Shown here: positions 1-64,000 of the stretch, piece by piece
Layout of the letters: each line of letters begins with the position of its first letter
How positions within the stretch are numbered: position 1 is the stretch's first letter
NCBI GenBank assembly: GCA_001775055.1
Contig: MFBU01000022.1
Span: forward strand, 3,278-67,277
Length of the DNA: 64,000 bases
Reading direction: 5' to 3'
DNA from: Candidatus Curtissbacteria bacterium RIFCSPLOWO2_02_41_11
GTDB taxonomy: Bacteria > Patescibacteriota > Microgenomatia > Curtissbacterales > GWA2-41-24
Made by a program: the position numbers and the translations under genes
The notes under the pieces: generated by a model
What the model was told of the DNA's origin: nothing
Database searches by the model: none
Seen by the model: only the letters and a program-made list of their open reading frames with translations

Positions 1-1
1 A

Positions 2-1198
2 GGACTTGAAGCTGATTACCTTGTTTTTAATGGCGGCTGGATATTTATAAGGCAAATTTTGACAAGCCTTAGTACACTTGCCATAGTATTTTTCTTTACA
101 AGGTTTGGGTCTAAAGAGGATTTTGGCGCTTATAATTTAATTCTTTCAATCTCTGCTTTGGCTTCCGTTTTTTCACTTCCCGGTGTCGCAACTGCAGTTA
201 TTCAATCTGTTGCTTCAGGTTTTGACCGTTCTTATTTTGTAGGTTTGAGGTTGCGATTTTTCTTTTCAATTACCGGTTCATTCTTTTTGATGACTCTTGC
301 TTATTATTACTTCTTAAAACAAGCTGAGGCTCTTTCTGTTTCTATTTTTTTAGTCGCACTCGTTTTTCCATTTTTAAATACGTTCGGCACTTATGACTCA
401 TTACTGAGCGGTAAAAAACTTTTTAGGAACCAATCGATAAGTTCTGTTTCAATTTCCGGGATTGTTTCTTTGGGGACAATTGTAGCAATTTTTCTTAAAC
501 TAAACGTTATTTTTATAATTTTTACCTATTTTTTCCTGACTACAGTTCTAAATATTTTTTTTCATAGTTTTTTTACTAAATACTTAAGTAAAGACTCACA
601 AACGGATAGCAAATTCAAAGAATATTCATATTTTATGTCTTTTATTTCCGGCTTGTCGCTTGTTGCGGCTAATCTGGACAAAATCCTCCTTGGATCTTTG
701 AGTGGGTTTTCGTCACTTGCGATTTATTCAACGGCTCTTTTAATTCCAGATGGGATAACCCGGAACCTAAAGGCGTTTATGGGCATTTATACGGTAAAAT
801 TGGCCGGCAAAAGTTCTTTGGAGAATAAAAAAGTACTGGCTTATTATTATTTAAGATTAATACTAATCGGGTTTATATTATCTTTTGCTTTATGGTTTAC
901 TCTTCCGTTTCTGATACCCTTTTTGTTTTCTGCTAAGTATGTTGAGGCGGTTGGATTCGCAAGATTAATTTCAATCACTTTGATTCTTTCTCCCATTGTA
1001 ACTGCACTTTCTTCAGCTGTTGTTTTTGAAAAACGTTACAAGGATACTTTACTTTTTAATATATTTCCTCAGGGAATTAAGATTCTTTTATATTTTATCT
1101 TAATTCCCTCTTTTGGGATACTCGGAATAGTATTTTCCTTGATGTTTGAAAGGCTTATCAGTGTGTCGCTTTTAACTTATATAGTTTTTAAAAAATGA
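2..1198 (+). CDS. Wzx/PST-family polysaccharide flippase-like membrane protein, 5' partial. The frame is open to the window edge, and the first in-window start is TTG at 59.
   Basis: The ORF track gives 59..1198, but the same frame has no stop back to position 2. The product is a multi-TM hydrophobic protein whose C-terminal half resembles polysaccharide biosynthesis or O-unit flippase proteins. It ends with ATGA overlapping the next gene. Confidence 0.5.
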   Translation, partial: GLEADYLVFNGGWIFIRQILTSLSTLAIVFFFTRFGSKEDFGAYNLILSISALASVFSLPGVATAVIQSVASGFDRSYFVGLRLRFFFSITGSFFLMTLAYYYFLKQAEALSVSIFLVALVFPFLNTFGTYDSLLSGKKLFRNQSISSVSISGIVSLGTIVAIFLKLNVIFIIFTYFFLTTVLNIFFHSFFTKYLSKDSQTDSKFKEYSYFMSFISGLSLVAANLDKILLGSLSGFSSLAIYSTALLIPDGITRNLKAFMGIYTVKLAGKSSLENKKVLAYYYLRLILIGFILSFALWFTLPFLIPFLFSAKYVEAVGFARLISITLILSPIVTALSSAVVFEKRYKDTLLFNIFPQGIKILLYFILIPSFGILGIVFSLMFERLISVSLLTYIVFKK

Positions 1199-2250
1199 AA
1201 AAGATCGTTGTATTATTCCCTCCGAGGGACAAACGCTCTGACGGCTATTACTTTCGCGTGGAACAGGAAATAAAAATATTATCAAGAAATTATGAGTTGG
1301 AGATTATCGAATTAGAACCTAAGGCTGACGGACTTCGAAAATTTATAAATTCATTACAGATTTTGCCAGTGTTAGTTAAAGCTATAAAAAATTCGGATAT
1401 AGTTCTTTTATATCCTTCTTGGATGTGGTATTTAACGGCTCCACTTACGAAGGTTTTTGACAATAAACTGGTTTTGGATCATTTCACGACAAACCTTTAT
1501 AATTTTGAATTTTCAAATTTTTCGGGTAAGTTCATCGTTAAGTTTATAGACGGATTGGTCTATAAACTTTTTGACGTTGTTATTACTCATACTGAAAGCA
1601 TGAAAAAACTGCTTGCCCAAACATATAAAATAGCTAAGGATAAAATTACTGTGAGTAATAGTTGTGTCGATGAAAGAATTTTTAAACAAGAAGCTAAGAA
1701 CAAAAATTTACTAAAAGAGTTAGGGTTACCGGTTGATAAGAAAATCATCATCTATAGTGGACTTTTCCATCCTTTTCATGGGGTCGATACCATTCTGGAT
1801 ACGACAAGGAGTTTGACGAAAAGAGATGATCTGTTTTTTATCATTTTAGGACGCAAGTTAAACAATGAGCCGAAAAATGTTTTTTCATTAAATTCTGTTC
1901 CGTATGGACAATTTCCAAAATATCTTTCGGTGGGTGATCTTTGGGTAGGAACTGTTGGCAGCGGTATACAAGGAGAAAGAGCTTTGTCTTCTAACATGAT
2001 TTCCGCTATGGCGATGGGATTAGTTGTTATCGTCGGTGATTGGGATGAAAACAAAGTGATAATTCACGACGGACTAAACGGATTTCTTGTGAAAAGAAAT
2101 GATGCTACAGTTTTATCTTCAAAGATCGTGAGCGTTTTAAAAAATAGGAATTTAAAAAAGATTAAACAAAATGCAAGAAAAACAGCAATCGAGAATTTTT
2201 CGATCAAAGTAATGGAGCAAAAGTTTACCACACTTTTTAACAAGTTATGA
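1195..2250 (+). CDS. GT4-family (GT-B, group 1) glycosyltransferase
   Basis: The C-terminal domain shows the pattern 'VGDWDENKVIIHDGLNGFLV', typical of the Glycos_transf_1 nucleotide-sugar binding domain. The gene is translationally coupled to its neighbours. Confidence 0.65.
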   Translation: MKKIVVLFPPRDKRSDGYYFRVEQEIKILSRNYELEIIELEPKADGLRKFINSLQILPVLVKAIKNSDIVLLYPSWMWYLTAPLTKVFDNKLVLDHFTTNLYNFEFSNFSGKFIVKFIDGLVYKLFDVVITHTESMKKLLAQTYKIAKDKITVSNSCVDERIFKQEAKNKNLLKELGLPVDKKIIIYSGLFHPFHGVDTILDTTRSLTKRDDLFFIILGRKLNNEPKNVFSLNSVPYGQFPKYLSVGDLWVGTVGSGIQGERALSSNMISAMAMGLVVIVGDWDENKVIIHDGLNGFLVKRNDATVLSSKIVSVLKNRNLKKIKQNARKTAIENFSIKVMEQKFTTLFNKL

Positions 2251-2888
2251 AAAAAGACGATTACTTCCAGACCCATTTTGCAGGTTGTTATTATAGGGAA
2301 AAAAATAACCCTACTAATCAAAAAAAACTAAAAGAGATTATTTATTTAGGTTATAAGAACGGTAGGATTTTGGACATTGGTTGTGCTTATGGATTTTTCC
2401 TTGGAGAAGCAGACAAATATGGTTTTGAAACTTATGGTATTGATATCTCAAAATATGCCTTAGGTCAAGCTGATAAAAATACAAAAGCAAAGCTTGTTCG
2501 CTTAAATTTATCTACCGACAAAATTCCTTTTAAAGATGTTGACGTTTGTGTAATGCTAAATACTCTGGAGCATATTCCTAATTACTGGCAGCTTTTAGAA
2601 GAGGTAAAGAGGATATTAAAAAGAAAGGGGCTTCTGTGTTTATTCGTTCCAACAGAAAAACGCTGGCTCACAGATCCAACTCACATTAATTTTTTCACTG
2701 TTAATACACTAAGATTTGTTTTAGAAAAAGCTGGTTTTAAGATAATAAAAATTGGCGAAGAAGGAGGCATTTTCCAAATTCCCTTAGGGGTATTTAGACT
2801 TTTGGTTAAAGGTAATACTAATTTCAATTTCGTGCCTGAAGGAACCGGTTCCTTCATTTCCTGTTTTGCCCAGAAATATTTTTTTTAA
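2247..2888 (+). CDS. Class I SAM-dependent methyltransferase
   Basis: Motif I 'ILDIGCAYGFF' (a GxGxG-like SAM-binding loop) is present, followed by an acidic residue at the end of beta2 and 'LNTLEHIP' (motif II/III). The size is about 210 aa. Confidence 0.65.
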   Translation: MKKDDYFQTHFAGCYYREKNNPTNQKKLKEIIYLGYKNGRILDIGCAYGFFLGEADKYGFETYGIDISKYALGQADKNTKAKLVRLNLSTDKIPFKDVDVCVMLNTLEHIPNYWQLLEEVKRILKRKGLLCLFVPTEKRWLTDPTHINFFTVNTLRFVLEKAGFKIIKIGEEGGIFQIPLGVFRLLVKGNTNFNFVPEGTGSFISCFAQKYFF

Positions 2889-4599
2889 ACGCTAAAATAT
2901 TTTCGTCTCCATTAAAATTTTTGCTTATTTGTAATTCAACAAATTGATAATCTTTTTCAATCATTTTAGAAAACCACGTAGGTTCTATTTTTTCATCAAC
3001 TATTAGCCATTGAACATTATTGTTTTTGAAATAATTTTCAAAATTTACAATAAATTCTGGGTTTTCATCTAATTCCTGTTTAACTTTAGATATAGCTGTG
3101 TTTTCATCTGTAAAATATTTCTTTGAGGAGGGTGGTAAATTCGGGACTATGTCTGGAACTGTACTAACAACAAGTCCCTTAGCATACCAAAGTTGATGAG
3201 GGCCATGCAGTGAAAAAATTTTAGCTTCTGGATTATAAACACGTATATAATCATAAATCTCTCTATACTTTGTTGTATAACCTAAGCCCGGATCAGGGAA
3301 AGAGTTTGCAACGGTAACACTTGTAAAAAGTGTATTTTTAGTTAGATTTGGAATAGAGATTTTGACGCCGAATAGTAAAATAATCACCGCAGCAATTAAT
3401 AATGCCGAATTGCTACCTAATTTTAGGATCTTTACAGCTTTGTATATTGTGAAAATTACTCCCTGGGCAAAAAACCAATAAACAATTACGACCGCAGGGA
3501 AAAGATATCTAAGATTGTTGTATCTATTGGTTGCAAAAATCATTAACCCTAAATAACTAATAAGTAGAACTAACAAGAAAATGTTTTGATTTTTTTGAAC
3601 AGACTCTCTTTGTGTTAGCACATAAACTATCCCGACGGCAATCAAAATTAGAGCGAAAAGCGGCTGGGCGAAAAACTTTATTGATAAAAAGAAGTATTCA
3701 ATATTTGGTTGAGAAAATTCTATATGATTTCCAAAAAACCTTAAGCCAAATATTCCGAAGATAATTGCAGAAATTAATAAGGTTAAAAGAAGGTTTTTCT
3801 TCTTTGAAAAAGTTATCTTGAGATATTGAATTCTATATAGACTAAAAAGTATCACTGTTGGGATTAACAAAACTGTAAGTGGATGGATTTGGTAGGTTAC
3901 AAAAAATAGAAGCAATCCTAAGACACTTAATAGAATTTGATTTTTGAACGTTACTTTTCCTTTAATAAGTCTGAGAATGAGATGGATTATTAGAAAAAAT
4001 AATGTATAAAACATTGTGTACATTCTTACTGTCCGAGTTTGCCAAATAAGAGTGGGGTCGAAAACCAATTGGCTGAAGAAAACTAAAGTAAAAAGACCAG
4101 TTCCTTCAGTTTTGTATGCTATTATCAAAACTACAACTAAAAATAAAGTTCCCCAAAAGACCGAGGGTGTCCGGGCTACTGTTTCGTTTACTCCAAAAAA
4201 TTTGAATGATTGAGCAACTTGCCAGGTATAAAAAGATGCACGATTGTAAATATAATTTATAGGTTTATTGGCCGTTCGGTCCCAGTATAGAAATTTTCCG
4301 GTTTTGTTAAATCCTTCTGCCGTAAAAACGTGTCTGAATTCGTCACCATAAAACTCTAAACTTCCCAAGTTCTCAATCCTTAGCCAAATACCCCAAATAA
4401 AAAATACCGCAAGTGATAAAAGAAAAAGAGGTCTCGGTACTCGTAAGATTTTAAAACTAAAATATTTGTTGAATTTACTTATTAAATTACTATTAACTGG
4501 TTTTATTAGAGTCAGGAGTAAAAACAAAAAAACGAAAAGTAGCAAAATTGCAATTGGAATGCGAGCATTTTGGATTAAAAAAATTGCAAATTCTGTCAT
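2854..4599 (-). CDS. Polytopic membrane protein, GT-C-like (ArnT/PMT-type DE motif), with a C-terminal extracytoplasmic domain
   Basis: There are about 10 predicted TM helices at the N-terminus. The motif 'YGDEFRHV' follows the first TM cluster, and a roughly 180-aa hydrophilic C-terminal domain completes the protein. Confidence 0.4.
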   Translation of the reverse strand: MTEFAIFLIQNARIPIAILLLFVFLFLLLTLIKPVNSNLISKFNKYFSFKILRVPRPLFLLSLAVFFIWGIWLRIENLGSLEFYGDEFRHVFTAEGFNKTGKFLYWDRTANKPINYIYNRASFYTWQVAQSFKFFGVNETVARTPSVFWGTLFLVVVLIIAYKTEGTGLFTLVFFSQLVFDPTLIWQTRTVRMYTMFYTLFFLIIHLILRLIKGKVTFKNQILLSVLGLLLFFVTYQIHPLTVLLIPTVILFSLYRIQYLKITFSKKKNLLLTLLISAIIFGIFGLRFFGNHIEFSQPNIEYFFLSIKFFAQPLFALILIAVGIVYVLTQRESVQKNQNIFLLVLLISYLGLMIFATNRYNNLRYLFPAVVIVYWFFAQGVIFTIYKAVKILKLGSNSALLIAAVIILLFGVKISIPNLTKNTLFTSVTVANSFPDPGLGYTTKYREIYDYIRVYNPEAKIFSLHGPHQLWYAKGLVVSTVPDIVPNLPPSSKKYFTDENTAISKVKQELDENPEFIVNFENYFKNNNVQWLIVDEKIEPTWFSKMIEKDYQFVELQISKNFNGDENILAFKKNISGQNRK

Positions 4600-4692
4600 T
4601 TATTCGAATAAAAATCGATAGATTAGCAGGAGTAATAGTATAGCATTAAAACTTCTTTAAGAAATAAACCTTCTTTTTTTAAAATTTCACAG

Positions 4693-5661
4693 GTGATGGT
4701 GATACAATACGCTAAAATGAAACCCCGTGTGAAAAAGCCTTTCTACTCGGTTGTTATTCCAGTCTACAACGAGGAGAAAAATGTTACTAATTTACATCAG
4801 GAAGTTGTTAGTGTAATGAAAGGTCTCAAGAAGAAATTCGAAATAATTTTTGTAAATGACGGGTCCACAGATAGGACCTTAGATAGACTCAAAATTCTTT
4901 CTCCAATTAAAATAATAAATTTTAGAGCTAATTTTGGTCAATCATCATCGTTAGACGCGGGAATCAAAAGCGCCCGAGGTGAAATAATCATAACAATGGA
5001 TGGGGATGGACAAAATGATCCTAAAGATATCCCTAATCTGCTGAAAAAATTAGGCTGTGGTTTTGATGTAGTTTGCGGTTGGCGATACAAGAGAAAAGAC
5101 CCTTTTTTAAAGAAATTTATCTCGTTAGGGGCAAGAGAACTGAAGAAAATATTCGTTCAAGATGAAATTCACGATTCTGTTTGTGCTCTTCGTGTTTACC
5201 GCAGGGAATGTTTTGAGGATTTAGACCTTTATGGTGAGCTTCATAGGATGATTCCGGGATTACTAAAATGGAGAGGTTTTAGGGTAACTGAGATAAAAGT
5301 TAATCATAGATTTCGTAGGTATGGTAAAAGCAAGTACGACTGGAAGAGGATAATTAGGGGATTTCTAGACATGATAGGAGTTTGGTTTTGGAGAAATTAC
5401 GAAAGTCGTCCATTACATCTATTCGGAACTTTAGGACTGATGACTACAGTAATTTCAATAATTTTTGGCATGTATTTAGCAATTATGAGGATGTTTTTTG
5501 GGTATTATTTAAGAGATAAAATTTGGCCTCTTGTTGTCACAACTGCTTTTATATTCGGTATACAACTATTAGTCTTTGGGCTTTTAGCTGATTTGATTCT
5601 CAAAAATCGCCCTAAGAAAGACTTCTATAAAATAAAGGAGATTATTGATAATAAAAGTTGA
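4693..5661 (+). CDS. Polyprenyl-phosphate sugar synthase, GT2 (GtrB/ArnC/DPM1-like) with two C-terminal TM helices
   Basis: The N-terminal GT-A signature is 'YSVVIPVYNEEKNV...FVNDGSTDRT...DGDGQ' (DXD-like). The hydrophobic C-terminal hairpin 'LHLFGTLGLMTTVISIIFG...LVVTTAFIFGIQLLVFGLLADLI' is classic for Und-P/Dol-P sugar synthases. Confidence 0.75.
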   Translation: MMVIQYAKMKPRVKKPFYSVVIPVYNEEKNVTNLHQEVVSVMKGLKKKFEIIFVNDGSTDRTLDRLKILSPIKIINFRANFGQSSSLDAGIKSARGEIIITMDGDGQNDPKDIPNLLKKLGCGFDVVCGWRYKRKDPFLKKFISLGARELKKIFVQDEIHDSVCALRVYRRECFEDLDLYGELHRMIPGLLKWRGFRVTEIKVNHRFRRYGKSKYDWKRIIRGFLDMIGVWFWRNYESRPLHLFGTLGLMTTVISIIFGMYLAIMRMFFGYYLRDKIWPLVVTTAFIFGIQLLVFGLLADLILKNRPKKDFYKIKEIIDNKS

Positions 5662-6604
5662 GTGTATGAAGCTGATACTTAGTAAGAAGATTCTTCTGAG
5701 GGTAGTTATTAGTGGTTTGCTTCTTCTGCTTATTTTACAAAAAATCTCGTTTGTTGAGATTTTAAAAATAATTGAAAAGGCAAATATTCTCCTTTTTCTC
5801 CAAGCTTTGCTTTTGGCAATTCTTTTTTTTGTATTAAAATCCTACCGTCTATATTTACTGGCTAAACTTATGGTGAAGAATTCAGAGATAAATTTTGGAA
5901 CTGTGTTAGGTAGTTCTCTTATAGGATATTTTTACAATTTGGTTCTACCTTCCAGTATTGGAGGAGATTTTGTTAAAGGTATTTATCTTTCAAATAGGAC
6001 CATTTCAAAAAGCAGCGGCATATTTTTGTCTTTTATCGACAGAGTTGCTGGATTATACGGTTTTGCTGTCCTCGGACTTTTAGGGATAACTCTAGTATTA
6101 ATTGAAAAGTTGTCCTTGCCTTTTTCGTTATTATTAGTGACATTAATTTTTATTTTTATTTCTCTAGGAATCTCTATTGCTATTTTGTTGTCTGAGAGCC
6201 TCGTAGGCATCGCAAGAAAAATTAAATTATTAAAATTTCTTTCATTTTTTGAGGAGATAGATTTTTCTCAGAAGAAAATTTTTTTTGTTTTGGCAACAGT
6301 CTCTGTTTTCTTTCAAATAATTAATGTCATAACCTACATTGTTGCTGCCAAATCGATAGGTATTTCTTTGCCCTTCGAGTATTTTTACGTTCTCATTCCC
6401 CTTTTGAGTTTAGTACTTACCTTGCCAATTACAATTTCTGGAATTGGCCTGAGAGAAGTATCTGCAGTCGCACTGTTTTATGGTCTAGGCGTTCCAAATG
6501 AGAAAATTGTAGCTATGACAACCATTATTTTTTCTCAATTCATAATTATAGGGTTGGCCGGTGGCATTTTGCAAATTTTTAAAACTGATAACAATAAACT
6601 TTAA
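5645..6604 (+). CDS. Flippase-like integral membrane protein (LPG-synthase TM region / UPF0104-like)
   Basis: The protein has about 8 TM helices with a conserved basic residue pattern ('KSYRLYLLAK'). It overlaps the preceding GtrB-like GT2 gene and is co-directional with it, an arrangement recurrently seen for GT2 plus flippase-domain pairs. Confidence 0.45.
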   Translation: MIIKVECMKLILSKKILLRVVISGLLLLLILQKISFVEILKIIEKANILLFLQALLLAILFFVLKSYRLYLLAKLMVKNSEINFGTVLGSSLIGYFYNLVLPSSIGGDFVKGIYLSNRTISKSSGIFLSFIDRVAGLYGFAVLGLLGITLVLIEKLSLPFSLLLVTLIFIFISLGISIAILLSESLVGIARKIKLLKFLSFFEEIDFSQKKIFFVLATVSVFFQIINVITYIVAAKSIGISLPFEYFYVLIPLLSLVLTLPITISGIGLREVSAVALFYGLGVPNEKIVAMTTIIFSQFIIIGLAGGILQIFKTDNNKL

Positions 6605-7263
6605 CTTTTTTTAAAAAAAATAAAATAACCGCAGACATAACTTTTTAAAAATTTCGAATTCTGGACTAAAATTGTTGAGTCTAAGTATGTTAACAAATCA
6701 AAAAATGGGAATAATAGATATAAAGGGTATCGCAGCAAAATCCAGGGCATGTTCGTTATTGCTGCCCTTAGAATCTCTGAAATCAATGTAAAAAAATAGC
6801 CCTGTTCTTCAAATATTTCGATTTTAAGTTTATTAATTTTTGCTAAAGATTCCCATTTTTCTCTACCAACCCTCTGGTAATCATTTGGATCAGGATGAAG
6901 TGGATACATGAATGGAGAGGATATGATTAAATGGCCCCTTTTTTTAAGAACTCTAACGCATTCAGAAAATCCTTTCTCATAATTATCGACGTGTTCAAAA
7001 AGTTCGGTTGCTTTAACTGTATCAAAACTTTCATCTTTAAAAGGCAATTTTGCCACCGAAGCAACAATATCAGGTTTAGTTTTTTTATCAATATCAACGA
7101 CAATCCATTTTTTAGTCCTAGGATGTTTAAATTTACCGTCCTTTTTACCTCCTCCGATATCAAGCACGTTTCCTTTAAAAAGGTACTGATATTCATTTAA
7201 GGCCTTATCCAGGGCTTTTCTTCTGTAGGTTGTAAGAAAATAATATTTTATTTCCTCAAACAT
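6601..7263 (-). CDS. Class I SAM-dependent methyltransferase
   Basis: Motif I is 'VLDIGGGKKDGKF', and 'TVKATELFEHV' marks the post-II region. The size is about 220 aa. Confidence 0.6.
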   Translation of the reverse strand: MFEEIKYYFLTTYRRKALDKALNEYQYLFKGNVLDIGGGKKDGKFKHPRTKKWIVVDIDKKTKPDIVASVAKLPFKDESFDTVKATELFEHVDNYEKGFSECVRVLKKRGHLIISSPFMYPLHPDPNDYQRVGREKWESLAKINKLKIEIFEEQGYFFTLISEILRAAITNMPWILLRYPLYLLFPFFDLLTYLDSTILVQNSKFLKSYVCGYFIFFKKS

Positions 7264-8329
7264 GCTTTAAGACATAATTTTCGGTTCTCAATAACAGTGT
7301 TAGACTGAAATCTTTTTCTATTTTCTTCCTAGCTTTCTTCCTCAACTTCTCCATTAAATTTTTATTCTCTAGAATTGTCTTTATTCCGCTACTTAATCCT
7401 TCGATGGACTCATTTACCAATAAACCGTTTTCGCCGTTATTAATTATATCCTTGTTACCCTCATTATCTGTTGCTACAACCGGTAACCCACAGGCCATGG
7501 CTTCCATTAATACCTTTGGGCTACCTTCTAAGTATGAAGGCAGAACAAAAATATCTGCTTGGTTATAAATTTTTGGCATTTTAGTATTTTCTACCTTGTC
7601 GATAATTTTAAGGTTTACCTTCTGCTGTTTGGCAACTTGCATTAAATGTGATTTTAAGCTGCCAGATCCAACAATTGTTAGATCCGCATTAACTTTCGAC
7701 ATAGCTTTTATTAAGTTTTCAAAATTTTTTTGTTTTTCTAATCTTCCGACGGAAAGGACCTGAATTCTTTTGTGTTTAGGTTTTATTTTAGTAGGTCTAA
7801 AAAAGTTGGTATCAACACCGTTTGGCAGGTAAATAGCTTTACTTTTTGGCAATTCTTTAAAGATTGGCTTGTTAGCCGCAAATATTTTGGAAGAGAAAAA
7901 TATCGCCAATGGAGACAATAATTTAAAAAATATAGCTTGCAAGTTCTTATTTTCGATTTGAGCAAATTTCGGGTAATCATATGCCCAGTTGAAAATAAAT
8001 GGTTTGCCCAAAAAAATTCTTGAAATAATCGCAGGGATAGTACCTGAAAGATGGTAAGCTCTTATTACATCGCAATCGAGAACATATTTGATATTGATAA
8101 TGGGCATAAGAAATCCATAAAGATAACGGTGCAATGCGTATTTATTGGCTACAAGAATTACATTTCTGGGTAAATCATTGACTTTTTCATTAGTATAAGA
8201 AAAGACATAGACTTTTGAAAATTCCTTGGCAAAAGCGGATAAATAAAATTTTTTAAAACGGACATCCTGGCCGGTTTTGGCCATGTCTTTGAAACTGTCC
8301 CCCGTTGCTAGAAAAATCCCCAAAGTCAT
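7256..8329 (-). CDS. GT4-family glycosyltransferase
   Basis: The motif 'EGSPKVLMEAMACGLPVVATDNEGNKDIINNGENGLLV' is the E-x7-E motif of retaining GT4 enzymes. Confidence 0.7.
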   Translation of the reverse strand: MTLGIFLATGDSFKDMAKTGQDVRFKKFYLSAFAKEFSKVYVFSYTNEKVNDLPRNVILVANKYALHRYLYGFLMPIINIKYVLDCDVIRAYHLSGTIPAIISRIFLGKPFIFNWAYDYPKFAQIENKNLQAIFFKLLSPLAIFFSSKIFAANKPIFKELPKSKAIYLPNGVDTNFFRPTKIKPKHKRIQVLSVGRLEKQKNFENLIKAMSKVNADLTIVGSGSLKSHLMQVAKQQKVNLKIIDKVENTKMPKIYNQADIFVLPSYLEGSPKVLMEAMACGLPVVATDNEGNKDIINNGENGLLVNESIEGLSSGIKTILENKNLMEKLRKKARKKIEKDFSLTLLLRTENYVLKHV

Positions 8330-9567
8330 CGTACTAATTTCCTGTAAATATCCAAATGCTCTGATACCAGTTTTTGATTAAAATTTTTAAGTTCAGAGTA
8401 ATTTTGAATGATGTTTTTTTGAAGAAAAGAATTCCTGTTGAGACTTTTGATTATCGTTTTTGCAAGACTTTTGGCATCGTTTTCGCTACCATAGCCAAAT
8501 ACTCCTTCACGAATTACTTCCACCAATCCTGTATTTTTGGTGAAGACAACAGGGGTCGCAAATGAAAGAGCTTCCAGTCCCACCCTTGGAAGAGGATCAG
8601 GCCAGTATGAGGGCACAACAACAAGTTTTGCCTTTTGGTAATAAGCAAATACCTGAGAGTGCTCTAAATGACCAAGATAGGAAATTTTTTTGTCAACCTT
8701 TGCAGCTTCTTTGACTTTTTGACTGAGTGGGCCACTGCCAATTATCACTAGTCGCGTCTTTGGATACTTCCTTCTCACCTTTTTATAAGCTTCTAGCAAT
8801 ATTGGCAGACCTTTTCCATATGTAAGTCTGCCAACAAACAATATGAAATTTTCTTTTTTTCTGCTGTTTGGATTAGTAAATATGTAGGGATTGTAAATAA
8901 CCTTTATTGGTCTGACAATGCCATTTGCTTTAAGAATCGAACCAACCTTATGGCTAATGGCGATGATCAAATCAACCCTGTTGATGAAAAATTTGAGAAA
9001 ATTTCTGGAGAAGCGTCCCCACACTGCGTAAAGTAGGTTTAAGAAAAGAGTTGTTAGTTTTTTATTTTCGACATAATTTTGATAGTACTTTCTAAAATCT
9101 TTGAAAAAATACTCTTTTAAGTTGCAGGCTTTATTTCTTTGAAAAAGGCATAAACCATAGTTACAAACAAGAATATAGTCTCTGACAGTGGCAACGACTG
9201 GTTTTTTTAAAAAAATATTGGCTAGCATTGCAGGAGGCACTGAATACTTTCCTTGAACATGAATAATGTCGGGGTTTTCTTTTCGTAATTTGAAAAATAA
9301 AAAAAGAGTAGACCAAAATATCCAAAGGGGGTTGGTGAATGCAAAATTCCCGGGAAAAGTACTTGTCGAGGTTAATCTTTTGTAAAATGGGTATCTTAAA
9401 ATTTTAATTCCATCTAAAATTTCTTCTTTTGGGGCACCAAAATTTGGAGTCAGGATAACAACCTTAACGTTTTTCTCCTTTAAAAGTTTAGCAATATAAA
9501 AAGTACTCCATTCTGCTCCACCTGCAGAAAAGGGTAGAAAATATTCAATAACAAAGGCCACTTTCAT
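8326..9567 (-). CDS. GT4-family glycosyltransferase
   Basis: The N-terminal segment 'FLPFSAGGAEWSTFYIAKLLKEKNVKVVILTP' matches the Glyco_trans_4-like N-domain. The C-terminal segment 'PSYWPDPLPRVGLEALSFATPVV' carries the E-x7-E variant. Confidence 0.7.
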   Translation of the reverse strand: MKVAFVIEYFLPFSAGGAEWSTFYIAKLLKEKNVKVVILTPNFGAPKEEILDGIKILRYPFYKRLTSTSTFPGNFAFTNPLWIFWSTLFLFFKLRKENPDIIHVQGKYSVPPAMLANIFLKKPVVATVRDYILVCNYGLCLFQRNKACNLKEYFFKDFRKYYQNYVENKKLTTLFLNLLYAVWGRFSRNFLKFFINRVDLIIAISHKVGSILKANGIVRPIKVIYNPYIFTNPNSRKKENFILFVGRLTYGKGLPILLEAYKKVRRKYPKTRLVIIGSGPLSQKVKEAAKVDKKISYLGHLEHSQVFAYYQKAKLVVVPSYWPDPLPRVGLEALSFATPVVFTKNTGLVEVIREGVFGYGSENDAKSLAKTIIKSLNRNSFLQKNIIQNYSELKNFNQKLVSEHLDIYRKLVR

Positions 9568-10460
9568 CTCTTTGCAAGTTGATTAATCCTTTGGATGACT
9601 CCTATTGCTTTCTTTGCGACCTTTTCTTGTGGGTCAGACCGGTCATTATTTTCTATTTTGTGGATAAATTTTCTGCACATTAAGGTTAATGGTTTGTCCT
9701 TGGATTTAAATAGAACTTTTCTCATCTTATTCTTTTGCAATAGAAAATCGTCTTCCCAAATTAATTTTTTCTTCAAAAGGACAAATTCTATCTGTTTTAT
9801 CTTTTTGGGAGAGTGGCGATTTATCTCAAAAAAACATTTGATGATTCTGCCTCTCTTTTTGAAATCCATTTTAAATTTGACTAGATCGAGATCTGTTTTG
9901 ATAGAATTTTGTTCTAGGATTTTAATACTGATCGGAGTACCAAAAAGATTTATCGCTAAGTAAACCTCATGGTAAGCCAAATTCCAAAGAAGATCTTCAT
10001 CAAAAGTTCCCCACTTTAACCATTTGAATCGCACTTGTGGGGGATACTCTTTCTTTAGAATTTGAGCAACTTTAAAAAAGATTGGATAATATACGAAAAT
10101 ATGGTCTATAAAGAGAAGAACCTTGTTAGCCTTGGCAATTTCTATTAACTCGTTTAGTTCACTTACTGAAGTTGTCGGGGGTTTTTCAAGAAAAACGTTT
10201 TTACCAGAAAGAAGAGCCTTTTTTGCTAAGTTAAAATGAGAAGAAATATTAGTGGCAATAATAACCGAATTTATACTTTTATCACTCAACACCCTCGTCA
10301 ATTTCGTAGTGATTTTGATATTAGGATAATATTTTTTGATCCACTGTAAATTTTCCTTATTGCCACGATAGCAACAGATTGAAACATCGGAAATTTTCTC
10401 CATTTCTCTGAGGAGTTTCTTTCCCCATCTGCCGATTCCAACAATAGCTGTTTTCACCAT
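9564..10460 (-). CDS. Gfo/Idh/MocA-family NAD(P)-dependent oxidoreductase (sugar dehydrogenase-like)
   Basis: The N-terminal Rossmann segment 'MVKTAIVGIGRWGKKLLREM' is present. The 'FLEKPPTTSVSELNELIEIAKANKVLLFIDH' motif (EKP plus dimerisation helix) is characteristic of this family. Confidence 0.6.
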   Translation of the reverse strand: MVKTAIVGIGRWGKKLLREMEKISDVSICCYRGNKENLQWIKKYYPNIKITTKLTRVLSDKSINSVIIATNISSHFNLAKKALLSGKNVFLEKPPTTSVSELNELIEIAKANKVLLFIDHIFVYYPIFFKVAQILKKEYPPQVRFKWLKWGTFDEDLLWNLAYHEVYLAINLFGTPISIKILEQNSIKTDLDLVKFKMDFKKRGRIIKCFFEINRHSPKKIKQIEFVLLKKKLIWEDDFLLQKNKMRKVLFKSKDKPLTLMCRKFIHKIENNDRSDPQEKVAKKAIGVIQRINQLAKR

Positions 10461-10468
10461 TTTGAAAG

Positions 10469-11557
10469 ATGGGGATATTATATTACAATTTCCTCATAGA
10501 AATTTTTATGAGAGGTAAAAGAATTGCTGTGATCGGAGGCGGGATTTACGGAATTACCATTGCCTCAGTCCTGAGTGCGAGTAACAAGGTTACATTATTT
10601 GAGAAAAATGACGATATTTTATCTGCCGCCTCAGGAATCAACCAATTTAGACTTCACCGAGGTTATCATTACCCCAGAAGTCCTAAGACTGTGATTTCTT
10701 CTTTGAAATCAGAAAAGAGTTTTGCGCAAGAATATAGACCAGCAATAATGGCCAATACCGAAAATTACTACTGCATTGCAAAGGAGAAAAGTAAAACTAG
10801 TCAGAAAAAATATTTAAAGTTCTTGGGGAAATTCAAACTCGAATACAAAGTTGAAGAAATTCCCTCCCTAGAAGTTAGAAATGTAGATCTATCAATCAGA
10901 GTTAAAGAATATCTGCTAAATCCCCTAATCCTCAAAAAAAAATGCTGGGCAAAATTGAAAAAAAGCAAAGTCAAAGTGTTATTAAAAACTGAAGCCAGTG
11001 ATAGAGTATTTGATGATTTTGATCATGTGATCATTTGTACTTATGCAGATATCAACCGCCTTTTGAAAAAATTTCCAAAGCATCAACAGGTTTATCAGTA
11101 TGAGCTGTGTGAAAAAATTGTCGTTCGACTGCCAAAAGAGTTCAAAAACAAGAGCATTGTGGTTTTAGATGGACCATTTATGTGTGTTGATCCATATGGC
11201 ACGACCAATCTTTTTCTAATGGGCAATGTCGATCATGCAATCCACGAAGCGAATATAGGTAAATTTCCTGTTATCATAAACAAATATCACAAACTTCTAA
11301 ATAAAGGGGTGATAAAAGACCCTCCGATTACTAATTTTAAAAAATTTATCGATAGTACCGAACATTTTATTCCGCTGATAACAAAGGCTAAACATGTCGG
11401 ATCTATGTATACGATTAGAACTGTTCTTCCCTACAAAGATAAAACTGACGAGCGGCCTACCATCGTGAGGAGAATAAACCGAAAAATATTTACTGTTTTT
11501 TCCGGAAAAATAGCCAATTGTGTTGAAGCCGCCGAAAAAATCAAGAAAATTATTTAG
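10469..11557 (+). CDS. FAD-dependent oxidoreductase (DAO/LhgO-like); the real start is probably the internal Met at ~10508
   Basis: 'KRIAVIGGGIYGITIASVLSA...VTLFEKND' is a GxGxxG dinucleotide fold with an acidic residue at the end of beta2. 'GINQFRLHRGYHYPRS' resembles the DAO-family second FAD motif. Confidence 0.4.
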   Translation: MGILYYNFLIEIFMRGKRIAVIGGGIYGITIASVLSASNKVTLFEKNDDILSAASGINQFRLHRGYHYPRSPKTVISSLKSEKSFAQEYRPAIMANTENYYCIAKEKSKTSQKKYLKFLGKFKLEYKVEEIPSLEVRNVDLSIRVKEYLLNPLILKKKCWAKLKKSKVKVLLKTEASDRVFDDFDHVIICTYADINRLLKKFPKHQQVYQYELCEKIVVRLPKEFKNKSIVVLDGPFMCVDPYGTTNLFLMGNVDHAIHEANIGKFPVIINKYHKLLNKGVIKDPPITNFKKFIDSTEHFIPLITKAKHVGSMYTIRTVLPYKDKTDERPTIVRRINRKIFTVFSGKIANCVEAAEKIKKII

Positions 11558-11561
11558 AAAA

Positions 11562-12764
11562 TCAAATCACTTCGTGATACAGTCTCAAAAATTTTTTTGC
11601 TTGATTTTCCCATGAGTAACGACTCGCCTTCTCTTTTGCAACTTGCCCAAGTTGTCTGGCAGATGTTCTATCAGACAGCAATCTGTCAATAGCGGCTGAC
11701 AGTGCCTTAGTATCTCCTGCCTTTATAAGAAGTCCCTCCTGACCATCCTTCATAAGAGGATCAGATTCGTAAGTAGTAATAATGGGAAGACCGGAAGCCA
11801 TTGCTTCCATAAGTACCCCAGGCGATGCATCTGCGTAAGAAGGCAAACAAAAGATGCCTGCCTTTAAAAATATCTGACGTTTATTCTGATAACTAACAGC
11901 TCCTGTGAATTTAACTTGCTTTTTTAAGTTTTTTGCTTTTTTCTTTAATGCATAAATGATTCTTGGGGATCCAGAACCTGCGATTATTAATCTTGCTTTA
12001 GGAAATTTAGCCACTACTTGAAGAAAAACATCTATTAGGTCAAATATTCCTTTTCGCCAAGAGAGCTGCCCCATAAAAAGGACTGTTTGCGTTTGGCTTG
12101 TTTTAATCTTCGAGAATTTTTCAAAGTGGACCCCTTTGTGGATGTAAGAAAGATTCTTCAACTTTTTTTTCTTTAAAAAATCTAGGCCTTTTTGATGCTT
12201 TGAGATTAGTCTACCTTCTTGGCAATTATAAAAATTTTCTTGTCTCAAAAACTTCAAAAGAAACCAGTAGAATAAATTTTCAAAAAAGACGCTAGGAGAG
12301 AATTTTAAAGGTGATAACTCCTTTAGTCTTTCATTGGTATCTTTTTCAAAGTTTTTGTATTTTTTGGGTAGGATTACTCCCCAGAAAAAAATTGGTACAT
12401 TTGTAAAAAAATTTATTAAGGTATGAGTAAACTGAATAAATTGTATTATGTCTGGCTTGAAATCACGAATGGCCCTCAATGCGGTTAAATCCAATCTAAA
12501 CATCAGACTCCCTTCATATTTTCCTGATGCTGCCGAAGAGTTTGCCATATAGTGCTTGACATTTTCTTTTCTTAAGACTTTGCCAAACTCGATATTGAAT
12601 CTTTTTTGGTGAGTTTGTATTGGTTTGGGCGAAACTATAGCCACTTGGTGGCCAAGTGTGGAAAAGGCGCAAGCTAGCTCAAAAGTATCTCTCCAGACTC
12701 CTGAGTGATGAAACGAACCTTTAACTCCCCCATCAATCCATTTGGAAACTAAAAGAATTCGCAT
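11562..12764 (-). CDS. GT4-family glycosyltransferase
   Basis: The C-terminal motif 'PSYADASPGVLMEAMASGLPIITT' is present. The N-terminal GT-B domain has 'GG..........ELA..F..LGHQV'. Confidence 0.65.
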   Translation of the reverse strand: MRILLVSKWIDGGVKGSFHHSGVWRDTFELACAFSTLGHQVAIVSPKPIQTHQKRFNIEFGKVLRKENVKHYMANSSAASGKYEGSLMFRLDLTALRAIRDFKPDIIQFIQFTHTLINFFTNVPIFFWGVILPKKYKNFEKDTNERLKELSPLKFSPSVFFENLFYWFLLKFLRQENFYNCQEGRLISKHQKGLDFLKKKKLKNLSYIHKGVHFEKFSKIKTSQTQTVLFMGQLSWRKGIFDLIDVFLQVVAKFPKARLIIAGSGSPRIIYALKKKAKNLKKQVKFTGAVSYQNKRQIFLKAGIFCLPSYADASPGVLMEAMASGLPIITTYESDPLMKDGQEGLLIKAGDTKALSAAIDRLLSDRTSARQLGQVAKEKASRYSWENQAKKFLRLYHEVI

Positions 12765-12858
12765 AAACGATGCAAATATTCTAATTGATGCTAATTATAC
12801 GAATTGGTATTTTTTTATTAGTATCATTAGTATGCATTCGTATATTAGAATCGATTAA
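12765..12858 (-). promoter_or_regulatory. Intergenic region carrying a palindromic ATTCGTAT/ATACGAAT motif pair, shared with 28912-28998
   Basis: ATACGAAT at about 12796 and ATTCGTAT at about 12836 are reverse complements of each other. The flanking TTAGTATG and GATGCTAAT words also recur in the 28912-28998 spacer. The region lies immediately upstream of the minus-strand GT4 gene whose start is at 12764. Confidence 0.35.
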
Positions 12859-13623
12859 TTATGCTTTTCCTTTTACTGTATTTTGCTCCTGACTCTTGTT
12901 AATCTTGAGGATCACTTCTGTTAGGATAGTAGGCATAAATTGATTAAGGAGTTTTGTGTTGGGAATTATACAATGGCCACCAATTGTTCCTTTAACATAC
13001 TTTAGGATAGGTCTCAATACAAAAGGATTAGTCTTTGCATATCCCAAATTATAAATTTTATTAAACTTGGTATAAACATTGTTAAAATCTACTTTTTGCC
13101 TACTGCAAATTTCGGCAACAACTTTGTTGAAAATAATATTCCATGCATAATAAGTGCTATCTAACAATTTACCCAACTCAGATTCGATTGAATCATGTAA
13201 GGCAATGGTTTTGATACCAACACTGGACAAATGAACTTTAGCCAGTTTTAAAGACTTGGGACTTGTTGGCCCGATAAATTTAACAAACCTCATAATGTCT
13301 CGTCTTAGGTTTGGATGTTTCCCCATTATTGGGGAATGAACTGTAGGGATTTGCGTTTTTTGATAGATTTTTTGCGTTGTAGTTGGAATAACAGTTGCGT
13401 GGATAATAATTAAATTTGGTCGATTTTTTTCAACCTGGGAGATAACGGAGTTTATAAAACTATTCGTGTAAGGGATACAAACATGAAGAACATCAATCTT
13501 TGTATTTTTTAATTGATCGAAATTGCTATCCTTTTTTAAAACTTTAAACTGAGAGGAAAATATTTGAGAAATTGCTTTGCCTACTTCACCTATTCCTAAA
13601 ACACCAATCGTATATTTTGTCAT
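12859..13623 (-). CDS. NAD(P)-binding Rossmann-fold oxidoreductase (6PGDH/UDP-sugar dehydrogenase N-domain-like)
   Basis: The N-terminal segment 'YTIGVLGIGEVGKAISQIF' is a GxGxxG fold. The family is otherwise unassigned. Confidence 0.35.
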   Translation of the reverse strand: MTKYTIGVLGIGEVGKAISQIFSSQFKVLKKDSNFDQLKNTKIDVLHVCIPYTNSFINSVISQVEKNRPNLIIIHATVIPTTTQKIYQKTQIPTVHSPIMGKHPNLRRDIMRFVKFIGPTSPKSLKLAKVHLSSVGIKTIALHDSIESELGKLLDSTYYAWNIIFNKVVAEICSRQKVDFNNVYTKFNKIYNLGYAKTNPFVLRPILKYVKGTIGGHCIIPNTKLLNQFMPTILTEVILKINKSQEQNTVKGKA

Positions 13624-13635
13624 AAATGGAAATAA

Positions 13636-14535
13636 TTAAGTTTCCTTATTAATTTTATCGATAATGAATTCAACTCGGTGAGCGAAAGTATGATTTCTTA
13701 AAATTAAATTTCTCCCATTTTCAGAAAGTTCCTTTCTCTCGCCTTCACAATTTAAATAATAAAAAACCTTTTCCTTAAAATCCAAAACTGTATAATAGCA
13801 AATAACGGTCTTTCCGAAAACTTCTTCGATACCTCGAACATAATCGGTAATTATGAATCCTCCCGAAGCTAGCACGTCAAATATTCTGTTACTTATAAAG
13901 CCATTTTCGCTCATATCAGACCAGTGATCATTAAGAACAATTTTTGCGGAAGAATAGAGAAGTCTGAGTTGATTGTTGGGGAAAAATTCCGCTTCTAGAT
14001 ATTTAGTGTCTATGTATTTTTGCCATCCTTTACCCCAGATTTTCAAGCTAAAACCGGCATCTACAGCAAATTTGACTACCTCTCTGTAAAAACCTTTTGT
14101 ATTACCAATAAAAATGAGGTCATTTCTGAATTTTTTATCGTTTTGATAGAAAAAAAACTTTGGATTACTTGCCTGAAGAAGAGGATATAAAGGCTTTTTA
14201 ACTAGGTCTTGAAGCACTTTTGCCAGTTTTAAAGACGCCACAAAAATTAGGTCGAAATCGTAATATTCATCTAGAGATATACTTTCCGGATGGCTGATAT
14301 GCCAAATGACATTTACCTTAGCTTTTTTTTTGAATGGGTATTTTCTTAGTCCTCGTAAGTGTAGATGTATATCATACGTATTACCTTCGCTTGACCATTC
14401 ATCCATAGCAGAAATTTTATAATCATAACTGTACTTCTTAAACTCTTCACCTAAAGACAATGCGAAGTAATAATCTCCCCATTTTTTAGCCTCGTCTTTA
14501 TTGGGAGCACAAATTGTCAGAAGAATTTTTTTCAT
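13636..14535 (-). CDS. CgeB-like / Glyco_trans_1_2-type glycosyltransferase
   Basis: The C-terminal segment 'NRIFDVLASGGFIITDYVRGIEEVFGKTVICY' resembles the CgeB/DUF3880 GT family. It is paralogous to the C-terminal domain of the 14532-16673 product ('SRIFEAGACGAAVLSDELMEFKRVF'). Confidence 0.45.
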   Translation of the reverse strand: MKKILLTICAPNKDEAKKWGDYYFALSLGEEFKKYSYDYKISAMDEWSSEGNTYDIHLHLRGLRKYPFKKKAKVNVIWHISHPESISLDEYYDFDLIFVASLKLAKVLQDLVKKPLYPLLQASNPKFFFYQNDKKFRNDLIFIGNTKGFYREVVKFAVDAGFSLKIWGKGWQKYIDTKYLEAEFFPNNQLRLLYSSAKIVLNDHWSDMSENGFISNRIFDVLASGGFIITDYVRGIEEVFGKTVICYYTVLDFKEKVFYYLNCEGERKELSENGRNLILRNHTFAHRVEFIIDKINKET

Positions 14536-16673
14536 GACTGCCTATCATTCAGCTCCTGCTTTATGTAGTTTATGAGTTGATTCGCTCTTACCAAGTATGA
14601 ATGACTCTCTTTGATATTTCGCATTAATCTTGACCCAATTATCTGTCTCTCGCTTTGATTCTGAAGTAAATACTTTAACTTACTCTTAAATTCACTGTAA
14701 TTAGAATAAGTCAAGTATGAATTCTTAGGAAAGACCCTTTTAAATTCCATCAGTTCATCTGAAAGCACAGCCGCTCCACAGGCTCCTGCTTCGAAAATTC
14801 GAGAATTGATAAAATCCCATTTTTTCGTAAGGTGCTCGAGATGGTCTTCTATTACTATCTTTGAATTAGAATAAAGGATGGGAAGTTTCTCGTATCCTAT
14901 TTCACCACACCAAATCTTTTTAAGTCCCGGGTAATTTCCAATGTTTTTACCGAAAACTCCTATTTTTATATTTTTTTTAAACTTTTCAGGAAGCTGTGAA
15001 AGATAAGTCAGGGCTTTTCTTTCAACCCCAAAGTAATTACCTACAAAAACTACATCAAAACTAAATTCCTCGTTCCTTTCACTTTTTTTAAAGTTTTCTA
15101 TATCAGCTCCCAGTCTCAAAACTTGGGTTTTTACCCCAGTCGTTTTGGCAATTTCATTGGAAGCAATAGTTGAACCAGTTAAGATGAGATCATATTTGGT
15201 GAAATCAGACTGACTAAACCAATCTGTAAGCCGATTTCTAATCCACGCTACTTTATATATTTGATTGTTAATCTTACTGTTGGCGTTGAAAATATCTAAA
15301 TTTGATAAAAGATTAATAATTATATCGATATCTTCTTTTTCTATGATATCGGGATCAGTGTTGTAAGTTTTTTTATCGATGAGGATAAAATCATAGCCAA
15401 TTTGCTTAAGATACTTGCTCAAATTCATGGCTGTAAAATAATCACCATAAAATGAACTTTCATTATTTTCAGTAACCAGGAGGCCAAATTTTAAAGGTGT
15501 ACTCGAAAAGACAAATTTTTTTTCTATTTTATCGAGTAAATACTCCTTTCTAAGATATGAAGCCCATCGCAAGGTAAGTAATTTCTTGTTTTTTGCACGA
15601 TTATCTCTGATTTGATTCTTTTCTAAGACCATCTTTTGCGAGGCAAACTCATGATGGAAAAGGATGCTAGTCGGAACATACTCTGTTTTGAAACCTGATT
15701 TTTTTGCTTTCAAACAAAAATCCACATCCTCATATCCGTAGTGATAATCTTCATAAAAACCTCCTAATTTGAAAAATAGAGCCTTTTTGACAAACATACA
15801 GGCGCCGGTTACAGCAGCAATCTCTTTTTTAAAACACGACTCCACAGAAAAAGGGTGGTCACCCCGATCAAAATTCTCAGGATAAAGAAAGTTGTCTATC
15901 TTTGAAAATTTTATTCCCTGGTGCTGAATTGTGCAATCAAAAGAAGTGGAATCTGGAAATTCATTATCATTTCGTTTGGGGTAGATTAACTTTGAGCCGA
16001 GAATTGAATCTGGCCTTTTCTCTATCTGCTCAAATAACGCACTGAGCCATCCATTGAGGGGGATTGTATCGTTATTTAAAAAAATTAGATATTCCCCACT
16101 TGCTTTTTTTGCAGCCAAATTATTTGCCATTGCGAAGCTTAAATTTTCTTTGAATTCTAATATTTTGATTTTAATTTTTCTTCCACCTCTAATTTTTTCT
16201 AAGAAAGATTTCGTCTTAATATCATGGGAACCATTGTCAACATAAATTATTTCGTAATTTTTATAATTTGTATTTTTAATCAGAGCAGAAATGCACTTTG
16301 AAGTATATTCATAACTATTATGATTAAGGACGATGATTGAGATTTTTCTTGAAAATTTTGTTTTTTTGTTTTCTAGTTTTTTTACAAAGGAAACTATCTC
16401 ATCTTCGTCTAACACGTTTCCTGAACGTTTGTAGGGTGTGAATTTGGATTGGGTTGCAATATCATCTTGTAGGCCAAATTGAAGATTTCGGAGAGCGTTA
16501 ATTAGATTTTTGCTCCTTGATTTGGCTTGATTTAAAATTTGCAAAAATTTATAGACCTTGGTGGAAGTAATTAAAACCCATGTCTGTTCAAGTTTTTCTT
16601 CTCTGAGCTTAAGCTCTTCTAATCTCTTGCTTAACTTTTGATTTTCTAACTTGAGTTTTTCAATACTTTCCAT
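14532..16673 (-). CDS. Three-module protein: N-terminal coiled coil, GT2 domain, and C-terminal CgeB-like GT domain
   Basis: The first ~35 residues form a heptad-rich coiled coil ('MESIEKLKLENQKLSKRLEELKLREEKLEQ'). The GT2 signature 'ISIIVLNHNSYEYTSKCISALIKNTNYKNYEIIYVDNGSHD...YEDVDF' follows. The C-terminal ~250 aa are paralogous to the upstream CgeB-like ORF. Confidence 0.6.
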   Translation of the reverse strand: MESIEKLKLENQKLSKRLEELKLREEKLEQTWVLITSTKVYKFLQILNQAKSRSKNLINALRNLQFGLQDDIATQSKFTPYKRSGNVLDEDEIVSFVKKLENKKTKFSRKISIIVLNHNSYEYTSKCISALIKNTNYKNYEIIYVDNGSHDIKTKSFLEKIRGGRKIKIKILEFKENLSFAMANNLAAKKASGEYLIFLNNDTIPLNGWLSALFEQIEKRPDSILGSKLIYPKRNDNEFPDSTSFDCTIQHQGIKFSKIDNFLYPENFDRGDHPFSVESCFKKEIAAVTGACMFVKKALFFKLGGFYEDYHYGYEDVDFCLKAKKSGFKTEYVPTSILFHHEFASQKMVLEKNQIRDNRAKNKKLLTLRWASYLRKEYLLDKIEKKFVFSSTPLKFGLLVTENNESSFYGDYFTAMNLSKYLKQIGYDFILIDKKTYNTDPDIIEKEDIDIIINLLSNLDIFNANSKINNQIYKVAWIRNRLTDWFSQSDFTKYDLILTGSTIASNEIAKTTGVKTQVLRLGADIENFKKSERNEEFSFDVVFVGNYFGVERKALTYLSQLPEKFKKNIKIGVFGKNIGNYPGLKKIWCGEIGYEKLPILYSNSKIVIEDHLEHLTKKWDFINSRIFEAGACGAAVLSDELMEFKRVFPKNSYLTYSNYSEFKSKLKYLLQNQSERQIIGSRLMRNIKESHSYLVRANQLINYIKQELNDRQS

Positions 16674-16677
16674 TTCA

Positions 16678-18873
16678 TCAATTTTTAGATGTAGAAGCGA
16701 TAGATATCGGCTTTAATAATACCTTTGAAATATTCATTGTAAGTTTCCATGTTCTAAAAATTTTTGCCGACTCAACAGAAGAAATTTTTTGACTTAAATC
16801 AGTAATTGACTTTTCTGTTTGATCAATCTCTTTTATTAGATTCATATTTTGATCAGCATGAATTTCTATTTCTTTAACGGTATCATTTAGTTTTAATTGA
16901 TGCAGAAGAAAACTTTGAAGAAAATCTTTACTGTTTTCAAAACGCTTTATTTTTTTATTTTTAAGTGTCATCATTATCTTCATGATTTTTCCTGCATACT
17001 TTTCTGGACTAAACTTTGATTTTGCAAAAGTTAATCCATTTTGCCCCATTACCTCCATCATCTTTCTATTTTTTAAGAAATATAATATTTTTTGCTTCAG
17101 GTCATTTATGTCCTCATAGTTGTAGAGGAAACCATTGTAGCCTTCTTTTATCTGCTCCAGAGCACCTCCTTTATCAGATCCGATCACCGGTTTTTTTAAA
17201 AGCATCGCCTCTACCAGTGTCCTACTAGACGCTTCACTCCTTGAACAAATCAGAAGTATGTCCGATTGATTAATATAAGGATAAGGATTTAAAACATTAT
17301 TTTCGAAATAAATTTTGTTGGTCTTTTTGGTCTTAATCAAGTTATTAAGTGAGATAAAATAAGGATCATTCTTGCTAAAGCTTCCGAGAACTAAGAGCTC
17401 GACATCGTAGCCTTCGTCAAGCAATCTCATTGTCGCTTTTATGGCCTGATCTTGTCCTTTAGACTTTGCTATAAAACCAGCAATAATAAGTTTTAGGGAC
17501 TTTTTTGATTTATACACTTGTTTGACTTTCTCTTTTAGGAGTTCTTCGGGTATTTCTATACTGTTATAAACAGTCTCTCCCCGATTGGGATCTATATAAT
17601 TTTTGAACTGATGTTGGACAGCTTTCGAATTATAAATTACCTTTTCGGATAACAGATTTATTAATCGAACTGATTCCTTCAGGGTCATATCGAAAGAGAA
17701 TCCATGATCTTTTTTGCCAAATTCACGTATGTGCCATAGGTGTGGTTTGTTCAGAAGAAAAGCGCTTAGTGCTCCCCAAGGAATAACAAGAGTATTTGTG
17801 TAAATTAAGTGGGGGTTAATTCTTTTCAATTCATCTAAATATCCGGTTATATTAATTAAGGAGTTAAAATGTCTTTCGTTGATGGAAGCTTGTCCTTTCG
17901 AAACCCACCAGCCAAAAGGAACAATATCAAAAGATACGGCTTTATTTTTTATCCTATCTACGAATGGGCCATTACTTGGAATAACTACATGTGATAAAGC
18001 ATCAAATTTTTTAATTTGATTTAATAAGTCTAGATGACTTCTCACAGCTCCTCCTAAGTTTGCGCGGTGAGAAAAATAAGTGACAAAAAGTGATTTTTGT
18101 TTAGGAATACAAAGCAAGTTTGCATAAGAATTCTCATTTATAAACTCTTGCCAAGAATATTTATTGTTGGTTAAGCGGTAATATTTTCTTTTTAGCTCAT
18201 CTATTAGGAAAATTTCAAAGCCAAGACTTTCAAGTTTTTTTAATAGATCATCGGGTTGAAAGCCTGCATTTTTTTGCATCTTAGGATTAAACTCTACAAG
18301 CATAGAGAGATTTTTGTTATTTTTTAAAGTAGTTTTTAAACCTTCAAGTACCGCCATTTCATGACCTTCGATGTCGATTTTTATAAAATCAATTTTTTTC
18401 TTTTTAAGAATCTGGTCTGGGGGATAACTTTTAATCTTTATTATTTTCTTTGTCTTGGTTAGAGGATGTTCGTAAAATCCGGCAGAATCCGATGCCTCTG
18501 TTAAATTAAAATCTTTTACTTCTTTTTTGTTGGAAGCTGCGAAATTGTATAGTTTGGCATTTTTAACATTATTAAGTTTGATATTCTTTTTGAGTACTTC
18601 AAAATTTTTCTTGACGGGCTCTATGGCAATTATTTTTGTATTTTTCTGGGAATGGTAAGCAAGTAGGGAGTAATAGCCAAAATGGGCGCCAAGATCGACA
18701 AAAGTAGAATTAGGTTTTAGATAATTCTTGATTATTTCAGATGAGAATGGTTCGTATTTATTTTTAACATAATGTTGAACAAAACGGGGGTAAATGTACA
18801 TCGAAAAATTCTCCAAATTTATTTTTTTGATTTTTTTTAAATTGTATTCGTTCTTAAACATGTCCAACTTCAT
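16678..18873 (-). CDS. Three-module protein: FkbM-type methyltransferase, GT4 glycosyltransferase, and C-terminal coiled coil (WbdD/WsaE-like terminator architecture)
   Basis: The N-terminal segment 'DLGAHFGYYSLLAY...IIAIEPVKKNFEVLKKNI' matches the FkbM family. The middle segment 'CSRSEASSRTLVEAMLLKKPVIGSDKGGALEQIKEGYNGFL' is a GT4 E-x7-E motif. The C-terminal ~70 aa have heptad-repeat character. Confidence 0.6.
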   Translation of the reverse strand: MKLDMFKNEYNLKKIKKINLENFSMYIYPRFVQHYVKNKYEPFSSEIIKNYLKPNSTFVDLGAHFGYYSLLAYHSQKNTKIIAIEPVKKNFEVLKKNIKLNNVKNAKLYNFAASNKKEVKDFNLTEASDSAGFYEHPLTKTKKIIKIKSYPPDQILKKKKIDFIKIDIEGHEMAVLEGLKTTLKNNKNLSMLVEFNPKMQKNAGFQPDDLLKKLESLGFEIFLIDELKRKYYRLTNNKYSWQEFINENSYANLLCIPKQKSLFVTYFSHRANLGGAVRSHLDLLNQIKKFDALSHVVIPSNGPFVDRIKNKAVSFDIVPFGWWVSKGQASINERHFNSLINITGYLDELKRINPHLIYTNTLVIPWGALSAFLLNKPHLWHIREFGKKDHGFSFDMTLKESVRLINLLSEKVIYNSKAVQHQFKNYIDPNRGETVYNSIEIPEELLKEKVKQVYKSKKSLKLIIAGFIAKSKGQDQAIKATMRLLDEGYDVELLVLGSFSKNDPYFISLNNLIKTKKTNKIYFENNVLNPYPYINQSDILLICSRSEASSRTLVEAMLLKKPVIGSDKGGALEQIKEGYNGFLYNYEDINDLKQKILYFLKNRKMMEVMGQNGLTFAKSKFSPEKYAGKIMKIMMTLKNKKIKRFENSKDFLQSFLLHQLKLNDTVKEIEIHADQNMNLIKEIDQTEKSITDLSQKISSVESAKIFRTWKLTMNISKVLLKPISIASTSKN

Positions 18874-19591
18874 TTTGAAAATTTTTGTAATAGGCGATTA
18901 TTTTATCTATTTTGTCAATTTCCGCCATCCTACCAGATTTTAAGACGATCCCTTTTTGGCAGACTTGACCGATTGTTTCCAAATTGTGACTTACTAAAAT
19001 AATTGTTTTTTCTGAATTGAAAAATTCTTTCATCTTGCTTAAAGACTTTTGTTTAAACTCCGCATCTCCTACGGCCAATACTTCATCAAGAAGTAAAATA
19101 TCCCACTCTAAGTGGATTGAAACAGAAAAAGCAAGTCTTATAAACATTCCGGATGAGTAGTGTTTTACCGGCGTATCCAGGAATTTTTTAATCCCGGAAA
19201 ACTCGACAATCTCATCAAATCTCTTTGTAATTTCTCTTGCTTCCATACCTAAGATTGAGCCTGAAAGATAAATATTATCTTTTCCAGTTAATTCCGGGTG
19301 GAATCCAGCCCCAAGTCCTAAAAGTGCAGTTACCTTACCGTTTACAATCACGGTACCTTTTGTCGGCGTGGTAATACCCGCAATTGTCTGAAGTAAAGTC
19401 GATTTACCGGATCCGTTAGGCCCTATGATGCCAATTTTTTCTCCTTCTTTCACCTGAAGATTAATTCCTTTAAGAGCCAAAAACTCCTTTTGGTATCGAT
19501 CTGAAAAGAAAAGTGGAATCGCGTGGGTCAATGTCCTTGGTTGACCGATTCTATATTTTTTCCAAAGGTTTTTTAGTTCAATAGCGTACAT
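18854..19591 (-). CDS. wzt: ABC transporter ATP-binding protein of glycan exporters (Wzt/TagH-type, short form without a C-terminal carbohydrate-binding domain)
   Basis: Walker A 'GPNGSGKSTL', the LSGGM-like signature 'YSSGMFIRLAF', and Walker B 'ILLLDEVLAVGD' are all present. The gene is adjacent to an ABC-2 permease. Confidence 0.8.
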   Translation of the reverse strand: MYAIELKNLWKKYRIGQPRTLTHAIPLFFSDRYQKEFLALKGINLQVKEGEKIGIIGPNGSGKSTLLQTIAGITTPTKGTVIVNGKVTALLGLGAGFHPELTGKDNIYLSGSILGMEAREITKRFDEIVEFSGIKKFLDTPVKHYSSGMFIRLAFSVSIHLEWDILLLDEVLAVGDAEFKQKSLSKMKEFFNSEKTIILVSHNLETIGQVCQKGIVLKSGRMAEIDKIDKIIAYYKNFQNEVGHV

Positions 19592-19593
19592 AT

Positions 19594-20373
19594 TTATATT
19601 ACGTCTGCAAAATTTTTTTCAAGTTTTTTAAAAAGTACATAACCTATTAAAAATAAAGCGATTGTGATCACAAGCGAAAAAGATAAAGGTAAAAAATCAG
19701 GAGGACTTTTTAAAAGAAGACTGCTCTTTATGCCTTCAACTATGCCGGTCATGGGATTTAAAAATAATATTTTTTGATATTGTTGAGGAATCTTCTCAAT
19801 ACTGTAAATAATTGGGGTTGCAAAAAGCCATGCTGTCATCAGTAAGGGTAAAAAGGCACTAACATCCTTGAAATAAACGTTGAGAGAAGAAAAAATCAGA
19901 GCAAAAGCAGAAATCAGCAAAACCTCGAGAAGCAATATAGGAATAATCCACAAAACATTAAAAGAAATCCCTATTTTATAAAAAACCATCAGAAGAATTA
20001 GGACTATGAATGAGGATGCCAGATCAACAAGTCTAACAACAATAGGAGAAAAAACAAGAATTTCTCTGGGAAAGTAACTTTTAAGAACCAAGTTTGAATT
20101 GGAGGTAACTGAAGTTGCTGAAGATGAGACGGTTTGAGAAAAGAAGTTCCAAAAAGTTAACCTTGTAAAGATAAGCAAGAGGTAAGGGGTGGGGCCGGAA
20201 TGAATTTTCAAAAATAGACCAAAGATAAACCAAAAAACGATTGCTAAAACTATAGGTGAAATAAGAGCCCAGGCAATACCTAAAATCGCCTGTCTATATC
20301 TAACCTTAAGATCTCGAAGGGATAGGAAGTAAAACAGCTCTTTATACTGCCACAGGTTTTTGATTAATTGCAT
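19594..20373 (-). CDS. wzm: ABC-2 type permease of glycan exporter (Wzm/TagG-like)
   Basis: The protein is about 260 aa with 6 TM helices. The N-terminal segment 'LIKNLWQYKELFYFLSLRDLKVRYRQAILGIAW' is typical of Wzm/KpsM permeases. The gene is immediately upstream of and translationally coupled to the ATPase. Confidence 0.7.
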   Translation of the reverse strand: MQLIKNLWQYKELFYFLSLRDLKVRYRQAILGIAWALISPIVLAIVFWFIFGLFLKIHSGPTPYLLLIFTRLTFWNFFSQTVSSSATSVTSNSNLVLKSYFPREILVFSPIVVRLVDLASSFIVLILLMVFYKIGISFNVLWIIPILLLEVLLISAFALIFSSLNVYFKDVSAFLPLLMTAWLFATPIIYSIEKIPQQYQKILFLNPMTGIVEGIKSSLLLKSPPDFLPLSFSLVITIALFLIGYVLFKKLEKNFADVI

Positions 20374-21130
20374 AGATCTGAAAACCGACAGACTCTTGTG
20401 GATTTTTTAAAACTTTGCGCTTTTTCCATTCGAGTAGTTTTTTGTAAACTGTCAAAGAAAATCCGCCAATTAAATCAAATACAGGAGCCAAAGGCATGTC
20501 TAAAACGACAGGTCTTACGAATTTTACTTCAAAATTGTACTTTCGGCAAAGCTTTTCGATCTCCCCTTTGGTATATTCCCGTTTATGATCATAATCAGAA
20601 TAATAAAAAAGGCCAACACTTGCCTGAAGCTTTTTCCATGAAGTTTCTCGATTGGGAAGTGATAAAAAAAGTTTCCCCTTTGGCTTCAAAACTCTTCTGA
20701 TCTCTCGCATTGCCAAATTTTGATTTTTAAGATGTTCCAGAACGTCTAAACACAGAACTGACGAAAAAAAGTTATCTATGTATGGAAAAGATTTCTCAGC
20801 ATTGACTGCTTCAAATCGTATATTTTTGATTTTTTCGTCACTTGCTCTTCTGGATGCAATCTCGATTATCTTGCTAGAAATATCAAAGGCAACAACTTTT
20901 TTAACTTTTGGGCTGATGTTTATTGAGTGTTGACCAAGGCCACAGCCCATATCCAAGACAATGTCTTTTGCGGAAAGATATTTTAAGTACCACGGAGTTT
21001 TTTTAATTAAATGTTTCGGGTGGATTGGATATTTTGATTTGCCAGTAATTTTTGTAAGCCTTATTGAAAGTGCCGATAAATACTGCAGCTTCTGAAGGGT
21101 CAGAATCACATTTCTATTCAATAACCTCAT
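20342..21130 (-). CDS. Class I SAM-dependent methyltransferase
   Basis: Motif I is 'VLDMGCGLGQHSINIS', with the acidic residue in 'VVAFDIS'. The post-II segment is 'LCLDVLEHL'. Confidence 0.65.
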   Translation of the reverse strand: MRLLNRNVILTLQKLQYLSALSIRLTKITGKSKYPIHPKHLIKKTPWYLKYLSAKDIVLDMGCGLGQHSINISPKVKKVVAFDISSKIIEIASRRASDEKIKNIRFEAVNAEKSFPYIDNFFSSVLCLDVLEHLKNQNLAMREIRRVLKPKGKLFLSLPNRETSWKKLQASVGLFYYSDYDHKREYTKGEIEKLCRKYNFEVKFVRPVVLDMPLAPVFDLIGGFSLTVYKKLLEWKKRKVLKNPQESVGFQIYAINQKPVAV

Positions 21131-22239
21131 GACACCAGTTTTTGGAAAATTTCTTCTCGCCGGCTAACTAATTTTTGCCAGTTAAACTCCCTTTCTGCTT
21201 TTCGAAGAGCATTTATACCCAGTGACTTTCTCAATTTTTCACTTGTTATTAACTGACTAACTTTCCCAATCCAGTCATTTAAATCATTTTCTTTGGCTAA
21301 AAAGCCATTAATACCGGGGACGATAGCTTCACGTGCCGACCAAGCATCCGTAGCCACAACTGGTTTTGTACAGGACATTGCCTCACCGATTACAATTCCA
21401 AAACCTTCGTCTTTGCTGGGGATGACAAAAATGTCACAGAGATTGAAATGCTTAAGTTTGGCGTCTCCAAATACCTTGCCGACGAAAATAACATCTGTTA
21501 ATTTTTTTTCTTTTACAAAAGAAAGCATTGTTTTTTTTAGCGGTCCCTCTCCACAAATTAGTAGTCCGACATTTTGATACTTTATCTTCAAATTTTGAAA
21601 CAATTTTAATAAAAACAACGGGTTTTTTCTTTCGATAAGAAGACCCATAAACATTAAGATAACCTTACCCTCTAGGCGATATTTTTTTAGAAGCGATGCA
21701 TCTTTTGGTTGTGGTTTTAGAAACATGTCAGTGCCGTTGTAAATTACATGGATTTTATTTTTAACCAAACCATATCTTTTAACCAGCCAGTTTTTGACGT
21801 ATAAACTTACGGTAATAATCGCATCATATTTTGCGGCGGTCATTTTATTTATTAGATCAAAAAGCATATTATTTTCTACTAAATGATGAGTGGTAGTAAT
21901 CGGTACTTGGGGGTGAAAGAATTTAAAAATCAATGCGCCGAGGCCGACAAAGTAAGGATTGTGAACTCTTAAGATATCAAACTTTTCTTTTTTGTAGGTG
22001 CTAAATAAATAAGGAATAATTAAAAAATTAAAAAGAAAGGCCGGTATGTGTTTGAAAGGAGCTCTCTGGACAATTATGTTATGGTGTTTTCCGTATGGTC
22101 GATCCTTAGGCAAATAAACAAAAATTGTGTGGCCTCTCTTGGCAAGTGAATGCAAAACAAAATGGTCATGAACTTCTCCGCCGAGGTCAGAGTTGGGATT
22201 AAATCCTAATTGAGGAGAGCAAATTTTTAGCTTTCTCAT
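21127..22239 (-). CDS. GT4-family glycosyltransferase
   Basis: The motif 'PSKDEGFGIVIGEAMSCTKPVVATD' is present. Confidence 0.7.
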   Translation of the reverse strand: MRKLKICSPQLGFNPNSDLGGEVHDHFVLHSLAKRGHTIFVYLPKDRPYGKHHNIIVQRAPFKHIPAFLFNFLIIPYLFSTYKKEKFDILRVHNPYFVGLGALIFKFFHPQVPITTTHHLVENNMLFDLINKMTAAKYDAIITVSLYVKNWLVKRYGLVKNKIHVIYNGTDMFLKPQPKDASLLKKYRLEGKVILMFMGLLIERKNPLFLLKLFQNLKIKYQNVGLLICGEGPLKKTMLSFVKEKKLTDVIFVGKVFGDAKLKHFNLCDIFVIPSKDEGFGIVIGEAMSCTKPVVATDAWSAREAIVPGINGFLAKENDLNDWIGKVSQLITSEKLRKSLGINALRKAEREFNWQKLVSRREEIFQKLVS

Positions 22240-23057
22240 GCAATTTTAAATAGTCTTGCCAATTTGGTTTTCAGTCCAATTGGCATAAAATAAGTCAATA
22301 AGAACATTTTTGTGAGACCATAAAGACCAAACAAATCAATGCCATCTCTTTTAATTGATTCCCATTTGATTCTTAGGTCAAGTCTATTCATTAAACCCAT
22401 TTGACTGATTGATCTTCTGCTGTTGCTTAGACGCCACATGAGTAATTTTTTATTGAGATTTGCCATTTTGAAATTTTTTCTTGCTCTCATTAATAGATCG
22501 TATTCTTCAGTAAAATCAAATTCACTTCTGTAACCTCCGGATTTTACAAAAAAATCTCTTTTTCCCATAAATGTTGGGTGGATGATACAAGGATAAATAC
22601 TTAAAGTTCTTTTGATCTGCCGATTGGTGGTAGGTCTGGTCTTACTACCAACTATTTTACCCGTATCATCTATTAGAGTGACCCATGTTCCACAAAGATC
22701 AATTTCCTGATGCTTAGTAAGATATTTTATTTGTTCTTCAAAACGGTTAGATAAACTTATGTCATCAGCATCCATTCTGGCGATGAAGTCGCCCTGAGCA
22801 AGGCGTATGGCAATATTTAGAGACGCAGCTAGTCCCAAGTTTTTTTTATTTTGAATAAGCTTTACTCTTTTGTCTTTCAGACTTTTCAAAAACTGCCAAG
22901 TTTTGTCGCGCGACGCATCATCAACGATGATAAATTCGAAATTTTTGTAGGTTTGGTTAAGAATGCTTTTTACAGCCTCTTTTAGATAAGGCAAACCATT
23001 ATAAACAGACATAATGACGCAAATTTTAGGATCTCTTTTCAAGGTTCGGTCGCTCAT
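22236..23057 (-). CDS. GT2-family glycosyltransferase
   Basis: The motif 'ICVIMSVYNGLPYLKEAVKSILNQTYKNFEFIIVDDASRDKT...ARMDADD' is present. Confidence 0.7.
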   Translation of the reverse strand: MSDRTLKRDPKICVIMSVYNGLPYLKEAVKSILNQTYKNFEFIIVDDASRDKTWQFLKSLKDKRVKLIQNKKNLGLAASLNIAIRLAQGDFIARMDADDISLSNRFEEQIKYLTKHQEIDLCGTWVTLIDDTGKIVGSKTRPTTNRQIKRTLSIYPCIIHPTFMGKRDFFVKSGGYRSEFDFTEEYDLLMRARKNFKMANLNKKLLMWRLSNSRRSISQMGLMNRLDLRIKWESIKRDGIDLFGLYGLTKMFLLTYFMPIGLKTKLARLFKIA

Positions 23058-24121
23058 GTCAATGTTTGGTAAATTTTAAATATTTTTTTAGCAGTTTCGT
23101 CCCAGGAGTAATTTTTCTTTACTATTTCATAACCTCTTTGGCCATATTTATCTATATCTTTTGCAAAAAGAAGGCCAATAATTGCTTTTTCGAGTCCTTT
23201 GTAATCACCTGGGTTGACTAATATCCCGTTTTCTTTATCCTTAACAATCTGTTTGAGACTTCCCACTCGTGTTGCAATAACTGGCAACTTGGCCGCCCAT
23301 GCTTCTAAAACAACAATACCCTGCCCCTCATAAAGAGAGGGGAGGACAAAAATACTGGCCTTCTTATACTCTTCGATTAGTTTTTTGCCAATCAGTTTTC
23401 CTTTAAGCAAAATTCTGCCTTTTAAGTTGTTAGAACTGACAAAATCTCGGATATTTTTTTCCTCTCTGCCATAACCAACTAAAACGAATTTGAGATTTTT
23501 AATCTTTTTACAAAGGTCATTGGCGACTTGAAGTAATAAGCTAATGCTCTTTTGAGGATGAAAGCGACCAACAAAAAGAATAGTCGGCACCTTATATTTT
23601 GCGACTTTAACTTTATTAAACTGAGATATATCAACACCGTCTGGAACATAATAAACTTTGTTTTTATTGGAAATCTTTAAGAATTCGGTGTTGTCAGTAA
23701 TTTGGGCAGAATATCTTAATTTAAGAACTAGGAACTTCTCAAGAAGATTATTAGTATTAAGTGCGAATACAGAAAAAATAGTGGGTGTTTTATTGAAGTG
23801 GCTAGCAGCCAATACTGGAAAACCGGCAACAAATGGGAAGGCATGAACAATGTCATACTTTTTCCCCAGGAGATATTTAAAAGAAAGAAGGATAAAAATT
23901 AAGCGAGAAAAATTATTATTCCAGGGTAATCTAGGGCCTAAATAAATTATTTTTAGATTTTTGGGTAATGTTTGAATTTTTTGATTGGGAAATCTGCGTG
24001 TGATAATATCAACTTGACAAGAAAAATCGGCGGTTAGCCTTTTGGCGACTTCCCAGGCAACTTTAGGACCTCCGCCTATTATTGGAAACCAGGTGTCCGA
24101 CATTATACAAACTTTAAACAT
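23054..24121 (-). CDS. GT4-family glycosyltransferase
   Basis: The motif 'PSLYEGQGIVVLEAWAAKLPVIATRVGSLKQIVKDKENGILV' is present. Confidence 0.7.
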   Translation of the reverse strand: MFKVCIMSDTWFPIIGGGPKVAWEVAKRLTADFSCQVDIITRRFPNQKIQTLPKNLKIIYLGPRLPWNNNFSRLIFILLSFKYLLGKKYDIVHAFPFVAGFPVLAASHFNKTPTIFSVFALNTNNLLEKFLVLKLRYSAQITDNTEFLKISNKNKVYYVPDGVDISQFNKVKVAKYKVPTILFVGRFHPQKSISLLLQVANDLCKKIKNLKFVLVGYGREEKNIRDFVSSNNLKGRILLKGKLIGKKLIEEYKKASIFVLPSLYEGQGIVVLEAWAAKLPVIATRVGSLKQIVKDKENGILVNPGDYKGLEKAIIGLLFAKDIDKYGQRGYEIVKKNYSWDETAKKIFKIYQTLT

Positions 24122-24157
24122 TGCTCAAATTATAGCAAGCTGTTCTCTATTAAACTA

Positions 24158-25015
24158 ATGAGATATTTAGTAACAGGAGCAAACGGGTTTATCGGAAGAG
24201 AAGTAATTAAACATCTCAGAGGTGAAGTTCGTTGCCTAACCCATAAAGAATTCCTGACGGATCACCCGAAAAACATAGTCCATTTCAAAGGTAATTTATC
24301 CGACAGACAGAGTCTCGATCAGGCAGTTGAAGGAGTAGATGTAATTATTCATCTGGCTGCGATAACCAGATCTAAAAATAAACAAGATTATTTCTTAATA
24401 AATACACTTGGCACTAAGAATCTCCTCGAATCTGCCGAAAAAGCTCATGTTAAAAGGTTTATACATATTAGTACCTGGGCGTTAGATCCCAGAGGTGGTG
24501 CTTATTCGGTTTCCAAATTAAAAGCTGAAGAAGAAGTTCGAAAACATAAAAATTGGGTGATAATAAGACCCGCAGATGTATATGGAGATCAAGGATGGCT
24601 AAAAACTCTTGTTAAATTCATAGAAAAATCACCTCTGGTCCCTATTATTGGGGACGGAAAACAGCTAGTTTCCCCGGTTTTCGTTGAAGATGTGGCAAAA
24701 GCAATCTCTGCATCAAGCCTAAAAAAAACACTGTATAAAAACTATACACTGTGCGGTCCTGAGCTTTTAAAATTTGATGAGATGACCAAAAAAATCTCAC
24801 AGTTTTTAAAACTTAAAAGAAGAATCATCTATGTTCCAAAGAGACCTGTTATTTTATTTGCAAAATTGATGTCTTTGGCAGGCTTTCCTAACATAGAAGA
24901 AATGGTCCGGCGTCAATTATCATTTAAATACTACAAAAGTGAAAATAATCCCAAAGAACTAAGTTTTAATCCGATTAACTTCGAAAAAGGACTTACAAGA
25001 GTGTTATCAAGTTAA
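24158..25015 (+). CDS. NAD-dependent epimerase/dehydratase (extended SDR)
   Basis: The N-terminal motif 'VTGANGFIGREV' is a GxxGxxG fold. The catalytic YxxxK is present as 'YSVSKLKAEE'. The size is about 285 aa. Confidence 0.7.
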   Translation: MRYLVTGANGFIGREVIKHLRGEVRCLTHKEFLTDHPKNIVHFKGNLSDRQSLDQAVEGVDVIIHLAAITRSKNKQDYFLINTLGTKNLLESAEKAHVKRFIHISTWALDPRGGAYSVSKLKAEEEVRKHKNWVIIRPADVYGDQGWLKTLVKFIEKSPLVPIIGDGKQLVSPVFVEDVAKAISASSLKKTLYKNYTLCGPELLKFDEMTKKISQFLKLKRRIIYVPKRPVILFAKLMSLAGFPNIEEMVRRQLSFKYYKSENNPKELSFNPINFEKGLTRVLSS

Positions 25016-25041
25016 ATTTCTAAAAAAAATTACTACTGATC

Positions 25042-26181
25042 TTACAAATTTCTGCTAACTGTAGATTTGTAAACTTCTTCGGTGTATTTGGCAACCTTTT
25101 GCCAACTATAAATTCCAGCTAATTGCTTTGCCTGCTTACTTTTTTGATTATACAGAGTTTTCCTAGTTAACAACTCATAAAATCTTTTTGAAAAGAGTAG
25201 TGGTTCTCGGGGATCTACCATAAAACCGCCTTTTGAATTATTGGTTACTTCTCGGTGAGCAGGAATATCAGAATTAACATAAGGAAGGCCTGCGCAGCAA
25301 GCTTCAATAGTAGCAATGCCAAAACCTTCCACTAAACTTGGTAATGAAAAAATGTGCGAAGACTTAATTAATCGAATCAATTCTTTTCGTGGTAAATTGA
25401 AAAGAAATTGCACTTTAGAGTTTATTTTGAGGGCTTTGGTCAGATTTTTTAAGTTGTGATACTCGGGTCCAGTTCCAACAATTATTAATCTCACCTCCTT
25501 TAGCCTTGTTGAAAGGTGGGCAAATGCAAGAATTAAAGTCCTTAAATTTTTATATTTAGCAAGTCTGGAGACACAGATAATCGTCGGTTTTGGGAATTTT
25601 TTAAGGGAAGTTTTAAACTCTTTGTGATCGATTCCGCACGGCACAGTATAAATTCTACCTTTAATTCGCCCTTTAAGCTTTTGGGCGGTCTGTTTGGAAA
25701 TGGCAATATACGAATCGAAACCAAGTATTAAATTTAATCTTTCCAAAATTTCCCCAAAAATACCCCAAAAGCCTGCATTATTAATCCAAGAGCCGACCCA
25801 AACATCCGGATACCAAGCCACGGAGGGAATTTTTTTTCTTTTGGCAATTATTTTGGCAATGAAATGTGTAATAAAATTTGACCCATCAACAACCTCTATA
25901 TCAAGGGTAGTACCAAAACTGATTGCATCTTTAATAAAATAGATTCTTTTTGACAAACCACCGACCGTTGCCATGTATGAACGTCTAGGCCCAACACGAT
26001 AAACAGTAAAGTTAAACATCTTTTCTACTTTCGGACTAGTTAAGCCTCTGCTTGTGATTACACAAATCTGATGTTTTCTGGCTAGATATTTTGCAAGATA
26101 AAATGTTCTGGCTTCAACTCCACCAGAAAATTTTAAATCTTTCCCTGTCGGGAAAAATTCAGAAATTAGAAGAATTTTCAT
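25042..26181 (-). CDS. GT4-family glycosyltransferase
   Basis: The motif 'PSLVEGFGIATIEACCAGLPYVNSDIPAHREV' is present. Confidence 0.7.
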   Translation of the reverse strand: MKILLISEFFPTGKDLKFSGGVEARTFYLAKYLARKHQICVITSRGLTSPKVEKMFNFTVYRVGPRRSYMATVGGLSKRIYFIKDAISFGTTLDIEVVDGSNFITHFIAKIIAKRKKIPSVAWYPDVWVGSWINNAGFWGIFGEILERLNLILGFDSYIAISKQTAQKLKGRIKGRIYTVPCGIDHKEFKTSLKKFPKPTIICVSRLAKYKNLRTLILAFAHLSTRLKEVRLIIVGTGPEYHNLKNLTKALKINSKVQFLFNLPRKELIRLIKSSHIFSLPSLVEGFGIATIEACCAGLPYVNSDIPAHREVTNNSKGGFMVDPREPLLFSKRFYELLTRKTLYNQKSKQAKQLAGIYSWQKVAKYTEEVYKSTVSRNL

Positions 26182-26546
26182 TTTTTGCTTGTTTTTTGAC
26201 GATTCTTCACAGAAGAATGAGAAGAATTTTGGAGGGCAAGTTGTCTAATAAGATATGTAATTTCGTGACGGAGATCTTCGATCATTACATAAATTCTAAA
26301 TACCAAATAAAAAAGGAGAGCCAAAGAAAGGTAAACGATAACATCAACACCTCTGCCGACACCAAAATATGAGGCAAGCTTCGTTGTCGTCCCGGGTAGG
26401 ATAACGCCCACGAAAGCCGCTAACCAAATCAAGAACCAAAAGAATCCGACCTGGGTAGAAATAACTTTTTCTTTAATTCTTAAAAGTACTCTTGAAATAG
26501 CAAATAATATAAAGACCAATAGTACAATTTGGATGGTTGTCAACAT
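26178..26546 (-). CDS. Small 3-4 TM membrane protein (DUF2304-like), frequently partnered with DPM1-like GT2 genes
   Basis: The protein is 122 aa and hydrophobic. The pattern 'IQIVLLVFILFAISRVL...FFWFLIWLA...GRGVDVIVYLSLALLFYLVFRIYV' is present. It lies directly downstream of a soluble DPM1-like GT2. Confidence 0.4.
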   Translation of the reverse strand: MLTTIQIVLLVFILFAISRVLLRIKEKVISTQVGFFWFLIWLAAFVGVILPGTTTKLASYFGVGRGVDVIVYLSLALLFYLVFRIYVMIEDLRHEITYLIRQLALQNSSHSSVKNRQKTSKK

Positions 26547-26610
26547 TTCAAAAATTCGCTGGTATTATATATCAGCCCTGCTGGCTCAGCAACAAGTTGA
26601 ACGATTAACT

Positions 26611-27291
26611 TTATCTCAGTAACTTAACTAAAAATCTTGCAAAAACCGGGATTGCATTAATATTTTTTTGGCCTTTGATTCTGGAATAATCCGTATAGAT
26701 TGCCTTTATTGGCACTTCAATAACTTTCAAATTATGCCTCTTTGCCTCAAGAAGTATTTCTGATGAAAAATCCATTCTGTCGGCCTTGAAATCAATAAGA
26801 TCTATAGTTTTTTTGGAAAATGCTCTAAGTCCAGATTGTGAATCCGTAGAAAGAACTCCATATAGAATAAAAGTGGCAAAGTTGGCAAACCAATTAAGAA
26901 GAAACCGATCGGATGGGATTACTTGCTTATTTAAAAAGCGTGAACCGATGACCACATCCGCTTTTTTTAAAATAATTGGCTGAATTAACTTTGAGATATC
27001 GCGAGGATCATGCTGTCCATCTGCGTCAAAAGTAACTACGATATCAGCATTTTGCTTTTTTGCCCAAGAAAAACCGGTTTTAATTGCTGCGCCAAGACCT
27101 CTATTTAATAAATGTCTGACAATATTAACGTCGGCTCTTTGCGCTTCTTTAAGTGTCTGATCCAATGACCCATCGTCAATTACGACAACATCAACATTCG
27201 AAACGCCCTTAAGTCTTCTGGGTAAAGATTTTAAAACCTTAAATATTACTTGGGATTCATTAAATGCTGGAACAGCAATAACAATTTTCAC
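26611..27291 (-). CDS. Polyprenyl-phosphate sugar synthase-like GT2 (DPM1/ArnC-like, soluble)
   Basis: The motif 'KIVIAVPAFNESQVIFKVLKSLP...VVVIDDGSLDQT...FDADGQHD' is present. Confidence 0.7.
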   Translation of the reverse strand: MKIVIAVPAFNESQVIFKVLKSLPRRLKGVSNVDVVVIDDGSLDQTLKEAQRADVNIVRHLLNRGLGAAIKTGFSWAKKQNADIVVTFDADGQHDPRDISKLIQPIILKKADVVIGSRFLNKQVIPSDRFLLNWFANFATFILYGVLSTDSQSGLRAFSKKTIDLIDFKADRMDFSSEILLEAKRHNLKVIEVPIKAIYTDYSRIKGQKNINAIPVFARFLVKLLR

Positions 27292-27297
27292 TGCTAA

Positions 27298-27741
27298 TTA
27301 CGAACGGGCTACAATAAAAATACCAAAAAGCATCACTACTATACCAACTATTCTTATAAAAGAAACATCCTCATTTAAAAATTTTATAGAACCAATGGTA
27401 GTAAACATAAAAACTATCGTTGCAAAAATTGGATAAGCCCGTGAGAGGTCATTAAATGTTAATACACGAAGCCAAATTAAAAAAGAAAGGCCATAAAGGC
27501 CAAGTCCTGCCAGGATAAATGGATTTGCCGCAGCTTTCGATATTTCAAGAAAAAGTTTTGTCAAGTTTCCACTCAAACCACCAAATGATAAAACCCCTTT
27601 TTTAAGAAGAATATTTGCCGTCACATTAAAAGTAACGCTTGTCAGTAAAAGAGCGTAAAAGTTTTGGAAAAAACTCATGGTGTGATCATACCATTGACAG
27701 CTGACAACTGACAACTGACCCTTCGATGGACTCAGGGTCAT
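27298..27741 (-). CDS. SMR/EamA-like 4-TM membrane protein (ArnE/ArnF-like lipid-linked sugar flippase subunit candidate). The start is uncertain (Met at 27741 or internal Met at ~27678).
   Basis: The core is about 125 aa with 4 hydrophobic helices. It lies immediately upstream of the DPM1-like GT2. The first 21 codons of the track ORF run through a GC-rich heptamer-repeat element. Confidence 0.4.
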   Translation of the reverse strand: MTLSPSKGQLSVVSCQWYDHTMSFFQNFYALLLTSVTFNVTANILLKKGVLSFGGLSGNLTKLFLEISKAAANPFILAGLGLYGLSFLIWLRVLTFNDLSRAYPIFATIVFMFTTIGSIKFLNEDVSFIRIVGIVVMLFGIFIVARS

Positions 27742-27780
27742 CCTGAGCTTGTCGAATGGATGACAACTGACATTTGCTGA
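27695..27780. repeat. GC-rich element with heptamer tandem repeats (CTGACAA-type x4) flanking a unique ~40-nt core. A shortened copy lies inside the CDS at 32255-32287.
   Basis: The sequence 'ttgacagctgacaactgacaactgaccc ... atgacaactgacatttg' is seen directly. The nearly identical 'ttgacaactgacaactgaccactgacatttg' occurs at 32255-32287. Confidence 0.5.
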
Positions 27781-27819
27781 ATCATTTTGATATTTGAAAT
27801 TTAATATTTGATATTGGCT

Positions 27820-28911
27820 TTACGCTACCCAATATCCTTGAGTGAAAAGGGTAGTGCTGATTAAAAGAAGCATCACAAAAATTGTTAGGATTAAAATCTT
27901 AAAAAGAGTACTCTTAATTAAGCCTAAGACGATAAAAATTGGAAAGGCTACCAAGATGTATCTTGGCATTGAAGTCAGCGTTCCGGTTAAAGTCGGAGTT
28001 AAAACTGCCAAAAAACTAAAGACGAGCCACTCTGTTTTAACCTTCTTGTAAGCTACGACTAAAATAGCTAGAGCAAAGACAGTAGCAGTCAGCTCGAAAG
28101 CAGCTGATAACAAAGTCAACCCATTGGTTGTTGCAAGAATCTTCAAATACCTCCAAAAAACCTGTGGCAAAAGTACTATTTGAGTAGTTGATCTTTCTTG
28201 TCCCCAAACAGCTTGTGACGTTAAAAAATAAAAGGGATTATTGAACTCGATCCTTAAATAAAACATATAGACTAATAACCCTAGTGGTACTATCAATAAA
28301 GGAATTAATGACGTGACTTTTTTGCCCAACATCAGTGAAGGGGTAAGGAAAATTCCGATAAGTCTTGTCAAAGATGCGAATAAACCAATAATTGAGGCTA
28401 ACCAAATCTTATTTTTATCAAAAAGAAGAAAAACAGAAATTATCATTAAAAAAAATAAACCTTCGGTGTAAATTGAACCAAAATAGAAAGATGTCGGAAA
28501 TGTTAATAAAAAAAGACACGACCAAAAAGCTATTTTTCCGCCATGATATTTGTTAACAAGTTTGTGAAATATTACTAAAGCGAAAAAAAATGCAATATTG
28601 GAAATCAAAAGTCCAGCTATCAGAAAATTTCCAAAAGTTAAAAACGCGACAAATTTAATAAGTAAAGGGTAAAGTGGAAAGAAAGCCTGAGTATATTGAT
28701 AGACATAGCCATCTTTGGCAATTCTTAAATAGTGAACTCCATCAAAATTTCCAAATGACCAGATAAAGTGCGGTAAGTCAGTGTTAATTAACTCTTCTTC
28801 ATAGTAAGGAAAGCTTTTGCCGAAATTTGGTGGTAAAACTTGAGTGGCAATTGAGGTCACCGCAAACAACCCAATGCGCCAAATAAAGAAAAGAAGAAAG
28901 ATCTTTTGCAT
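27820..28911 (-). CDS. Polytopic membrane protein, GT-C-like (PIG-V/GT76-like mannosyltransferase family candidate)
   Basis: There are about 9 TM helices. The first loop 'FGNFDGVHYLRIAKDGYVYQYTQAFFPLYP' resembles the PIG-V family DxxHY...GY...AFFP pattern. Confidence 0.4.
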   Translation of the reverse strand: MQKIFLLFFIWRIGLFAVTSIATQVLPPNFGKSFPYYEEELINTDLPHFIWSFGNFDGVHYLRIAKDGYVYQYTQAFFPLYPLLIKFVAFLTFGNFLIAGLLISNIAFFFALVIFHKLVNKYHGGKIAFWSCLFLLTFPTSFYFGSIYTEGLFFLMIISVFLLFDKNKIWLASIIGLFASLTRLIGIFLTPSLMLGKKVTSLIPLLIVPLGLLVYMFYLRIEFNNPFYFLTSQAVWGQERSTTQIVLLPQVFWRYLKILATTNGLTLLSAAFELTATVFALAILVVAYKKVKTEWLVFSFLAVLTPTLTGTLTSMPRYILVAFPIFIVLGLIKSTLFKILILTIFVMLLLISTTLFTQGYWVA

Positions 28912-28998
28912 TTTTCTACATTCGTATGATTAGTATGAATTCGTATATTTGTATCGATGCTAATCTACTAATGGATGCTACTGATACGAATTTTAATC
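28912..28998 (-). promoter_or_regulatory. Intergenic region with ATTCGTAT (x2) and ATACGAAT half-sites, related to 12765-12858
   Basis: It shares TTAGTATGAATTCGTATATT, GATGCTAAT and ATACGAATT words with the 12765-12858 spacer. It lies upstream of the PIG-V-like gene start at 28911. Confidence 0.35.
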
Positions 28999-30033
28999 TC
29001 ACTTAACTATTGATTTATAGACTGCAATTGTTTGTCTGGCTACTTTTTGCCAGTTAAATTTAGATGCATGTTTAATTAATTTCTGGGAGGAAATTTCTTT
29101 TTGCCTTTTTGAAAGATTTAAGGCATGAGTTATTTTTTGGGCAATATCAGGAGGGTCTGTTGGATCACAAAAAATCGCATTATTGCCGGTAAATTCCGCT
29201 AGTGATGCTACATTAGAGCAAACCACCGGTGTACCACAAGCCATACTTTCTAAAACCGGCAGCCCAAAACCTTCATAAAATGACGGCAAAACAGTAAGCC
29301 CCGCAAGGTTGTAGATATATATCAGATCATTCTCATTGATATATCCCGTTTTGATAATTTGCTTTTGTAAACCTAGTTTTTTAATTATCTGATTAATTTC
29401 TTTAACTTGAGTTAAACTATCATCAGTCAGTGCCTTACCAACCATTACCAGATTGACTTTGGCAATTTTAACAGCCTCAAGTAAATTTGGAAGATTTTTA
29501 TTCCAGTTAACATCTCCAACATAAAGAACAAATTTTTTGGGGAGAATATATTTTTTTGAAACTGAAAAAAGGGTATTTTCGTCAGTTATCTCCTTAAAGT
29601 TGAAACCGGCAGCTAAATAAACAACATGAATTTTGTCTTTGGGGAAAGAAAGTTTTGAAACAATATCCTTCTTGGATGCTTGCGAATCACAGATAATTGC
29701 ATCGACATTTTTGAGAGATCTCTTTTGAAAAAACAGACTGATGTAACCTTTAAGCCCAACTGGGAAGTAGTGGGGAAAGACTAAAGGAATAACATCATGG
29801 ATAGTCACTACCCTATTCGTAGTCTTTTTCATTGGCAGTGTATGAAAAAAAAGATCAAAATAAGGATAGTGAATAACGTCTGCTGGTGGGGGAGAGGTGG
29901 GTTTTGAGAAAAATTCAAATTCTATCCCCCAATCTCTTTTTTTAAACTCCTCTGTCAATCTTTGGGTATATGAACCAATTCCTCTTGTCTTATGCCCTGT
30001 TCCAAGTGGGCTTATGTCAATCGCGACTTTCAC
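28999..30033 (-). CDS. GT4-family glycosyltransferase
   Basis: The motif 'PSFYEGFGLPVLESMACGTPVVCSNVASLAEF' is present. Confidence 0.7.
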   Translation of the reverse strand: MKVAIDISPLGTGHKTRGIGSYTQRLTEEFKKRDWGIEFEFFSKPTSPPPADVIHYPYFDLFFHTLPMKKTTNRVVTIHDVIPLVFPHYFPVGLKGYISLFFQKRSLKNVDAIICDSQASKKDIVSKLSFPKDKIHVVYLAAGFNFKEITDENTLFSVSKKYILPKKFVLYVGDVNWNKNLPNLLEAVKIAKVNLVMVGKALTDDSLTQVKEINQIIKKLGLQKQIIKTGYINENDLIYIYNLAGLTVLPSFYEGFGLPVLESMACGTPVVCSNVASLAEFTGNNAIFCDPTDPPDIAQKITHALNLSKRQKEISSQKLIKHASKFNWQKVARQTIAVYKSIVK

Positions 30034-30057
30034 AATGATTTAATTATATCAACAAAC

Positions 30058-30118
30058 CAAAAAAACCCACCTTCCGTTGACTTAATAGGATATTCCTTTA
30101 TCAAACCGTTAAGGTGGG
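30058..30118 (-). terminator. Rho-independent terminator/attenuator candidate: a stem of CCCACCTT/AAGGTGGG, then a T7 tract on the minus strand
   Basis: On the minus strand the sequence reads cccacctt-(loop ~37 nt with inner GGA/TCC pairing)-aaggtggg followed by TTTTTTTGGTTTGTT. It lies 140 nt downstream of the 30259 stop and 25 nt upstream of the 30033 start. Confidence 0.45.
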
Positions 30119-30142
30119 CAGACTTTGCAAAGTCTTAAAAAC

Positions 30143-30172
30143 TTATCTCTTCTTCTTTCGTTTCTTTGCCAT
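30143..30172 (-). other. Mini-ORF of 9 codons (MAKKRKKKR) with a canonical Shine-Dalgarno sequence (AAAGGAGGT, 8-nt spacer)
   Basis: The minus strand reads ggaaaggaggtagagatct ATG GCA AAG AAA CGA AAG AAG AAG AGA TAA. It is followed by the palindrome GACTTTGCAAAGTC and then the terminator hairpin. Confidence 0.25.
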
Positions 30173-30258
30173 AGATCTCTACCTCCTTTCCAAAACTTGA
30201 GTATATAACTAAAATTGTTAGCAAGTTTTAAATATTTATGCAATAGGGCAAAATGATG

Positions 30259-31023
30259 CTAGCGGCGTTCCCAATATTTGACATACGCGTAGAAGTGGTG
30301 TGCCGCCGAAAATAAAGCCCAGACAAACCCCCTAAAACCATCAACATAACCCCGATGTCTAACAAAAATATCGAAAAAAGTGACAAGTGGCTTTAGAACC
30401 ATGTAGTAAAAAACCGGCCAAGGCCCCCTACCCGGATCTATCTCTCTAAGCTTTTGAGCAGTTTGATCTGTATAACGGTCGGCTCGATAAAGGTATCTGG
30501 CAAATGAGGGATCGGCCATGTGAAGAATGTCGTTTTTTAGATACCCTACTTCCCCATCAATTGCAACCTGTTCATGAACACTAACTTCGGGAAGCCTGCC
30601 TTTGCCTCGTCTAAAAAGCCTAATCACACTATCAGGATAAGCTCCGCCCTTTGTTAAATAACCGCCTAAAAACCAATTGCGACGATTGATCCAAAAACCG
30701 TTCTCTTTGGGGTTTTTAGAGATAATTCCTTTGATCTCACCGACTAATTCTTTACTGACCCTTTCATCGGCATCCATTAGAAAAATCCAGTCGCTAGTGC
30801 AATTATCTATAGCTAAATTTTTATTAATGTGAAACATTGGTTTATTAGTTGTTTTAATAATTTTTGCACCCAGATTCTCTGCCAGTTCTCTGGTTCTGTC
30901 TGTTGATGACCCGTCAGCTACCACTATCTCATCGGCAAAATTTTTTAAAGACTCGATACAATCAACAATATTTTCCTCCTCATTAAATGTTGCCAGTGCA
31001 GCTGAAATTTTTATCTTTTTCAT
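30259..31023 (-). CDS. GT2-family glycosyltransferase (WaaE/KdtX-like subfamily); paralog of 51411-52172 and 56118-57023
   Basis: The motif 'ISAALATFNEEENIVDCIESLKNFADEIVVADGSSTDRT...MDADER' is present. The shared C-terminal 'GG.YPD...RLFRRGKG' motif links the three paralogs. Confidence 0.65.
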   Translation of the reverse strand: MKKIKISAALATFNEEENIVDCIESLKNFADEIVVADGSSTDRTRELAENLGAKIIKTTNKPMFHINKNLAIDNCTSDWIFLMDADERVSKELVGEIKGIISKNPKENGFWINRRNWFLGGYLTKGGAYPDSVIRLFRRGKGRLPEVSVHEQVAIDGEVGYLKNDILHMADPSFARYLYRADRYTDQTAQKLREIDPGRGPWPVFYYMVLKPLVTFFDIFVRHRGYVDGFRGFVWALFSAAHHFYAYVKYWERR

Positions 31024-32621
31024 TTTGGATGACCTATTTTAATCGCTTCTTTTCCGTTAGGATAATAAATTGTTTCAATGACTTCAAAGCCGCCGGGGAA
31101 ATTTCCGCTATCGGCAATAAAAAGCTCACTGGGAGTTGTCGGCGGTTTGGTGTCGAAGTAATATTTGTCAAAGTTTTGCCTCGTACCGCTTTGTTGATAA
31201 CTCCTGGGGTCATACTTAGTATTAAAAAGCCAGAACACGTACGCCTGTTCGATTGAATGATCGACATTAATTTTAGTGTATTGATTTTTGATTTTCTCGG
31301 ATTCTAGAACAGCTTCCTTATATCCATACTGCCAAAAATCTGCCTTGTCGTATGGATAATGTCTCCAGTAGTTATGAAGGTAAACTATGATTGATACACC
31401 AATCCATAAGATATAAAAATATTGAACAGGTTTTTTAAGTAAAAACTCCATAGAAAAAATTGAAACCAGCGCATAGGCACTAATGATCTGAAGCGCTGGG
31501 TCCATCGGTAGAGACCGGTTACCATGCGGATTAGGAACAGCCGGTGTTGCAGGAATTGGGGCAATCAGAAGCCATGCAAGAAGAAAGGCTGAAGTTTTAT
31601 TGCGATTTCTAACAAGCAAAAAGATACCATATAAAACTAGAGGAAATTGAAAAAGATAGACCATCCCTATATTTCCAATATGATGCCTGAAATTATCATC
31701 GCCTTTAGTGAAAAGAAAATTAAAATCAAAATGAGAAAGATAATTGCCAAACCATGTTTGGCCAATAACAAATCTTCTGTTATGAATATATTTGCCGAGC
31801 TTCGATCCCCTTTCCTGATCTTCTAGAATAAATTTTATTGATTTTTCGATATCCTCAAGTCTTGGTCTGCCAGTGGTAACTTCAAATCTTTGTAAGATTA
31901 CTTTTGGCGGTATTAATATTACAAGCGGCAGTCCGATTAGAATAGTAATGATGATAAAAATACCTAGATACCTTTTAGAAACGGTAAGTATCTCTTTTCT
32001 CCAAATAAAAAATGTTGCTATAAAAAGTAGCGGTACAAAAATCCGCTCTGAATGATAGGTATAAGTAGAAATCCCTAAAAATATGCCGCTTACTATTAAC
32101 CATCTTCTACTGGCTAACCCATATAAAAATGCAGTAATGGCTGCGACTGCAAAAAAAAGGCCAACCGTAGCCTCAAAACCGACTCGAGAAAATTGCAAGT
32201 GCCAAGGCGAAATGGCCAACATTAGCATAGATAGAAGAGCGATTGACTCACTCTTGACAACTGACAACTGACCACTGACATTTGACTTTTCAAAGATTTT
32301 TCTGGCTAAAAAATACATTGCTGGAACTGTCAAAAAACCAAAAAATGCGGAAGGAAGTCTTGCGGCAAATGGGGTTAGACCAAAAATTGCCACTGTCACT
32401 ACATTCAAATACATGTATAGAGGGGGTTTATAATCATCAAAGGAGCGATTGGTAATCGGCAAAAAGTTGCCGTATTCATCCCGTCCAGTTTTAAGAATCG
32501 AGTAGGCATTGTAAGCATTACTGTTTTCATCCCAATCCAAACTTAGTGGAATTTCTCCTAATTTATAAAATCTCAAAATAAAAGCCAAAACTAAAATCGC
32601 CCAAAAGATTTTTTTTGTCAT
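31020..32621 (-). CDS. ArnT/PMT-like GT-C glycosyltransferase, tandem paralog 1 of 5
   Basis: There are about 12 TM helices. The segment 'LDWDENSNAYNAYSILKTGRDEYGNFLPI' is the loop-1 DE motif. 'ISPWHLQFSRVGFEA' is conserved across the paralogs. The C-terminal soluble domain is about 120 aa. Confidence 0.65.
   Translation of the reverse strand: MTKKIFWAILVLAFILRFYKLGEIPLSLDWDENSNAYNAYSILKTGRDEYGNFLPITNRSFDDYKPPLYMYLNVVTVAIFGLTPFAARLPSAFFGFLTVPAMYFLARKIFEKSNVSGQLSVVKSESIALLSMLMLAISPWHLQFSRVGFEATVGLFFAVAAITAFLYGLASRRWLIVSGIFLGISTYTYHSERIFVPLLFIATFFIWRKEILTVSKRYLGIFIIITILIGLPLVILIPPKVILQRFEVTTGRPRLEDIEKSIKFILEDQERGSKLGKYIHNRRFVIGQTWFGNYLSHFDFNFLFTKGDDNFRHHIGNIGMVYLFQFPLVLYGIFLLVRNRNKTSAFLLAWLLIAPIPATPAVPNPHGNRSLPMDPALQIISAYALVSIFSMEFLLKKPVQYFYILWIGVSIIVYLHNYWRHYPYDKADFWQYGYKEAVLESEKIKNQYTKINVDHSIEQAYVFWLFNTKYDPRSYQQSGTRQNFDKYYFDTKPPTTPSELFIADSGNFPGGFEVIETIYYPNGKEAIKIGHPK
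32255..32287. repeat. In-frame heptamer tandem repeat (CTGACAA-type x4-5) inside ArnT-like paralog 1, encoding SGQLSVVK
   Basis: 'ttgacaactgacaactgaccactgacatttg' is seen directly. It is related to 27695-27780 and 59217-59236. Confidence 0.5.
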
Positions 32622-34399
32622 GGTAATTTGACCTGACTGACATCATAGATTTCAAAAATTGTGTCGCCTCGCAAATCATCTATAGTGTAGATTGGCGGTT
32701 TAGGAAACTCGATTTCTTTTTCCCCCGCAACAATTAACGTTTTTGTCGGTAGACGATCGATCCCTGGTACTGAGTCGACAAAATCGTATTTTCCGATGCT
32801 ATCAAGTATTACCCAACCGTCCTGGGATTTATGTCTTTGGGCATTTTGAATAAAGTAAGCCGGGTTAACCTTTGCAAAATAGAGATACTGCATATATTGA
32901 TGACCATAGTCAATTTTTCTTGAAATGACAATCTTGTCGTATTCCTGTTCTTTTGAGGCAAGATAGTTAAAAAGCTCCTTGTACCCGAATCTTTGAAAAC
33001 GGCTGGTAAAATATGGCTCACTGTAAAACATATCAGGTATCAACTTAACTACTGATCCTAAAATAGTGATAGTCAATACGATAATAAAAATATTTTTAAA
33101 GAATTTTGACTTTAATGAAGCTACAAAAGTATAAATGCCAAAGGCAACAATGATCTCAAGCGATGGCATAATCAGATTAATTCTTCCATAATTACCAGAT
33201 CCGGCAAAGGAAGCGCCTATTGGCACAAAAAGCAGCCAAGGTATTAATATTTTTAGTGCTTGATTTTTTTGCTTTATAAGTAAAAATATCCCCAAAATTA
33301 AAAATGGTAACTCAAACAAGTAAACTACACTTCTGGTGCTAAATGACTGGAAACCAGATGGATTTGCTTTATCAAAATAAGTCTTAAAAGATAAATTCCC
33401 AGCATAATTGCTAATATAAGTTGAAGCAAAAGTTAAAAATTTATTGTAGGTTAATGTACAAAAAATATTTGGCAGATGTTCTTTACAAACACCGCGCCTC
33501 TCATTTATATCAGCATTGATTCCAGCTCGAGCCACCCCGGAAATAAAACTCTCCTGAAGAAATCTCGACTGACCCTTAAAGGTTAGTACTGTAGGCAGGA
33601 GAGGTAAAAACAATATAAAGGCCAAAATCAAATTCTTGGCTAAATATACTTTTGGTATTTTAAACTGCTGTCTAAACGAGTAGATCACTACTGATATAAA
33701 CAGTGGCAAAAAAACCCAAGCAGATCGATAAACATAAAAAGAAATAACAAAACCTAAAAAAGAAAAGGTAATAAATTTTTTATTTTTTAAACCTACTAAG
33801 AAAAAGTAAGTTGAGATGGTTATAAAGAAAACTAATAAATCAGACTCAAAAGCATTTCTTGATGCCGCTATATGCCAGGGTGAAATTGCCAGAAGAAATG
33901 CAGCTACGAGGGCTATGACTTCGTTGCGGGTCCTGTCAGTCGTTTCCTTCCCGCCAGTGCTCGCTTTGTGCAAGTTCGTTATTTTACTTTGATTCCATAT
34001 AGAAGCTCCGCGCTGTCGGGAACCTTCCCACAACTGCCACCCGCTCCTGTCTTCGAATAGTTTTTTCGTCAATAAATAAGTAGCAAAGACTGCAAAAACT
34101 CCAAACAAGGCTGATGGGAATCGCGTTGCAAATTCATTCATACCGAAGAAAAATTGAGATATAGCTGTGAGGTAAAGATAGACTACAAGCTTCCAGTCAC
34201 CAAAACTTTCGAAAGCAGGAAAGGGTAAAAACCTGCCCCACTCATCCATGCCGGTTTTTAAAATCGAATAGGCATTATAGCCAAAAGCAGCTTCGTCATC
34301 GTTAAATCCAACTGGAATACTTGCCAGATTTATAAAACGAAGAAGAATTGCTACTGTAATTATCGAAATTATGATTAAATTATTTTTGAGATACTTCAT
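32618..34399 (-). CDS. ArnT/PMT-like GT-C glycosyltransferase, tandem paralog 2 of 5 (carries a 45-aa GC-rich insert)
   Basis: The motifs 'GFNDDEAAFGYNAYSILKTGMDEWGRFLP' and 'ISPWHIAASRNAFES' are present. An insert 'RSGWQLWEGSRQRGASIWNQSKITNLHKASTGGKETTDRTRNE' lies between the conserved blocks. Confidence 0.65.
   Translation of the reverse strand: MKYLKNNLIIISIITVAILLRFINLASIPVGFNDDEAAFGYNAYSILKTGMDEWGRFLPFPAFESFGDWKLVVYLYLTAISQFFFGMNEFATRFPSALFGVFAVFATYLLTKKLFEDRSGWQLWEGSRQRGASIWNQSKITNLHKASTGGKETTDRTRNEVIALVAAFLLAISPWHIAASRNAFESDLLVFFITISTYFFLVGLKNKKFITFSFLGFVISFYVYRSAWVFLPLFISVVIYSFRQQFKIPKVYLAKNLILAFILFLPLLPTVLTFKGQSRFLQESFISGVARAGINADINERRGVCKEHLPNIFCTLTYNKFLTFASTYISNYAGNLSFKTYFDKANPSGFQSFSTRSVVYLFELPFLILGIFLLIKQKNQALKILIPWLLFVPIGASFAGSGNYGRINLIMPSLEIIVAFGIYTFVASLKSKFFKNIFIIVLTITILGSVVKLIPDMFYSEPYFTSRFQRFGYKELFNYLASKEQEYDKIVISRKIDYGHQYMQYLYFAKVNPAYFIQNAQRHKSQDGWVILDSIGKYDFVDSVPGIDRLPTKTLIVAGEKEIEFPKPPIYTIDDLRGDTIFEIYDVSQVKLP
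33905..34060. repeat. GC-rich ~150-nt island embedded in-frame in an AT-rich CDS (insert of paralog 2)
   Basis: There is a local composition shift (e.g. 'gcgggtcctgtcagtcgtttccttcccgccagtgctcgc', 'gctccgcgctgtcgggaaccttcccacaactgccacccgctcc'). The flanking sequence is otherwise AT-rich. Confidence 0.4.
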
Positions 34400-34401
34400 T
34401 A

Positions 34402-35910
34402 TTAAGGAACTACTTCATAAAACCGCATAAAACTATTACCTCTACCCTTTTGGTATTTGCCAATTAATTTAAGACGAGGGTTACCCGGGTCATCAGGAAG
34501 GTTTTGGTTTTCGTTAAAGACAAAAAAAGTCTTTTTAACTTTGGCAGCTTCCAAAACCTGCTGTGGAATATCCCTAACTGGCCAGAATCCGGTAATCTGG
34601 ATATTTGGATTACTATAAAAGTAAATTTGAATAGCAAAAGGTAAAAGCCCAAAGGTGCCTTCAGTTCCAACATAGACTGGTTGGCTTTTTGTTTCATGTT
34701 TTAGGATTGCCACAATTTCCTCCACACCATAACCGGCCGGCCAGTCATTTAAGTATTGACCAAGATCTGCATCGGCAATATTGGCCTTTGGAGGTTCTGT
34801 TAGTAATCTATATGAATTGATAGCCGGAAAAACAAAAATGATCGCAAAAATCACCCACAAATATTTCAAGTAATTTTTCCACCTAATTAAATTTATTACA
34901 CCAAAAGATACTAGGATAACTATATAAGGGAAATAAAAAAGCATAAAACGAGGATATAAAACTTTATTAAAAATACTCTCTGCCAGAAACGGCGCCAAAG
35001 CATAAACCGAAAGCAAAATAATTACCCCCTTTCGCCTAATTAAACCCCATGTAATAACCAAAACGGCAATAATTGTCAGCGGCCAGCCATTATATTGAAC
35101 AAACCATGAAATTAAGGCATGAAGATTGCTGGGCAATTGAATAAATGGGTTATTTATAATTTCGTTAAAAGATCTGATAAATTCAGATTCTTTACGCTCA
35201 ATCATATAAAACAGTGGCGAGAGTCTTAAACTATTGTAAATTACCTGTGAGAGCAAAAAAGTAACAACTGAAAAGATAACCCATTTAAATAATCTAAAAC
35301 TGTAATCTCTACTCTTGAAATTAAAAACCAATAGAGAAAAAGGGAGTAGATACAAAAAAAGGATGCCTGAAGATTTAGTAATCATTGTTAGTCCAATAGC
35401 AAAACTGGCAAGCATGGCAGTTTCAAATCTTGGATCTTTGGCCATCTTTATCGAAAAGTAAACTGCCCAAATACCCAACATGGTAAGCAGAGAATCAAAA
35501 AGGGCCATTCGGTCATACAGGAGCGTGAAGGGTAAAATGACATATAAAAAGGCCGCAAGTTTGGCCACTTTCTCAGAAAATAACAGTCTGGCTAAGAAAT
35601 AGATTCCTACCAGAGAACCAAACCCTGCAAAAACAGAAACGAGTCTTCCGGCTATTAACGGATCAGGGATAAATTGCTGAAAAATTGCTGCAATCCAAAT
35701 GAATAAAGGCTGCTTTCCATCCTCCAGAGAAATAAATCTGTTAGCAGGATCATGGAGTGCTACTTGTGCCCAATAAGTATAAATTGCCTCATCAGTAAAT
35801 ATTGGAACTATTTTTAAATTGATAAGTCTTGTAGCAAAATAAAGTACACTAAAGCTAGACCAAAGGATCAAAGATTGCAGTTGGATTAAAACTACGGGTT
35901 TAGGCTTCAT
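34402..35910 (-). CDS. ArnT-like GT-C glycosyltransferase (PMT_2-type, GT39/GT83-like)
   Basis: The motif 'FTDEAIYTYWAQV' follows TM1, and the protein has about 13 TM helices. It is distinct from the five-paralog family and is inserted between paralogs 2 and 3. Confidence 0.5.
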   Translation of the reverse strand: MKPKPVVLIQLQSLILWSSFSVLYFATRLINLKIVPIFTDEAIYTYWAQVALHDPANRFISLEDGKQPLFIWIAAIFQQFIPDPLIAGRLVSVFAGFGSLVGIYFLARLLFSEKVAKLAAFLYVILPFTLLYDRMALFDSLLTMLGIWAVYFSIKMAKDPRFETAMLASFAIGLTMITKSSGILFLYLLPFSLLVFNFKSRDYSFRLFKWVIFSVVTFLLSQVIYNSLRLSPLFYMIERKESEFIRSFNEIINNPFIQLPSNLHALISWFVQYNGWPLTIIAVLVITWGLIRRKGVIILLSVYALAPFLAESIFNKVLYPRFMLFYFPYIVILVSFGVINLIRWKNYLKYLWVIFAIIFVFPAINSYRLLTEPPKANIADADLGQYLNDWPAGYGVEEIVAILKHETKSQPVYVGTEGTFGLLPFAIQIYFYSNPNIQITGFWPVRDIPQQVLEAAKVKKTFFVFNENQNLPDDPGNPRLKLIGKYQKGRGNSFMRFYEVVP

Positions 35911-37622
35911 CTAATCTCTAATTCTCCGACATCGAATACACTAGTTCCGTCAAGCCTTGAGATTGTCTTAAGTTTTTGAACCGAAGGTGGGAGCGCATTG
36001 GGTGAAGTAACATACAACACCTTACCGGAAACCGAAGTTTCATTTAAACTGTCTGTGAAGCGTAATTTACCAAAACCGTCAACGTCTATAAAAAAGAATT
36101 TGTCTCTTGTAATTTGAGCGCTTTTCCAATACTCCCGAGGATCAAATTGCATATATAATAAAAAGTAAATGTAAGGTCTTCCTTGAGCTTTAGTCACTAC
36201 CACATAATCAACGTCATTGTATCTTGGTTTAATAAATTCTACCGCTTCTTTGTATCCAAACTGCCACTCTCCTGAATAATTTCTCGGCCAGTGAACATAA
36301 TACATATGCAGATAAAATAAAAAGTTAAAAGTAAAAAGTAAAAAGTAAAAAATTATAAAAAGTTTTTTATATCTAATTACTCGATAAAGATAAAATAAGC
36401 CAAAAGCGGCAAGTATTTGAAAAGTAGGCAAGATATGAATCATCCTGAGCGCATGGGGAGTTTCTCGGGCAGTTGCCGGTCCAAACGGTGAAATAAGAAG
36501 CCAACCAATAATTAAAAAGCGATATTTTTGTTTGGTAGCAAATAAAAAGTAGATACCAGCAAGAATAAATAGTAGATCAACATAATAAAGTTCGCCTACT
36601 TCCTGAACAGAAAGCCTTGGATTAACATCGCCTTTTGTAAAAAGGAACCTCGGATTGAATGAATCAAAATAATGGGTGAGATATTCATATGAATAGAATA
36701 GACGCCGGTTATGAATAATGTCTGACCACCAAGAAAAATTGTCTCTTGCGCGATACCGAATTGAGTCATTAATCGGTTGCAGATCTTTAAAAATAGTTAC
36801 TTCATCAAATCTCAGTCTGCCTTCAATAGTTTGGGTTGTAAAAATAAAAAGAGGCCAAAATAAAATACTAGTAATTAAGGCTGTTATTAAAACAATTTTG
36901 ATTTGGGCAAAAACCTGTTTTCGAAATTGAATCGCTAGTACTAAAAGAATAAAAGGGACAAACAAGCGTTGGCCTGTAAAAGTATACATCCCGGCAAGAA
37001 ACGAAAGAACAGACGGCAAAATCCATAATGGATTATCTTGAGCAAATTTCAGAAACAGCCAAATACCAAGAACTGAGAAAAAAAGACCCAGATTTGCTTC
37101 AAACGCGCCTCTTGAAAATTGAAGATGCCAAGGGGAAATAGCCAGGAAAAAGGCGGATAGTAAAGCAATTGTTTCAGAAGTACTAAAGGTACGAGAAGTA
37201 CCAGAAGTACGAGAGGTTAAGTTCAGAGATTGCTTTTCGTACCTTTCATACTTTTCGTACTTGTGATACTTTTCTACAAAGAGTTTTTTGGCCAGAAAAT
37301 ATGTCAATAAAACTGTCAAAACACCAAAAAAAGCAGATGGAAATCTAATTGTAAATTCAGTTAGGCCAAAGGCGGCAATTGAAGGCACTGTCGCATAGAT
37401 ATAGCCTGGTGGTTTGTAATCACCGAATGCTGCAAAGTTGGTAATTGGTAAAAATTTACCGTGTTCATCATGACCAGTTTTTAAAATTGAGTAGGCATTA
37501 TAACCAAGTGATGCCTCGTCCCAATAAAGAGAAGGTGGAACAGATCCGAGTTTATAAAACCTTAATACTGCCGCAATGAAAATAATAACGATAAGTATAT
37601 ATTTACTTAATTTTTTGGGCAT
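35907..37622 (-). CDS. ArnT/PMT-like GT-C glycosyltransferase, tandem paralog 3 of 5 (carries a repeat-hairpin insert)
   Basis: The motifs 'LYWDEASLGYNAYSILKTGHDEHGKFLPI' and 'ISPWHLQFSRGAFEA' are present. An insert 'KYHKYEKYERYEKQSLNLTSRTSGTSRTFSTSE' lies between the conserved blocks. Confidence 0.65.
   Translation of the reverse strand: MPKKLSKYILIVIIFIAAVLRFYKLGSVPPSLYWDEASLGYNAYSILKTGHDEHGKFLPITNFAAFGDYKPPGYIYATVPSIAAFGLTEFTIRFPSAFFGVLTVLLTYFLAKKLFVEKYHKYEKYERYEKQSLNLTSRTSGTSRTFSTSETIALLSAFFLAISPWHLQFSRGAFEANLGLFFSVLGIWLFLKFAQDNPLWILPSVLSFLAGMYTFTGQRLFVPFILLVLAIQFRKQVFAQIKIVLITALITSILFWPLFIFTTQTIEGRLRFDEVTIFKDLQPINDSIRYRARDNFSWWSDIIHNRRLFYSYEYLTHYFDSFNPRFLFTKGDVNPRLSVQEVGELYYVDLLFILAGIYFLFATKQKYRFLIIGWLLISPFGPATARETPHALRMIHILPTFQILAAFGLFYLYRVIRYKKLFIIFYFLLFTFNFLFYLHMYYVHWPRNYSGEWQFGYKEAVEFIKPRYNDVDYVVVTKAQGRPYIYFLLYMQFDPREYWKSAQITRDKFFFIDVDGFGKLRFTDSLNETSVSGKVLYVTSPNALPPSVQKLKTISRLDGTSVFDVGELEIR
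37176..37274. repeat. Inverted pair of 9-nt tandem repeats (GTACGAGAA-type arms) forming a ~100-nt imperfect hairpin, in-frame within paralog 3
   Basis: The left arm is 'ggtacgagaagtaccagaagtacgagag'. The right arm, 'cttttcgtacctttcatacttttcgtacttgtgatacttttc', is its approximate reverse complement. Confidence 0.5.
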
Positions 37623-37658
37623 GTTTATAAAAATTTATAATTAATCATAACAAATTTG

Positions 37659-38234
37659 CTAATTAAAAAAGATCTCATTACAAATTGAATTCATCTGCCA
37701 ACCGAAAATAAAATACCAGAAAGACATAATTACCAAGAGGATAAATACTATTTTAGCTAATTTTGTTTTTAGAAAAAGATCAATTCCCCAGAGAGAAAAG
37801 CTATACCAGGATATTACCAGAAGAAAAAAAGAGGCTTTTGAACTTAGAGTAAAAATTGCAATAAATGATGCGATTAAAATCAATATAAAATGGAATTTTG
37901 CTAAATACTTTCTTTTTTTAAAAACTTCTAAAAAGGCAGTTACTACTAGAATTAAGCCTACTGGACCTAAAAACTCCCCTAAGAATCTTGGCTGAAAAGT
38001 TGAAGCGAAAGATTTAGATAACTCAAAAATACCAACAGTTACCTTATTGTGAAACAACCTAGAAATATTCCTATCAACTCCCAAATCAGTATTGACATTA
38101 GTTTCAACACTAACTTTTATAGAAAGAGGGTTAAAGTAAAAACTTAAAAACTTTTTGCACCCAGTAGTTTGCCAACCTCTAAATGAAAAAAGAGAGAATA
38201 AAACGATAATAAAAAGAATCTTAATTTTGTCCAT
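37659..38234 (-). CDS. Small hydrophobic protein (191 aa); possible remnant or accessory subunit between ArnT-like paralogs
   Basis: An N-terminal signal-like helix is followed by a ~70-aa hydrophilic stretch and 3 TM helices. No recognisable motif was found. Confidence 0.25.
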   Translation of the reverse strand: MDKIKILFIIVLFSLFSFRGWQTTGCKKFLSFYFNPLSIKVSVETNVNTDLGVDRNISRLFHNKVTVGIFELSKSFASTFQPRFLGEFLGPVGLILVVTAFLEVFKKRKYLAKFHFILILIASFIAIFTLSSKASFFLLVISWYSFSLWGIDLFLKTKLAKIVFILLVIMSFWYFIFGWQMNSICNEIFFN

Positions 38235-39855
38235 TTACCTCCCAGAGGGTGTAAATATGTCTGCCGACTGAATCATCAACGGCAGCCAAAAAATTACCGT
38301 CTACTTTTTTCCATGAGGGAGCAACATAAAGAATTCTTCCCTGCCAGCCGGCAGGCAGGGCTTTATCGTAGATATTGACATCATCTGAAATAAAGACATA
38401 TTTATCGAAAGCATCTCTAGTACCGCCTGAATTTATAAATTTCTGCGGGTCATATTTTTGATAAAAAAGCAGATAGATATACGGTACCTGATTAATGTTG
38501 GTAACATAAACTTTATTAAATTGGTCTTGATATTTTTGCACTTGAGCAACCATTGCTTTGTAACCGTCTTGCCAGTCAGCTGCAAATTTTTTGGGATAGT
38601 GGATCAAAAGTAAATGCAAATAAGTTAAAAATGAATAGCCAATAATCACTATCATTATTATTTTTACTAGCAGCAATTTTTTTTGAGAAAAAATTAAATA
38701 GGCTCCAAATCCCGAAAAGAATGCTAAGGGAATCGCTATCTGGAGAGTTCTGTATGCATGAGGCGAAGGAGTAACAATGATTGCTGGAATGGGCGCTAAA
38801 ATTAACCAAGAAAACATTATTTTTTTTGTTTGCGCATTTAACTTTTTAAAAGCGATAATTGAAACTATCAATAAAATTCCTTCAAATAAATAAATTTGAC
38901 CCATATCGACCTGTGAGTGCCTCCCTATCTGATCACCTTTAAAAAACAAGAAGCTAGGAGAAAAATGATCAATGTAGGTATTAAATGCCAAATAGCTAAA
39001 ATAGAAAGGCCAGTACCAGTACTTTGACAAAAACCTAAGAGGCTTTTTAGACTTCTGATCATAATCAATACGGTTTGTTTCAAATCCGGCATAACTGAAC
39101 GCCGATTGAGAAATTGCTCTAGAGCGACCCTCTTTCGAAATTGTAAAAATTATGATCGGAAAAATTAGTATCAATGCTAAAAGTGCTGGCAATATCAATT
39201 TCGCGGCTATCTTTTTGACAACTTCCAGATAAATTAAAAGAAGTGAAATCACAAATAGAGGTGTAAAAATTCGATAAGCGTGGTAAAAATACATAGATAA
39301 AGTGAAAAGTCCCGCCGTCGCTAAAGCTATGGCGGGCAAGAAAAAGGCAGACCGAGGCTTCGTCTTTCGATCATCGATTAGAAACAAGAAAAAATAAACG
39401 GCAGAAGTTACGAAGAAAAGACCTACGGTTGATTCAAAACCAGCTCTGGAAAACTGTATATGCCAAGGTGAAATTGCCAGAAAAAAAGTACAAAATAGAG
39501 AAAGCCTAATATTTTTAGTCAATTTTTTAACAATAAAGAAAAAGACAATTATGGTCAAAGACCCAAAGAAGGCACTCGGGAAACGAACGGCAAATTCATT
39601 AAGGCCAAAAACAGCAATAGATAGAACTAGAAGATAGTGATAACCTGGCAATTTCCAATCACCGAAACTTTCAAAAAATAACGGCAAAGTAACGCCATGA
39701 TGATCCTTCCCTGTTTTAAGAATTGAATAGGCATCATAACCAAATACGGCTTCATCCCAATAAAGTCCTGGAGGATTGATACCCAATTTATAAAACCTCA
39801 AAATAAAAGCAGTAAATATGATTAAAATTAATAGAGTTATTTGGAATCTCTTCAT
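38221..39855 (-). CDS. ArnT/PMT-like GT-C glycosyltransferase, tandem paralog 4 of 5
   Basis: The motifs 'LYWDEAVFGYDAYSILKTGKDHHGVTLPL' and 'ISPWHIQFSRAGFES' are present, with no large insert. Confidence 0.65.
   Translation of the reverse strand: MKRFQITLLILIIFTAFILRFYKLGINPPGLYWDEAVFGYDAYSILKTGKDHHGVTLPLFFESFGDWKLPGYHYLLVLSIAVFGLNEFAVRFPSAFFGSLTIIVFFFIVKKLTKNIRLSLFCTFFLAISPWHIQFSRAGFESTVGLFFVTSAVYFFLFLIDDRKTKPRSAFFLPAIALATAGLFTLSMYFYHAYRIFTPLFVISLLLIYLEVVKKIAAKLILPALLALILIFPIIIFTISKEGRSRAISQSAFSYAGFETNRIDYDQKSKKPLRFLSKYWYWPFYFSYLAFNTYIDHFSPSFLFFKGDQIGRHSQVDMGQIYLFEGILLIVSIIAFKKLNAQTKKIMFSWLILAPIPAIIVTPSPHAYRTLQIAIPLAFFSGFGAYLIFSQKKLLLVKIIMIVIIGYSFLTYLHLLLIHYPKKFAADWQDGYKAMVAQVQKYQDQFNKVYVTNINQVPYIYLLFYQKYDPQKFINSGGTRDAFDKYVFISDDVNIYDKALPAGWQGRILYVAPSWKKVDGNFLAAVDDSVGRHIYTLWEVNGQN
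39311..39337. repeat. 27-nt GC-rich palindromic motif (CCCGCC-N15-GGCGGG) that is 24/27 identical to 59233-59259 in an unrelated gene
   Basis: 'cccgccgtcgctaaagctatggcgggc' here compares with 'cccgccttcgctaaagcttcggcgggc' at 59233. Both are in-frame and encode PA(I/E)AL(A)(T/K)AG. Confidence 0.5.
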
Positions 39856-39873
39856 TGATGACGCTATTAATTA

Positions 39874-41496
39874 TTAACTACTAACTATATATATCGCCGG
39901 TTCACCGTTAAGATAATAAACGATTTTCAAAATCTTGATATTTGATGGGAATTCTGAAGGTAAACCGACAAATAAAGTTTTAGCCTCTTTTTGTTGTTTA
40001 TCAAAATCAATTGGTTTAAAGAAATATTTGTCGAATTTGTTTTTATCCTCCAAATATCCTCCAGAAACTGTACCGCCTTCAGTAAGATATTTTTGAGGAT
40101 CATACTTGAGGTAATACAGCCAAAATTCGTGTGATTGATCTATTTTAGTTGAAACAATAATTCTATCATAATTATTTTTAACACTTTCACTAAATAATGC
40201 AGCCTCCCTGCGCCCATAAAGCCAGCTCTTGGAGTACTCAATTGGCATATGGACATAATACTGGTGAAGGTAAAAAGCAAAATTTATAAAAAGAGCAGTC
40301 GCAGTTAAAATCAAATACAATCTTTTAAATCTGACATATTTATAAAATATGTAGACTCCAATTGCCGTAAATATTTGGTAAGTTGGCAGATAAATTTCAC
40401 TACGAAGCGCATGCGGTACACCCCAAGTTACCGAAGAGGCAACTGGCGCAATTAAAAACCACCAAAAAATAATTATTTTTGGCTTAGTTTCAAATTTTTT
40501 TCTAATTAAAAAATAGACACCGGCCAAAACAAAGGGTAAATCCCAAAGATAAAGAAGTCCAATCTGTGGGGCATGGTGTCTATCCATGTCGGCAGTAAAA
40601 AATAAATAAGTTGGTTTGAGATGAGAAAGATAGTTTTCGACAAGTATGGGAATATAGACAAAACGGCGGTTGTGAAGAATTCGGCCAACTGTTAACTGAC
40701 CTGATTGCTCATCTTGGGCTATTAACTGCGATGCCTTATATTGCGGTGAAAGATCGGCAAATATCGTAGTTCCTTTATAACGGAGCTGGCCTGAAATTGA
40801 GAAAATGATAGGAATAAGAACTGCTGAAAAAATAATGGCGATTATGGCCGGAACGACTAAGTATTTTTTATTTTTAAGAAGCCAGTCTTTAGAAATAAAT
40901 AAAAGTATAATAGAAAAAATAGGAATAAAAACCCGGGCATTGTGATACATAAAAAGATTAACACCAAAAGCGATAGCTGTAAGAGACATCCAAGCAGTAA
41001 TTCTCAGTCCCTTAGCTCTAATTCCCTTTAAAAAAGCCCAAGTGCCTAAAACAGACCAAAAAATTGCACTATTTGTTTCAAAAGCTACTCTTGAAAATTG
41101 GAGATGCCAAGGAGAGATGGCTAAAAATAATGAAGACAAAAAGGCAATAGTTCTATTTTTGAATAATTCAAAGACCATAAAATAAGTGAAGATAACAGTC
41201 AAAACTCCAAGTGCCGCTGAAGGAAATCTGACAGCAAAGTCATTTAAGCCGAAAGCAGCAATCGAAGGAACAACTAAATATGTGTAAATTGGAGGTTTGT
41301 AATCGTCAAACGATCTAAAAGAAAGTGGCAGTCTATATCCATACTCATCTCTACCTGTTTTTAAAATTGAATAGGCATTATAACCGTGAGCGGTTTCGTC
41401 CCAATTAAGACTCGGAGGATTTTGGCCGAGTTGATAAAATCTAAGGACTGTTGCCAAGATAATAATGAAAATCAAACTGAGATTATTTTTTAACAT
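39874..41496 (-). CDS. ArnT/PMT-like GT-C glycosyltransferase, tandem paralog 5 of 5
   Basis: The motifs 'LNWDETAHGYNAYSILKTGRDEYGYRLPL' and 'ISPWHLQFSRVAFET' are present. Confidence 0.65.
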   Translation of the reverse strand: MLKNNLSLIFIIILATVLRFYQLGQNPPSLNWDETAHGYNAYSILKTGRDEYGYRLPLSFRSFDDYKPPIYTYLVVPSIAAFGLNDFAVRFPSAALGVLTVIFTYFMVFELFKNRTIAFLSSLFLAISPWHLQFSRVAFETNSAIFWSVLGTWAFLKGIRAKGLRITAWMSLTAIAFGVNLFMYHNARVFIPIFSIILLFISKDWLLKNKKYLVVPAIIAIIFSAVLIPIIFSISGQLRYKGTTIFADLSPQYKASQLIAQDEQSGQLTVGRILHNRRFVYIPILVENYLSHLKPTYLFFTADMDRHHAPQIGLLYLWDLPFVLAGVYFLIRKKFETKPKIIIFWWFLIAPVASSVTWGVPHALRSEIYLPTYQIFTAIGVYIFYKYVRFKRLYLILTATALFINFAFYLHQYYVHMPIEYSKSWLYGRREAALFSESVKNNYDRIIVSTKIDQSHEFWLYYLKYDPQKYLTEGGTVSGGYLEDKNKFDKYFFKPIDFDKQQKEAKTLFVGLPSEFPSNIKILKIVYYLNGEPAIYIVSS

Positions 41497-43234
41497 TTGT
41501 TACAATGACTCCAATTGCTAAAAATAACGACCCCAAAGACAAATAATCAGCAAAAAGCCTAAGTGGTGTTTCGCCAAAATTTGCATTAACTTGATGTTTA
41601 CCTTTTGCCAGATTGATAAGCATTAGTCCGGAGGCGTCCTGCTCTTTTTCTAAATGAAGACTCGATGGGTTAGTAATTGTCAAATCATTAAATGCAAACA
41701 GCAGGTTTTTATTATCCCTTACTGAAACTCCCGGAAAATAAAACTTATTGATCCTGATTTGAACATTTTGTGTAAAAACTTCTGCATCAAAAGAGACCCT
41801 GTTTGTTTTAGTCAAAACGTTATAAATATCAGCTTCACCTGATATCCGCTCCACTGTTTTGCCTAAAACAAAACCAATCGGCACCCTGGTTGATTGACGC
41901 CATTCGGGAGTAAATTCGTCATACTGGGTTGCCGTACCTGTATAACTGGAAAAGAACTGATCATCGCGAATTAATATCTGGTTGATGCGTAAGTGATTCC
42001 GATTGGCAACTAAAACAAAAATTATAAGAAAAAGAAAAATTAACCCAGGCTTTATTGTTTTTGCAACAAAAGCAGTTAGAAAAGAAAGTGAAAGTATTGT
42101 TACACCCAGAAATCTCCAAGGAATATCAATTAGTTTAAGAAGGTGAATATGCTGCCAAATAAATAAGGATGGTTTTGTTTGAATCATCAAAGAGATAGTT
42201 ATAAGAAAAATAATAATGAAGAAAAAAGTTAAAATTAGAGGTAGTTGACTAATCTCATCTAAAACAATTTTGCCAATCTTCTCAAAAGGCATAAATTTCT
42301 TTAATACAAAATAGATTATCAAGAAGAGGACTAATGCGAAAATTAAAAGGTGGGCAAGTCCGATCTGAAAAGACATCTGATCATTAACAGTTCCGGGCAA
42401 ATCAAATCCGTAGCCCCACGGCGATCTGATTAGTTGTTTTAAAGTCACAAAATGATTCTCATAGGCCACTTTGATAATTTCATCGAGACGTACAAAATTG
42501 CGCTCAAATATTGAAGGGAGATAAGTGATGGCGGCAATTGCCAGTCCCCACAAACTGGAAATAACGCTATAAATAAAGTATTTTAGGGATTTAAAGTAAA
42601 TCGTTTGAATCAGTATGTAGAAACCTATAACCGGCAGGGTGATCATTGCGACCAAATTTTGCGACAAAAATAAAAGCGCTATGGATAGAGCACAAAGGGC
42701 AACCCATTTAAGATTATTTTTCTGGGCTAGTTTTGTGTATGAGTAAAAAACTAATGGCAAAAAAGTGTAGGCTAAAAGCTCTGAAATTGAGGCACGGACG
42801 TAGATAAGTGAAAATCGATAAGGAGCCCAGACATAAAATAGAGCACCCAAAAATGCAGCCTTTTCGCTTTTGAAAACTTCTTTTAACCACAAATAGGAAA
42901 AAATGGCCGAGAAAATAAATCCTAGGGCCATTAAAATTTCAAAAGAATCGGTAAAGGAAAAACTCAATAAATGAACTAGTGACCCTAAAAAGTAAGGCAA
43001 GGGATAGATATAAACAAAAATCGGACTACCTAATCCATTATAAAATGAACCGGCGAAGCGAGGCGGCAGTTGACCATCGGCGAGGGCCTGGTAATATTGG
43101 GCAATTCTGGCGGTATGGGTCTCGCCATCATGACTGGTATAAAATCCGCCTATTGCCAGACTTTTAAGCGCGGGAATTGAAAGTACCAGAAGTGCAACGA
43201 TTGCCAAAAAGTTGGGATTATACCAAAACTTCAC
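41483..43234 (-). CDS. Large polytopic membrane protein, GT-C-like (YfhO/PTPS-related membrane protein class); family-mate of 58468-60330
   Basis: The motif 'GGFYTSHDGETHTARIAQY' follows TM1. There are about 13 TM helices and a ~180-aa C-terminal extracytoplasmic domain. Confidence 0.4.
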   Translation of the reverse strand: MKFWYNPNFLAIVALLVLSIPALKSLAIGGFYTSHDGETHTARIAQYYQALADGQLPPRFAGSFYNGLGSPIFVYIYPLPYFLGSLVHLLSFSFTDSFEILMALGFIFSAIFSYLWLKEVFKSEKAAFLGALFYVWAPYRFSLIYVRASISELLAYTFLPLVFYSYTKLAQKNNLKWVALCALSIALLFLSQNLVAMITLPVIGFYILIQTIYFKSLKYFIYSVISSLWGLAIAAITYLPSIFERNFVRLDEIIKVAYENHFVTLKQLIRSPWGYGFDLPGTVNDQMSFQIGLAHLLIFALVLFLIIYFVLKKFMPFEKIGKIVLDEISQLPLILTFFFIIIFLITISLMIQTKPSLFIWQHIHLLKLIDIPWRFLGVTILSLSFLTAFVAKTIKPGLIFLFLIIFVLVANRNHLRINQILIRDDQFFSSYTGTATQYDEFTPEWRQSTRVPIGFVLGKTVERISGEADIYNVLTKTNRVSFDAEVFTQNVQIRINKFYFPGVSVRDNKNLLFAFNDLTITNPSSLHLEKEQDASGLMLINLAKGKHQVNANFGETPLRLFADYLSLGSLFLAIGVIVTNVKK

Positions 43235-43275
43235 TCCTTGGAAATTCTAGCACAATTAACATAGATGGTAGAAAA

Positions 43276-44349
43276 TCAATCAGGATAAATAACTTTACCT
43301 TGTGGTTTACCTGAAAACCTGCCGTTTTCAAAAATTATTTGGCCGCGAAGAACAACTTTTTTAATCTCTCCCCTGCCTTCTAATCCAACAAATGGTGTCC
43401 AGCCGCATTTGGTGAATAAACCTTTTTTGGAAATTTTATATCTTTCTTCCAAATTGACAGTCATAAAAGTGTTTGGTTGGGCTGGGAGATGGAAAATTTT
43501 GCGGGGATTAGTTGAGGTCATTTCAACCAGTCTCCCAATTGAAATTTTTCCACGAGCTACAGCTTCAAGCATTAAAGGCAGAGTCGTTTCCAGTCCAGGG
43601 ACGCCAAATTTTGGAGATGATTGATCATACTTTTCTTCAAGAGTATGAGGGGCATGATCCGTCGAGATCATGTCAATTTCCGACAAATTCATCCAGAGTT
43701 TTTGTTGGTCACTTTTTGACAAGAGAGGCGGCTTCATCATACCTAAAGGACCAAGCCTTTTGAGATCACTTCTATTTAAAAACAGATGGTGAGGACAGAC
43801 CTCACAGGTGATTTTTAATCCTTCTTTCCTGGCTTTTTTAATGGCTTTTAGTTGGTTTGCAGTCATATGACAGATATGAATTTTACGTTTATATTTTTTT
43901 GCCAGTCTTATGGCCACTTCGACTAATTCATCTTCTGCGTGAACCATAGTTGGCAGATTGCTTAGCCAAGATTTGAAAATTAAATCTTGTTCCTGGAGTT
44001 TATTGACAAGCAATGGGCCTGTTGTTTGGCTCATGTAAATCTTCAGGCCGAAAGTTTTTTTGTAGACTTTTGGGAAATATCTTGTGGAATCGACAGTTGC
44101 TCCAAAATTAAAGCCTAGGTCACACCAAATTTTGCCTTTGGATACTCTGATCTTTTCCTGTAGTCTAGCAGGTGTGGTTGTTGGATTGACATTATTTGGC
44201 ATATCCAAAATCTGGGTATAACCACCGGCCACTGCCGCGCGGGTTCCAGACTCAAAATCTTCTTTATAAGTAGCTCCGGGTTCACGAAGGTGAACATGCA
44301 CGTCCACTAAGCCGGGCAATTTAATAATGTCTTCTTTTTTAACAATCAT
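43276..44349 (-). CDS. pyrC: Dihydroorotase (cyclic amidohydrolase superfamily)
   Basis: 'LPGLVDVHVHLREPG' is the HxH metal-binding signature of dihydroorotases. It is followed by '...HICHMT...' and '...DHAPH', and the size is about 357 aa. Confidence 0.65.
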   Translation of the reverse strand: MIVKKEDIIKLPGLVDVHVHLREPGATYKEDFESGTRAAVAGGYTQILDMPNNVNPTTTPARLQEKIRVSKGKIWCDLGFNFGATVDSTRYFPKVYKKTFGLKIYMSQTTGPLLVNKLQEQDLIFKSWLSNLPTMVHAEDELVEVAIRLAKKYKRKIHICHMTANQLKAIKKARKEGLKITCEVCPHHLFLNRSDLKRLGPLGMMKPPLLSKSDQQKLWMNLSEIDMISTDHAPHTLEEKYDQSSPKFGVPGLETTLPLMLEAVARGKISIGRLVEMTSTNPRKIFHLPAQPNTFMTVNLEERYKISKKGLFTKCGWTPFVGLEGRGEIKKVVLRGQIIFENGRFSGKPQGKVIYPD

Positions 44350-44426
44350 TTTTTAAACATTTATCCTGCAAGAACTATTATATCAACAGGTGCCAGTCTA
44401 TCTCTTTTGTTATAATTTTAGAGTTC
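44350..44426 (+). promoter_or_regulatory. Divergent promoter region; an extended -10 (TGTTATAAT) lies 10 nt before the ATG of the 44427 gene, so that gene may be near-leaderless
   Basis: 'ttttgttataattttagagttcATG' is seen directly, with no SD-like purine run. Confidence 0.3.
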
Positions 44427-45647
44427 ATGACAAAGATCAACTTTTCTTATCTTGCTCCCCTTACTGTTTTAATTTTTGCGGTCTTTTTGGGTTTTATCAT
44501 TTACAGAACAGCTTGGTTTGGCATTGATAAACATTTTTCACTGCTTGCCCAAAGTTTTCTTCATAATGATCTATATCTTAATCCCAATAATTTGCCTGAC
44601 GGTGATTATGCAGATTTTAACGGAAAACAATATTTATTTTTTGGACCTATGCCCTCAATTCTTTTAATGCCACTTGTTTTTATTTGGGGCAAAAATTTCC
44701 CGCAAATGACTTTATCGATTACTTCTCTGGTCGTAATTTATCTTACAATCTTTATCTTGTGTAGAAAACTGAAATTCACAAAAATTGACGCTTTTTGGCT
44801 TGCCAATTTTTTTGTATTTGGTACAGTTTTATATTTTGTGGGACTCGTTAATATATCGGCTTACTTAGTCCAAACAGTTGGAACTGCATTTGTAGTTTTA
44901 TCTATTTTGGAATATTTTACTAAACGAAGATGGCTTCTAATCGGAATACTGATTGCTGCAGCCGGTGCAACCAGGATTTCATTATTTGGAATGACTGTCT
45001 TTTTTATACTCGAGTTAATCCGTTTGTATAAAAATCTAAATTTTACTCGCAGTCTCATCTTTCTACTTCTTCCAATAATTTTTTCTATAGGGATGTTGAG
45101 TCTATACAATTTCCGTCGATTTCATTCAGTTTTCGATTCAGGATATACCCACAACGTTTCAGTTTTAGATAAAGATTATTTAAATTACAAAGAGGGTTTT
45201 TTTAGTTTAAAGCATATACCTGCAAATTTATACCTGCTTCTATTTAAAGCCCCCGAACCTGTATTAAAAGAAAGAGTCCAATTTGTTCTAAGATTTCCTT
45301 ATCTTAAAGTCAACGACATTGGGATGGCTATTTGGTTTACTTCTCCTCTCTTTATATATTTACTTAAAGCAAGAAGGGCCTCTTATACAATTTCTGCAAC
45401 GATTGGAATTTTTACACTTATGATTCCTTCACTCGTCTATTTTGGCCTAGGAACAAGCCAGTTCGGATATAGATACAGCCTAGATTTTTTACCTTTATTG
45501 TTTCTGATATTACTCACGGGCTTCAGGGGTGAACTGCCCAGTTTGGCAAAAATCTTGATTACTTTCGGAATTGTCTTTGATATTTTTTATATGTCGAATA
45601 TCTGGGGTACATATCCTCTACTTTCGTTCTTTGATTATCTGAGGTAG
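44427..45647 (+). CDS. Polytopic membrane protein, putative GT-C-like glycosyltransferase or polymerase (unassigned family)
   Basis: There are about 11 TM helices. The first loop 'NPNNLPDGDYADFNGKQYLFFGPMPS' carries acidic residues. A 'RFPYLKVNDIGMAIWFTSP' loop follows. Confidence 0.3.
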   Translation: MTKINFSYLAPLTVLIFAVFLGFIIYRTAWFGIDKHFSLLAQSFLHNDLYLNPNNLPDGDYADFNGKQYLFFGPMPSILLMPLVFIWGKNFPQMTLSITSLVVIYLTIFILCRKLKFTKIDAFWLANFFVFGTVLYFVGLVNISAYLVQTVGTAFVVLSILEYFTKRRWLLIGILIAAAGATRISLFGMTVFFILELIRLYKNLNFTRSLIFLLLPIIFSIGMLSLYNFRRFHSVFDSGYTHNVSVLDKDYLNYKEGFFSLKHIPANLYLLLFKAPEPVLKERVQFVLRFPYLKVNDIGMAIWFTSPLFIYLLKARRASYTISATIGIFTLMIPSLVYFGLGTSQFGYRYSLDFLPLLFLILLTGFRGELPSLAKILITFGIVFDIFYMSNIWGTYPLLSFFDYLR

Positions 45648-45655
45648 TTTGACGA

Positions 45656-46432
45656 TTACCAATTTGATTTAAATAAACTGCTACGAATTATCCCTAATTC
45701 ATATAAGAGATAAATAAGCACAGTCCAAATCGTCATGACACCATATTTCAAGGATCTTTGCAAATTAATCGTTGATGCCTCTGGAAAATATTTGCAGGGA
45801 ACGGGAATTTCAGAAATATTAAATCCAAAAGAGAGCGCTGAAATTAAAATTTGCTGGTCGAAAATGAAATCATTGGAGAATTTTTGATAGGGAATTGTTC
45901 TTAAAACTTTGCTTGAGTAAGCTCGAAAACCGGTGTGATATTCGGAGAGATTTAGACCCATCGCCAGATTTTCCACCAGTGTCAGAAAACGATTAGCAAA
46001 GTATTTCCATAAGGGCATTCCTCCTGCCAAAACTTGACGGCGAGTTTGAATCCGTGAACCAAGCATCACATCTGCTCTACCATTGACAATGGACTCACAC
46101 AATACCCCAACAAGCTTGGCATCATATTGATAATCAGGATGAACCATTACTACTATATCTGGTTTTCTCTTCAGCGCCTGATCATAACAGGTTTTTTGGT
46201 TGGCACCATAACCTTTATTTTCTTTGTGAGTATAAACAGTGATTCCCATCTTTTTGGCTCTCTGGACAGTTTTGTCACGCGAAGCATCATCAACAAGAAT
46301 TACTTCGGAAATTAAATCTTTGGGCAAATCGTCAACAGTTTTTTTAACAGTCTTTTCGGCATTATATGCCGGCATAATGACTACTATTCTGGGTTTTAGT
46401 TTTGGATTCCAAAGGATATTATGATTTTGCAA
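45656..46432 (-). CDS. Polyprenyl-phosphate sugar synthase-like GT2 (DPM1-like, soluble)
   Basis: The motif 'IVVIMPAYNAEKTVKKTVDDLPKDLISEVILVDDASRDKT...HPDYQY' is present. Confidence 0.7.
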   Translation of the reverse strand: MQNHNILWNPKLKPRIVVIMPAYNAEKTVKKTVDDLPKDLISEVILVDDASRDKTVQRAKKMGITVYTHKENKGYGANQKTCYDQALKRKPDIVVMVHPDYQYDAKLVGVLCESIVNGRADVMLGSRIQTRRQVLAGGMPLWKYFANRFLTLVENLAMGLNLSEYHTGFRAYSSKVLRTIPYQKFSNDFIFDQQILISALSFGFNISEIPVPCKYFPEASTINLQRSLKYGVMTIWTVLIYLLYELGIIRSSLFKSNW

Positions 46433-47387
46433 ATTTATTTAAGACCTCCCTGTCAGATAGTGAATAAGCAGAGCTTGCGGTCCTCGTCTGCGCCTGCGGG
46501 TCTAAGTGCATAGTGAATAGTGAATAGTCAAAAATCAATTTTGGGAGCTGAATAATTGCCCAGAAAAAGCCAGCAAAGAAGGCAAGATCGAAAGTTGCCA
46601 TTGATTTGGCAAGATGATACGGTAACCAAAAAAGATGTTGGAGAAGCCAAAATGGGTCAGTAATGTTTTTCCAAACAAAAAGAAATTGGTTTTTATAAGA
46701 AATGGTCTTAATAAAAAACTCGGATCTGGATTTTTGAATTACCCCCTCTTGGTGGAAATGATTTACCTTTGACATTGGCTCAAACAAGCATCTATAACCC
46801 ATCCGCCATGCCCTAAATGAGAGGTCTATATCTTCCCAGTAAAAAGGGGCAAAGTTGGTGTCAAAACCGCCAAGTTCTAAAAATTTTCTTTTATCGAAAA
46901 GGCCTGATCCGCCAGAAACCCAAAGGGTTTCAGCTGATCTTGATGGTAAAGCAAAATGATTAACAAAACCCTTTTTAAAAATAGCTCCTCCTCTACCCCT
47001 TATCACAATCTTGCCATTTTCGTGGCTATGATCGGCAAGGCCAACTGCGAAAATCCGCTGGCTGGCTGATTCATTTTTGAAATGAGAAAGAGCAGGTGGC
47101 AAGAAATTTGCTTGCGGCGAAACATCGGAATTCAAAAGCAGCACCAGATCGCCATTAGCTTTTCTTACTCCCTCATTAACCGCGTGGGCAAACCCCTTAT
47201 TTTTTGCAAGTTGAATTACTTTTATCTGCCTAAAATTCTTTTGGAGAAAATCAACCGAATCGTCGCCTGATGCATCATCAACAATAATTATTTCACAATC
47301 AGCGCAATTTTTAATTACGTTGGGTAGATTCTTGAATAATAGTTGCCTACCGTTATAATTTGGGATTATTACTGATATTTTCGCCAT
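46419..47387 (-). CDS. GT2-family glycosyltransferase with a GC-rich C-terminal tail
   Basis: The motif 'ISVIIPNYNGRQLLFKNLPNVIKNCADCEIIIVDDASGDDS' is present. The last ~25 codons are encoded by the GC-rich region 46440-46530. Confidence 0.7.
   Translation of the reverse strand: MAKISVIIPNYNGRQLLFKNLPNVIKNCADCEIIIVDDASGDDSVDFLQKNFRQIKVIQLAKNKGFAHAVNEGVRKANGDLVLLLNSDVSPQANFLPPALSHFKNESASQRIFAVGLADHSHENGKIVIRGRGGAIFKKGFVNHFALPSRSAETLWVSGGSGLFDKRKFLELGGFDTNFAPFYWEDIDLSFRAWRMGYRCLFEPMSKVNHFHQEGVIQKSRSEFFIKTISYKNQFLFVWKNITDPFWLLQHLFWLPYHLAKSMATFDLAFFAGFFWAIIQLPKLIFDYSLFTMHLDPQAQTRTASSAYSLSDREVLNKFAKS
46451..46529. repeat. GC-rich segment plus ATAGTGAAT heptamer-type tandem (x3) at the 3' end of a GT2 gene, overlapping the start of the next gene
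   Basis: 'tgtcagatagtgaataagcagagcttgcggtcctcgtctgcgcctgcgggtctaagtgcatagtgaatagtgaatagtc' is seen directly. Confidence 0.4.
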
Positions 47388-49693
47388 AAATATAGTGCAG
47401 AAAGTGCTGTTAGAACAACGCCTACTGTTGAAAGATAAAGACCATTATAAAATGTTTGAGATCTAAATTTAAATTCAACTTCATGTTGACCTTCGGGAAC
47501 AATTACAGACTGAAACATAAAGTTCACCTTTTTAATCTCTGTTTTATTCCCATCAACATAAGCCTGCCAGCCAGGATAATAGACATTTGAAAGAATTAGT
47601 GGTGCTTGTTTATCAACATTAACTAAAAGTTTAAACGACTGATCAAAGTATTCGGTAAAACTTAAAGAGCTCTTAATATCTTGTTTTGGAAACTCAAATG
47701 AGCTCGAAACGGCACTGGTTTTAATATCAAAGTTTTTATCCAGCAATTTTGCCAGTTCTTGTTCTTTCCTTGTAACTTTGACGACTTGATTTACGAAAAA
47801 TGCTCGGGGCAGTACATTTTTATTTAGATAAACTTTTGTATCGCCCTCCTGTATTATTTTTTCGAAATCACTACTTGATAATTCATCAAAAGTTAGAACA
47901 TACTTAACATTAAGAAAATTAGCGATTTGTGAGTCATATTTTTGGGGTGTAACTATTCTATTAAAAGATCCAGCAGGAGCTGGTTTACCCGATTGCCAGC
48001 TTGAGACTAACTGAGCATAGTCTTTTAAGAAAAGCGGATCATAACCATCGACAGATTCTATTTTAAAAACACTTGAGGTATTAGGGTGAAGAATCCTTCT
48101 ATCAGTTGACATTATCCTAAACGGTTTCTCTTGAGAAGTTAGATATTGTATTGATTTGGTCTCGGGAAAAATCCAAGATAGCTTTGAAAATGAAGTGAAT
48201 TTATAACCAAACCGGAAAAGTTCTCCAAGTGTAACAGCAAATAAAACAAGAATGATTAATTTCTTTGAAAGGTTGAAATACCAAAAAATACTAGTTATGA
48301 AAAGAATAAATACAGTAACTATTGGCAAGGCCAGATTTCTTAAGGCTATGCTGCTTGCCGAAATGTTGGAAACTGTTGGAAAAGAATTTTTATTAAGCAC
48401 CGTATAGATAACTAACAATAATAAGACAAAAAAGATTAAAATTTGAGGAACAAAAATTTTTTTATCCTTTTTGTTTTTTAAAAAATAGTCGAGCCCGTAA
48501 GCAGATAAAACGCTCATTGCAAAAACAAATAAAAATAAAATTCTTGATGGCTGCAGTGATGATAAAAAAGGTGTTTTTAAAAGGTAAGGAATTTTCGAGA
48601 TAGGATTAGCCAGCGCTAAAATTATTGATATAACCGCAAGAAAGATAAAGAAAATTGCATGAGGTTTTTTTTTAAGAATAGTCAGTAAAGCAAGTGCAAG
48701 AGGAATTATTCCAATGAAACTGACAAATTCTGCCCAGTTCCAGACTCCCCAATAATTGTATGTAGTTGGACTACCAAAAAAATCGGGAGCAATAAGCTGG
48801 ATAAAATGTTGTATTGGCAGAAACCAATCAGGTCTTTGGGGATAATAACTTTGATCTACCTCTCTTGCTGATAATTTGATAAATTCCAATGCCGGCAAAA
48901 GTTGTACTGAGGAGACTAAAATTCCCAAAATAAGAGCAACTATGGTAAGAACTGTTGGCGTAAGTTTTCTAAACTTATAAATTAAAAAGGCAAAATACAT
49001 TAATGTAGCTAGAAATACATACAAAGCAGTTTGAGCATGACCAGCGAAGATTGTTTGAGAAGCTGAAAAAACTATAATAAAAAACCATAGAACTGATTGT
49101 TTGTTAAATAATTTATTCAATGACAAAAGTATTAATGGCAACCACACAGCCGTTGTCACAATAGTCCCCCAGGTCAACCAAGCAATAAAAAAACCTGAAA
49201 AAGGTAAAACAAAACCTCCAAAGACCGATGCTACTGGGGAAATTTTTAAGTTTCTCAAGAAGAAAAACATAAGAAGACTTGTTAAGATCGGCGGCAGGAT
49301 TATCTGAATTGACCAAGCTATTTTAAATGGAAAAATGAAAAAGAAAATATTAAATACCTGAAATGTTGAAGATTGAATATTTGCCAAAAGCGGTTGACCT
49401 GAAAAGCTATAAGGATTCCATAGAGGTAGATTTCCTTCCTTTATATTAAATACTGCCAAATTGCGCCATGGATATGTCTGCAAGACCGGATCTGTTATCA
49501 GAGGATTTTTAACGGGAAATTTCCCTACATTGTAACCATCATACGTTTGATCTCTCCAAGGGTGGTAAAGTCCTAAAAGATCATCGGCAGGGATAGGCAC
49601 TTTACCAATTAGCAAATTTGGCAAGAAAAAAAGAAATGTTAAGATGCAAACGATTACTGCCCCAAAAAAAGTCTTAGAAGATAATTTTTTCAT
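47369..49693 (-). CDS. Large polytopic membrane protein, YfhO-like GT-C glycosyltransferase candidate
   Basis: The protein is 774 aa. The 'PIPADDLLGLYHPWR' DD motif follows TM1. About 14 TM helices are followed by a ~230-aa C-terminal extracytoplasmic domain and a final TM helix. Confidence 0.4.
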   Translation of the reverse strand: MKKLSSKTFFGAVIVCILTFLFFLPNLLIGKVPIPADDLLGLYHPWRDQTYDGYNVGKFPVKNPLITDPVLQTYPWRNLAVFNIKEGNLPLWNPYSFSGQPLLANIQSSTFQVFNIFFFIFPFKIAWSIQIILPPILTSLLMFFFLRNLKISPVASVFGGFVLPFSGFFIAWLTWGTIVTTAVWLPLILLSLNKLFNKQSVLWFFIIVFSASQTIFAGHAQTALYVFLATLMYFAFLIYKFRKLTPTVLTIVALILGILVSSVQLLPALEFIKLSAREVDQSYYPQRPDWFLPIQHFIQLIAPDFFGSPTTYNYWGVWNWAEFVSFIGIIPLALALLTILKKKPHAIFFIFLAVISIILALANPISKIPYLLKTPFLSSLQPSRILFLFVFAMSVLSAYGLDYFLKNKKDKKIFVPQILIFFVLLLLVIYTVLNKNSFPTVSNISASSIALRNLALPIVTVFILFITSIFWYFNLSKKLIILVLFAVTLGELFRFGYKFTSFSKLSWIFPETKSIQYLTSQEKPFRIMSTDRRILHPNTSSVFKIESVDGYDPLFLKDYAQLVSSWQSGKPAPAGSFNRIVTPQKYDSQIANFLNVKYVLTFDELSSSDFEKIIQEGDTKVYLNKNVLPRAFFVNQVVKVTRKEQELAKLLDKNFDIKTSAVSSSFEFPKQDIKSSLSFTEYFDQSFKLLVNVDKQAPLILSNVYYPGWQAYVDGNKTEIKKVNFMFQSVIVPEGQHEVEFKFRSQTFYNGLYLSTVGVVLTALSALYLWRKYQ

Positions 49694-50723
49694 ATTCCCT
49701 AAAGAAAACCTCCTGGCTAAATCTTCGACTATTTTTAATGGCGGCTGCCGAAAGTTTTAAAAACTGATCTTTATTGTTAATAACACTTAACGTTGCCTCA
49801 TAAAGCTGGGCTTTAGTTGACCATAACCTGCCATTTTTACCATCTTCTACGATTTCTTTTTGCCCACCTTTTTCAATTACTATTGGAACAGCACCGGCAG
49901 CAGACCCCTCAACTGTTGCTATCCCAAAGTGTTCCATTTTCTGGGGAAATTTTATTTCATCTTCTCCAAAGCCAGTAGCATGCCAATAGATGGAAGTCTG
50001 GGAATAGAGATTTCTCAATTTATCAACCGGTAAATTCTCAAAAATTCTAATGCCATAACCTCTGGCCGCCTTTTTCAAACTGTGTACGTACTTATAATCC
50101 TCTTTTTTAGACTGACCGACTAAAACTAATCTCCAAGAGGGTACTTTCTTGTAAATCTCTTTGAAGACCTCGATCAAAACTTCCTGTTTTTTAGGATGAA
50201 GTTGTCCTTTGCTGAATCTACCAACTGAGAGTATTATTTTTTCTTTTTTCCCAAGCTTAATTCGGTTAACATCAACAGGCGGATAAATTACTTTAGAATC
50301 AACTCCGAAGCTCTTGTCGATATAACTCTTGGTAAAATTTGAGTTGGCCACAATCCAGCCATATCTTGTAAGTTTAACTTTTGTCCGCAGTGATACCGGA
50401 GGGAAATTAAACGGAACTTGAAAATGAAGAACATTCCGAGATGCTAAAGTTAAAGGTACGCTGCCATCCGACAAGATAAAAATAAAATTATATCCAAAAG
50501 TTGAATAGGTTTTTTTAAAAAAACTTGCCTTAAAAATATTCTTAACAAATCTGGTATTTGCTAGATCGATTTTTAAAAAACGAGCCAAAGGGGCTTTAAT
50601 CGCGGGATCATCCCAGAAAATATCAACTATATGGCCCTTCGAAAGATGTGAAGCTAGAGTTAGCATATATCTTTCCCCTCCACCAAAAGTATCAAGATAT
50701 GGACTATAAAAACCAAATTTCAT
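49674..50723 (-). CDS. GT4-family glycosyltransferase
   Basis: The C-terminal motif 'EHFGIATVEGSAAGAVPIVIEKGGQKEIVEDGKNGRL' is present. Confidence 0.6.
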   Translation of the reverse strand: MKFGFYSPYLDTFGGGERYMLTLASHLSKGHIVDIFWDDPAIKAPLARFLKIDLANTRFVKNIFKASFFKKTYSTFGYNFIFILSDGSVPLTLASRNVLHFQVPFNFPPVSLRTKVKLTRYGWIVANSNFTKSYIDKSFGVDSKVIYPPVDVNRIKLGKKEKIILSVGRFSKGQLHPKKQEVLIEVFKEIYKKVPSWRLVLVGQSKKEDYKYVHSLKKAARGYGIRIFENLPVDKLRNLYSQTSIYWHATGFGEDEIKFPQKMEHFGIATVEGSAAGAVPIVIEKGGQKEIVEDGKNGRLWSTKAQLYEATLSVINNKDQFLKLSAAAIKNSRRFSQEVFFREYEKIIF

Positions 50724-51433
50724 ATTTTCTTTTTAAGAATTAAGTATGCCCGATTGACCGACTCGGAAAATGGTCTTTGTGATAGAAAAAAGTAAAGAAT
50801 AGGGTTTGTTAAAAAATTAAAAATCAATTTAGTAAAAAATACAACTCTTCGCACTAATCTAATTTTTAAATCAAATATAAAAAGCATAAATAAATATTTG
50901 TTAACGGTAATATTTCCAGAATAGAAAACCTGGCAGTTTTGATCTTTTGTAAACATAGTTATATCAGGCACTGAAGGAAGCCCAAATTTTATGTGCTCTT
51001 TAAGATAAGTCACTTCTTGACCTGTTTTAGAGAACCAATTTTGAATCTCTTTCTCATACTGAATGTGTTTTTTTGTCCCAATTGGAAAAGATAAAATTGT
51101 TCTTTTTGAACAGACATTAACTAGTCTTTCGATAAAATTTTTTCTTCGCGTCTTTGGAATATGTTCGAGAACATCTATGGCACAAACAACATCAAAAGAG
51201 TTTTTCCTAAAAGGCAGACTGTCTTTTTTGATGATTACATCACCGCTTGTTAAATTGGCAACTACTATCTTGGAGGCACTACAGAATTGTGACAAATGAT
51301 TGAGTTCACCACCCACATCGACAACTGATTCATTTTTCTTTATAAAACTGCCAGCTTTTCGGTGCCTTTCATAAACGTCATACGGTAGAAACAATTTAAA
51401 TGATAACAACCTACTTAATTTTTTTCTGAGCAT
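50720..51433 (-). CDS. SAM-dependent methyltransferase (class I, divergent)
   Basis: Motif I is 'VVDVGGELNHLSQF', and the post-II segment is 'VVCAIDVLEHIP'. Confidence 0.5.
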   Translation of the reverse strand: MLRKKLSRLLSFKLFLPYDVYERHRKAGSFIKKNESVVDVGGELNHLSQFCSASKIVVANLTSGDVIIKKDSLPFRKNSFDVVCAIDVLEHIPKTRRKNFIERLVNVCSKRTILSFPIGTKKHIQYEKEIQNWFSKTGQEVTYLKEHIKFGLPSVPDITMFTKDQNCQVFYSGNITVNKYLFMLFIFDLKIRLVRRVVFFTKLIFNFLTNPILYFFLSQRPFSESVNRAYLILKKKI

Positions 51434-52172
51434 TGTTTTGTAACTCCCAAAGATAGACTAAAACAATCGCTTGATGAAATGTTTGGTAAATGGACTCGAG
51501 TAATCCAGCCTGACCATCTAGAAATCCCATTTTTATAAAATATCGCTTAAAAAATTCAAAAAATAATGCTTTGGAGACTTTTAAGGCAGAAACTTTTGTG
51601 CAGTAAGTTTTGTAATAAAGCTCTGCCTCGATTTTGGCCCACTTTATGGATTTTTTAAGCATTTGACTTAGATTCCTGCCTGTGAGATGAATTAAGGGTG
51701 ATTTAAAATGACCAAACTGGCCTTGAATCTTAGGAGTCTCATGGACTTTACCTTCCCAATTGATCAACTGACTGCGCCTGATGAGTCTTGGGACATAATC
51801 CGGCCACCACCCGCCATGTTTTAACCATTTCCCAAAGATTATATTTTTTCTGGGGAAATAGTAAGCCATATAATGATTTTTGTTCGTCGCTTCCCTGATT
51901 TCTTTGATAAGACTTTGATCTATACGTTCATCGGCATCTATGTAAAATAACCAGTCTCCTTTTGCTAGACTTGCCAAGATGTTTCGATTCTTATCAAAAG
52001 CTTCAGATTTTGTGGTGTAAATACGTTTGGTATAACGTTTTGCAATCTCTTGTGTTTTATCTGCCGAATTTTGATCTAAAAGGATAATTTCATCTACAAA
52101 ATCCAGTTGCTTTAGACAATCACTAATCATTATCTCTTCATTATTAGTAAGGATAAGGGCTGAAATTTTCAT
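51411..52172 (-). CDS. GT2-family glycosyltransferase (WaaE/KdtX-like), paralog
   Basis: The motifs 'ISALILTNNEEIMISDCLKQLDFVDEIILLDQNSADKT' and 'GGWWPDYVPRLIRR' are present. Confidence 0.65.
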   Translation of the reverse strand: MKISALILTNNEEIMISDCLKQLDFVDEIILLDQNSADKTQEIAKRYTKRIYTTKSEAFDKNRNILASLAKGDWLFYIDADERIDQSLIKEIREATNKNHYMAYYFPRKNIIFGKWLKHGGWWPDYVPRLIRRSQLINWEGKVHETPKIQGQFGHFKSPLIHLTGRNLSQMLKKSIKWAKIEAELYYKTYCTKVSALKVSKALFFEFFKRYFIKMGFLDGQAGLLESIYQTFHQAIVLVYLWELQNNAQKKIK

Positions 52173-53077
52173 AGAAAACTGCCTTTGCCAAAATTAAAAG
52201 TCACAAAATCAATCAGTGCTTTTCTTTTGACAGGTATATTTATTTGACTTAAGTTTTGTCTGAATACTGCAAGTTTTGTTCTTAACTTGGCGTATTTAAA
52301 AGCAAAAAGTAAGCGGTTTCGAGTTATAAAATAATCTTGAGTGACTGAACCTGAACCACCAGCAGAACTTGCATTCTTGTGCCATAAAAATGCTTTGGGT
52401 TCAAAAATTATTTTAAAACCGGCTCTTTTTGCTCTAACACAAAAATCCATGTCTTCAAGATATAAAAAATATTTTTTATCAAAAAAACCGATTTTTTCAA
52501 AGACCTGTCGCTTGATTAACATACAAGCACCAGTTGCCAGATCAATTTCCAGTCTTTTTGAAAATTGGCCGTGATCGACATCATCAACACCTATATGTTT
52601 ACCGATTATATTTTGCCAATCTATCCTGCCCCCTGCATACCAAATAACTTTTCCGCTTTCACTTTTAGTGTATCTTAATTTGTGAAATTCAAAACCGGGA
52701 GCAAAGTAAATTTTTGGTGAGATAATCCCGCCATATTGGGAAGAGTTTAGTAAATTTTTAATCAAGAACCTATCTACAATCGTGTCATTATTTAAAATTA
52801 GAATAAAATCGGTTTCTTTTTTTAAAGCTGCCTCAATGCCGACATTAATTCCCCCAGCAAATCCCAGATTTTTTTGATTTTCAATCAGATTAACATCTTC
52901 TAATTTTAATAAGGCTTCAACTGATCCATCATCTGAATTATTATCAACAACGATAAACTCCGTTTTGAGATTATCTTGACTACATCTTCGCAGAGAATCA
53001 AGACACTCAAGCGTGTCTTCGAGGCCTTTATAATTTAAAATAACAGCTATTATTTTTAATTTATCCATGGTTGCCAA
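52169..53077 (-). CDS. GT2-family glycosyltransferase (rhamnosyl/galactofuranosyl-transferase-like)
   Basis: The motif 'IIAVILNYKGLEDTLECLDSLRRCSQDNLKTEFIVVDNNSDDGS...LEDMDF' is present. Confidence 0.7.
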   Translation of the reverse strand: MATMDKLKIIAVILNYKGLEDTLECLDSLRRCSQDNLKTEFIVVDNNSDDGSVEALLKLEDVNLIENQKNLGFAGGINVGIEAALKKETDFILILNNDTIVDRFLIKNLLNSSQYGGIISPKIYFAPGFEFHKLRYTKSESGKVIWYAGGRIDWQNIIGKHIGVDDVDHGQFSKRLEIDLATGACMLIKRQVFEKIGFFDKKYFLYLEDMDFCVRAKRAGFKIIFEPKAFLWHKNASSAGGSGSVTQDYFITRNRLLFAFKYAKLRTKLAVFRQNLSQINIPVKRKALIDFVTFNFGKGSFL

Positions 53078-56000
53078 CCTTCGAACAGGTCGAAAGGAGA
53101 TAAGAACTTTGAAAATGATTGAAATTCAAAGCTAAATATACCTGGTGTATAACTTTTGAAGCCAAGTAATTTTGAGCCGGGGATTGATAGGCCAAAAACC
53201 GGCATAGAATCTATTCTAGAATATTTAATAATTTTAAGTACAGATTTGACGGGAGACACCGCCTTATTATAAAAAGTTAACAAGGTTAATTTTTTCTTGT
53301 TTAAATTGTTCTCTTGCGCTGACGGTTTGACAATGTCTTGACCGTTAGTTGTTATGCTACTTGTACTGATCTGTACTTCCCTATTATCAAGTATTAAAAT
53401 TAAACGATCAAATTTTTCCAGAATTTCCAACTTTTTTACAGACCCTAAATTAATTTGATTAGCAAGCATTAAATTATCAATAATTGCTGGAACTTTTCTA
53501 TTAAGATATTGATTTTCATCCGCATAAAAGAAGTCTTTAAATGGCATTTGTGAGTAGTAACGCAGATCTTTCAAGAAATAACTGCTGTCTTCTTTAAAAA
53601 CTGCGACTCTAAATTTGGGTGACATATACCAGAAGTTCTCGCTTTTTTTAAGTAAATGGGCGGGAGAGATACCAGGATACTTCTCTCGGTACCAATTGGC
53701 AAAATTAGACATCGTTACAATTGCCAAACCTTCGGATTTTTGCATAGCTTCAAGAATATCTAGCTGTTTGGCAAATTCTTCGGAAAATCTCTGAGCTTCC
53801 TGACCTGCCTCAAGTCCAATGGTTATCTGAATGAAATCGTTGTTTTTGGAATTTGCTAGATAATCATCTAGAAGAGTAACAAAGTAATTTGTGTTATAGC
53901 CATTACTGATGTAATCGTTTGCCTGAAAACTTTGCCGTGAGTCTTTAATTTCTTTCCCGTAGCCTAAAACTGGATCTCTTTGCGCCCATTGAATATTTAC
54001 AATTGGAATTTTATTTGACTGATTTATAGCCGGTTCAAGAGTATTTAATTTTGAAGGATAAAAAGGCATTCCCCAATATTTTCCCCAGACAGAGGCTGCA
54101 TCAGTATCATATTGATCGGCAACTGTTAATGCAGATTTAACACCTAATTTAGAAAGATAAACTTGCGAGTTGGCATCAATGTACCAGCCTCCTACTGATT
54201 GAGGATCTTTGCCGAAAATTGTATGGAATTTATCAAAATACGTTTTTATTAATTTTTGACGATCTTGTGGTGTATATCCGGATAAAAATAGCTTGTCTGG
54301 TCGGTAATAATCTCCGATGGCAACTTTGTAGAGAACTCTGGCATCAGTTGCCCATTTTTCGCTCACCTCCAGAAAAGCTCCAATTTCTTGATCTTTTTGA
54401 CCGTTAAGAAGACCAAGTAGCTCTTGGTCAAATAAACTTTCATAGCTAAGAAGCCATGTTGCATTTAAATTTCTATCTGTTATCTGTTTCAGTTGAGAAC
54501 TAATAACCTTCGCTGACTGATTATTCCAAAGATATCTTGGCCTTACAGGGTTAACGATGGTTATGAATTTAGGTAGTCTTGGTTCCTCTGGCTTTTGTTT
54601 TGAAAGTCTAATAAGTTTTATGTCGCCATTCATGTTCCAAATACCCTTAACGAATGACGGTTGAAAGCTGGCGATTTCAAATAGAGAGTTTTGTCTAACG
54701 ACTCTGGCTGGATCGCGAGTTATTACATAGAGGTTTTGAGGATAGTCGTAATGCTCTATACCCTCGGGTTTCTTGCCATAAATAGACGTCAAATAGCGAT
54801 AAGTCATAGCGCGAGAATCACCATCAAGCGTAGACGTAATATTAAATGATTCATTTTGGATATCGCTCGCAATAATTTGTGAAATATTTCTGATTTCTTT
54901 TAAAGTTAAATCCTCTGGCATAGTGTAACCCGACGATGAAAAGAAATCATTTTTTTGGAATAAAAAAATGGATATTATAATCAAGATTAATAAAGGGAAG
55001 GCCTTATTAATTTTTTTTGTAAAATATATGACAACACCAGCAAGAATAAAGATGGAAGGATAACTTACCGCTAAATAATGAGGCATTAATTGGCCAGAGT
55101 ATAAACTGGCAAAAACGACATTAATCACCAGAATACTTACCAAAAAATTAATAATAATTTTTTGTTCTGCCGATGCCTGTTTCATAATTTTGAAAATTAT
55201 CAATATAAACATAACTGAAAAGATCAAAATGAGAGAACTAAAGCCAATAGTATCAATGCTCATAAATCGTACTGATAAGATTAATTTCTCAATGAAATTG
55301 ACAATGGTCAAATTAAAAGGAGTTGTATTTAACTGTTTCAAAAATTGACTTGTTAGGAAAAAATCATTTCTAGACTCAAATAGAATTATGGGGGAGATTG
55401 CAAAAGCTATTCCTAGTAACAAACTGAGTATGTACCTCATTTTTAATAATTCTCGATTGTTCAACAAATAAATTAAGAAAGCAGGAAGAATAATCAAGCC
55501 TAAATAATGAAGATGAAAGGCAAAACCAGTCAAAAGACCAAAAATTGCAAAAATAATCGGTGAATTTTTTTTCTTTACAGTTAGAAGAAAAATTATTAGA
55601 GAGGTGATCGGTAATATGAAATAGGGATTCGACGGAAAGCCAAGATAGTTAACCCAGTAAGGAGAAAGCGTGGCAATAACTCCAGAAATGATTGCCGCAT
55701 TGACTGAGAATATTTTTTTAGTAACGAGATAGATCAAAAAAATTGTAACAAGTCTCGCCAAAACAGTAGCATAGGATGCTCCAATTGGATCTAATTTTGT
55801 CAGCCATATAAACGGGGCTAATAAATAGTAATAAAATGGCCCTAAGTAGAGTGTTGATAAACCATTATATGGACCAATTCTCGGACCAAGAAGAGTTAAG
55901 TTGCCTTTAAGAATTGGTCTAATATTCTCTAAATCATATCCCTGATCTCCTCCAAAAGTGGTTAATGCCTCAAGACGCCAGAAGCGAAGGATTGCTGCAA

Positions 56001-56091
56001 TAATCAGAATTATTATTATTGGCCAATTTGATTTTAAGAACTTTCTTATTTGCACTGCCTGATTATATCTTAAGGAAGTAAGGGCATCCAA
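53056..56091 (-). CDS. Giant (1011 aa) membrane protein: N-terminal GT-C-like polytopic domain plus a ~600-aa extracytoplasmic C-terminal domain of unknown function
   Basis: There are about 13 TM helices in the first 400 aa, with 'FGGDQGYDLENI' after TM1. The hydrophilic C-terminal region has no recognisable catalytic motif. Confidence 0.4.
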   Translation of the reverse strand: MDALTSLRYNQAVQIRKFLKSNWPIIIILIIAAILRFWRLEALTTFGGDQGYDLENIRPILKGNLTLLGPRIGPYNGLSTLYLGPFYYYLLAPFIWLTKLDPIGASYATVLARLVTIFLIYLVTKKIFSVNAAIISGVIATLSPYWVNYLGFPSNPYFILPITSLIIFLLTVKKKNSPIIFAIFGLLTGFAFHLHYLGLIILPAFLIYLLNNRELLKMRYILSLLLGIAFAISPIILFESRNDFFLTSQFLKQLNTTPFNLTIVNFIEKLILSVRFMSIDTIGFSSLILIFSVMFILIIFKIMKQASAEQKIIINFLVSILVINVVFASLYSGQLMPHYLAVSYPSIFILAGVVIYFTKKINKAFPLLILIIISIFLFQKNDFFSSSGYTMPEDLTLKEIRNISQIIASDIQNESFNITSTLDGDSRAMTYRYLTSIYGKKPEGIEHYDYPQNLYVITRDPARVVRQNSLFEIASFQPSFVKGIWNMNGDIKLIRLSKQKPEEPRLPKFITIVNPVRPRYLWNNQSAKVISSQLKQITDRNLNATWLLSYESLFDQELLGLLNGQKDQEIGAFLEVSEKWATDARVLYKVAIGDYYRPDKLFLSGYTPQDRQKLIKTYFDKFHTIFGKDPQSVGGWYIDANSQVYLSKLGVKSALTVADQYDTDAASVWGKYWGMPFYPSKLNTLEPAINQSNKIPIVNIQWAQRDPVLGYGKEIKDSRQSFQANDYISNGYNTNYFVTLLDDYLANSKNNDFIQITIGLEAGQEAQRFSEEFAKQLDILEAMQKSEGLAIVTMSNFANWYREKYPGISPAHLLKKSENFWYMSPKFRVAVFKEDSSYFLKDLRYYSQMPFKDFFYADENQYLNRKVPAIIDNLMLANQINLGSVKKLEILEKFDRLILILDNREVQISTSSITTNGQDIVKPSAQENNLNKKKLTLLTFYNKAVSPVKSVLKIIKYSRIDSMPVFGLSIPGSKLLGFKSYTPGIFSFEFQSFSKFLSPFDLFEGWQPWIN

Positions 56092-56117
56092 TAATTGCTG
56101 GAGCCAATTTAAACTGA

Positions 56118-57023
56118 TTAGCTGATTTTTCGGCGGAGTTTATAGTAGAGTTTTTTGGCTGGGTTTGCTTCAATCAATGTCTGGTAAATCCAATATCTAA
56201 TATCCCTAGTCACGTTTGAAAATTCCTTTACAACCTCGGAGAGAAAATTATCTGGGGTTAAATCGGCAAATTTTTCTTTTCTCTCCCAGACTTTGGCAAA
56301 AAATACCAGTGAATAAAAAGCTTGAAACATGGAAAGAATCAGGCCGTGGATTCCATCTTTATAGCCTTTCTCAAAGAAAAATGTTTTGACAAAATCATTC
56401 GTTGGCCAACGGATAGCATCATGCCAAACAATTTGTTGACCGCTTTTGAGGAAATTTTCAGTTTCTGATTCCGTGTAGGTTTTGTCGAGCTTTTGGATAA
56501 ACTGAGAGACAGTCTGATAATTATAGTGGATTAGAGGATTCGTCAATTTACCAACATCTCCAGTCACAACAAGCTTTTCATGCACATGCTTTTCGGGAAA
56601 TTTTCCTTTCCCGCGCCTGAAAAGTCGTAAATTATAATCCGGCCACCAGATAGAATGTCTAATCCATTTGCCAAAAATTATATTTTTTCGGGGAATTTCA
56701 TATCCTGAGAACTGATTGACGCTGATTTTAGATCGGATTTCGCGGATTAATTCTTTCGTGAGTCTTTCATCAGCGTCAAGGGAAATTATCCAGTCGCCTG
56801 TTGCCTTGCCAAATCCAAAATTTTTATTTTTATTAAGCATCACCGGGTCATTTGGTCTTATAAAAATTTTGTTTGTGTATTTTTTGGCAATTTCTACCGT
56901 TCTATCCTCCGAAGTGTTGTCCACGAAAATTATTTCATCAGCAACAAGTCTTGCAGATTTTAAACAATCCTCAATTAACTGTTGCTCATTATATGCGGAG
57001 ATAACAACACTAATTTTTTTCAT
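56118..57023 (-). CDS. GT2-family glycosyltransferase (WaaE/KdtX-like), paralog
   Basis: The motifs 'ISVVISAYNEQQLIEDCLKSARLVADEIIFVDNTSEDRT' and 'IWWPDYNLRLFRRGKG' are present. Confidence 0.65.
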   Translation of the reverse strand: MKKISVVISAYNEQQLIEDCLKSARLVADEIIFVDNTSEDRTVEIAKKYTNKIFIRPNDPVMLNKNKNFGFGKATGDWIISLDADERLTKELIREIRSKISVNQFSGYEIPRKNIIFGKWIRHSIWWPDYNLRLFRRGKGKFPEKHVHEKLVVTGDVGKLTNPLIHYNYQTVSQFIQKLDKTYTESETENFLKSGQQIVWHDAIRWPTNDFVKTFFFEKGYKDGIHGLILSMFQAFYSLVFFAKVWERKEKFADLTPDNFLSEVVKEFSNVTRDIRYWIYQTLIEANPAKKLYYKLRRKIS

Positions 57024-58492
57024 GATTTGGAAAGCAAAGAGCCAATGATCATTTTAGCATCTTCCACCAGATGCTTTTTAAAAATAGCGAGTGAAAGCAC
57101 AAAATAAACTATTGCCCCAAAAAGGATAATTAAAATTAGACTAGGTATACCTTGCACAAAATTTTGCTGAATTGTTCTTATTAAGAGAAACATAACTATT
57201 GATGTTAAAAGCGGGCCAAAAATACTCCTTCCGACAGAAATTGGAATTTCCTTTTTAACAATATAGATCGTAATAAGTGATGTTGATGCAACAATAGCAG
57301 ATGCAATACCTACACCGACAAAACCAAAATTTAAAACTAGAGGAATCGTCAAAATCCATGTCGAAGCTGTCCAGAAAAGCATCAAATTTAAAACTATTTT
57401 GGAACGGCCAGTAGCAAAAAGTGCATTAGTAAAAGTTGTCGATATTGACGAAAAAATACTGTTAACTGCAAACAGGTACAGCAAAGGCAAAGCTGGCTCC
57501 CATTTTTGATATTTGGGAATTACCTCGATAAGTTTTGGAGCAATAGCAGTTATCCCAAAGACAGAAGGATAAACAAGATATGTAACAAAAAATAGAGATT
57601 TTTCGATGGCTTTGCCCAACTCTTGTTTATGTTCTTGGAGTCTTGAGTAAGCAGGGAAAGTAACTTTGTTAACACTATCCATAAAAAATCTAAGCGGTAA
57701 AAAGGCGAATTTTTGAGACCAACCGATGTAACCGATTTGACCGAAGGTAAGAATCTTGCCTAGAACAACAACCAGAAGATCATCTTTCAAAAGGGCAATA
57801 ATGCTATTTAACTGAAATGGTATTCCGAAGGATGTAAGTTTTTTGGCAATGTTTTTATCGAAACTAAAAGATGGTTTCCACGGGGCAAGAATATAAATGA
57901 GCATTAGACCGGCAATACCCCTAGCCAGCACAGCCCAGGTAAAACTTGTTATCCCAAATCCTAAAATAGCCAAGACAACAGCTGTTGTATAAAAAACAAT
58001 GTTTTCGGCAACTTGAGGAATAACAAGCTTTGTAAAATTTAATCCTCTCTCAAGAATAATGGAAGGGATTGTTTTTAAAGAAGAAAGCAAGAGAGAAAAA
58101 ATCAAGATCCTAACCAACCATAAACCTTGATTGTCAAGATTGTAAAAATCGGTTATGGTTTTTGAAAAAATCAACCCTAATAAAACAAGAATCGCAACAA
58201 TAGTTTGCTGGATTGTAAAGGTGGTAGACAAGTCTTTTTGGTTTAACTCTTCTTTTTTTTGAATAAGAGCGGCGGCAAGTCCAATGTCAGAAAAATAAAC
58301 GAAAATGTTAATTAAGGCTGAAACAAAAACGTAAATTCCATAAGTAGGCTCATCCAGTATAATTGTAAGAACAAAAACTGCTATGTAAGAGAAAATCTGA
58401 ATAAAGAAAGTTCTAAGAGTAAAAGTCACAACTCCCGATATTGCCTTCTTCTTGATTAACTCTAAGTCTAGTGAATATCGCGGATTTTCCAT
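57020..58492 (-). CDS. Wzx/PST-family (MOP superfamily) polysaccharide flippase
   Basis: The protein is 490 aa with about 12-14 TM helices. Its N-terminus 'KKKAISGVVTFTLRTFFIQIFSYIAVFVLTIIL' is typical of O-unit flippases. Confidence 0.6.
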   Translation of the reverse strand: MENPRYSLDLELIKKKAISGVVTFTLRTFFIQIFSYIAVFVLTIILDEPTYGIYVFVSALINIFVYFSDIGLAAALIQKKEELNQKDLSTTFTIQQTIVAILVLLGLIFSKTITDFYNLDNQGLWLVRILIFSLLLSSLKTIPSIILERGLNFTKLVIPQVAENIVFYTTAVVLAILGFGITSFTWAVLARGIAGLMLIYILAPWKPSFSFDKNIAKKLTSFGIPFQLNSIIALLKDDLLVVVLGKILTFGQIGYIGWSQKFAFLPLRFFMDSVNKVTFPAYSRLQEHKQELGKAIEKSLFFVTYLVYPSVFGITAIAPKLIEVIPKYQKWEPALPLLYLFAVNSIFSSISTTFTNALFATGRSKIVLNLMLFWTASTWILTIPLVLNFGFVGVGIASAIVASTSLITIYIVKKEIPISVGRSIFGPLLTSIVMFLLIRTIQQNFVQGIPSLILIILFGAIVYFVLSLAIFKKHLVEDAKMIIGSLLSKS

Positions 58493-60330
58493 TGTCTGAT
58501 TATAAAGAAAAATAAAATTAGTAAAGATGTTAGACTTATTATATTGCCGGTAAACCTGTCGAAGGTATCTTTAAATTGTATTTCAACTCTATGAACTCCT
58601 TCGGGGATATTTAAGGTAATTAATTTAAGACGGTTATTGTCAGCTATTGTAAATTTTTTACCATCCACTTTAGCATTCCAGCCCGGAAAGTTAAAAACAT
58701 TAACCCTAACCTGTAATGGATCTTTAGCGTTAACAATAAAGTTGATCTTGGAAGGTGTCGAATTTAAACTGTTGATTTGAGCCAAACCGGATAATATTTG
58801 CACCTCCTCGGTCGGTATCTCTGACTTTTTGATATTCACGACATTGGTGCCTAACTCGCTTTTTTTTAGTTCAACTCCTTTCGGAATATATTCAAAGGAA
58901 GATTGAGAAATATCCCAGTTAATAATCTCTTCTGAAGTAGCAATTTCATCTGTTAAATCTGGGCGATATGTCTGTGGTTTAAAAAGTTTAAAGTTCGGGA
59001 TAGCAAGAAGGACTACAAGAATTAACGAAGCTATCAGTCTTAATATCGGCAATCTCAAAAGATAGACAAGTGCACCTGCTAGGATTGATGAGAAGAGTGA
59101 TGTGAATATTAGAAAACGCCAAGGGAATTGGGTATAGGCAAGAGGCGGTATCAAATCCCAAATCGGCTTTGAGTAAAAAGTGGTCATAAAGGCACTGAAT
59201 AGAAAAAGGACAAAGAAGACAATTGACAATTGACCCGCCTTCGCTAAAGCTTCGGCGGGCGAGCCATTGGCTCCTGAGAGTTTGAGTCTAATTAAATGAG
59301 CAATTGCCAGAACCGATGCTGCAATTGATGTGAAAACGTGCAGTTTGCCGATTTTGAAGGAAATCCCGTCGGTAAGACCAGCAGCAGAACCGCCAAAACC
59401 CCAAGGCCAGTTCCAAAGTTGTTGTGGGTAAATAAAGTGAATGTTGTAATTTGCGAGATTAACTAAAAGTAACTGATCAACAATAGTGTATTTTTTTTCA
59501 AGAAGGGCTGGTAGCCAAAAGAATGCGGAAAGTCCGAAAGAATAAACAATTGACGATAAACAATTGACGATAAACAATTTCTTATTTTCTGCTTTCCAAA
59601 TCAGAAATAGTAAATAAACTGGCAAGATGAGCATAAAGGGAAGAAATATCAGATTATGGGTAACCATCAGAAGTGCTAAAAAAATTGCTGATATGTAAAT
59701 GTAGAAAGCTTTTTCTGTCCTCTTTAGCCTATACAGTGACCAAAGGATTAGTGGTAACCAGACAAAAGAAAATGACTCACTCAATGCCCCTCTGACATAA
59801 ATGTCTAGGGCCCTGTAAGGTACTAAAAGATAAAAAACACTAGCTACAACCGCTGAATATTTATCCCAAAATTCCTTTGCTAGTATGTACATTGCGAAAC
59901 CTGAAGCAATAATTGATGCAAAAAAAACTAGTTTGATGGAATTTATGAAACCAGAACCTATTAGATGGAATAGTTCTCCAAGCATATAAACAAAAGGCGG
60001 ATAGAAAACAAACAATGGATAACCAAATCCGAATCCTAAACCATCAACCCAGCGGACAGGAAATTGACCTGATTTTAAAGCCTCGTCAAACAAAAAAAGC
60101 CTGGCTATTTGTTGGTCGTCATGAATGACATAAAGTCCAGGTTTTAAAAGAGGCAAAGAGATGACTATTGAAGCAAGAAGAATAACTAAGATTGCAACAA
60201 AATTTTTAATCATTGGGAATATAAATGTAAACTTGCTTATTAAATCCTTTCCTGAAATCAACAAGTAATTCACCCTTATTATAGTAGATAGAAAGCGTTG
60301 GATCATGGTAGATTGCCCAAATGGCAGCAT
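58468..60330 (-). CDS. Large polytopic membrane protein, GT-C-like (same class as 41483-43234). The real start is probably the internal Met at ~60213.
   Basis: The 'YVIHDDQQIARLFLFDEAL' HD motif follows TM1. There are about 13 TM helices plus a C-terminal extracytoplasmic domain and a final TM helix. The gene carries three in-frame repeat elements. Confidence 0.4.
   Translation of the reverse strand: MLPFGQSTMIQRFLSTIIRVNYLLISGKDLISKFTFIFPMIKNFVAILVILLASIVISLPLLKPGLYVIHDDQQIARLFLFDEALKSGQFPVRWVDGLGFGFGYPLFVFYPPFVYMLGELFHLIGSGFINSIKLVFFASIIASGFAMYILAKEFWDKYSAVVASVFYLLVPYRALDIYVRGALSESFSFVWLPLILWSLYRLKRTEKAFYIYISAIFLALLMVTHNLIFLPFMLILPVYLLFLIWKAENKKLFIVNCLSSIVYSFGLSAFFWLPALLEKKYTIVDQLLLVNLANYNIHFIYPQQLWNWPWGFGGSAAGLTDGISFKIGKLHVFTSIAASVLAIAHLIRLKLSGANGSPAEALAKAGQLSIVFFVLFLFSAFMTTFYSKPIWDLIPPLAYTQFPWRFLIFTSLFSSILAGALVYLLRLPILRLIASLILVVLLAIPNFKLFKPQTYRPDLTDEIATSEEIINWDISQSSFEYIPKGVELKKSELGTNVVNIKKSEIPTEEVQILSGLAQINSLNSTPSKINFIVNAKDPLQVRVNVFNFPGWNAKVDGKKFTIADNNRLKLITLNIPEGVHRVEIQFKDTFDRFTGNIISLTSLLILFFFIIRQWKIRDIH
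59217..59259. repeat. Heptamer tandem (GACAATT x2 plus GACCC) fused to a GC-rich CCCGCC-N15-GGCGGG palindrome, in-frame
   Basis: 'agacaattgacaattgacccgccttcgctaaagcttcggcgggcgagcc' is seen directly. It is related to 27695, 32255 and 39311. Confidence 0.5.
59544..59579. repeat. Tandem 14-nt repeat (AAACAATTGACGAT x2.6), in-frame
   Basis: 'aaacaattgacgataaacaattgacgataaacaatt' is seen directly. It shares the CAATTGAC core with the 59217 heptamers. Confidence 0.45.
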
Positions 60331-61639
60331 CGCCAGAAAGCGTTTGTCTCTCCCAACGGCTATTAAGCGGATATAAAATTACTGAGTCTGAAGGCAAAGT
60401 TGGAAAGCTTCTTTTGAGATTGGTACTTGCTTCACGGGCAGTTTTCTGAGCTTCTATCATCCATGAATTTATTTTGTAAAAAGAGAGAGTTGTATAAGAA
60501 GTAAATATCCATATCAATAAAATGGGGATAACCATGAAACTGTTCCTACTTAGGATGACGAGATATGCAATCAAGAAATAGATACCCATAGAAGAAAGCG
60601 TTAAATACATTGTGAAGGTATGGTTTGGCAAAATTAAAACAGGGGAAATTCCAGCAACAAACCAGAAGAGAGCAAATGTTAATAAACGAATATTTAAATG
60701 TAATCTTTGCTTAAGAAGGTAAAATATTGGGAGCCCAATTCCAAGAGCCACAATCCATATTGCGCCTATAAAATTCTTTACGACTAAAGGCCAAAATTCA
60801 AGTAGAAACTTACTATTAAAAACGATCAGATTGTTTACTACTTGTTTTTTAAACTCTTCGGGAATATTAAAAGTCCAGAGAAAATACCAAAGCAGAGCCT
60901 TAATCAACTCTTGATTAAATGAAAGTTGATATTCAGTAATCTGCGGGATTTTAATAAAGAATAATCTTAAAATGATGTATATGAATGAGACTAAGATAAA
61001 AGGGGCAAGGATTTTAAGGGATTTCATGAGAGAATTTCCAAGAACTAAAAAATAATAAAATCCGAAAATAACCGGCCAAGTTACTGAAAATTCGAACGAG
61101 CCAATTGTAATTAGAAAAACAATTAAAGATAAAGCATAAAAAATTATTCTTTTTCTTTCAAGAAATTTTAGAAAAAGCAAAGAAGTCAAAAGCCAAAAAA
61201 AGGTCCCCGTTATATTGTAGGCAGCAGCTATCCAAGTTATTGCCATAAAGTGGATAGATGATGTAAGCCAAAAAAAAGCACTAAGAAAGCCTATCCAAAT
61301 ATTGCCTGTAATTTTCTTTACAAGAACAATTAGTAAAATTGCACTTGAAAATAAAAGAGCAAATGTTAACACCCTAAAACCGCTAGGATCAAATCCGAAT
61401 ATTTTTAAAGATAAGAAAAAATAATTCTGCAGACTTATTGGTCTATAAGCAATAATGTCATCTCTGAATTTAAAGAACTCTAAATACTGACCCAAGTTTT
61501 GAGCCTTTGAAATATTAATCTCGAAAAAATCATCTTGAAAAAAATAATAATTTAAACTCGAATGATAAAGAGCAAAAGAAATAAAAAATATTATTAAAAT
61601 CAGAATTGCAAAAGTCTTACTCGATAATCTTTCAATCAT
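60206..61639 (-). CDS. Polytopic membrane protein with DD motif after TM1 (GT-C-like, unassigned family); tandem paralog A
   Basis: The motif 'YYFFQDDFFEIN...FKFRDDIIAYRP' is present, with about 12 TM helices and a short C-terminal soluble tail. Confidence 0.35.
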   Translation of the reverse strand: MIERLSSKTFAILILIIFFISFALYHSSLNYYFFQDDFFEINISKAQNLGQYLEFFKFRDDIIAYRPISLQNYFFLSLKIFGFDPSGFRVLTFALLFSSAILLIVLVKKITGNIWIGFLSAFFWLTSSIHFMAITWIAAAYNITGTFFWLLTSLLFLKFLERKRIIFYALSLIVFLITIGSFEFSVTWPVIFGFYYFLVLGNSLMKSLKILAPFILVSFIYIILRLFFIKIPQITEYQLSFNQELIKALLWYFLWTFNIPEEFKKQVVNNLIVFNSKFLLEFWPLVVKNFIGAIWIVALGIGLPIFYLLKQRLHLNIRLLTFALFWFVAGISPVLILPNHTFTMYLTLSSMGIYFLIAYLVILSRNSFMVIPILLIWIFTSYTTLSFYKINSWMIEAQKTAREASTNLKRSFPTLPSDSVILYPLNSRWERQTLSGDAAIWAIYHDPTLSIYYNKGELLVDFRKGFNKQVYIYIPND

Positions 61640-63056
61640 TTATCCTTGGGTTAATTTCAAAAATTTCAATACTTGATGGAAAAGTAAGCTCTCTTTGATG
61701 GGTTGTATAAATACTTTTTAAACTCGAATCATTATAAATAACTTGTATTGCATCTTGATCATTTAAAGATTGTTTGACATTTTCTTCTGTTTCAATCAAT
61801 GTAAAGCCATGCTTTTGGGAAAAGTCGATATCTGCAGGCTTTAGCACAAATAAAGAATCTGCAGCAGGCTTTTCAACTTTATTCACAATATAGCCTAGAT
61901 AAGCCTTGGAAATAGCCTGTTCGTTAACTGTCCAGTGAGTTTCTTTAGTAAAAGATAAGGTAAGATATGATGAAATAATCCAGATTGTAGAGAACATTAA
62001 CAAAAGTAAATTATTTTTTATTTGCAATTTTTCAAGACTTAAAGCGAAAAGATAAAACAGACCAATTGCTCCTACTGTCAAGTACATAGGGAATGCGTGC
62101 TTTGGTAACAAGAGTACTGGTGAGATGCCAAGAATAAACCATTCCACCCCTTTTATTATTTTTTTAAAATTAAGTTCCGACAAAAATACAGTAAATAGGA
62201 ATGTGATGATTAAGATTATCGGTAAGATCAAATACCTAATAAACTGAAGGCTTGCAATTATCGAAGATTTAGGTTTTGAAAAAAAGAAAATTGTAGACAT
62301 TTTTTCCGGGATGTTAAATGTCCAGACAAAATACCAAAATAGATTTGTTAAAATCCGAGGCCCAAAACCTATCTCATATTGATCTGTTCTTGGAAGAGGA
62401 AAAATAAAAAATCTTGCTATCAAATAAAAAATCGAGATAATTAAACAAGGCAATAATTTTTTTAATGTTGGCTTATTAATACCTTTTAAAATTAATAGAA
62501 TTGGAATAGCTATAAGAGTAAATTCCGATGCAGCAAGTGCAAAAAGGAAAAATGTAAAGGAAAAAATAATTTTTTGGGTTAAAAAAAGAATAAGAGTAGA
62601 AAGAATGAATGTAGGACCGATAACATAAGAAGTCGTTGAAAGCCAAGATAGAGGAACAAAATGGAAAGCAGCAGTTCCATATAAAAATGAGGACATTAAT
62701 GAAATTTTTTTACTAACTTTGAGTGTCCGAAAAAGGATATAGACGAGAATGATATTCAAAAAATGAAAAAAGAAGACAATCAGATGATATCCAAATGGTT
62801 TTAGATCAAAAAATACTTGGCCAATTTTAAAAAAAATCGGCATTGTAAGCGGCCGCCAGTAAATGATATCAGTGCGAAACTTAAAGAATGACCAAAAATC
62901 GTCAGTTCTAACCCAATTTAAAACAAACCAGTCGTCTTGAAAGAAATAATAACTAAGGCTTGGATAGTACAAATAAAAGCTTGCAGCAAAAATTCCCAAA
63001 AAGGCTAGAGGTATCTGGTATTTGCTAATTGTTTTTTTCAGTTTTGGGATACCCAT
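61632..63056 (-). CDS. Polytopic membrane protein with DD motif after TM1 (GT-C-like); tandem paralog B
   Basis: The motif 'SYYFFQDDWFVLN...FKFRTDIIYWRP' is present. The conserved blocks 'YFVWTFNIPE' and 'ISPVLLLP' are shared with paralog A. Confidence 0.35.
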   Translation of the reverse strand: MGIPKLKKTISKYQIPLAFLGIFAASFYLYYPSLSYYFFQDDWFVLNWVRTDDFWSFFKFRTDIIYWRPLTMPIFFKIGQVFFDLKPFGYHLIVFFFHFLNIILVYILFRTLKVSKKISLMSSFLYGTAAFHFVPLSWLSTTSYVIGPTFILSTLILFLTQKIIFSFTFFLFALAASEFTLIAIPILLILKGINKPTLKKLLPCLIISIFYLIARFFIFPLPRTDQYEIGFGPRILTNLFWYFVWTFNIPEKMSTIFFFSKPKSSIIASLQFIRYLILPIILIITFLFTVFLSELNFKKIIKGVEWFILGISPVLLLPKHAFPMYLTVGAIGLFYLFALSLEKLQIKNNLLLLMFSTIWIISSYLTLSFTKETHWTVNEQAISKAYLGYIVNKVEKPAADSLFVLKPADIDFSQKHGFTLIETEENVKQSLNDQDAIQVIYNDSSLKSIYTTHQRELTFPSSIEIFEINPRIND

Positions 63057-63747
63057 GAAGTTTTTTATTTATAGCCCAAAGATACCACTTGAGATATTTG
63101 GGGAGCCATTTTTTAAGATAGAAACGGGACTCTTTAGCACTGTATGTCCAAGTAGTTGGCACTTCGGTGACTCTGTAACCATCAAAATGGGCCTTAACTG
63201 TCAGCTCAAGCGCCAATTCAAAACCCCCATCAGATTCGATTTTGACATTTCGCAAAAATTTTCTTGAGTAAAGTCGAAATGAATTGGTTGCATCGTGAGT
63301 CGATAGTCCCACTAGGAAATGGAGACTGATACCGGCAACTCGAGATAAAACTTGTTTGACAAGCGGACCTCCAATTTGTTGACCGCCTCTCATGTAGCGC
63401 GAAGCAGCAATTACGTCATAACCTTGATCAAACTTGTCCATCATTTTATCTAAGACCTTTGGATCGTCCGTTAAATCAGCCATCATTACACAAACCGATT
63501 CACCTTTTGCCAGTTTCAGGCCGGTCTTGAGGGCGTTTAATGCACCTTTGCCAAAAATATTTTTGACCAGTCTAACACTTGGGTATTTTTTCTGGAGTTT
63601 TTCAACAACTGGAACGGTTGTATCCTCATCCATATCATAGATAATTAAAAGTTCATGGGGTATTTTGACTTGCGACTCGACTTGGCGGATCGTTTGGCCG
63701 ATTATCTTGCCCTCGTTGTAAACAGGCATGACAATAGAAAGCTGCAT
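63025..63747 (-). CDS. Polyprenyl-phosphate sugar synthase-like GT2 (DPM1-like, soluble)
   Basis: The motif 'LSIVMPVYNEGKIIGQTIRQVESQ...LLIIYDMDEDTT' is present. Confidence 0.65.
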   Translation of the reverse strand: MQLSIVMPVYNEGKIIGQTIRQVESQVKIPHELLIIYDMDEDTTVPVVEKLQKKYPSVRLVKNIFGKGALNALKTGLKLAKGESVCVMMADLTDDPKVLDKMMDKFDQGYDVIAASRYMRGGQQIGGPLVKQVLSRVAGISLHFLVGLSTHDATNSFRLYSRKFLRNVKIESDGGFELALELTVKAHFDGYRVTEVPTTWTYSAKESRFYLKKWLPKYLKWYLWAINKKLHGYPKTEKNN

Positions 63748-63779
63748 GTCTTAGATTTTAACTTTTAAGAGGATTGAGG

Positions 63780-64000
63780 TCAAAGATCACGCCATTTAGC
63801 TTCGAAGATATCACCGAGGCCTTCTGTTTGTTTCTTGGCTAAATGACTTTCCAATGACTTAACTGTAAAAATAATTTTATTAGTCCTAAAGATATTCCAA
63901 ACATCACAAATGACGCAATTTGCCGAGACTAGTTTCTTGACTTTGGCAATATCCAGATTTTGGTAATATGAATGGTTAGTCGCCAAAAAGATAAGGTCAG
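63780..64000 (-). CDS. Hypothetical protein, 5' partial (frame open to window end)
   Basis: The ORF has a TTG first in-window start at 63986, and the frame is open to 64000. No motif was recognised. Confidence 0.2.
   Translation of the reverse strand, partial: DLIFLATNHSYYQNLDIAKVKKLVSANCVICDVWNIFRTNKIIFTVKSLESHLAKKQTEGLGDIFEAKWRDL

What the first reader, a model, noticed from the sequence alone, without database searches (positions are those of the whole stretch)
31020..41496. Tandem array of five ArnT/PMT-like paralogs sharing one insertion hotspot with different foreign-composition inserts
Genes 31020, 32618, 35907, 38221 and 39874 are clear paralogs. All share Y(N/D)AYSILKTG.DE.G..LP and ISPWH(L/I)QFSR..FE. 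Between the conserved KK(L/I)F and (I/T)ALLSAF..AISPWH blocks, paralogs 4 and 5 have no insert. Paralog 1 has a 12-aa insert encoded by CTGACAA heptamers. Paralog 2 has a 45-aa insert encoded by a GC-rich 150-nt island. Paralog 3 has a 33-aa insert encoded by an inverted 9-mer tandem hairpin. Three unrelated, compositionally foreign, repeat-structured inserts at the same position in sister genes is not expected from simple duplication-divergence. It suggests either a permissive loop repeatedly targeted by small mobile repeats or a diversification mechanism acting on this loop.
Basis: seen in the sequence. Interest (0 to 1): 0.75.

Follow-up and report, generated by a model that had tools for sequence, protein, structure and literature searches.

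The report
Repeat-invaded loop in glycosyltransferase paralogs
Five sister membrane glycosyltransferase genes of a Curtissbacteria (CPR) bacterium really do carry different extra segments in the same short loop. The segments come from 7- and 9-base tandem repeats and small GC-rich palindromic elements that also sit in-frame in housekeeping genes of related bacteria, much like the "selfish" palindromic elements of Rickettsia.

Summary
Five GT-C (PMT_2) paralogs, 29-41% identical, share one indel site between KK[LI]F and IALxxxxLAISPWH. P4 and P5 have the basal 4-5 residues there, P1 has 16, P2 has 46 and P3 has 36.

The site is most likely the first cytoplasmic loop, opposite the active site. 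The P2 insert is disordered in an AlphaFold model.

The inserts are recent. Orthologs in three related Curtissbacteria genomes lack them or carry different ones. A closely related P3 allele (89-94% identical) has an empty site, and another lacks two nonamers.

- **P2 insert:** a roughly 119-nt hairpin-forming element with imperfect terminal inverted repeats. About 20 further copies were found, in both orientations, in-frame in CarB, RadA, TopA, LeuRS, transketolase and other genes.
- **P1 heptamers (GTCAGTT):** these recur in intergenic DNA of the window, where a GC-rich palindrome is nested in register inside the array. A longer version of that palindrome sits in the P4 ortholog of another genome.
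- **P3 insert:** a 96-nt nonamer palindrome, probably generated in place.

Heptamer arrays are about 140-fold over-represented in these lineages.

Verdict: a permissive loop colonised again and again by slippage repeats and RPE-like mini-elements. It is not a loop-specific diversification system. One strain shows a one-heptamer frameshift elsewhere in P3, so phase variation stays open.

The parts
31020..32621 (-). P1, a GT-C (PMT_2) glycosyltransferase paralog of 533 aa
   Evidence: ORF. Pfam PMT_2 7.5e-10 and PMT 1.4e-5. The exact protein is KKQ89838.1 and others, from Candidatus Curtissbacteria.
32244..32291 (-). P1 loop insert. It encodes EKSNVSGQLSVVKSES and contains GTCAGTT heptamers at 32255-32280, with no GC-rich core.
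   Evidence: The same 23-nt 5' junction and the same heptamers flank a 114-nt palindrome in the P4 ortholog of L007. P1 orthologs carry other heptamers at this site.
32618..34399 (-). P2, a GT-C paralog of 593 aa
   Evidence: Orthologs are mostly 545-565 aa.
33926..34044 (-). Family-B palindromic mini-element (GCGGGTGGCAGT...GACAGGACCCGC, about 119 nt) lying in-frame in the P2 loop. The whole insert is 33917-34054.
   Evidence: GC 0.54. Long hairpin. Homologous copies in L003, L004, L007 and L028 and in about 20 metagenome contigs. Consensus hairpin with 7 compensatory pairs. pLDDT below 50 in the model.
34402..35910 (-). A more distant PMT_2-family GT-C gene (502 aa) interleaved in the array. 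It is not one of the five paralogs.
   Evidence: Pfam PMT_2 7.9e-14. Its position is conserved in related arrays.
35907..37622 (-). P3, a GT-C paralog of 571 aa
   Evidence: The exact protein is present in 66 collection blocks.
37181..37276 (-). P3 loop insert of 96 nt: a left array of GTAYGAAAR nonamers, an 18-nt spacer, and an inverted right array.
   Evidence: The orthologous site is empty in L085 (TTCTTTGAAAG|TGAGG). Variant P0146 lacks 18 nt, which is two nonamers. No other copy was found in the window or the loci.
36314..36351 (-). A second repeat-built segment in P3: (TTTTTAC)x5.4 heptamers encoding the last TM helix, IFYFLLFTFNFLF
   Evidence: Strain contig L221 is identical across P3 and differs there only by deletion of exactly one heptamer. 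This shifts the frame and leaves a 458-aa product.
38221..39855 (-). P4, a GT-C paralog of 544 aa with the basal loop (TKNIR)
39302..39350 (-). Family-C GC-rich hairpin element (CTGCCTTTTTCTTGCCCGCCATAGCTTTAGCGACGGCGGGACTTTTCAC) lying in-frame in P4 at aa 169-185. This is a different position from the hotspot.
   Evidence: P4 has extra residues here relative to its paralogs. A near-identical 49-mer sits at aa ~440 of the P3 ortholog in L007.
39874..41496 (-). P5, a GT-C paralog of 540 aa with the basal loop (KNRT)
   Evidence: Its L004 ortholog carries a remnant of the family-B 3' end in the same loop.
27695..27775 (-). Intergenic copy of the P1-type repeat: GTCAGTT heptamers with a 41-nt GC-rich palindrome (27720-27760) nested in register
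   Evidence: Removing the core plus one GTCA restores a perfect (TGTCAGT)5 array. The orthologous sites in L007 and L004 have heptamers only. There is a promoter-like TTGTCA-18-TATGAT.
46456..46528 (-). An ATTCACT heptamer array split by a 37-39-nt GC-rich core, in-frame near the C-terminus of a GT2 gene
59218..59262 (-). GC-rich hairpin GCCCGCCGAAGCTTTAGCGAAGGCGGG followed by GTCAATT heptamers, in-frame in a 620-aa membrane-protein ORF

Best explanation
**What it is.** The five genes are old paralogs of a GT-C (PMT_2 family) membrane glycosyltransferase. They lie in a roughly 64-kb envelope-glycosylation island of a Candidatus Curtissbacteria (CPR/Microgenomates) genome. The variable site is a very short loop that joins two transmembrane helices on the cytoplasmic face. 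It is one helix away from the extracytoplasmic catalytic SPWH..SR..FE motif, so extra residues there are tolerated.

**How the inserts arise.** In this lineage two linked DNA processes add sequence wherever it is tolerated.
1. Replication slippage builds short tandem arrays, mainly of 7-nt units and also of 9-nt units.
2. Small GC-rich, hairpin-forming, non-autonomous elements of 27-135 nt spread through the genome. Some have about 30-nt imperfect terminal inverted repeats. They are typically found nested inside or next to heptamer arrays.

Copies that land in-frame and without stop codons in a permissive loop persist and are translated as disordered peptide.

**How they turn over.** They decay by internal deletion, change length by slippage, and are shuffled by homologous recombination between alleles.

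**The three inserts as three states of this process.**
- P1 is a heptamer array without a core.
- P2 is a full family-B element.
- P3 is a nonamer array that has undergone an inverted duplication in place.

**Shown:** the common position, the recency, the dispersal of families A, B and C, in-frame occupation of unrelated genes in both orientations, nesting in register, and copy-number polymorphism.

**Inferred:** the cytoplasmic location, translation of the inserts, slippage as the origin of the arrays, arrays acting as landing pads, the in-place origin of the P3 insert, and the (unknown) mobilising enzyme.
For: **Same site and GT-C identity:**

**Disorder:** residues 119-145 have pLDDT below 50, while the model overall has pLDDT 83.6 and pTM 0.86.

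**Cytoplasmic side:**
- A profile alignment puts the site at REVF-DKR-AAV of A. fulgidus AglB, RELW-NQGAG-LLA of STT3B and RRWF-GAR-AAA of ArnT.
- The same alignment puts the family's FE motif on AglB Asp161 and the ArnT catalytic Asp.
- The positive-inside pattern of the loops (KKLF, GLKNKK, SFRQQFK, KQKNQALK, SLKSKFFKN) agrees (sequences).

**Recency:**
- 16 of the 27 P2 orthologs aligned have no insert, including the closest at 68-73% identity. Others carry different inserts at the same column.
- The orthology matrix combined with the loop sequences shows every ortholog group P1-P5 differing between the window, L007, L004 and L085.
- Among P3 alleles, one has an empty site and one lacks two nonamers.

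**Dispersal:**
- The family-A termini and GTCAGTT flanks occur in the P1 loop, in the L007 P4-ortholog loop and in intergenic 27695-27775.
- Family B occurs in loops of other paralogs, once in reverse orientation.
- Family B also occurs in-frame in CarB, RadA, TopA, LeuRS, transketolase, Trp/Tyr-tRNA synthetase, PolI 5'-exonuclease and polyprenyl synthase.
- The family-B alignment has sharp boundaries, unrelated flanks, and a 25-pair hairpin with 7 compensated pairs.

**Nesting in heptamer arrays, in register:**

**Heptamer excess:** 56 arrays of at least 3 copies against 0.4 in shuffles. Period 6 gives 21 and period 8 gives 2.

**Loop statistics:** 55 of 172 paralogs have an expanded loop. 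19 of 157 heptamer arrays lie in the 1.7% of sequence that encodes this loop.

**A parallel hotspot in a housekeeping gene:** RadA, after the Walker A helix.

**Recombination breakpoint at the loop:** 83% identity upstream against 94% downstream.

**No candidate machinery nearby:** there is no transposase, reverse transcriptase or template repeat in the window.
Against: - No mobilising enzyme was identified, and no unambiguous target-site duplication was seen. 'Mobile' therefore rests on distribution only.
- Family-B copies in three different paralogs share nearly the same junction (GAnnAnnGnAGC|GGGTGG). Tolerance alone does not predict this. It may indicate site preference or gene conversion between paralogs.
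- AAATTGG-type heptamers recur in this loop across paralogs and genomes. This again hints at something more specific than random slippage.
- Only 64 kb of this genome could be read, so the copy number of each family in this organism is unknown.
- The loci examined were chosen around GT-C arrays, so the roughly 7-fold enrichment is not a genome-wide estimate.
- Hairpin energies of the individual inserts are not significant against shuffles (z -1.3 to -1.8).
- The cytoplasmic placement is inferred from weak profile matches (E 2.5e-4 to 0.019) and the positive-inside rule, not from coordinates.
Confidence: 0.68

Rival explanations
1. True integration hotspot. The DNA of this loop, or a heptamer array seeded there, is a preferred target of the machinery that moves the palindromic elements. 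Alternatively, inserts are copied between paralogs by short-patch gene conversion through the conserved flanks. Either way the recurrence would be mutational, not just a survival filter.
For: - Family-B 5' junctions are nearly the same in window P2, the gene after P0004 in L003 and the L007 P3 ortholog.
- A 23-nt junction is identical between window P1 and the L007 P4 ortholog, although orthologs in the two genomes are only about 66-75% identical in protein.
- AAATTGG heptamers are found almost only in this loop.
- GC-rich cores always lie inside or beside heptamer arrays, also in RadA (L195) and L086.
- There is a recombination breakpoint at the loop.
Against: - The same families also sit in many unrelated genes and in intergenic DNA with unrelated flanks.
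- Insertion points inside the loop differ by several codons between cases.
- Related Curtissbacteria-like genomes (L010, L035, L054, L058) have 4-5 paralogs with conserved flanks and no inserts.
Confidence: 0.2
2. Contingency (phase-variation) system. The heptamer arrays in these surface-glycosylation genes are kept because gain or loss of one unit switches the enzyme on or off. This would vary the cell-surface glycans, for example against phages or hosts.
For: - The units are not multiples of 3, and the arrays sit in glycosyltransferase genes and upstream of genes.
- A strain contig identical across P3 has exactly one heptamer deleted at 36314-36351, giving a frameshifted P3.
- Heptanucleotide coding repeats that switch a surface-glycan-modifying enzyme are known, for example NeuO of E. 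coli K1. This is my own knowledge; the paper is listed but was not read.
Against: - The loop arrays are short and imperfect (2.6-5.7 copies).
- All 7 members of the P1 cluster are 533 aa, and two 17-22 kb strain contigs show no indels.
- Arrays and elements occur equally in housekeeping genes such as RadA and CarB, where switching makes no sense.
- The P2 and P3 inserts are in-frame-stable sequence (a 119-nt element; 9-nt units).
- The single 7-nt variant could be a pseudogenising mutation.
Confidence: 0.08
3. Ancient, functional lineage-specific loops, for example docking sites for cytoplasmic partners, that merely look repetitive.
For: All insert-bearing genes keep intact ORFs and catalytic motifs. 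The P1 and P2 inserts are invariant among near-identical strains.
Against: - The inserts are absent from or replaced in the closest orthologs.
- One P3 allele has an empty site.
- The P2 insert is predicted to be disordered.
- The same sequence occurs in unrelated proteins and in reverse orientation.
Confidence: 0.02
4. Assembly or gene-calling artefact at repeats.
For: Related assemblies break at these elements. There is a run of N in L004, a split gene in L005, and a 360-aa truncated P3 in one MAG.
Against: Identical inserts are present in dozens of independent assemblies from NCBI, JGI, ENA and Logan.
Confidence: 0.01

Closest known systems
Rickettsia palindromic elements (RPEs; Ogata et al. 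2000 and 2002, as summarised in the MITE review PMC10969869)
   Same: These are elements of roughly 100-150 bp that form hairpins and are dispersed through the genome. They are inserted in-frame in many unrelated protein-coding genes, including housekeeping genes, and add a peptide that the fold tolerates. No transposase is known. Family B here is 112-135 nt and occurs in both orientations in CarB, RadA, TopA, LeuRS and other genes.
   Different: - The host lineage is different (CPR/Microgenomates rather than Alphaproteobacteria).
- Sequence relatedness to RPE families was not tested and is not expected.
- The elements here are modular: families A, B and C share end modules.
- They are physically associated with tandem heptamer arrays, which is not a described RPE feature.
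- Repeated occupation of one loop across paralogs is also not a described RPE feature.
Classical bacterial MITEs (terminal inverted repeats plus target-site duplication, mobilised in trans by an IS transposase)
   Same: Small size, about 30-nt imperfect terminal inverted repeats, a variable centre, internal-deletion derivatives (L028, L200), and many copies with unrelated flanks.
   Different: No clear target-site duplication and no parent IS or transposase was found. The elements are strongly compatible with open reading frames.
Tandem heptanucleotide repeats in bacteria. Heptamers are the most abundant long simple-sequence-repeat class (Mrazek 2007, as cited in PMC4679880). Examples are the TAACTGA repeats of Beggiatoaceae, Cyanobacteria and Bacteroidetes (PMC4679880) and, from my own memory, the cyanobacterial STRR repeats and the small dispersed repeats (SDRs) of Elhai et al. 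2008, which nest in such arrays.
   Same: - Short arrays of 7-nt units lie upstream of start codons and, in the stop-free orientation, inside ORFs.
- A slippage origin has been proposed for them.
- The window's unit TCAGTTG differs at one base from TCAGTTA, the reverse complement of TAACTGA.
- Small hairpin repeats nested in heptamer arrays resemble what I recall of the SDRs. That paper was not available.
   Different: Many different heptamer units are used here. 138 of the 157 arrays examined lie inside ORFs of at least 150 aa. They build loops and even TM helices of enzymes. The lineage (CPR) is one where this has not been described in the papers I could search.
Phase-variable glycosyltransferase and surface-modification genes (contingency loci; heptanucleotide example NeuO of E. 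coli K1, own knowledge)
   Same: Repeats whose unit is not a multiple of 3 lie inside glycan-synthesis genes. One natural change of a single unit causes a frameshift.
   Different: The arrays are short and degenerate. No variation was seen at the loop arrays. The same repeats occur in essential genes.
ArnT (GT83), PMT (GT39) and STT3/PglB/AglB (GT66) GT-C enzymes
   Same: The GT-C fold, an N-terminal acidic motif after TM1 (WDE), a second acidic motif aligned with AglB Asp161 and the ArnT catalytic Asp, and a C-terminal extracytoplasmic domain.
   Different: - Similarity is only remote: Foldseek TM 0.38-0.48 and 11-14% identity; profile E-values 2.5e-4 to 0.019.
- No MIR domain was found, so these are not canonical PMTs.
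- There is no WWDYG-type motif match.
- The substrate is unknown.

Membership tests
GT-C glycosyltransferase superfamily, Pfam PMT_2 (PF13231) family | Sequence match to the PMT_2/PMT profiles above the curated threshold | tested here: met
   All five paralogs score 27.6-48.5 bits against PMT_2 (cutoff 26.1). Four also pass the PMT cutoff.
GT-C glycosyltransferase superfamily, Pfam PMT_2 (PF13231) family | Multi-span GT-C fold with a C-terminal soluble domain | tested here: met
   AF2 model with pLDDT 83.6 and pTM 0.86. Foldseek hits to STT3A/B, AglB, PglB, ArnT, ALG9/12 and Pmt4, E 2.5e-7 to 4e-3.
GT-C glycosyltransferase superfamily, Pfam PMT_2 (PF13231) family | Conserved acidic residues in the first extracytoplasmic loop, plus a second acidic motif | tested here: met
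   D31/E32 (WDE) and F149/E150 are invariant in the five paralogs. The FE motif aligns with AglB D161 and the ArnT catalytic Asp (residue roles are from my own knowledge).
GT-C glycosyltransferase superfamily, Pfam PMT_2 (PF13231) family | Use of a polyprenyl-phosphate-linked sugar donor | not testable with these tools
   Requires a biochemical assay.
ArnT (GT83) proper | Close sequence relationship to ArnT, and a role in lipid A modification | tested here: not met
   Only a weak partial profile match to 5ezm (E 5.8e-3, 89 residues). The five-paralog profile finds no PDB sequence at E of 0.01 or better. Function was not testable.
Protein O-mannosyltransferase (GT39) proper | A MIR domain in the large luminal loop | tested here: not met
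   No MIR family appears among the Pfam hits. Matches to Pmt4 and Pmt1-Pmt2 are partial (TM 0.26-0.37).
RPE-like protein-coding palindromic elements | A short (about 100-150 bp) sequence able to form a long hairpin | tested here: met
   Family B is 112-135 nt. The consensus hairpin has 25 pairs, 7 with compensatory changes. For the single copy alone the energy z-score is only -1.84.
RPE-like protein-coding palindromic elements | Multiple dispersed copies at non-homologous sites | tested here: met
   About 20 further copies with unrelated flanks in metagenome contigs and related Curtissbacteria genomes. Within this organism only 64 kb could be searched, and it holds one full copy.
RPE-like protein-coding palindromic elements | In-frame insertion in unrelated protein-coding genes, read through without stops | tested here: met
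   CarB, RadA, TopA, LeuRS, transketolase, Trp/Tyr-RS, PolI 5'-exonuclease, polyprenyl synthase and GT-C, in both orientations.
RPE-like protein-coding palindromic elements | Sequence homology to one of the described Rickettsia RPE families | not tested
I therefore claim 'works like', not 'member of'.
RPE-like protein-coding palindromic elements | The insert is translated and tolerated on the protein surface | tested here: inconclusive
   The ORFs are intact, the catalytic motifs are kept and the insert is predicted to be disordered. There is no proteomic evidence.
Classical MITE | Terminal inverted repeats | tested here: met
   GGGTGGCAGTCGTGGAAGGGTTCCCGACAGCGC against the reverse complement of the 3' end, GGGTCCTGTCAGTCGTTTCCTTCCCGCCAGTGC.
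Classical MITE | Target-site duplication of fixed length | tested here: inconclusive
   Family-B flanks show no consistent duplication; some extend the palindrome. Family-A cores are flanked by a GTCA duplication within the heptamer array.
Classical MITE | A related autonomous IS with a transposase | not tested
   None is present in the 64-kb window. The rest of the genome was not available.
Phase-variable contingency locus | A tandem repeat with a unit that is not a multiple of 3, in the coding region or promoter | tested here: met
   Heptamers at 32255-32280, 36314-36351 and 27695-27719.
Phase-variable contingency locus | Copy-number polymorphism among near-identical strains that toggles the reading frame | tested here: inconclusive
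   Met once, at 36314-36351 (one unit deleted in L221). Not seen at the P1 loop array.
Diversity-generating retroelement target | A nearby reverse transcriptase and a template repeat with adenine-specific differences | tested here: not met
   There is no RT among the Pfam annotations of the window's genes. No template-like repeat of any insert occurs in the window.

The most novel reading that the evidence does not exclude
Curtissbacteria, and probably other Microgenomates, host a previously undescribed, modular superfamily of ORF-compatible palindromic mini-elements. These elements nest in tandem heptamer arrays and colonise protein-coding genes, essential ones included. This would be a CPR counterpart of the Rickettsia palindromic elements. 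In it, heptamer arrays act both as landing pads and as raw material for new loops and even transmembrane segments. In glycosylation genes they may also act as slippage switches that turn individual glycosyltransferases on and off.
Probability: 0.45. Interest if true: 0.78.

Novelty: new variant of a known kind. Interest (0 to 1): 0.66.

Why it matters
In-frame 'selfish' palindromic DNA in genes has essentially one textbook case, Rickettsia. A second, independent case in ultra-small CPR bacteria would show that compact genomes with little intergenic space push small repeats into permissive protein loops. It would also show that such DNA can build new protein segments.

There are practical consequences too.
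- **Assembly and annotation:** these elements break assemblies and gene calls. Examples are N-runs, split genes and truncated proteins in public MAGs.
- **Protein comparison:** they inflate apparent protein divergence.
- **Loop mapping:** they mark which loops of GT-C enzymes, RadA, CarB and others tolerate insertions.
- **Strain tracking:** they could serve as markers for distinguishing strains.

If the heptamer arrays do switch genes by slippage, this would be a first indication of phase-variable surface glycosylation in CPR bacteria. These bacteria live attached to host cells and are exposed to phages.

Tried and rejected
- **Rfam.** Scanning the whole window at gathering thresholds, and the P2 insert at E of 1 or better, gave no RNA family. 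The window has no tRNAs.
- **Viral contigs.** The family-B 3' motif gave 13 exact 16-mer hits, but none extended into a real element. There is no evidence of phage origin.
- **Chance hits in the metagenome scan.** The scan reported 120 stretches. About two dozen loci carried the element. I did not examine the remaining hits individually; most come from contigs with 45% GC or more and are probably chance 16-mer matches.
- **Peptide profile search.** A profile of the reverse-orientation peptide against 5.8 billion proteins returned only 3 short ORFs. A 41-aa query is too short for that database, so this is uninformative.
- **Clustering of GC-rich islands.** Across loci this mostly recovered conserved coding segments, not elements.
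- **Open-frame count for family B.** 30 of 84 frames were open against 24% in shuffles. This was not informative, because the copies were trimmed in different registers.
- **Strain comparison.** Two near-identical strain contigs showed no indels.
- **Literature access.** The Elhai 2008 SDR paper could not be read, so that comparison rests on memory.
- **Rejected readings.** A diversity-generating retroelement (DGR) was rejected because there is no RT and no template repeat. Inteins and introns were rejected because there are no splicing motifs and the elements occur in both orientations. A CRISPR or TIGR array was rejected because there is no array architecture. An ancient functional loop was rejected because the closest orthologs lack the inserts.

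Full report
**1. The observation**

The window is 34.5% GC. It has no tRNA genes and no Rfam matches. Exact protein look-ups identify the organism as Candidatus Curtissbacteria, a member of the CPR/Microgenomates.

ORFs at 31020-32621 (P1), 32618-34399 (P2), 35907-37622 (P3), 38221-39855 (P4) and 39874-41496 (P5) all lie on the minus strand. They are 29-41% identical to P1 and all match Pfam PMT_2/PMT.

The alignment has one dominant indel block, between KK[LI]F and IALxxxxLAISPWH. P4 and P5 have 5 and 4 residues there, P1 has 16, P2 has 46 and P3 has 36.

At the DNA level:
- The P1 insert holds 3.7 GTCAGTT heptamers.
- The P2 insert is a 138-nt stretch at 54% GC.
- The P3 insert consists of two inverted nonamer arrays, with 37-nt arms that are 76% complementary.

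The description is therefore correct, with one exception. Only the P2 insert is compositionally foreign.

The sequences are not assembly noise. The exact P3 protein is on record in 66 collection blocks. Two independent contigs of 17-22 kb are 99.97-99.99% identical to the window, with no indels.

**2. Where the site lies in the protein**

An AlphaFold2 model of P2, built on 28 orthologs, is confident overall (pLDDT 83.6, pTM 0.86). The insert is the exception: residues 119-145 have pLDDT below 50.

Foldseek places the model in the GT-C fold, with hits to STT3, AglB, PglB, ArnT, ALG9/12 and Pmt4. No close solved relative exists.

A profile of the P2 orthologs aligns weakly with three solved proteins: STT3B (E 2.5e-4), ArnT (5.8e-3) and A. 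fulgidus AglB (0.019). In these alignments the indel site matches RELW-NQGAG-LLA, RRWF-GAR-AAA and REVF-DKR-AAV respectively. The family's invariant FE motif falls on AglB Asp161 and the ArnT catalytic Asp. The roles of those residues are from my own knowledge.

That acidic motif faces the outside of the cell. The helix before it must therefore run from inside to outside, and the short loop before that helix must be cytoplasmic. The positive-inside pattern of all the other loops agrees.

I therefore infer, but have not shown, that the hotspot is the first cytoplasmic loop. This is a plausible place for tolerated extra peptide and an unlikely target for surface diversification.

**3. Are the inserts old or recent?**

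Of the 27 P2 orthologs I aligned, 16 have no insert, including the closest at 68-73% identity. The best P2 hits are mostly 545-565 aa, against 593 aa for P2. Several others carry different inserts at exactly the same column.

Syntenic arrays were fetched from related Curtissbacteria (L003, L004, L006, L007, L085), and orthology was established by reciprocal identity. Each ortholog group differs from genome to genome:

| Paralog | Window | L007 | L004 | L085 |
|---|---|---|---|---|
| P1 | GTCAGTT heptamers | AAATGGA heptamers | CAATTTT heptamers with a GC-rich core | not covered |
| P2 | family-B element | nothing | GAAATTG heptamers | not covered |
| P3 | nonamer palindrome | a family-B-like 5' end, further hairpins and GAAATTT heptamers | nothing | nothing |
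| P4 | nothing | a 114-nt palindrome inside GTCAGTG/T heptamers | another GC-rich insert | basal-length loop (sequence not inspected) |
| P5 | nothing | not covered | a remnant of the family-B 3' end | basal-length loop (sequence not inspected) |

Variation also exists within the 90%-identity cluster of P3:
- One allele (P0141, on contig L085) has an empty site, TTCTTTGAAAG|TGAGG, where the window has 96 extra bases.
- Another allele (P0146) lacks exactly 18 nt, which is two nonamers.

**4. What the inserts are**

*P1 type.* The heptamer GTCAGTT also occurs at 27695-27775, upstream of a small gene. There a 41-nt GC-rich palindrome sits inside the array. Removing that core plus one GTCA restores a perfectly periodic (TGTCAGT)5 array. 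The orthologous intergenic sites in L007 and L004 contain heptamers only.

The P4 ortholog of L007 has the same palindrome termini (TCCATTCGAC...GAGTCCAYCGAAGG) around a longer 114-nt core. The flanks match the window's P1 insert for 23 nt on the 5' side. The P1 insert is therefore the core-less state of a heptamer-plus-palindrome unit, which I call family A.

*P2 type (family B).* Motif and BLAST searches found copies in several places:
- in the same loop of other paralogs in L003 (one of them reversed), L004, L007 and L028;
- after a metagenome scan, in about two dozen low-GC contigs.

An alignment of 14 copies shows sharp ends (GCGGGTGGCAGTCGTGGAAGGG ... GAGCACTGGCGGGAAGGAAACGACTGACAGGACCCGC). 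It also shows about 30-nt imperfect terminal inverted repeats, a variable centre and unrelated flanks. The consensus hairpin has 25 pairs, 7 of which are kept through compensatory changes.

The host ORFs were confirmed by Pfam. They are carbamoyl-phosphate synthase, RadA, topoisomerase I, LeuRS, transketolase, a Trp/Tyr-tRNA synthetase, the PolI 5'-3' exonuclease and polyprenyl synthase. The element is read through in-frame in either orientation. The forward peptide is ...GWQSWKGSRQR...STGGKETTDRTR and the reverse peptide is ...RGPVSRFLPASARSKQKS...LRAVGNPSTTATPR.

Decayed versions exist (L200, L028, L004-1144).

Homologs of the RadA host are all named Curtissbacteria where a name is given. 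RadA itself shows a hotspot just after the Walker A helix. The baseline there is 3-4 residues, inserts reach about 60, and at least 8 orthologs carry the reversed family-B element.

Families A and B, and a short hairpin family C, share end modules (L086, L107, L138). Family C is present in P4 at 39302-39350, at 59234-59260, and in the L007 P3 ortholog at a different protein position.

*P3 type.* No second copy of this insert was found anywhere. The empty allele has GAAAGT at the site, and the nonamer unit is GAAAAGTAY. I infer that the insert grew in place by slippage and then underwent an inverted duplication.

**5. The repeat background**

In 1.5 Mb of related Microgenomates loci, period 7 is the commonest tandem period. 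With at least 3 copies and at most 1 mismatch there are 56 arrays, against 0.4 in composition-matched shuffles. Period 6 gives 21 and period 8 gives 2.

Of the 157 arrays with at least 2.5 copies, 138 lie inside ORFs of at least 150 aa. Nineteen lie in the 1.7% of sequence that encodes this loop.

Other recurrent heptamer-built segments are:
- the last TM helix before YLHxYY, including window 36314-36351 in P3;
- a TM helix of YfhO/PTPS-like GT-C proteins;
- two loops of GT2 enzymes.

GC-rich cores are regularly nested in or beside heptamer arrays. This holds in the window at 46456-46528 and 59218-59262, and outside GT-C genes in L195 and L086.

Of 172 paralogs surveyed, 103 have basal loop spans of 46 aa or less and 55 have spans of 50 aa or more. 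Some related genomes have no expanded loops at all.

**6. Mechanism**

The best-supported reading is a permissive cytoplasmic loop that is filled again and again by two genome-wide processes:
- slippage arrays of 7- or 9-nt units;
- small palindromic, non-autonomous elements that associate with those arrays.

In-frame, stop-free copies survive. They then decay, change length and recombine. One recombination breakpoint lies at the loop itself: L085 is 83% identical to the window upstream of the loop and 94% downstream.

Two observations argue for an added mutational component, meaning a preferred target or conversion between paralogs:
- the near-identical junctions of family B in three different paralogs;
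- the identical 23-nt junction of family A in two paralogs.

I give that rival 0.2.

A programmed diversification system is not supported. There is no reverse transcriptase, transposase or template repeat in the window, which is entirely a glycosylation island.

Phase variation stays open as a minor possibility. A strain contig that is identical across P3 has exactly one heptamer deleted at 36314-36351, which truncates P3 to 458 aa. No such variation was seen at the loop arrays.

**7. Comparison with what is known, and novelty**

The closest analogue in how the system works is the Rickettsia palindromic element (review PMC10969869). I did not test sequence membership and I do not claim it.

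Tandem heptamers are a known bacterial repeat class. Examples are the TAACTGA repeats of Beggiatoaceae, Cyanobacteria and Bacteroidetes. Heptanucleotides are also the commonest long simple-sequence repeats according to Mrazek 2007, as cited in PMC4679880.

From memory, the nesting of small hairpin repeats inside heptamer arrays resembles the cyanobacterial SDRs.

Four literature searches found no description of such elements in CPR bacteria.

I classify the finding as a new variant of a known kind. It consists of RPE-like coding palindromes coupled to heptamer arrays in CPR genomes. The GT-C loop is their most visible landing site.

Noticed in passing
window 36314-36351 (P3), and locus L221: The last TM helix of P3 is encoded by 5.4 copies of a TTTTTAC heptamer. 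A strain contig identical across P3 lacks exactly one unit, which shifts the frame and truncates P3 to 458 aa. The same TM helix is heptamer-built in many paralogs of other Microgenomates.
   Followed up: yes
window 39302-39350 (P4); L007 6402-6450: A 49-nt GC-rich hairpin element encodes AFFL(P/S)AIALATAGL(F/L)T. It lies in P4 at aa 169-185 and, nearly identical, at aa ~440 of the P3 ortholog of another genome. The same DNA thus supplies TM-like segments at two different protein positions.
   Followed up: partly
window 59218-59262: The hairpin GCCCGCCGAAGCTTTAGCGAAGGCGGG followed by GTCAATT heptamers lies in-frame in a 620-aa membrane ORF that has no Pfam match.
   Followed up: partly
window 46456-46528: An ATTCACT heptamer array is split in register by a 37-39-nt GC-rich core, inside the C-terminal end of a GT2 gene.
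   Followed up: partly
window 27685-27714 (minus strand): One heptamer of the intergenic array supplies a -35-like TTGTCA, placed 18 nt before TG-TATGAT and just upstream of the ATG at ~27676. The annotated start of the 147-aa ORF (27741) lies inside the palindrome and is probably wrong. The promoter scan as a whole was at chance level.
   Followed up: partly
window 12810-12855 and 28913-28958: Two 46-nt stretches of ATTCGTATG/ATTAGTATG-type nonamer repeats are 83% identical. Each lies just upstream of the start of a glycosyltransferase gene on the minus strand. The TACGAA core resembles the P3 nonamer.
   Followed up: no
window 1-64000: The whole window is a glycosylation island. It contains GT1, GT2 and GT4 genes, at least 10 GT-C-type genes (PMT_2, PTPS_related, YfhO, PIG-V-like), an ABC-2 exporter, a flippase, UDP-glucose dehydrogenase, an epimerase and methyltransferases. 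No mobile-element genes are present.
   Followed up: partly
L085 4001-5608 compared with window 35907-37622: The P3 allele without the insert is 83% identical to the window upstream of the loop and 94% downstream. The neighbouring P4 and P5 genes are only about 75% identical. This points to recent homologous exchange with a breakpoint at the loop.
   Followed up: partly
L195, L138 and RadA homologs P0163-P0271: RadA of Curtissbacteria has its own insertion hotspot after the Walker A helix. It is occupied by reversed family-B elements, a hybrid of families C and B, or other low-complexity inserts. L138 and L195 carry different element interiors at the same site.
   Followed up: partly
L004 ~5295-5310; L005 4789-6473; protein KKQ89841.1: Public assemblies break at these elements. 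There is a run of N inside a family-B copy, the gene is split in two in a sister assembly, and P3 is annotated as a 360-aa fragment in one MAG.
   Followed up: no
window 27695-27719 and 32255-32280: The unit TCAGTTG differs by one base from TCAGTTA, the reverse complement of the TAACTGA repeats described in Beggiatoaceae, Cyanobacteria and Bacteroidetes. This may be coincidence.
   Followed up: no

Follow-up and report, generated by a model that had tools for sequence, protein, structure and literature searches.

A hairpin of inverted 9-nt tandem arrays lies in frame within paralog 3, a gene for a membrane glycosyltransferase, in a 64-kb stretch of DNA that was analyzed as a whole (hereafter, the window). 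With moderate confidence, we favor a local origin, in which repeats expanded a permissive loop, over the import of a mobile element. Structural selection and mobility like that of Rickettsia palindromic elements (RPEs) are minority possibilities. On the favored reading, the hairpin would be a clear example of slippage and inverted duplication writing a new peptide into a membrane enzyme.

Host gene and its predicted product

Paralog 3 is one gene of a tandem array of GT-C glycosyltransferase paralogs. The host, Candidatus Curtissbacteria, is an uncultivated groundwater bacterium. The Pfam search of the protein gave PF02366 and PF13231 above the cut-off, with the PMT_2 match broken between residues 117 and 148, and in a protein comparison the product was 100% identical to a Candidatus Curtissbacteria protein. 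The sequence search of the PDB with the GT-C family profile returned no match, and a fold search was used in its place: the AlphaFold model (pTM 0.77) was matched by Foldseek to STT3, PglB, ArnT, and Pmt4 structures. The acidic motif of the first external loop, W-D-E (residues 34-36), was invariant in the paralog and ortholog alignments. Judged by the Pfam matches, the W-D-E motif, and the modeled fold, paralog 3 is a GT-C glycosyltransferase (PMT / ArnT-like). The coordinates of all features are collected in Table 1.

Table 1. Positions of the hairpin, its host gene, and related features in the window
Feature	Position	Strand	Source
Host gene, paralog 3; 571-aa protein matching GT-C fold glycosyltransferases (PMT / PMT_2, ArnT-like)	35907..37622	minus	ORF
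Entire in-frame insertion, codons 116-150, VEKYHKYEKYERYEKQSLNLTSRTSGTSRTFSTSE	37173..37277	minus	Paralog and ortholog alignments
5' arm (mRNA sense), array of GAAAAGTAY units, 18-nt super-unit, encodes EKYHKYEKYERYEK	37233..37274	minus	TRF, direct-repeat family D1
Spacer/loop separating the arms, encodes roughly QSLNLT	37215..37232	minus	Repeat search, MFE structure
3' arm (mRNA sense), array of TCTCGTACT units, 18-nt super-unit, encodes TSRTSGTSRTFSTS	37176..37214	minus	TRF, inverted pairs I1-I5
Exchanged-allele patch, 23/24 base differences from L067	37131..37425	.	blastn, position-by-position comparison over 21.6 kb
Paralog 1 insert (ORF 31020-32621), heptamer tandem array GTCAGTT	32254..32286	minus	
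Paralog 2 insert (ORF 32618-34399), GC-rich (0.53) 'GWQ...TTDRTR', closing stem CGGGT/ACCCG	33920..34054	minus	

Structure of the insert

Tandem Repeats Finder (TRF) reported a period of 9 in both arms, with 4.3 copies and 76% matches in the 3' arm and 4.7 copies in the 5' arm. A period of 18 gave the better matches (85% and 87%, respectively), so the repeat is really one of 18 nt. The 3' arm is an approximate reverse complement of the 5' arm (inverted pairs I1-I5), and the inverted-repeat search delimited arms at 37171-37207 and 37233-37269, each 37 nt long, 76% complementary, and 25 nt apart. A preliminary description had placed inverted 9-nt arrays with approximately reverse-complementary arms at 37176-37274, in frame within paralog 3; the sequence was found as quoted, and this anatomy stands, with the refinement of the period. 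Each arm is a run of tandem 9-mers, which can pair with the other arm in more than one register, and no defined termini are marked. The insert is in frame with the minus-strand ORF and is read through without stops. Its GC content is 0.371, compared with 0.354 for the host gene and 0.345 for the window.

In the protein, the insert is located between two membrane helices, and pLDDT is below 50 at residues 119-125 and 132-146. The low pLDDT and the absence of the insert from most orthologs indicate a low-complexity segment that the fold does not need. The loop that joins the second full membrane span to the third, probably on the cytoplasmic side, is thus lengthened by about 35 residues, which are hydrophilic, of low complexity, and probably disordered.

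Folding and codon-preserving controls

The RNA minimum free energy (MFE) of 131 nt spanning the hairpin was -27.4 kcal/mol (z -2.77 against dinucleotide shuffles). Codon-preserving controls were run on the 105-nt insert with 1000 sequences each. When codons were shuffled across the insert, 2/1000 sequences folded equally well (z -3.56), and none of the 1000 reached the ungapped inverted-repeat score of 14 (mean of the shuffles, 6.6). Shuffling inside each arm gave 8/1000 by MFE and 2/1000 by inverted-repeat score. Synonymous-codon resampling, in which the peptide was kept, gave z -3.60 and 0/1000 on both measures. Both the folding and the codon-preserving control had been proposed in the preliminary description, and the hairpin was equaled by only 0-8 of 1000 control sequences. 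The claim that this is not ordinary coding sequence is thereby upheld, as synonymous resampling abolishes the hairpin and, in an 83% ortholog (see below), the repeat cores are kept while the peptide is barely conserved. For the same two reasons, the peptide derives from the DNA repeat and not the reverse.

Synonymous codon choice that specifically favors pairing could mean that the nucleic-acid structure itself is selected. The GUAC-core hairpin would then act in the mRNA (as a pause after a membrane helix, a site for a nuclease or RNA-binding protein, or in stability) or in the DNA, as a GTAC protein-binding array. The hairpin is the densest GTAC cluster of the window (6/86 sites), but GTAC is not unusual genome-wide (86 sites observed vs 102 expected in the window, observed/expected 0.84). 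As single-stranded DNA, the same hairpin folds weakly (-11.8 kcal/mol, z -1.4). No covariance-model match was obtained with Rfam 15 over window positions 31000-41500 at E up to 1; on three related loci (L017, L002, and L001), Rfam gave a single weak match, which was unrelated. Two further roles were considered and rejected: a terminator or promoter, since prediction gave neither signal, and avoidance or enrichment of GTAC as a restriction site, since its frequency in the window is not unusual.

Relatives and population variants

The insert is missing from the neighboring paralogs at 38221-39855 and 39874-41496, as well as from 93 of the best-scoring 120 relatives in the alignment. The ortholog comparison proposed in the preliminary description had a mixed outcome: the 83% ortholog (L001) has a homologous hairpin at the same site, but a ~70% ortholog (P0014/L068) is one-armed and contig L067 is insert-free.

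The insert has diverged between the window and L001 by 40% (42/105 positions), compared with 17.3% (276/1599) in the remaining gene. Nevertheless, the L001 hairpin keeps the GTAY cores every 9 nt and the arm complementarity. At the GTAY/RTAC cores, 5/32 positions differ, whereas 37/73 differ elsewhere in the insert, and the cores are thus three-fold more conserved than the spacers. At three stem pairs, both partners have been replaced (two G-C pairs by C-G, one A-U pair by G-C), a covariation statistic that is thin because both arms occur in only two independent sequences. In simulations of random mutation, only 3-4% of the trials reached the observed stability (p about 0.03-0.04), although pairing is easily kept when tandem arms permit many registers. 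Taken together, the retention at 40% divergence, the simulations, the paired changes, and the core conservation suggest, from sequence comparison, some constraint on the structure or the cores. Such retention is not expected of neutral decay; arm-to-arm correction by template switching would produce it.

The P0014/L068 ortholog has no 5' arm and carries only a direct 9-nt array, CGTGGTACC CGTGATACT CTTGATGCC AGTGACACC, whose homolog in the 83% ortholog is the 3' arm. Within the 90% cluster, copy number varies: P0136 has lost 6 aa (18 nt), all from the 5' arm, and the P0131 allele is free of the insert. As determined by blastn and position-by-position comparison, contig L067 matches the window at 99.9% identity across 21.6 kb and lacks the hairpin insert; 36 nt stand there in place of the 132 nt bearing the hairpin. 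Outside the exchanged patch (Table 1), the difference amounts to one SNP at 28778 and a run of N. Because the substitutions are, with that one exception, confined to the patch, the alleles were exchanged by recombination. A diversity-generating retroelement was rejected as the source of the 300-bp patch, the 20 substitutions listed having no adenine-specific pattern. Several sources have the paralog 3 protein sequence on record, and a cluster member seen on 43 contigs carries an identical copy of the insert. The insert is therefore not an assembly artefact, which these independent samples and the variants rule out. The relatives form a partial evolutionary series that includes an empty site, a single array, a pair of inverted arrays, and a variant in which one arm is shortened. 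Even if neutral, the locus is a useful natural marker for strain-level variation.

For selection on the structure, these comparisons count in both directions. The retained stability with its paired changes, the conserved cores, and the identical insert on 43 contigs are in its favor, but the insert is dispensed with by the 99.9%-identical strain and by most of the aligned relatives, and the arm-reduced variants P0136 and P0014 exist. Furthermore, no structure is shared by the other inserts at the site. We regard such selection as unlikely.

Selection could instead act on the protein, with the Tyr-every-third and Thr/Ser-every-third segments forming a functional loop that offers, for example, phosphorylation sites, a degron, or a docking site. 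The Tyr and Thr positions are shared by the window and L001, and Borg proteins, glycosyltransferases included, have repeat-derived disordered regions with proposed functions (PMC9879509). All other residues vary between the two sequences, however, codon choice is tied to pairing, and the nearest strain and most orthologs manage without the insert. The Tyr/Thr conservation is also explained at the DNA level, as the kept codons coincide exactly with the GTAY/RTAC cores, which are translated in two frames. A protein-level adaptation is accordingly very unlikely in our view.

Insertion hotspot in the paralog family

The preliminary description had also stated that the site is common to inserts of other paralogs, and the paralog alignments bear this out. 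Insertions at exactly the hairpin site make 64/118 paralog sites longer than the baseline of 32-33 aa; they comprise heptamer arrays, GC-rich hairpins, and the GTAY-9 element. Within the family, this site dominates the indels, with 532 inserted residues in 43/95 complete proteins, compared with 147 residues at the next internal site. It contains 22/168 tandem arrays in 1.76% of the DNA, a ~7-fold enrichment (binomial p = 4e-13). All hotspot inserts are in frame and stop-free, and are therefore translated. Their structures have nothing in common, and no folding is seen in the short inserts, those of heptamers included (median z about 0). A hairpin in the paralog 2 insert was rejected as well, since it folds no better than shuffles (z about -1). 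An exhaustive HMMER search with the peptide of that insert found only a truncated GT-C protein and a coiled-coil protein judged spurious, so the insert is not evidenced in other protein families.

The dominant period among the tandem repeats of these genomes is 7 (47/168), and the heptamer repeats lie mostly within membrane-protein ORFs. The heptamers of the neighboring paralogs, not divisible by three, sit in frame-keeping blocks. One heptamer array, which has a GC-rich core nested in it, turns up again elsewhere: the GTCAGTT heptamer with its GC core is found both close to the beginning of ORF 27298-27741 and within the paralog 1 ortholog of L002. The GC-rich 'GWQ' insert occurs in 4/5 adjacent paralogs of L017 and is conserved more than its flanks. 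In the spacer at 28920-28991, there is a second palindrome of 9-nt period, with the core TTCGTA/TACGAA; its arm order is opposite to that of the hairpin, and its fold is not significant (z -0.9).

Simple repeats in a tandem array of glycosyltransferase paralogs could act as a phase-variation (contingency) switch, turning a surface-glycosylation gene on and off by changes in repeat number. Copy-number variants exist, and copy changes in the heptamer arrays found in many of the inserts at the site would shift the frame. With a unit of 9/18 nt, however, copy changes in the present element keep the frame, and the inferred topology places the loop well away from the catalytic face. No out-of-frame alleles were found at about 118 sites, the six candidates all being false anchors. 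Such a switch is most improbable here.

Slippage alone does not explain the variety of repeat types at one loop. A broader proposal, which we put forward tentatively and hold to be doubtful, is that the loop after the K-K-L-F turn serves as a landing pad for small structured repeat modules that pass from one paralog to another, and from coding to non-coding sites or the reverse, with the frame always kept. The modules would be heptamer arrays with possible nested GC-rich hairpins, the multi-paralog GC-rich 'GWQ' element, and the GTAY-9 hairpin. The loop would then be a Patescibacteria counterpart of the in-frame selfish palindromes of Rickettsia, possibly with selected mRNA structure. The wider pattern is more interesting than the single hairpin: in Microgenomates, one inter-helix loop of a multi-paralog glycosyltransferase family gathers varied in-frame repeats and hairpins, at least one of which is also found outside these genes. 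If the modules were mobile or selected, in-frame selfish DNA, best known from Rickettsia, would extend to the Candidate Phyla Radiation, with a bearing on annotation and on protein novelty in small genomes.

Evidence on mobility

The preliminary description had assigned the hairpin to the miniature inverted-repeat elements (MITEs). This assignment is not supported, given the tandem-array arms, the missing target-site duplication, the lack of a second copy in the DNA scanned, the native base composition, the one-armed ortholog, and the population variant P0136 with 18 nt lost from a single arm. At the flanks, only a trivial GAAA was found on both sides, which is part of native F-E-K/E codons, and the boundaries are blurred by the divergent patch. 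The insert-free allele is a recombined patch and offers no clean empty site. No transposase or related autonomous insertion sequence was seen in the window region examined.

The search for further copies, also suggested there, was negative: a scan of the 64-kb window and 818 kb of related loci for GTAY-every-9 arrays found only the orthologous L001 site. When the alignment of insert regions was used for a protein search, the sole match was a 110-aa fragment of that protein itself. Hence, within the DNA and proteins searched, copies in unrelated genes, as expected of RPEs, were not found. A metagenome scan for two-armed GTAY-9 arrays was uninformative on dispersal: in-phase tandem arrays dominated, since in 375/496 of the matches listed the gap was that of an uninterrupted 9-nt array, other matches were trivially self-complementary Ser/Thr-type repeats (AGT/ACT), and neither the contig of the window nor L001 was among the matches listed. 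A scan of viral contigs with the 5'-arm pattern was saturated by unrelated periodic repeats and likewise uninformative.

A mobile RPE/MITE-like palindrome that inserted in frame, with the hotspot as its preferred target, is nonetheless compatible with several observations. The element is palindromic and hairpin-forming, is read through in frame, lies in a surface loop, and is polymorphic for presence. The heptamer elements with the GC core look dispersed, the 'GWQ' insert recurs in adjacent paralogs, and the 28920-28991 palindrome has the same period, though it differs in arm order and folds poorly. For the hotspot in general, mobility is conceivable, because at least one other repeat family there also occurs outside these genes. 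For the hairpin itself, against the copy search, the flanks, and the composition, we consider it quite unlikely.

Proposed origin by slippage and inverted duplication

Local origin is favored because both arms share the 9/18-nt periodicity, which fits an inverted copy of an array and not transposon ends. It is also favored by the native GC, the one-armed P0014/L068, the copy-number variants P0136 and P0131, and the lack of any further GTAY-9 array in the DNA scanned. The fast divergence of the insert, the alleles swapped by recombination, the enrichment of indels and tandem repeats at the hotspot, the translated inserts, the low pLDDT, and the lack of an Rfam, terminator, or promoter signal point the same way.

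A 9-nt motif beside the K-K-L-F turn after the membrane helix may have been amplified by replication slippage, initially in units of 9 nt and later in units of 18 nt. While the DNA was being replicated, an intramolecular template switch would then have placed an inverted copy of the array a few bases off, resulting in pairable arms. Continued slippage, arm-to-arm correction, and homologous recombination between strains would have reshaped the insert. The inverted copy beside its template and the one-armed P0014 agree with a template switch in the three lineages compared, although P0014 may instead have lost an arm. Extra residues are tolerated in the loop, and a unit length divisible by three keeps the frame, so the insert would simply be translated. 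The mRNA hairpin (about -27 kcal/mol) would be a by-product with no dedicated function, at most slowing the ribosome shortly after synthesis of the membrane helix.

Comparison with known systems

RPEs are selfish palindromic DNA in frame within protein-coding genes, and they form families with conserved sequence and many dispersed copies across unrelated genes (PMC10969869). The hairpin resembles them in its length of about 100 nt, its folding, its in-frame read-through, the fold-compatible position of its peptide, and its presence in some relatives and absence from others. Unlike RPEs, it shows no detectable spread beyond a single locus; its arms are tandem 9-mers, its composition is native, and one relative is one-armed. 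Prokaryotic MITEs are likewise small, of non-coding origin, and with inverted arms, but no target-site duplication, dispersed copies, defined termini, or partner transposase was seen here, and the arms are internally repetitive.

Heptameric repeats are exemplified by the STRR and small dispersed repeats of cyanobacteria. Heptameric short tandem repeats are over-represented in bacteria (PMC4692102), and the neighboring hotspot inserts, being heptamer arrays in genomes where period 7 dominates, are similar. The described repeats are mostly intergenic, whereas those found here are mostly in ORFs, and the hairpin itself has period 9.

In Borgs, in-ORF repeats with units divisible by three create disordered regions (PMC9879509). 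The present element shares with these 'aaTRs' and with VNTR loop expansions a unit divisible by three (periods 9 and 18 in both arms), fast evolution, variability within populations, copy-number variation among close relatives (P0136, P0131, and P0014), and a low-complexity, probably disordered segment in a membrane or surface-related protein. Unlike in those cases, its repeats are imperfect (72-88% matches), the second array is inverted, and its neighbors use heptamers. Template switching is documented to create and maintain hairpins (PMC8794818; PMC10710096), and these have in common with the present one the inverted copy by the putative template, the blockwise apparent compensation, and the one-armed relative. 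The documented cases are rRNA or miRNA hairpins, whereas here the putative switch would have taken place within a translated bacterial ORF and produced arms that are tandem arrays.

Structure of the repeat element

The sequence at 37176–37274 agreed exactly with that quoted in the preliminary description, which had read it as a hairpin inside the ArnT-like paralog 3 gene; the quoted strand is the antisense of this minus-strand ORF (35907–37622, 571 aa). The two tandem arrays found there (see table) are mutually inverted, and the best ungapped pairing of the arms covers 37 nt (76% complementary, arms separated by 25 nt). In gene sense, the 5' arm reads (GAAAAGTAY)n and the 3' arm (TCTCGTACT)n, and both arms with the spacer encode VEKYHKYEKYERYEKQSLNLTSRTSGTSRTFSTSE (residues 116–150).

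Repeat features in the window
Feature	Position	Description	Method
Tandem array 1	37176–37214	period 9, 4.3 copies; period 18 better, 85% matches	Tandem Repeats Finder
Tandem array 2	37233–37274	period 9, 4.7 copies; period 18 better, 87% matches	Tandem Repeats Finder
Composite repeat	27690–27790 (−)	CAAATGTCAGTTGTCA / TCCATTCGAC...GATGACCCTGAGTCCATCGAAGG / GTCAGTTGTCAGTTGTCA; adjoins and overlaps annotated start of ORF 27298–27741	
Palindrome	28920–28991	spacer between ORFs 27820–28911 and 28999–30033, nearly all palindrome with 9-nt period; ATTCGTATG x4, then inverted copy; 36-nt arms, 75% complementary, loop-free	
Heptamer array of paralog 1	32240–32300	without GC-rich core	
T-rich 7/14-nt repeat	36313–36355	membrane helix near residue 420 of paralog 3	
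AT-rich tandem repeat	37627–37666	22-nt x 1.9; short spacer directly upstream of paralog 3	
GC-rich hairpin, then heptamers; 14-nt tandem repeat	59225–59260 / 59542–59579	in frame in membrane protein ORF 58468–60330 (−); CCCGCCGAAGCTTTAGCGAAGGCGGG, then GTCAATT heptamers	

The RNA of 131 nt was predicted to fold with an MFE of −27.4 kcal/mol (z −2.8, dinucleotide shuffles); the fold of the element as single-stranded DNA was weak (z −1.4). Codon-preserving controls, set as the refutation test in the preliminary description, were applied to the 105-nt insert. Codon shuffling gave z −3.56, with an equal fold in 2/1000 and the inverted-repeat score reached in 0/1000; synonymous codons resampled by local codon usage, with the peptide kept, gave z −3.60 (0/1000); and shuffling within arms matched the element in 8/1000 by MFE and 2/1000 by inverted-repeat score. 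The arm complementarity thus exceeds codon-preserving expectation and does not follow from a peptide rich in K/Y/E and S/T/R, whose sequence is instead dictated by the DNA repeat.

Host protein and genomic neighbourhood

The host protein and one from Candidatus Curtissbacteria bacterium RIFCSPHIGHO2_02_39_8 were 100% identical; Candidatus Curtissbacteria belong to the Candidate Phyla Radiation. Pfam matches were to PMT and PMT_2, the insert splitting the latter exactly. The AlphaFold model (pTM 0.77) resembled STT3/PglB, ArnT and Pmt4, so that the label 'ArnT-like' is right at the GT-C fold level. The insert (pLDDT <50) lies between helix 89–115, ending in K-K-L-F, and helix 148–161, leading to the invariant S-P-W-H motif. 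From the positive-inside rule and conserved motifs, we infer that the positive segments (N-terminal KK.K, KKLF, FRKQ, TKQKY, IRYKK) are on one side and W-D-E, SPWH, YTFTGQR, ARETPHALRM and the C-terminal domain on the opposite one; the self-consistent arrangement would have 11 spans and would place the insert in the first loop on the cytoplasmic side. A protein-level function of the insert is very improbable.

Five paralogs in a longer GT-C gene run, the host gene among them, can be closely aligned. Membrane glycosyltransferase genes in a single orientation, interspersed with GT2/GT4 genes, make up this long run (27820–43234), which may be a surface-glycan locus; its members include, besides five alignable PMT-like paralogs, a sixth PMT_2 protein (34402–35910), a PTPS_related/PMT_2 protein (41483–43234) and a 191-aa membrane ORF (37659–38234).

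Orthologs and strain variants

Among the 120 best-scoring relatives, 93 had the baseline spacing of 32–33 residues between R-F-P-S-A and S-P-W-H, and about 23 had an insert at exactly the point of the hairpin, with a variety of unrelated sequences. A homologous element was present in the 83%-identical orthologs P0004, P0005 and P0007; its DNA in locus L001 is made up of a pair of inverted 9-nt arrays, GTACCAARA x4 and CGTGRTACY x4 (MFE −36.9, z −3.3). The two inserts could be aligned column by column, with 42/105 differences (40%) against 276/1599 (17.3%) in the remaining gene. A GTAY/RTAC tetramer was kept each 9 nt: tetramer differences (5/32) affected the outer base every time, and 37/73 other insert positions differed. 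Directly following the core, the window has a G, which pairs with the C of CGTAC, and L001 has a C, which pairs with the G of GGTAC. With pairs taken in the window register, three stem pairs were changed on both sides and four were broken in L001. When either hairpin was mutated at random in simulations until it reached the observed divergence, the observed stability was retained in only 3–4% of trials. Conserved cores and retained pairing could reflect selection on RNA or DNA structure, an explanation that we regard as unlikely. In the ~70% ortholog P0014, a 5' arm was absent, and the single direct 9-nt array present was clearly a homologue of the L001 3' arm.

Within the 90% cluster of the window protein, a member with an identical insert was recorded on 43 contigs; P0136 had only the 5' arm shortened, by six residues (18 nt), P0133 had point changes, and P0131 had no insert. 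The nearest strain (L067), a syntenic contig of the same aquifer data set, was 99.8–99.9% identical to window 25917–47622 across 21.6 kb. Substitutions were clustered at 37283–37425 (20) and 37131–37140 (3), and in the interval L067 had 36 nt in place of 132 nt of the window that include the hairpin; beyond this patch, one SNP and a run of N were found. The L067 version of the patch matches the allele of the more distant orthologs P0003 and P0008, which indicates that presence or absence of the hairpin is swapped as a ~300-bp allele by homologous recombination between strains, not as a clean filled-versus-empty site. A diversity-generating retroelement was rejected as the cause of the patch, since the substitutions had no adenine bias.

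Insertion hotspot and other repeats

The site was located in every GT-C paralog of 65 Curtiss-, Gottesman-, Chisholm- and Collierbacteria loci, all from species-representative genomes. The 118 independent sites comprised 54 of baseline length, 27 with 1–4 additional residues, 27 with 5–16 and 10 with 21 or more. Among 95 complete proteins aligned with MAFFT, 43 carried 532 inserted residues here (147 at the next internal site). Tandem arrays were enriched: 22/168 fell in the hotspot, which makes up 1.76% of the DNA (818 kb; p = 4e-13). Short inserts were mostly heptamer arrays (AGTCATC x5, GCCATCA x4, GTTTTCA, AAACATT, GGAAATT, GCGCAAC; GTCAGTT in window paralog 1), and long ones were GC-rich hairpins (0.47–0.56 GC versus 0.345 in the window). 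All were in frame and stop-free, which indicates that they are translated, and a search for out-of-frame anchors across the GT-C hotspot sites gave false positives only. Phase variation appears extremely unlikely with every insert in frame and no sign of on/off switching.

In the same 818 kb of Microgenomates loci (L001–L068 and the window), period 7 was by far the commonest (47/168 arrays), besides 18 arrays of period 14 and four of period 21. The heptanucleotide arrays were mostly inside ORFs, which is unusual, as heptamer repeats described in bacteria are mainly intergenic. Neither the hotspot nor the abundance of in-ORF heptamers was found described in the searchable literature; both go beyond the single hairpin and are subjects for dedicated study.

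A GTCAGTT array with a GC-rich core (TCCATTCGAC...GACCCTGAGTCCAYCGAAGG) was shared, flanks included, between the start of ORF 27298–27741 and a paralog-1 ortholog, where it forms a hotspot insert with a 114-nt core (L002:3960–4135); the repeat resembles a module that is dispersed or mobile. In locus L017, four of five adjacent paralogs also carried the 'GWQ' insert seen in paralog 2; its sequence was better conserved than that of the flanking genes, and its closing stem was conserved as well. These GC-rich GWQ...RQR...TIDRTR inserts lie at 231, 4185, 6268 and 9581, the 2059 site being empty; the conserved stems are ACGGGT/ACCCGT and CCCGCCAG/CTGGCGGG, two copies have an additional nested GC hairpin, and the gene at 6268 has an apparent frameshift right after ISP of the ISPWH motif. 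Such occupants look more like dispersed repeats than the GTAY-9 hairpin does.

The palindrome at 28920–28991 has the TTCGTA/TACGAA core in common with the hairpin, in opposite arm order, and its fold was not significant over shuffles (z −0.9). ORF 58468–60330 also contains a perfect 14-nt x 2.7 tandem repeat. The T-rich repeat of paralog 3 marks a second recurrent place for such 7/14-nt repeats in these GT-C genes, with counterparts at similar coordinates in L003 (7166), L023 (7141), L031 (7132), L034 (7118), L044 (6637) and L061 (6584).

Origin of the element and comparison with known systems

GTAY-every-9 arrays were absent from the window and 818 kb of related loci beyond the hairpin site in the window and L001. 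Matches in metagenome and viral collections were overwhelmingly unrelated periodic repeats and hence have no bearing on dispersal. No target-site duplication, foreign composition of the insert or Rfam match in the region was found. The element has inverted arms, built from tandem 9-mers that pair in several registers without marking defined termini, and lies in frame; dispersed copies in the loci searched and a duplicated target site, both expected of a miniature inverted-repeat element, were lacking, and mobility of the element is quite improbable.

We favour, with slightly better than even confidence, a local origin in a permissive loop. Slippage would have amplified a 9-mer and then an 18-mer, an intramolecular template switch would have produced the inverted copy of the array, and slippage, arm-to-arm correction and inter-strain recombination would go on reshaping it; the expansion would be tolerated because a frame-preserving unit was added to a permissive loop. 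This origin would account for the tandem arms with common 18-nt periodicity, native composition, the one-armed relative, the arm-specific deletion variant, very fast divergence with an unconserved peptide, and confinement to a single locus. Its main uncertainty is the conserved cores and retained pairing. Documented products of template switching include hairpins and apparently compensatory changes in blocks (PMC8794818), so that this process could also explain the retained complementarity without selection.

The element belonged to none of the curated families tested. Like Rickettsia palindromic elements, it is palindromic and in frame; the dispersal and target duplication that define MITE or palindromic-element families were lacking in the loci searched. 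It resembles Rickettsia palindromic elements in effect (PMC10969869), and its origin recalls a combination of disorder-creating tandem repeats within ORFs (PMC9879509) with template-switch hairpins.

Follow-up and report, generated by a model that had tools for sequence, protein, structure and literature searches.

Two short GC-rich patches in the window, a stretch of 64,000 nucleotides from a Candidatus Curtissbacteria genome, are each probably a copy of a dispersed, non-autonomous, REP-like hairpin repeat of about 30 nt that entered its host gene independently of the other. Both patches belong to a repeat family that is present in several phyla. Comparison with orthologues gives a clean pattern of presence and absence, and the nucleotides are conserved independently of the reading frame.

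The first copy lies at 39311–39340 on the minus strand (nhmmer E=2.7e-9 over 39340..39311) and the second at 59234–59263, also on the minus strand (nhmmer E=7.4e-10 over 59263..59234). Copy 1 reads CCCGCCGTCGCTAAAGCTATGGCGGGC on the forward strand (39311–39337), which is where a sequence-only reading of this DNA had placed it, and copy 2 is CCCGCCTTCGCTAAAGCTTCGGCGGGC (59234–59260), shifted rightwards by one base from the 59233–59259 given in that reading. The 24/27 identity claimed between the two patches is upheld. On the coding (minus) strand the copies are CTTG-C-CCGCC-AT-AGCTTTAGCG-AC-GGCGG-G and CTCG-C-CCGCC-GA-AGCTTTAGCG-AA-GGCGG-G, respectively. The proposed CCCGCC/GGCGGG hairpin does have a 6-bp GC stem, but its loop is 14 nt and not 15 nt; a window search for CCCGCC-N15-GGCGGG gave no match, whereas CCCGCC-N14-GGCGGG matched both copies. 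The predicted fold consists of the 6-bp GC stem, a 3x3 internal loop, 2 bp and a tetraloop, with a predicted RNA fold energy of -14.8 to -17.2 kcal/mol. Both copies are translated in frame, as had been noted, to give PAIALATAG (residues 174–182 of a PMT-like protein) and (S)PAEALAKAG (PAEALAKAG being residues 358–366 of a 620-aa ORF). The local GC content is 32–38%, rather than the 30% or so first put forward.

Chance resemblance between the patches, or an assembly or sequencing artefact, is favoured only by the shortness of the motif. A degenerate form of the 27-mer with up to three mismatches matched the window twice, against 0.00 matches expected from 100 shuffles. Of the 27-mers in the window only about 0.2% have at least 18 G+C, and when the window was compared with itself, all against all, no more than 15 diagonals reached at least 24/27. 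Copy 1 and copy 2 form the sole GC-rich pair among these; the rest are homologous positions in paralogues, or AT-rich repeats. Additionally, identical proteins are present in independent NCBI, JGI and ENA assemblies and other samples contain diverged orthologous copies. Chance or artefact is refuted by these results and we give it practically no weight. A family HMM, trained without any sequence from the window or from Curtissbacteria, found exactly two sites in the window (E = 7e-10 and 3e-9) and no further degenerate copies within the 64 kb. Head-to-head doublets and arrays are absent from the window.

The consensus of the wider family is about 30 nt long, 5'-CYTG-Y-CCGCC-RW-AGCTTTAGCG-NM-GGCGG-R. 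The pattern CCGCCNNCGCTAAAGCNNNGGCGG has matches in at least 119 genome stretches from about 10 phyla, where about 4 would be expected by chance (19 fixed bases, 596 Gb, both strands). Among the matches listed are about 31 from the CPR, 22 from Bacteroidota, 25 from Alphaproteobacteria, 11 from Verrucomicrobiota, 10 from Acidobacteriota, 5 from Planctomycetota and others; isolates and a complete chromosome are among the carriers. Viral contigs yielded 25 loci with the real pattern, whereas three controls with a permuted core yielded 0, 1 and 1. Together with the shuffles, the size of this family disposes of the caveat, raised with the original observation, that the similarity might lie within chance expectation. 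Conservation has sharp edges at -12 and +17 around the core, defining a unit of 30 nt. The 5' tag of the family, C-Y-T-G, is unpaired (CTTG, CCTG or CTCG) and the stem co-varies: in 152 copies the sixth stem pair, Y:R, is C:G 63 times, T:A 61 times and T:G 11 times.

Family copies are found in intergenic positions, next to tRNA genes, in tandem arrays (L019 and L103) and within long ORFs, where each of the four stop-free frames is represented. Acidobacteria and Alphaproteobacteria have head-to-head doublets (L017, L030, L031, L038, L052, L055, L061, L074 and L087), and the flanks of the retrieved loci hold additional copies at about 1 per 55 kb. In genomes of up to 50% GC there are 30 intragenic and 31 intergenic copies by crude ORF calls. 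At 30 nt the unit comprises a whole number of codons, and stops are absent from four of its six reading frames, so an insertion within a gene can survive. A relative (L120) has a possible decayed intergenic copy at 4833–4851 (E = 0.27). BLAST gave no match to the element in 5,426 E. coli genomes or in GenBank phages, and only weak partial matches in PLSDB plasmids; an Rfam search of 39250–39400 at a permissive threshold gave chance-level matches only (E about 7). Literature searches by peptide, DNA string and keyword returned no description of the element, the DNA-string matches being primers or coincidences, including a TnpB probe.

Copy 1 lies in a gene for a 544-aa GT-C glycosyltransferase (38221–39855, minus strand; Pfam PMT/PMT_2, GT39, ArnT-like), the homologues of which are named Candidatus Curtissbacteria GT39. 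About 95 of 100 PMT-like orthologues have a gap of 9 aa at the position of the insert, and the same gap is found in four paralogues in the window. The net gain of filled over empty orthologues is 27 nt (39311–37), a clean indel: the filled site reads TTCTT-G, CCCGCC...GGCGGG and then A-CTTTTCAC, where the empty site has TTCTTA and then CTATTCAC. In an AF2 model of the protein (pLDDT 93.7) the insert lengthens the N-terminal end of the transmembrane (TM) helix 173–188.

Copy 2 lies in a gene for a PTPS-related/YfhO-class membrane protein (58468–60330, minus strand; 620-aa ORF), whose orthologues carry PF10131 PTPS_related; database orthologues start at M40 and have 581 aa. In the AF2 model (pLDDT 87.7) the insert opens helix 319–344 (581-aa numbering), with a short loop before it. 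Directly downstream of this copy there is a heptamer tandem repeat, TCAATTG x2.4 (59217–59233, minus strand), found by TRF and a pattern search. Most YfhO-like orthologues have the heptamer array alone at this loop; one empty orthologue (L123) has (TTGTCAG)x4. The element occurs at the same site as window copy 2 in two orthologues (L121 and L122), and in L122 the 30 nt are flanked on each side by TCAATTG. It is 24–28/30 identical between orthologues where the host genes are 64–73% identical, and the stems of orthologous copies have changed in a compensatory manner, to CCGAC/GTCGG and CCTGC/GTAGG. The site of copy 2 is occupied in L153 by a 66-nt palindrome tagged with CTCG; in L154 the 30-nt element there contains a nested element of 33 nt, also tagged with CTCG. 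Palindromes tagged with CYTG or CTCG have been inserted repeatedly, and nested, in the YfhO-like loop, and the heptamer-repeat loop is an apparent insertion hotspot.

These comparisons bear on the reading that both membrane enzymes require P-A-x-A-L-A-x-A-G as a conserved protein motif. The two copies are translated in the same frame, and both peptides are Ala-rich, start with Pro, end with Gly and are predicted to be helical at the N-terminus of a helix. However, the peptide is absent from about 95% of PMT-like orthologues, from most YfhO-like orthologues and from the four window paralogues. The rare carriers do not have the same residues in AT-rich codons, as would be expected of a protein motif, but the same GC-rich DNA motif. 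The same DNA encodes PAEALAKAG in the window and, in a second frame, RRSFSEVG in other YfhO-like orthologues (L121), and elsewhere it is intergenic or is read in three other frames. A conserved protein motif is refuted by the orthologue comparison and we consider it very improbable.

Ectopic gene conversion, in which the patch was copied from one host gene to the other, had also been suggested from the sequence. In its favour, both copies lie in the same orientation within minus-strand genes of one gene cluster and are 24/27 identical. However, the flanks of the copies share nothing, the similarity ending with the element. The copies belong to different subfamilies, with the interiors ATAGCTTTAGCGAC and GAAGCTTTAGCGAA (AT..AC and GA..AA), and their three differences are exactly those that separate these two subfamilies across phyla. 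Each window copy is in fact identical to copies in other, distant phyla. Additionally, a related genome has the insert in the PMT-like gene but none in the YfhO-like gene, both on one 677-kb contig. The different subfamilies make conversion between the two genes unlikely and, taken together, the data refute it for practical purposes; it is hardly credible as the source of either patch.

We also looked for a mobilising gene and for signs of movement. All-against-all clustering of the ORFs from 144 element-bearing loci gave no transposase or other common neighbour gene. A phmmer search with approximate sequences of the IS608 TnpA and the E. coli RAYT found one RAYT-like ORF (L007), which is flanked by its own, different REPs. 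No target-site duplication was seen at the resolvable filled and empty sites. The JGI metagenomes contained no empty allele with the exact flanks of the window for either gene, and nothing therefore points to recent mobility in this lineage. In neighbour-joining trees the carriers of each insert are scattered and the internal branches are short. This scatter may reflect a single gain with poor tree resolution, recombinational spread or repeated gain.

Under our preferred explanation, insertion of a dispersed repeat, each copy would have entered its host gene separately in an ancestor within Candidatus Curtissbacteria. The element has an unpaired 5' CYTG and, after it, a 6-bp GC stem around the conserved RW-AGCTTTAGCG-NM. 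It may spread as single-stranded hairpin DNA that is handled in trans by a putative HUH/Y1-type enzyme (RAYT or IS200-like) or by another host-encoded factor, and the hairpin may be maintained by the copying mechanism or by selection on DNA or RNA structure. An insertion would survive in a gene that can accommodate 9–10 additional residues, small or helix-forming, without harm; in the window genes the tolerated spot is probably the N-terminal end of a TM helix beside a loop.

Alternatively, the hairpin could be a functional RNA or single-stranded DNA element (for example a structure bound by a widely conserved factor, or one that acts in transcriptional or translational pausing, mRNA stability or termination) that is kept by selection, and so domesticated or useful instead of tolerated selfish DNA. 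This would fit the retention of the DNA sequence while the reading frame differs between lineages, the compensatory changes in the stem and the near-identical sequence in about 10 phyla. In AT-rich genomes some intergenic copies have terminator-like T-runs after the hairpin, and several lie directly after tRNA-Ser or tRNA-Leu. The interior of the element, a GUA/GAA or GAA/GAA internal loop, presumably resembles known purine-rich RNA modules. Against a functional element, the intragenic copies show no orientation bias relative to the direction of the host gene (16 sense, 14 antisense), the host genes are unrelated across phyla, most orthologues do well without the hairpin and there is no match to an Rfam family. 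Neither window copy has a U-tract or was flagged by a terminator scan, and an intrinsic terminator was rejected for these two sites. Overall, we regard a functional element as possible but rather unlikely. Such a function is compatible with an insertional origin. The near-identity across phyla and the frame-independent conservation may point to a cellular function rather than to pure selfishness.

Insertion of the dispersed repeat has several consequences. The element accounts for odd GC-rich islands and for short Ala-rich or Arg/Ser-rich protein inserts in the CPR and other uncultured bacteria, and such inserts can be a source of error in alignments, domain boundaries and structure models. 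The element also accounts for spurious small ORFs with the recurring peptides RRSFSEGG, AFAKASADK and PPSLKLRR. Near-identity over 30 nt in distant phyla requires that these phyla have either a mobilising enzyme or a cellular partner in common, and to identify this partner would reveal new biology. The YfhO-like loop, where conserved DNA is read in two frames, offers a natural system in which to test for selection on nucleic-acid structure within genes, and the element could be used as a presence/absence marker within Curtissbacteria. We suggest, tentatively, that the family may be an undescribed minimal class of repeat: a 30-nt CYTG hairpin, near-invariant in about 10 phyla, the Candidate Phyla Radiation among them, which enters genes as readily as spacers (and is viable there because its length is 3n and four frames are open), re-targets a heptamer hotspot, nests within itself and is constrained at the nucleotide level whatever the frame. 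Such a class would imply a conserved mobilising or binding factor that these phyla have in common.

The sequence-only reading had likened the patches to a REP- or MITE-like hairpin that had landed in coding sequence. The REP likeness stands but the MITE label is wrong, because the element is a single 30-nt hairpin with no terminal inverted repeats around a body (70–300 bp) and no target-site duplication. The GC clusters of yeast mitochondria are short, GC-rich, palindromic, mobile-looking units in an AT-rich genome that sometimes lie in coding sequence. The element is also short, GC-rich, palindromic and sometimes within genes, but the GC clusters belong to a eukaryotic organelle, are unrelated in sequence and have a short flanking target duplication. 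The Rickettsia palindromic elements (RPEs), of about 100–150 bp, are known only from Rickettsia and lie in frame in protein-coding genes. Like these, the element is a palindromic repeat in frame in functional genes of a small AT-rich genome, with an encoded peptide that is tolerated at permissive sites. In contrast with the RPEs it is 30 nt long, GC-rich and found across phyla, and we rejected membership since only the in-frame insertion agrees, and not the length, sequence or host range. With IS200/IS605 ends and PATEs the element shares a hairpin that follows a short guide-like tetranucleotide, insertion without duplication and a plausible single-strand DNA mechanism. However, those elements have two unlike ends and a body of at least 100 nt, in contrast with one 30-nt hairpin, and no TnpA is linked to the element.

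The closest resemblance is to REPs and REPINs, which are mobilised by RAYT/TnpA-REP, fall into super-families tagged GTAG and CGTC and are occasionally found inside ORFs in several species (PMC3733652). Neither CTTG nor CAAG occurs as a string in that paper, and the motif is absent from its supplements too. Like REPs, the element is a GC-rich imperfect palindrome in the range of 20–40 nt (30 nt), one end of which bears a conserved tetranucleotide that is left unpaired; it is found singly, in tandem arrays and as head-to-head doublets, has no target-site duplication and is present in several phyla. It differs in that it is tagged with CYTG rather than with one of the REP tags (GTAG and CGTC), that the 144 loci showed no cognate RAYT and that the apparent density of copies is modest. 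REPs lie predominantly outside genes, but in low-GC genomes about half of the copies of this element are intragenic, as are both copies in the window. Finally, it is the sequence of the element itself, and not only its architecture, that recurs in about 10 phyla: classical REPs co-evolve with their resident RAYT, whereas this element is near-identical across phyla.

There are two GC-rich patches in the window with 24/27 identity to each other: copy 1 is the 27-mer CCCGCCGTCGCTAAAGCTATGGCGGGC at 39311-39337 and copy 2 is the 27-mer CCCGCCTTCGCTAAAGCTTCGGCGGGC at 59234-59260. The sequence-only reading had recognised this near-identical partner but placed it one base too far to the left, and it was right that GC-rich patches stand in AT-rich DNA, although the GC content of the window is 32-38% rather than about 30%. 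Both copies contain the stem CCCGCC/GGCGGG with the arms separated by 14 nt; the N15 pattern, corresponding to the 15-nt loop first described, has zero matches, whereas the N14 pattern matches both. Only about 0.2% of the 27-mers in the window have 18 or more G+C, and a search with the degenerate 27-mer, allowing 3 mismatches at most, gave 2 matches against 0.00 expected, so the similarity is far beyond chance. When every 27-mer was compared with every other on either strand, only 15 diagonals reached 24/27 identity or better; apart from this pair they link paralogous genes at homologous positions, or AT-rich repeats. Copy 1 lies in 38221..39855, which encodes a GT39/ArnT-like protein (Pfam PMT/PMT_2), and copy 2 in 58468..60330, whose orthologs carry PF10131 (PTPS_related) and which has a YfhO paralog at 47369..49693. 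Both host genes are on the minus strand, which is the coding strand of both copies, and the patches are in frame as claimed, translating as PAIALATAG (copy 1) and PAEALAKAG (copy 2). Protein homologs assign the window to Candidatus Curtissbacteria (Microgenomates, CPR), with one protein 100% identical to that of bacterium RIFCSPLOWO2_02_41_11. The observation of two shared hairpin patches is confirmed.

The motif position is gapped in four paralogs of the window. For the PMT-like protein, the 100 best homologs, 50-70% identical, were aligned with MAFFT, and about 95 of them read FL---------LFTLSMY, with exactly nine residues missing. The residues are present in five sequences, namely the query and four with the diverged versions PAIAFASAG, PAKALAAAG, SAIAFATAG and PAIALASAV. 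The filled DNA reads ...TTCTT-G, then the insert CCCGCCATAGCTTTAGCGACGGCGGG, then A-CTTTTCAC, and the inserts in orthologous loci L120 and L124 are CCCGCCATAGCATTTGCGTCGGCGGG and CCCGCCAAAGCTTTAGCGGCGGCGGG. In the empty ortholog, L125, ...GCCTTCTTA is followed directly by CTATTCAC. Filled and empty sites differ by a clean 27-nt indel and there is no target duplication in this comparison. A conserved protein motif is ruled out by this indel and by the roughly 95 homologs that do not have the nine residues. The carriers also have about 30 nt upstream of the insert in common.

In the YfhO-like gene the patch lies in a hypervariable loop between two TM helices. This loop is K-LST-VNCQL-STVFF in most orthologs, SGANGSPAEALAKAGQL in the query and its relatives of at least 73% identity, and QLLVRRSFSEVGS or LLALRSFSEVGS in others. 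The DNA explains these protein variants as either a heptamer array or an inserted element. The empty ortholog L123 has (TTGTCAG)x4, while L122 has CTTGCCCTGCGTAGCTTTAGCGAAGTAGGG between TCAATTG and TCAATTG, and L121 has CTTGTCCGACGAAGCTTTAGCGAAGTCGGA between CAATTG and TCAGTTG. The insertion site is homologous in the window, L121 and L122, but in the window 2 additional nt precede the element and one more heptamer follows it, which puts it in a different reading frame. One related genome has, on a single 677-kb contig, the PMT-like insert (P0002) and an empty YfhO-like site (P0144). Insertion at this site is recurrent: ortholog L153 (approximately 1950-2060) carries a 66-nt CTCG-tagged palindrome at the same junction after CAATTG, and in L154 (approximately 1940-2040) a 33-nt CTCG-tagged element is nested within the 30-nt element. 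The heptamer array is the baseline loop of the orthologs and the landing site of the hairpin elements, a hotspot with at least three independent insertions. L153 and L154 also suggest a wider super-family of CYTG/CTCG-tagged palindromes.

Tandem heptamers (GTTGTCA/ATTGTCA, minus strand) are found in three unrelated ORFs of the window: an SMR-like 147-aa gene (27695-27719), a PMT-like paralog, 31020..32621 (32255-32280; loop SNVSGQLSVVKSES), and the YfhO-like loop (59217-59234). The pattern has 6 matches against 0.02 expected. The YfhO-like gene also contains a perfect 14-nt tandem repeat (ATAAACAATTGACG x2.7, 59542-59579; translation KKLFIVNCLSSIVY). The start of its ORF (620 aa), in the region 60213-60330, is doubtful: the ORF shares 125 nt with the upstream gene 60206..61639, and as database orthologs begin at M40 (581 aa) the actual start is probably 60213.

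Both copies are members of a dispersed family. An HMM made without window or Curtissbacteria sequences recovered both (E = 7e-10 and 3e-9) and no further copies in the window. Relative to the core, information content drops to zero before -12 and after +17, defining a 30-nt unit, on the window coding strand 5'-C-Y-T-G-Y-CCGCC-[G/A][A/T]-AGCTTTAGCG-[N][A/C]-GGCGG-R-3'. The hairpin covaries: among 152 copies the Y...R pair is C:G in 63, T:A in 61 and T:G in 11, the position after it is G:A in 109 and A:C in 30, and core-only matches include the compensatory stems CCTGCC/GGCAGG and CGCTCC/GGAGCG. Tandem arrays occur, as do head-to-head doublets (Acidobacteria and Alphaproteobacteria), and AGCCTTGGCG, a GC-rich sibling core, is common at the same loci.

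Scanning one genome per GTDB species with CCGCCNNCGCTAAAGCNNNGGCGG gave at least 119 matching genome stretches, against our own estimate of about 4 by chance. By record title, the matches listed include about 31 CPR, 25 Alphaproteobacteria, 22 Bacteroidota, 11 Verrucomicrobiota, 10 Acidobacteriota and 5 Planctomycetota genomes, with a few Gammaproteobacteria, Nitrospirota, Desulfobacterota and Armatimonadota and no Firmicutes, Actinobacteria, Cyanobacteria or Archaea. They include isolates (three Bradyrhizobium, Terrimonas, Flaviaesturariibacter) and a complete Maricaulis chromosome, and host GC content is 34-68%. In IMG/VR there are 25 loci with the real pattern and 0, 1 and 1 for three permuted-core controls. 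E. coli genomes and GenBank phages lack the element, and PLSDB plasmids have almost none of it, which may be why it has been overlooked. Interior subtypes are common to different phyla. Copy 1 is of the AT..AC subtype and copy 2 of the GA..AA subtype, each identical to copies in distant phyla, which argues against the suggestion of gene conversion between the two genes. Taken together, the filled and empty sites and the multi-phylum family support the other original suggestion, a hairpin element that landed in coding sequence, and both patches are very probably inserted members of this family.

Intergenic copies often lie directly downstream of tRNA-Ser or tRNA-Leu, both class II (L036, L066, L068, L078, L085 and L103), in one case overlapping the CCGCC of the acceptor end, and in L033 a copy separates tRNA-Ile from tRNA-Ala within an rRNA spacer. 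Another hairpin motif, GTCATTGCGAG...CTCGCAATGAC, recurs in different phyla and adjoins or surrounds the 30-nt element in L022, L102 and L104; environmental bacteria may harbour several families of short GC-rich hairpins side by side. The PMT-like gene of copy 1 has a second GC-rich palindrome, CCCTGCCAGCCGGCAGGCAGGG (38339-38360, 7-bp stem), which encodes ALPAGWQG, scores as terminator-like when read on the plus strand and is unrelated to the family. Two PMT-like paralogs have large in-frame inserts in the same loop after KKLF (37158-37283 and 33905-34060), one an AT-rich hairpin of about 100 nt (KYEKYERYEK...TSRTSGTSRT; RNA fold -27 kcal/mol) and the other GC-rich (about 45 aa), and orthologs have many further unrelated inserts there. 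A 46-nt intergenic direct repeat (12810-12855 and 28913-28958, 83% identical, with building blocks of 9-10 nt) closely precedes two minus-strand genes and could be a promoter or leader common to both.

Long ORFs hold the element in all four stop-free frames (PPSLKLRR, AFAKASA[D/G]K, RRSFSEGG and PAEALAKAG), the remaining frame of each strand having TAA or TAG. By crude gene calls, genomes of up to 50% GC have 30 copies inside genes (16 sense, 14 antisense) and 31 between genes, and at other loci too the peptide is missing from homologs of the element-bearing ORFs. In confident AF2 models of the host proteins (pLDDT 93.7 and 87.7) both window inserts follow directly on a loop and lengthen a TM helix at its N-terminal end, the hydrophobic PAIALATAG in the membrane segment and the charged PAEALAKAG at the loop edge. 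Among orthologs the element is 24-28/30 identical, compared with 64-73% for the genes, and in the YfhO-like case this persists across two reading frames, so it is the nucleic acid (DNA or RNA), not the peptide, that is constrained or homogenised. The main rival explanation is that the hairpin functions as an RNA or DNA structure recognised by a conserved partner, and this is compatible with insertional origin.

As for spread, the element would be mobilised in trans as a single-strand hairpin, a proposal made by analogy with REP/RAYT and IS200/IS605 in which we have low confidence. There is no duplication at the resolved insertion sites. Several results, including the different tag described below, count against the proposal. 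A linked enzyme was not found in 144 loci, and the sole RAYT-like gene seen, an ORF at 3929-4474 (within 3690-4550) on the Candidatus Parcubacteria contig L007, has different REPs on either side, the hairpins GTAACGCACTAAAGTGCGTCATTCC and GGAACGACAGACTTTAGTCTGTTAC; it does show that CPR genomes contain RAYT/REP systems. For neither insert did an empty allele turn up with the same flanks. The carriers are scattered in NJ trees of poor resolution, a distribution compatible with a single origin, recombination spread or repeated gain.

Literature searches found no published description of the 30-nt element, and the nearest known kind is the REP/REPIN. Like REP/RAYT and IS200/IS605 elements, it combines a hairpin with a 5' tetranucleotide and inserts without duplication, but its tag is CYTG where described REPs have GTAG and CGTC (PMC3733652). 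Palindromes that genes tolerate within their reading frames have precedents in intragenic REPs and in the in-frame RPEs of Rickettsia (PMC3733652). In contrast with REP/REPIN, the element is near-invariant in sequence over about 10 phyla including CPR, and it has a high intragenic share, a 3n unit and nested, hotspot behaviour.
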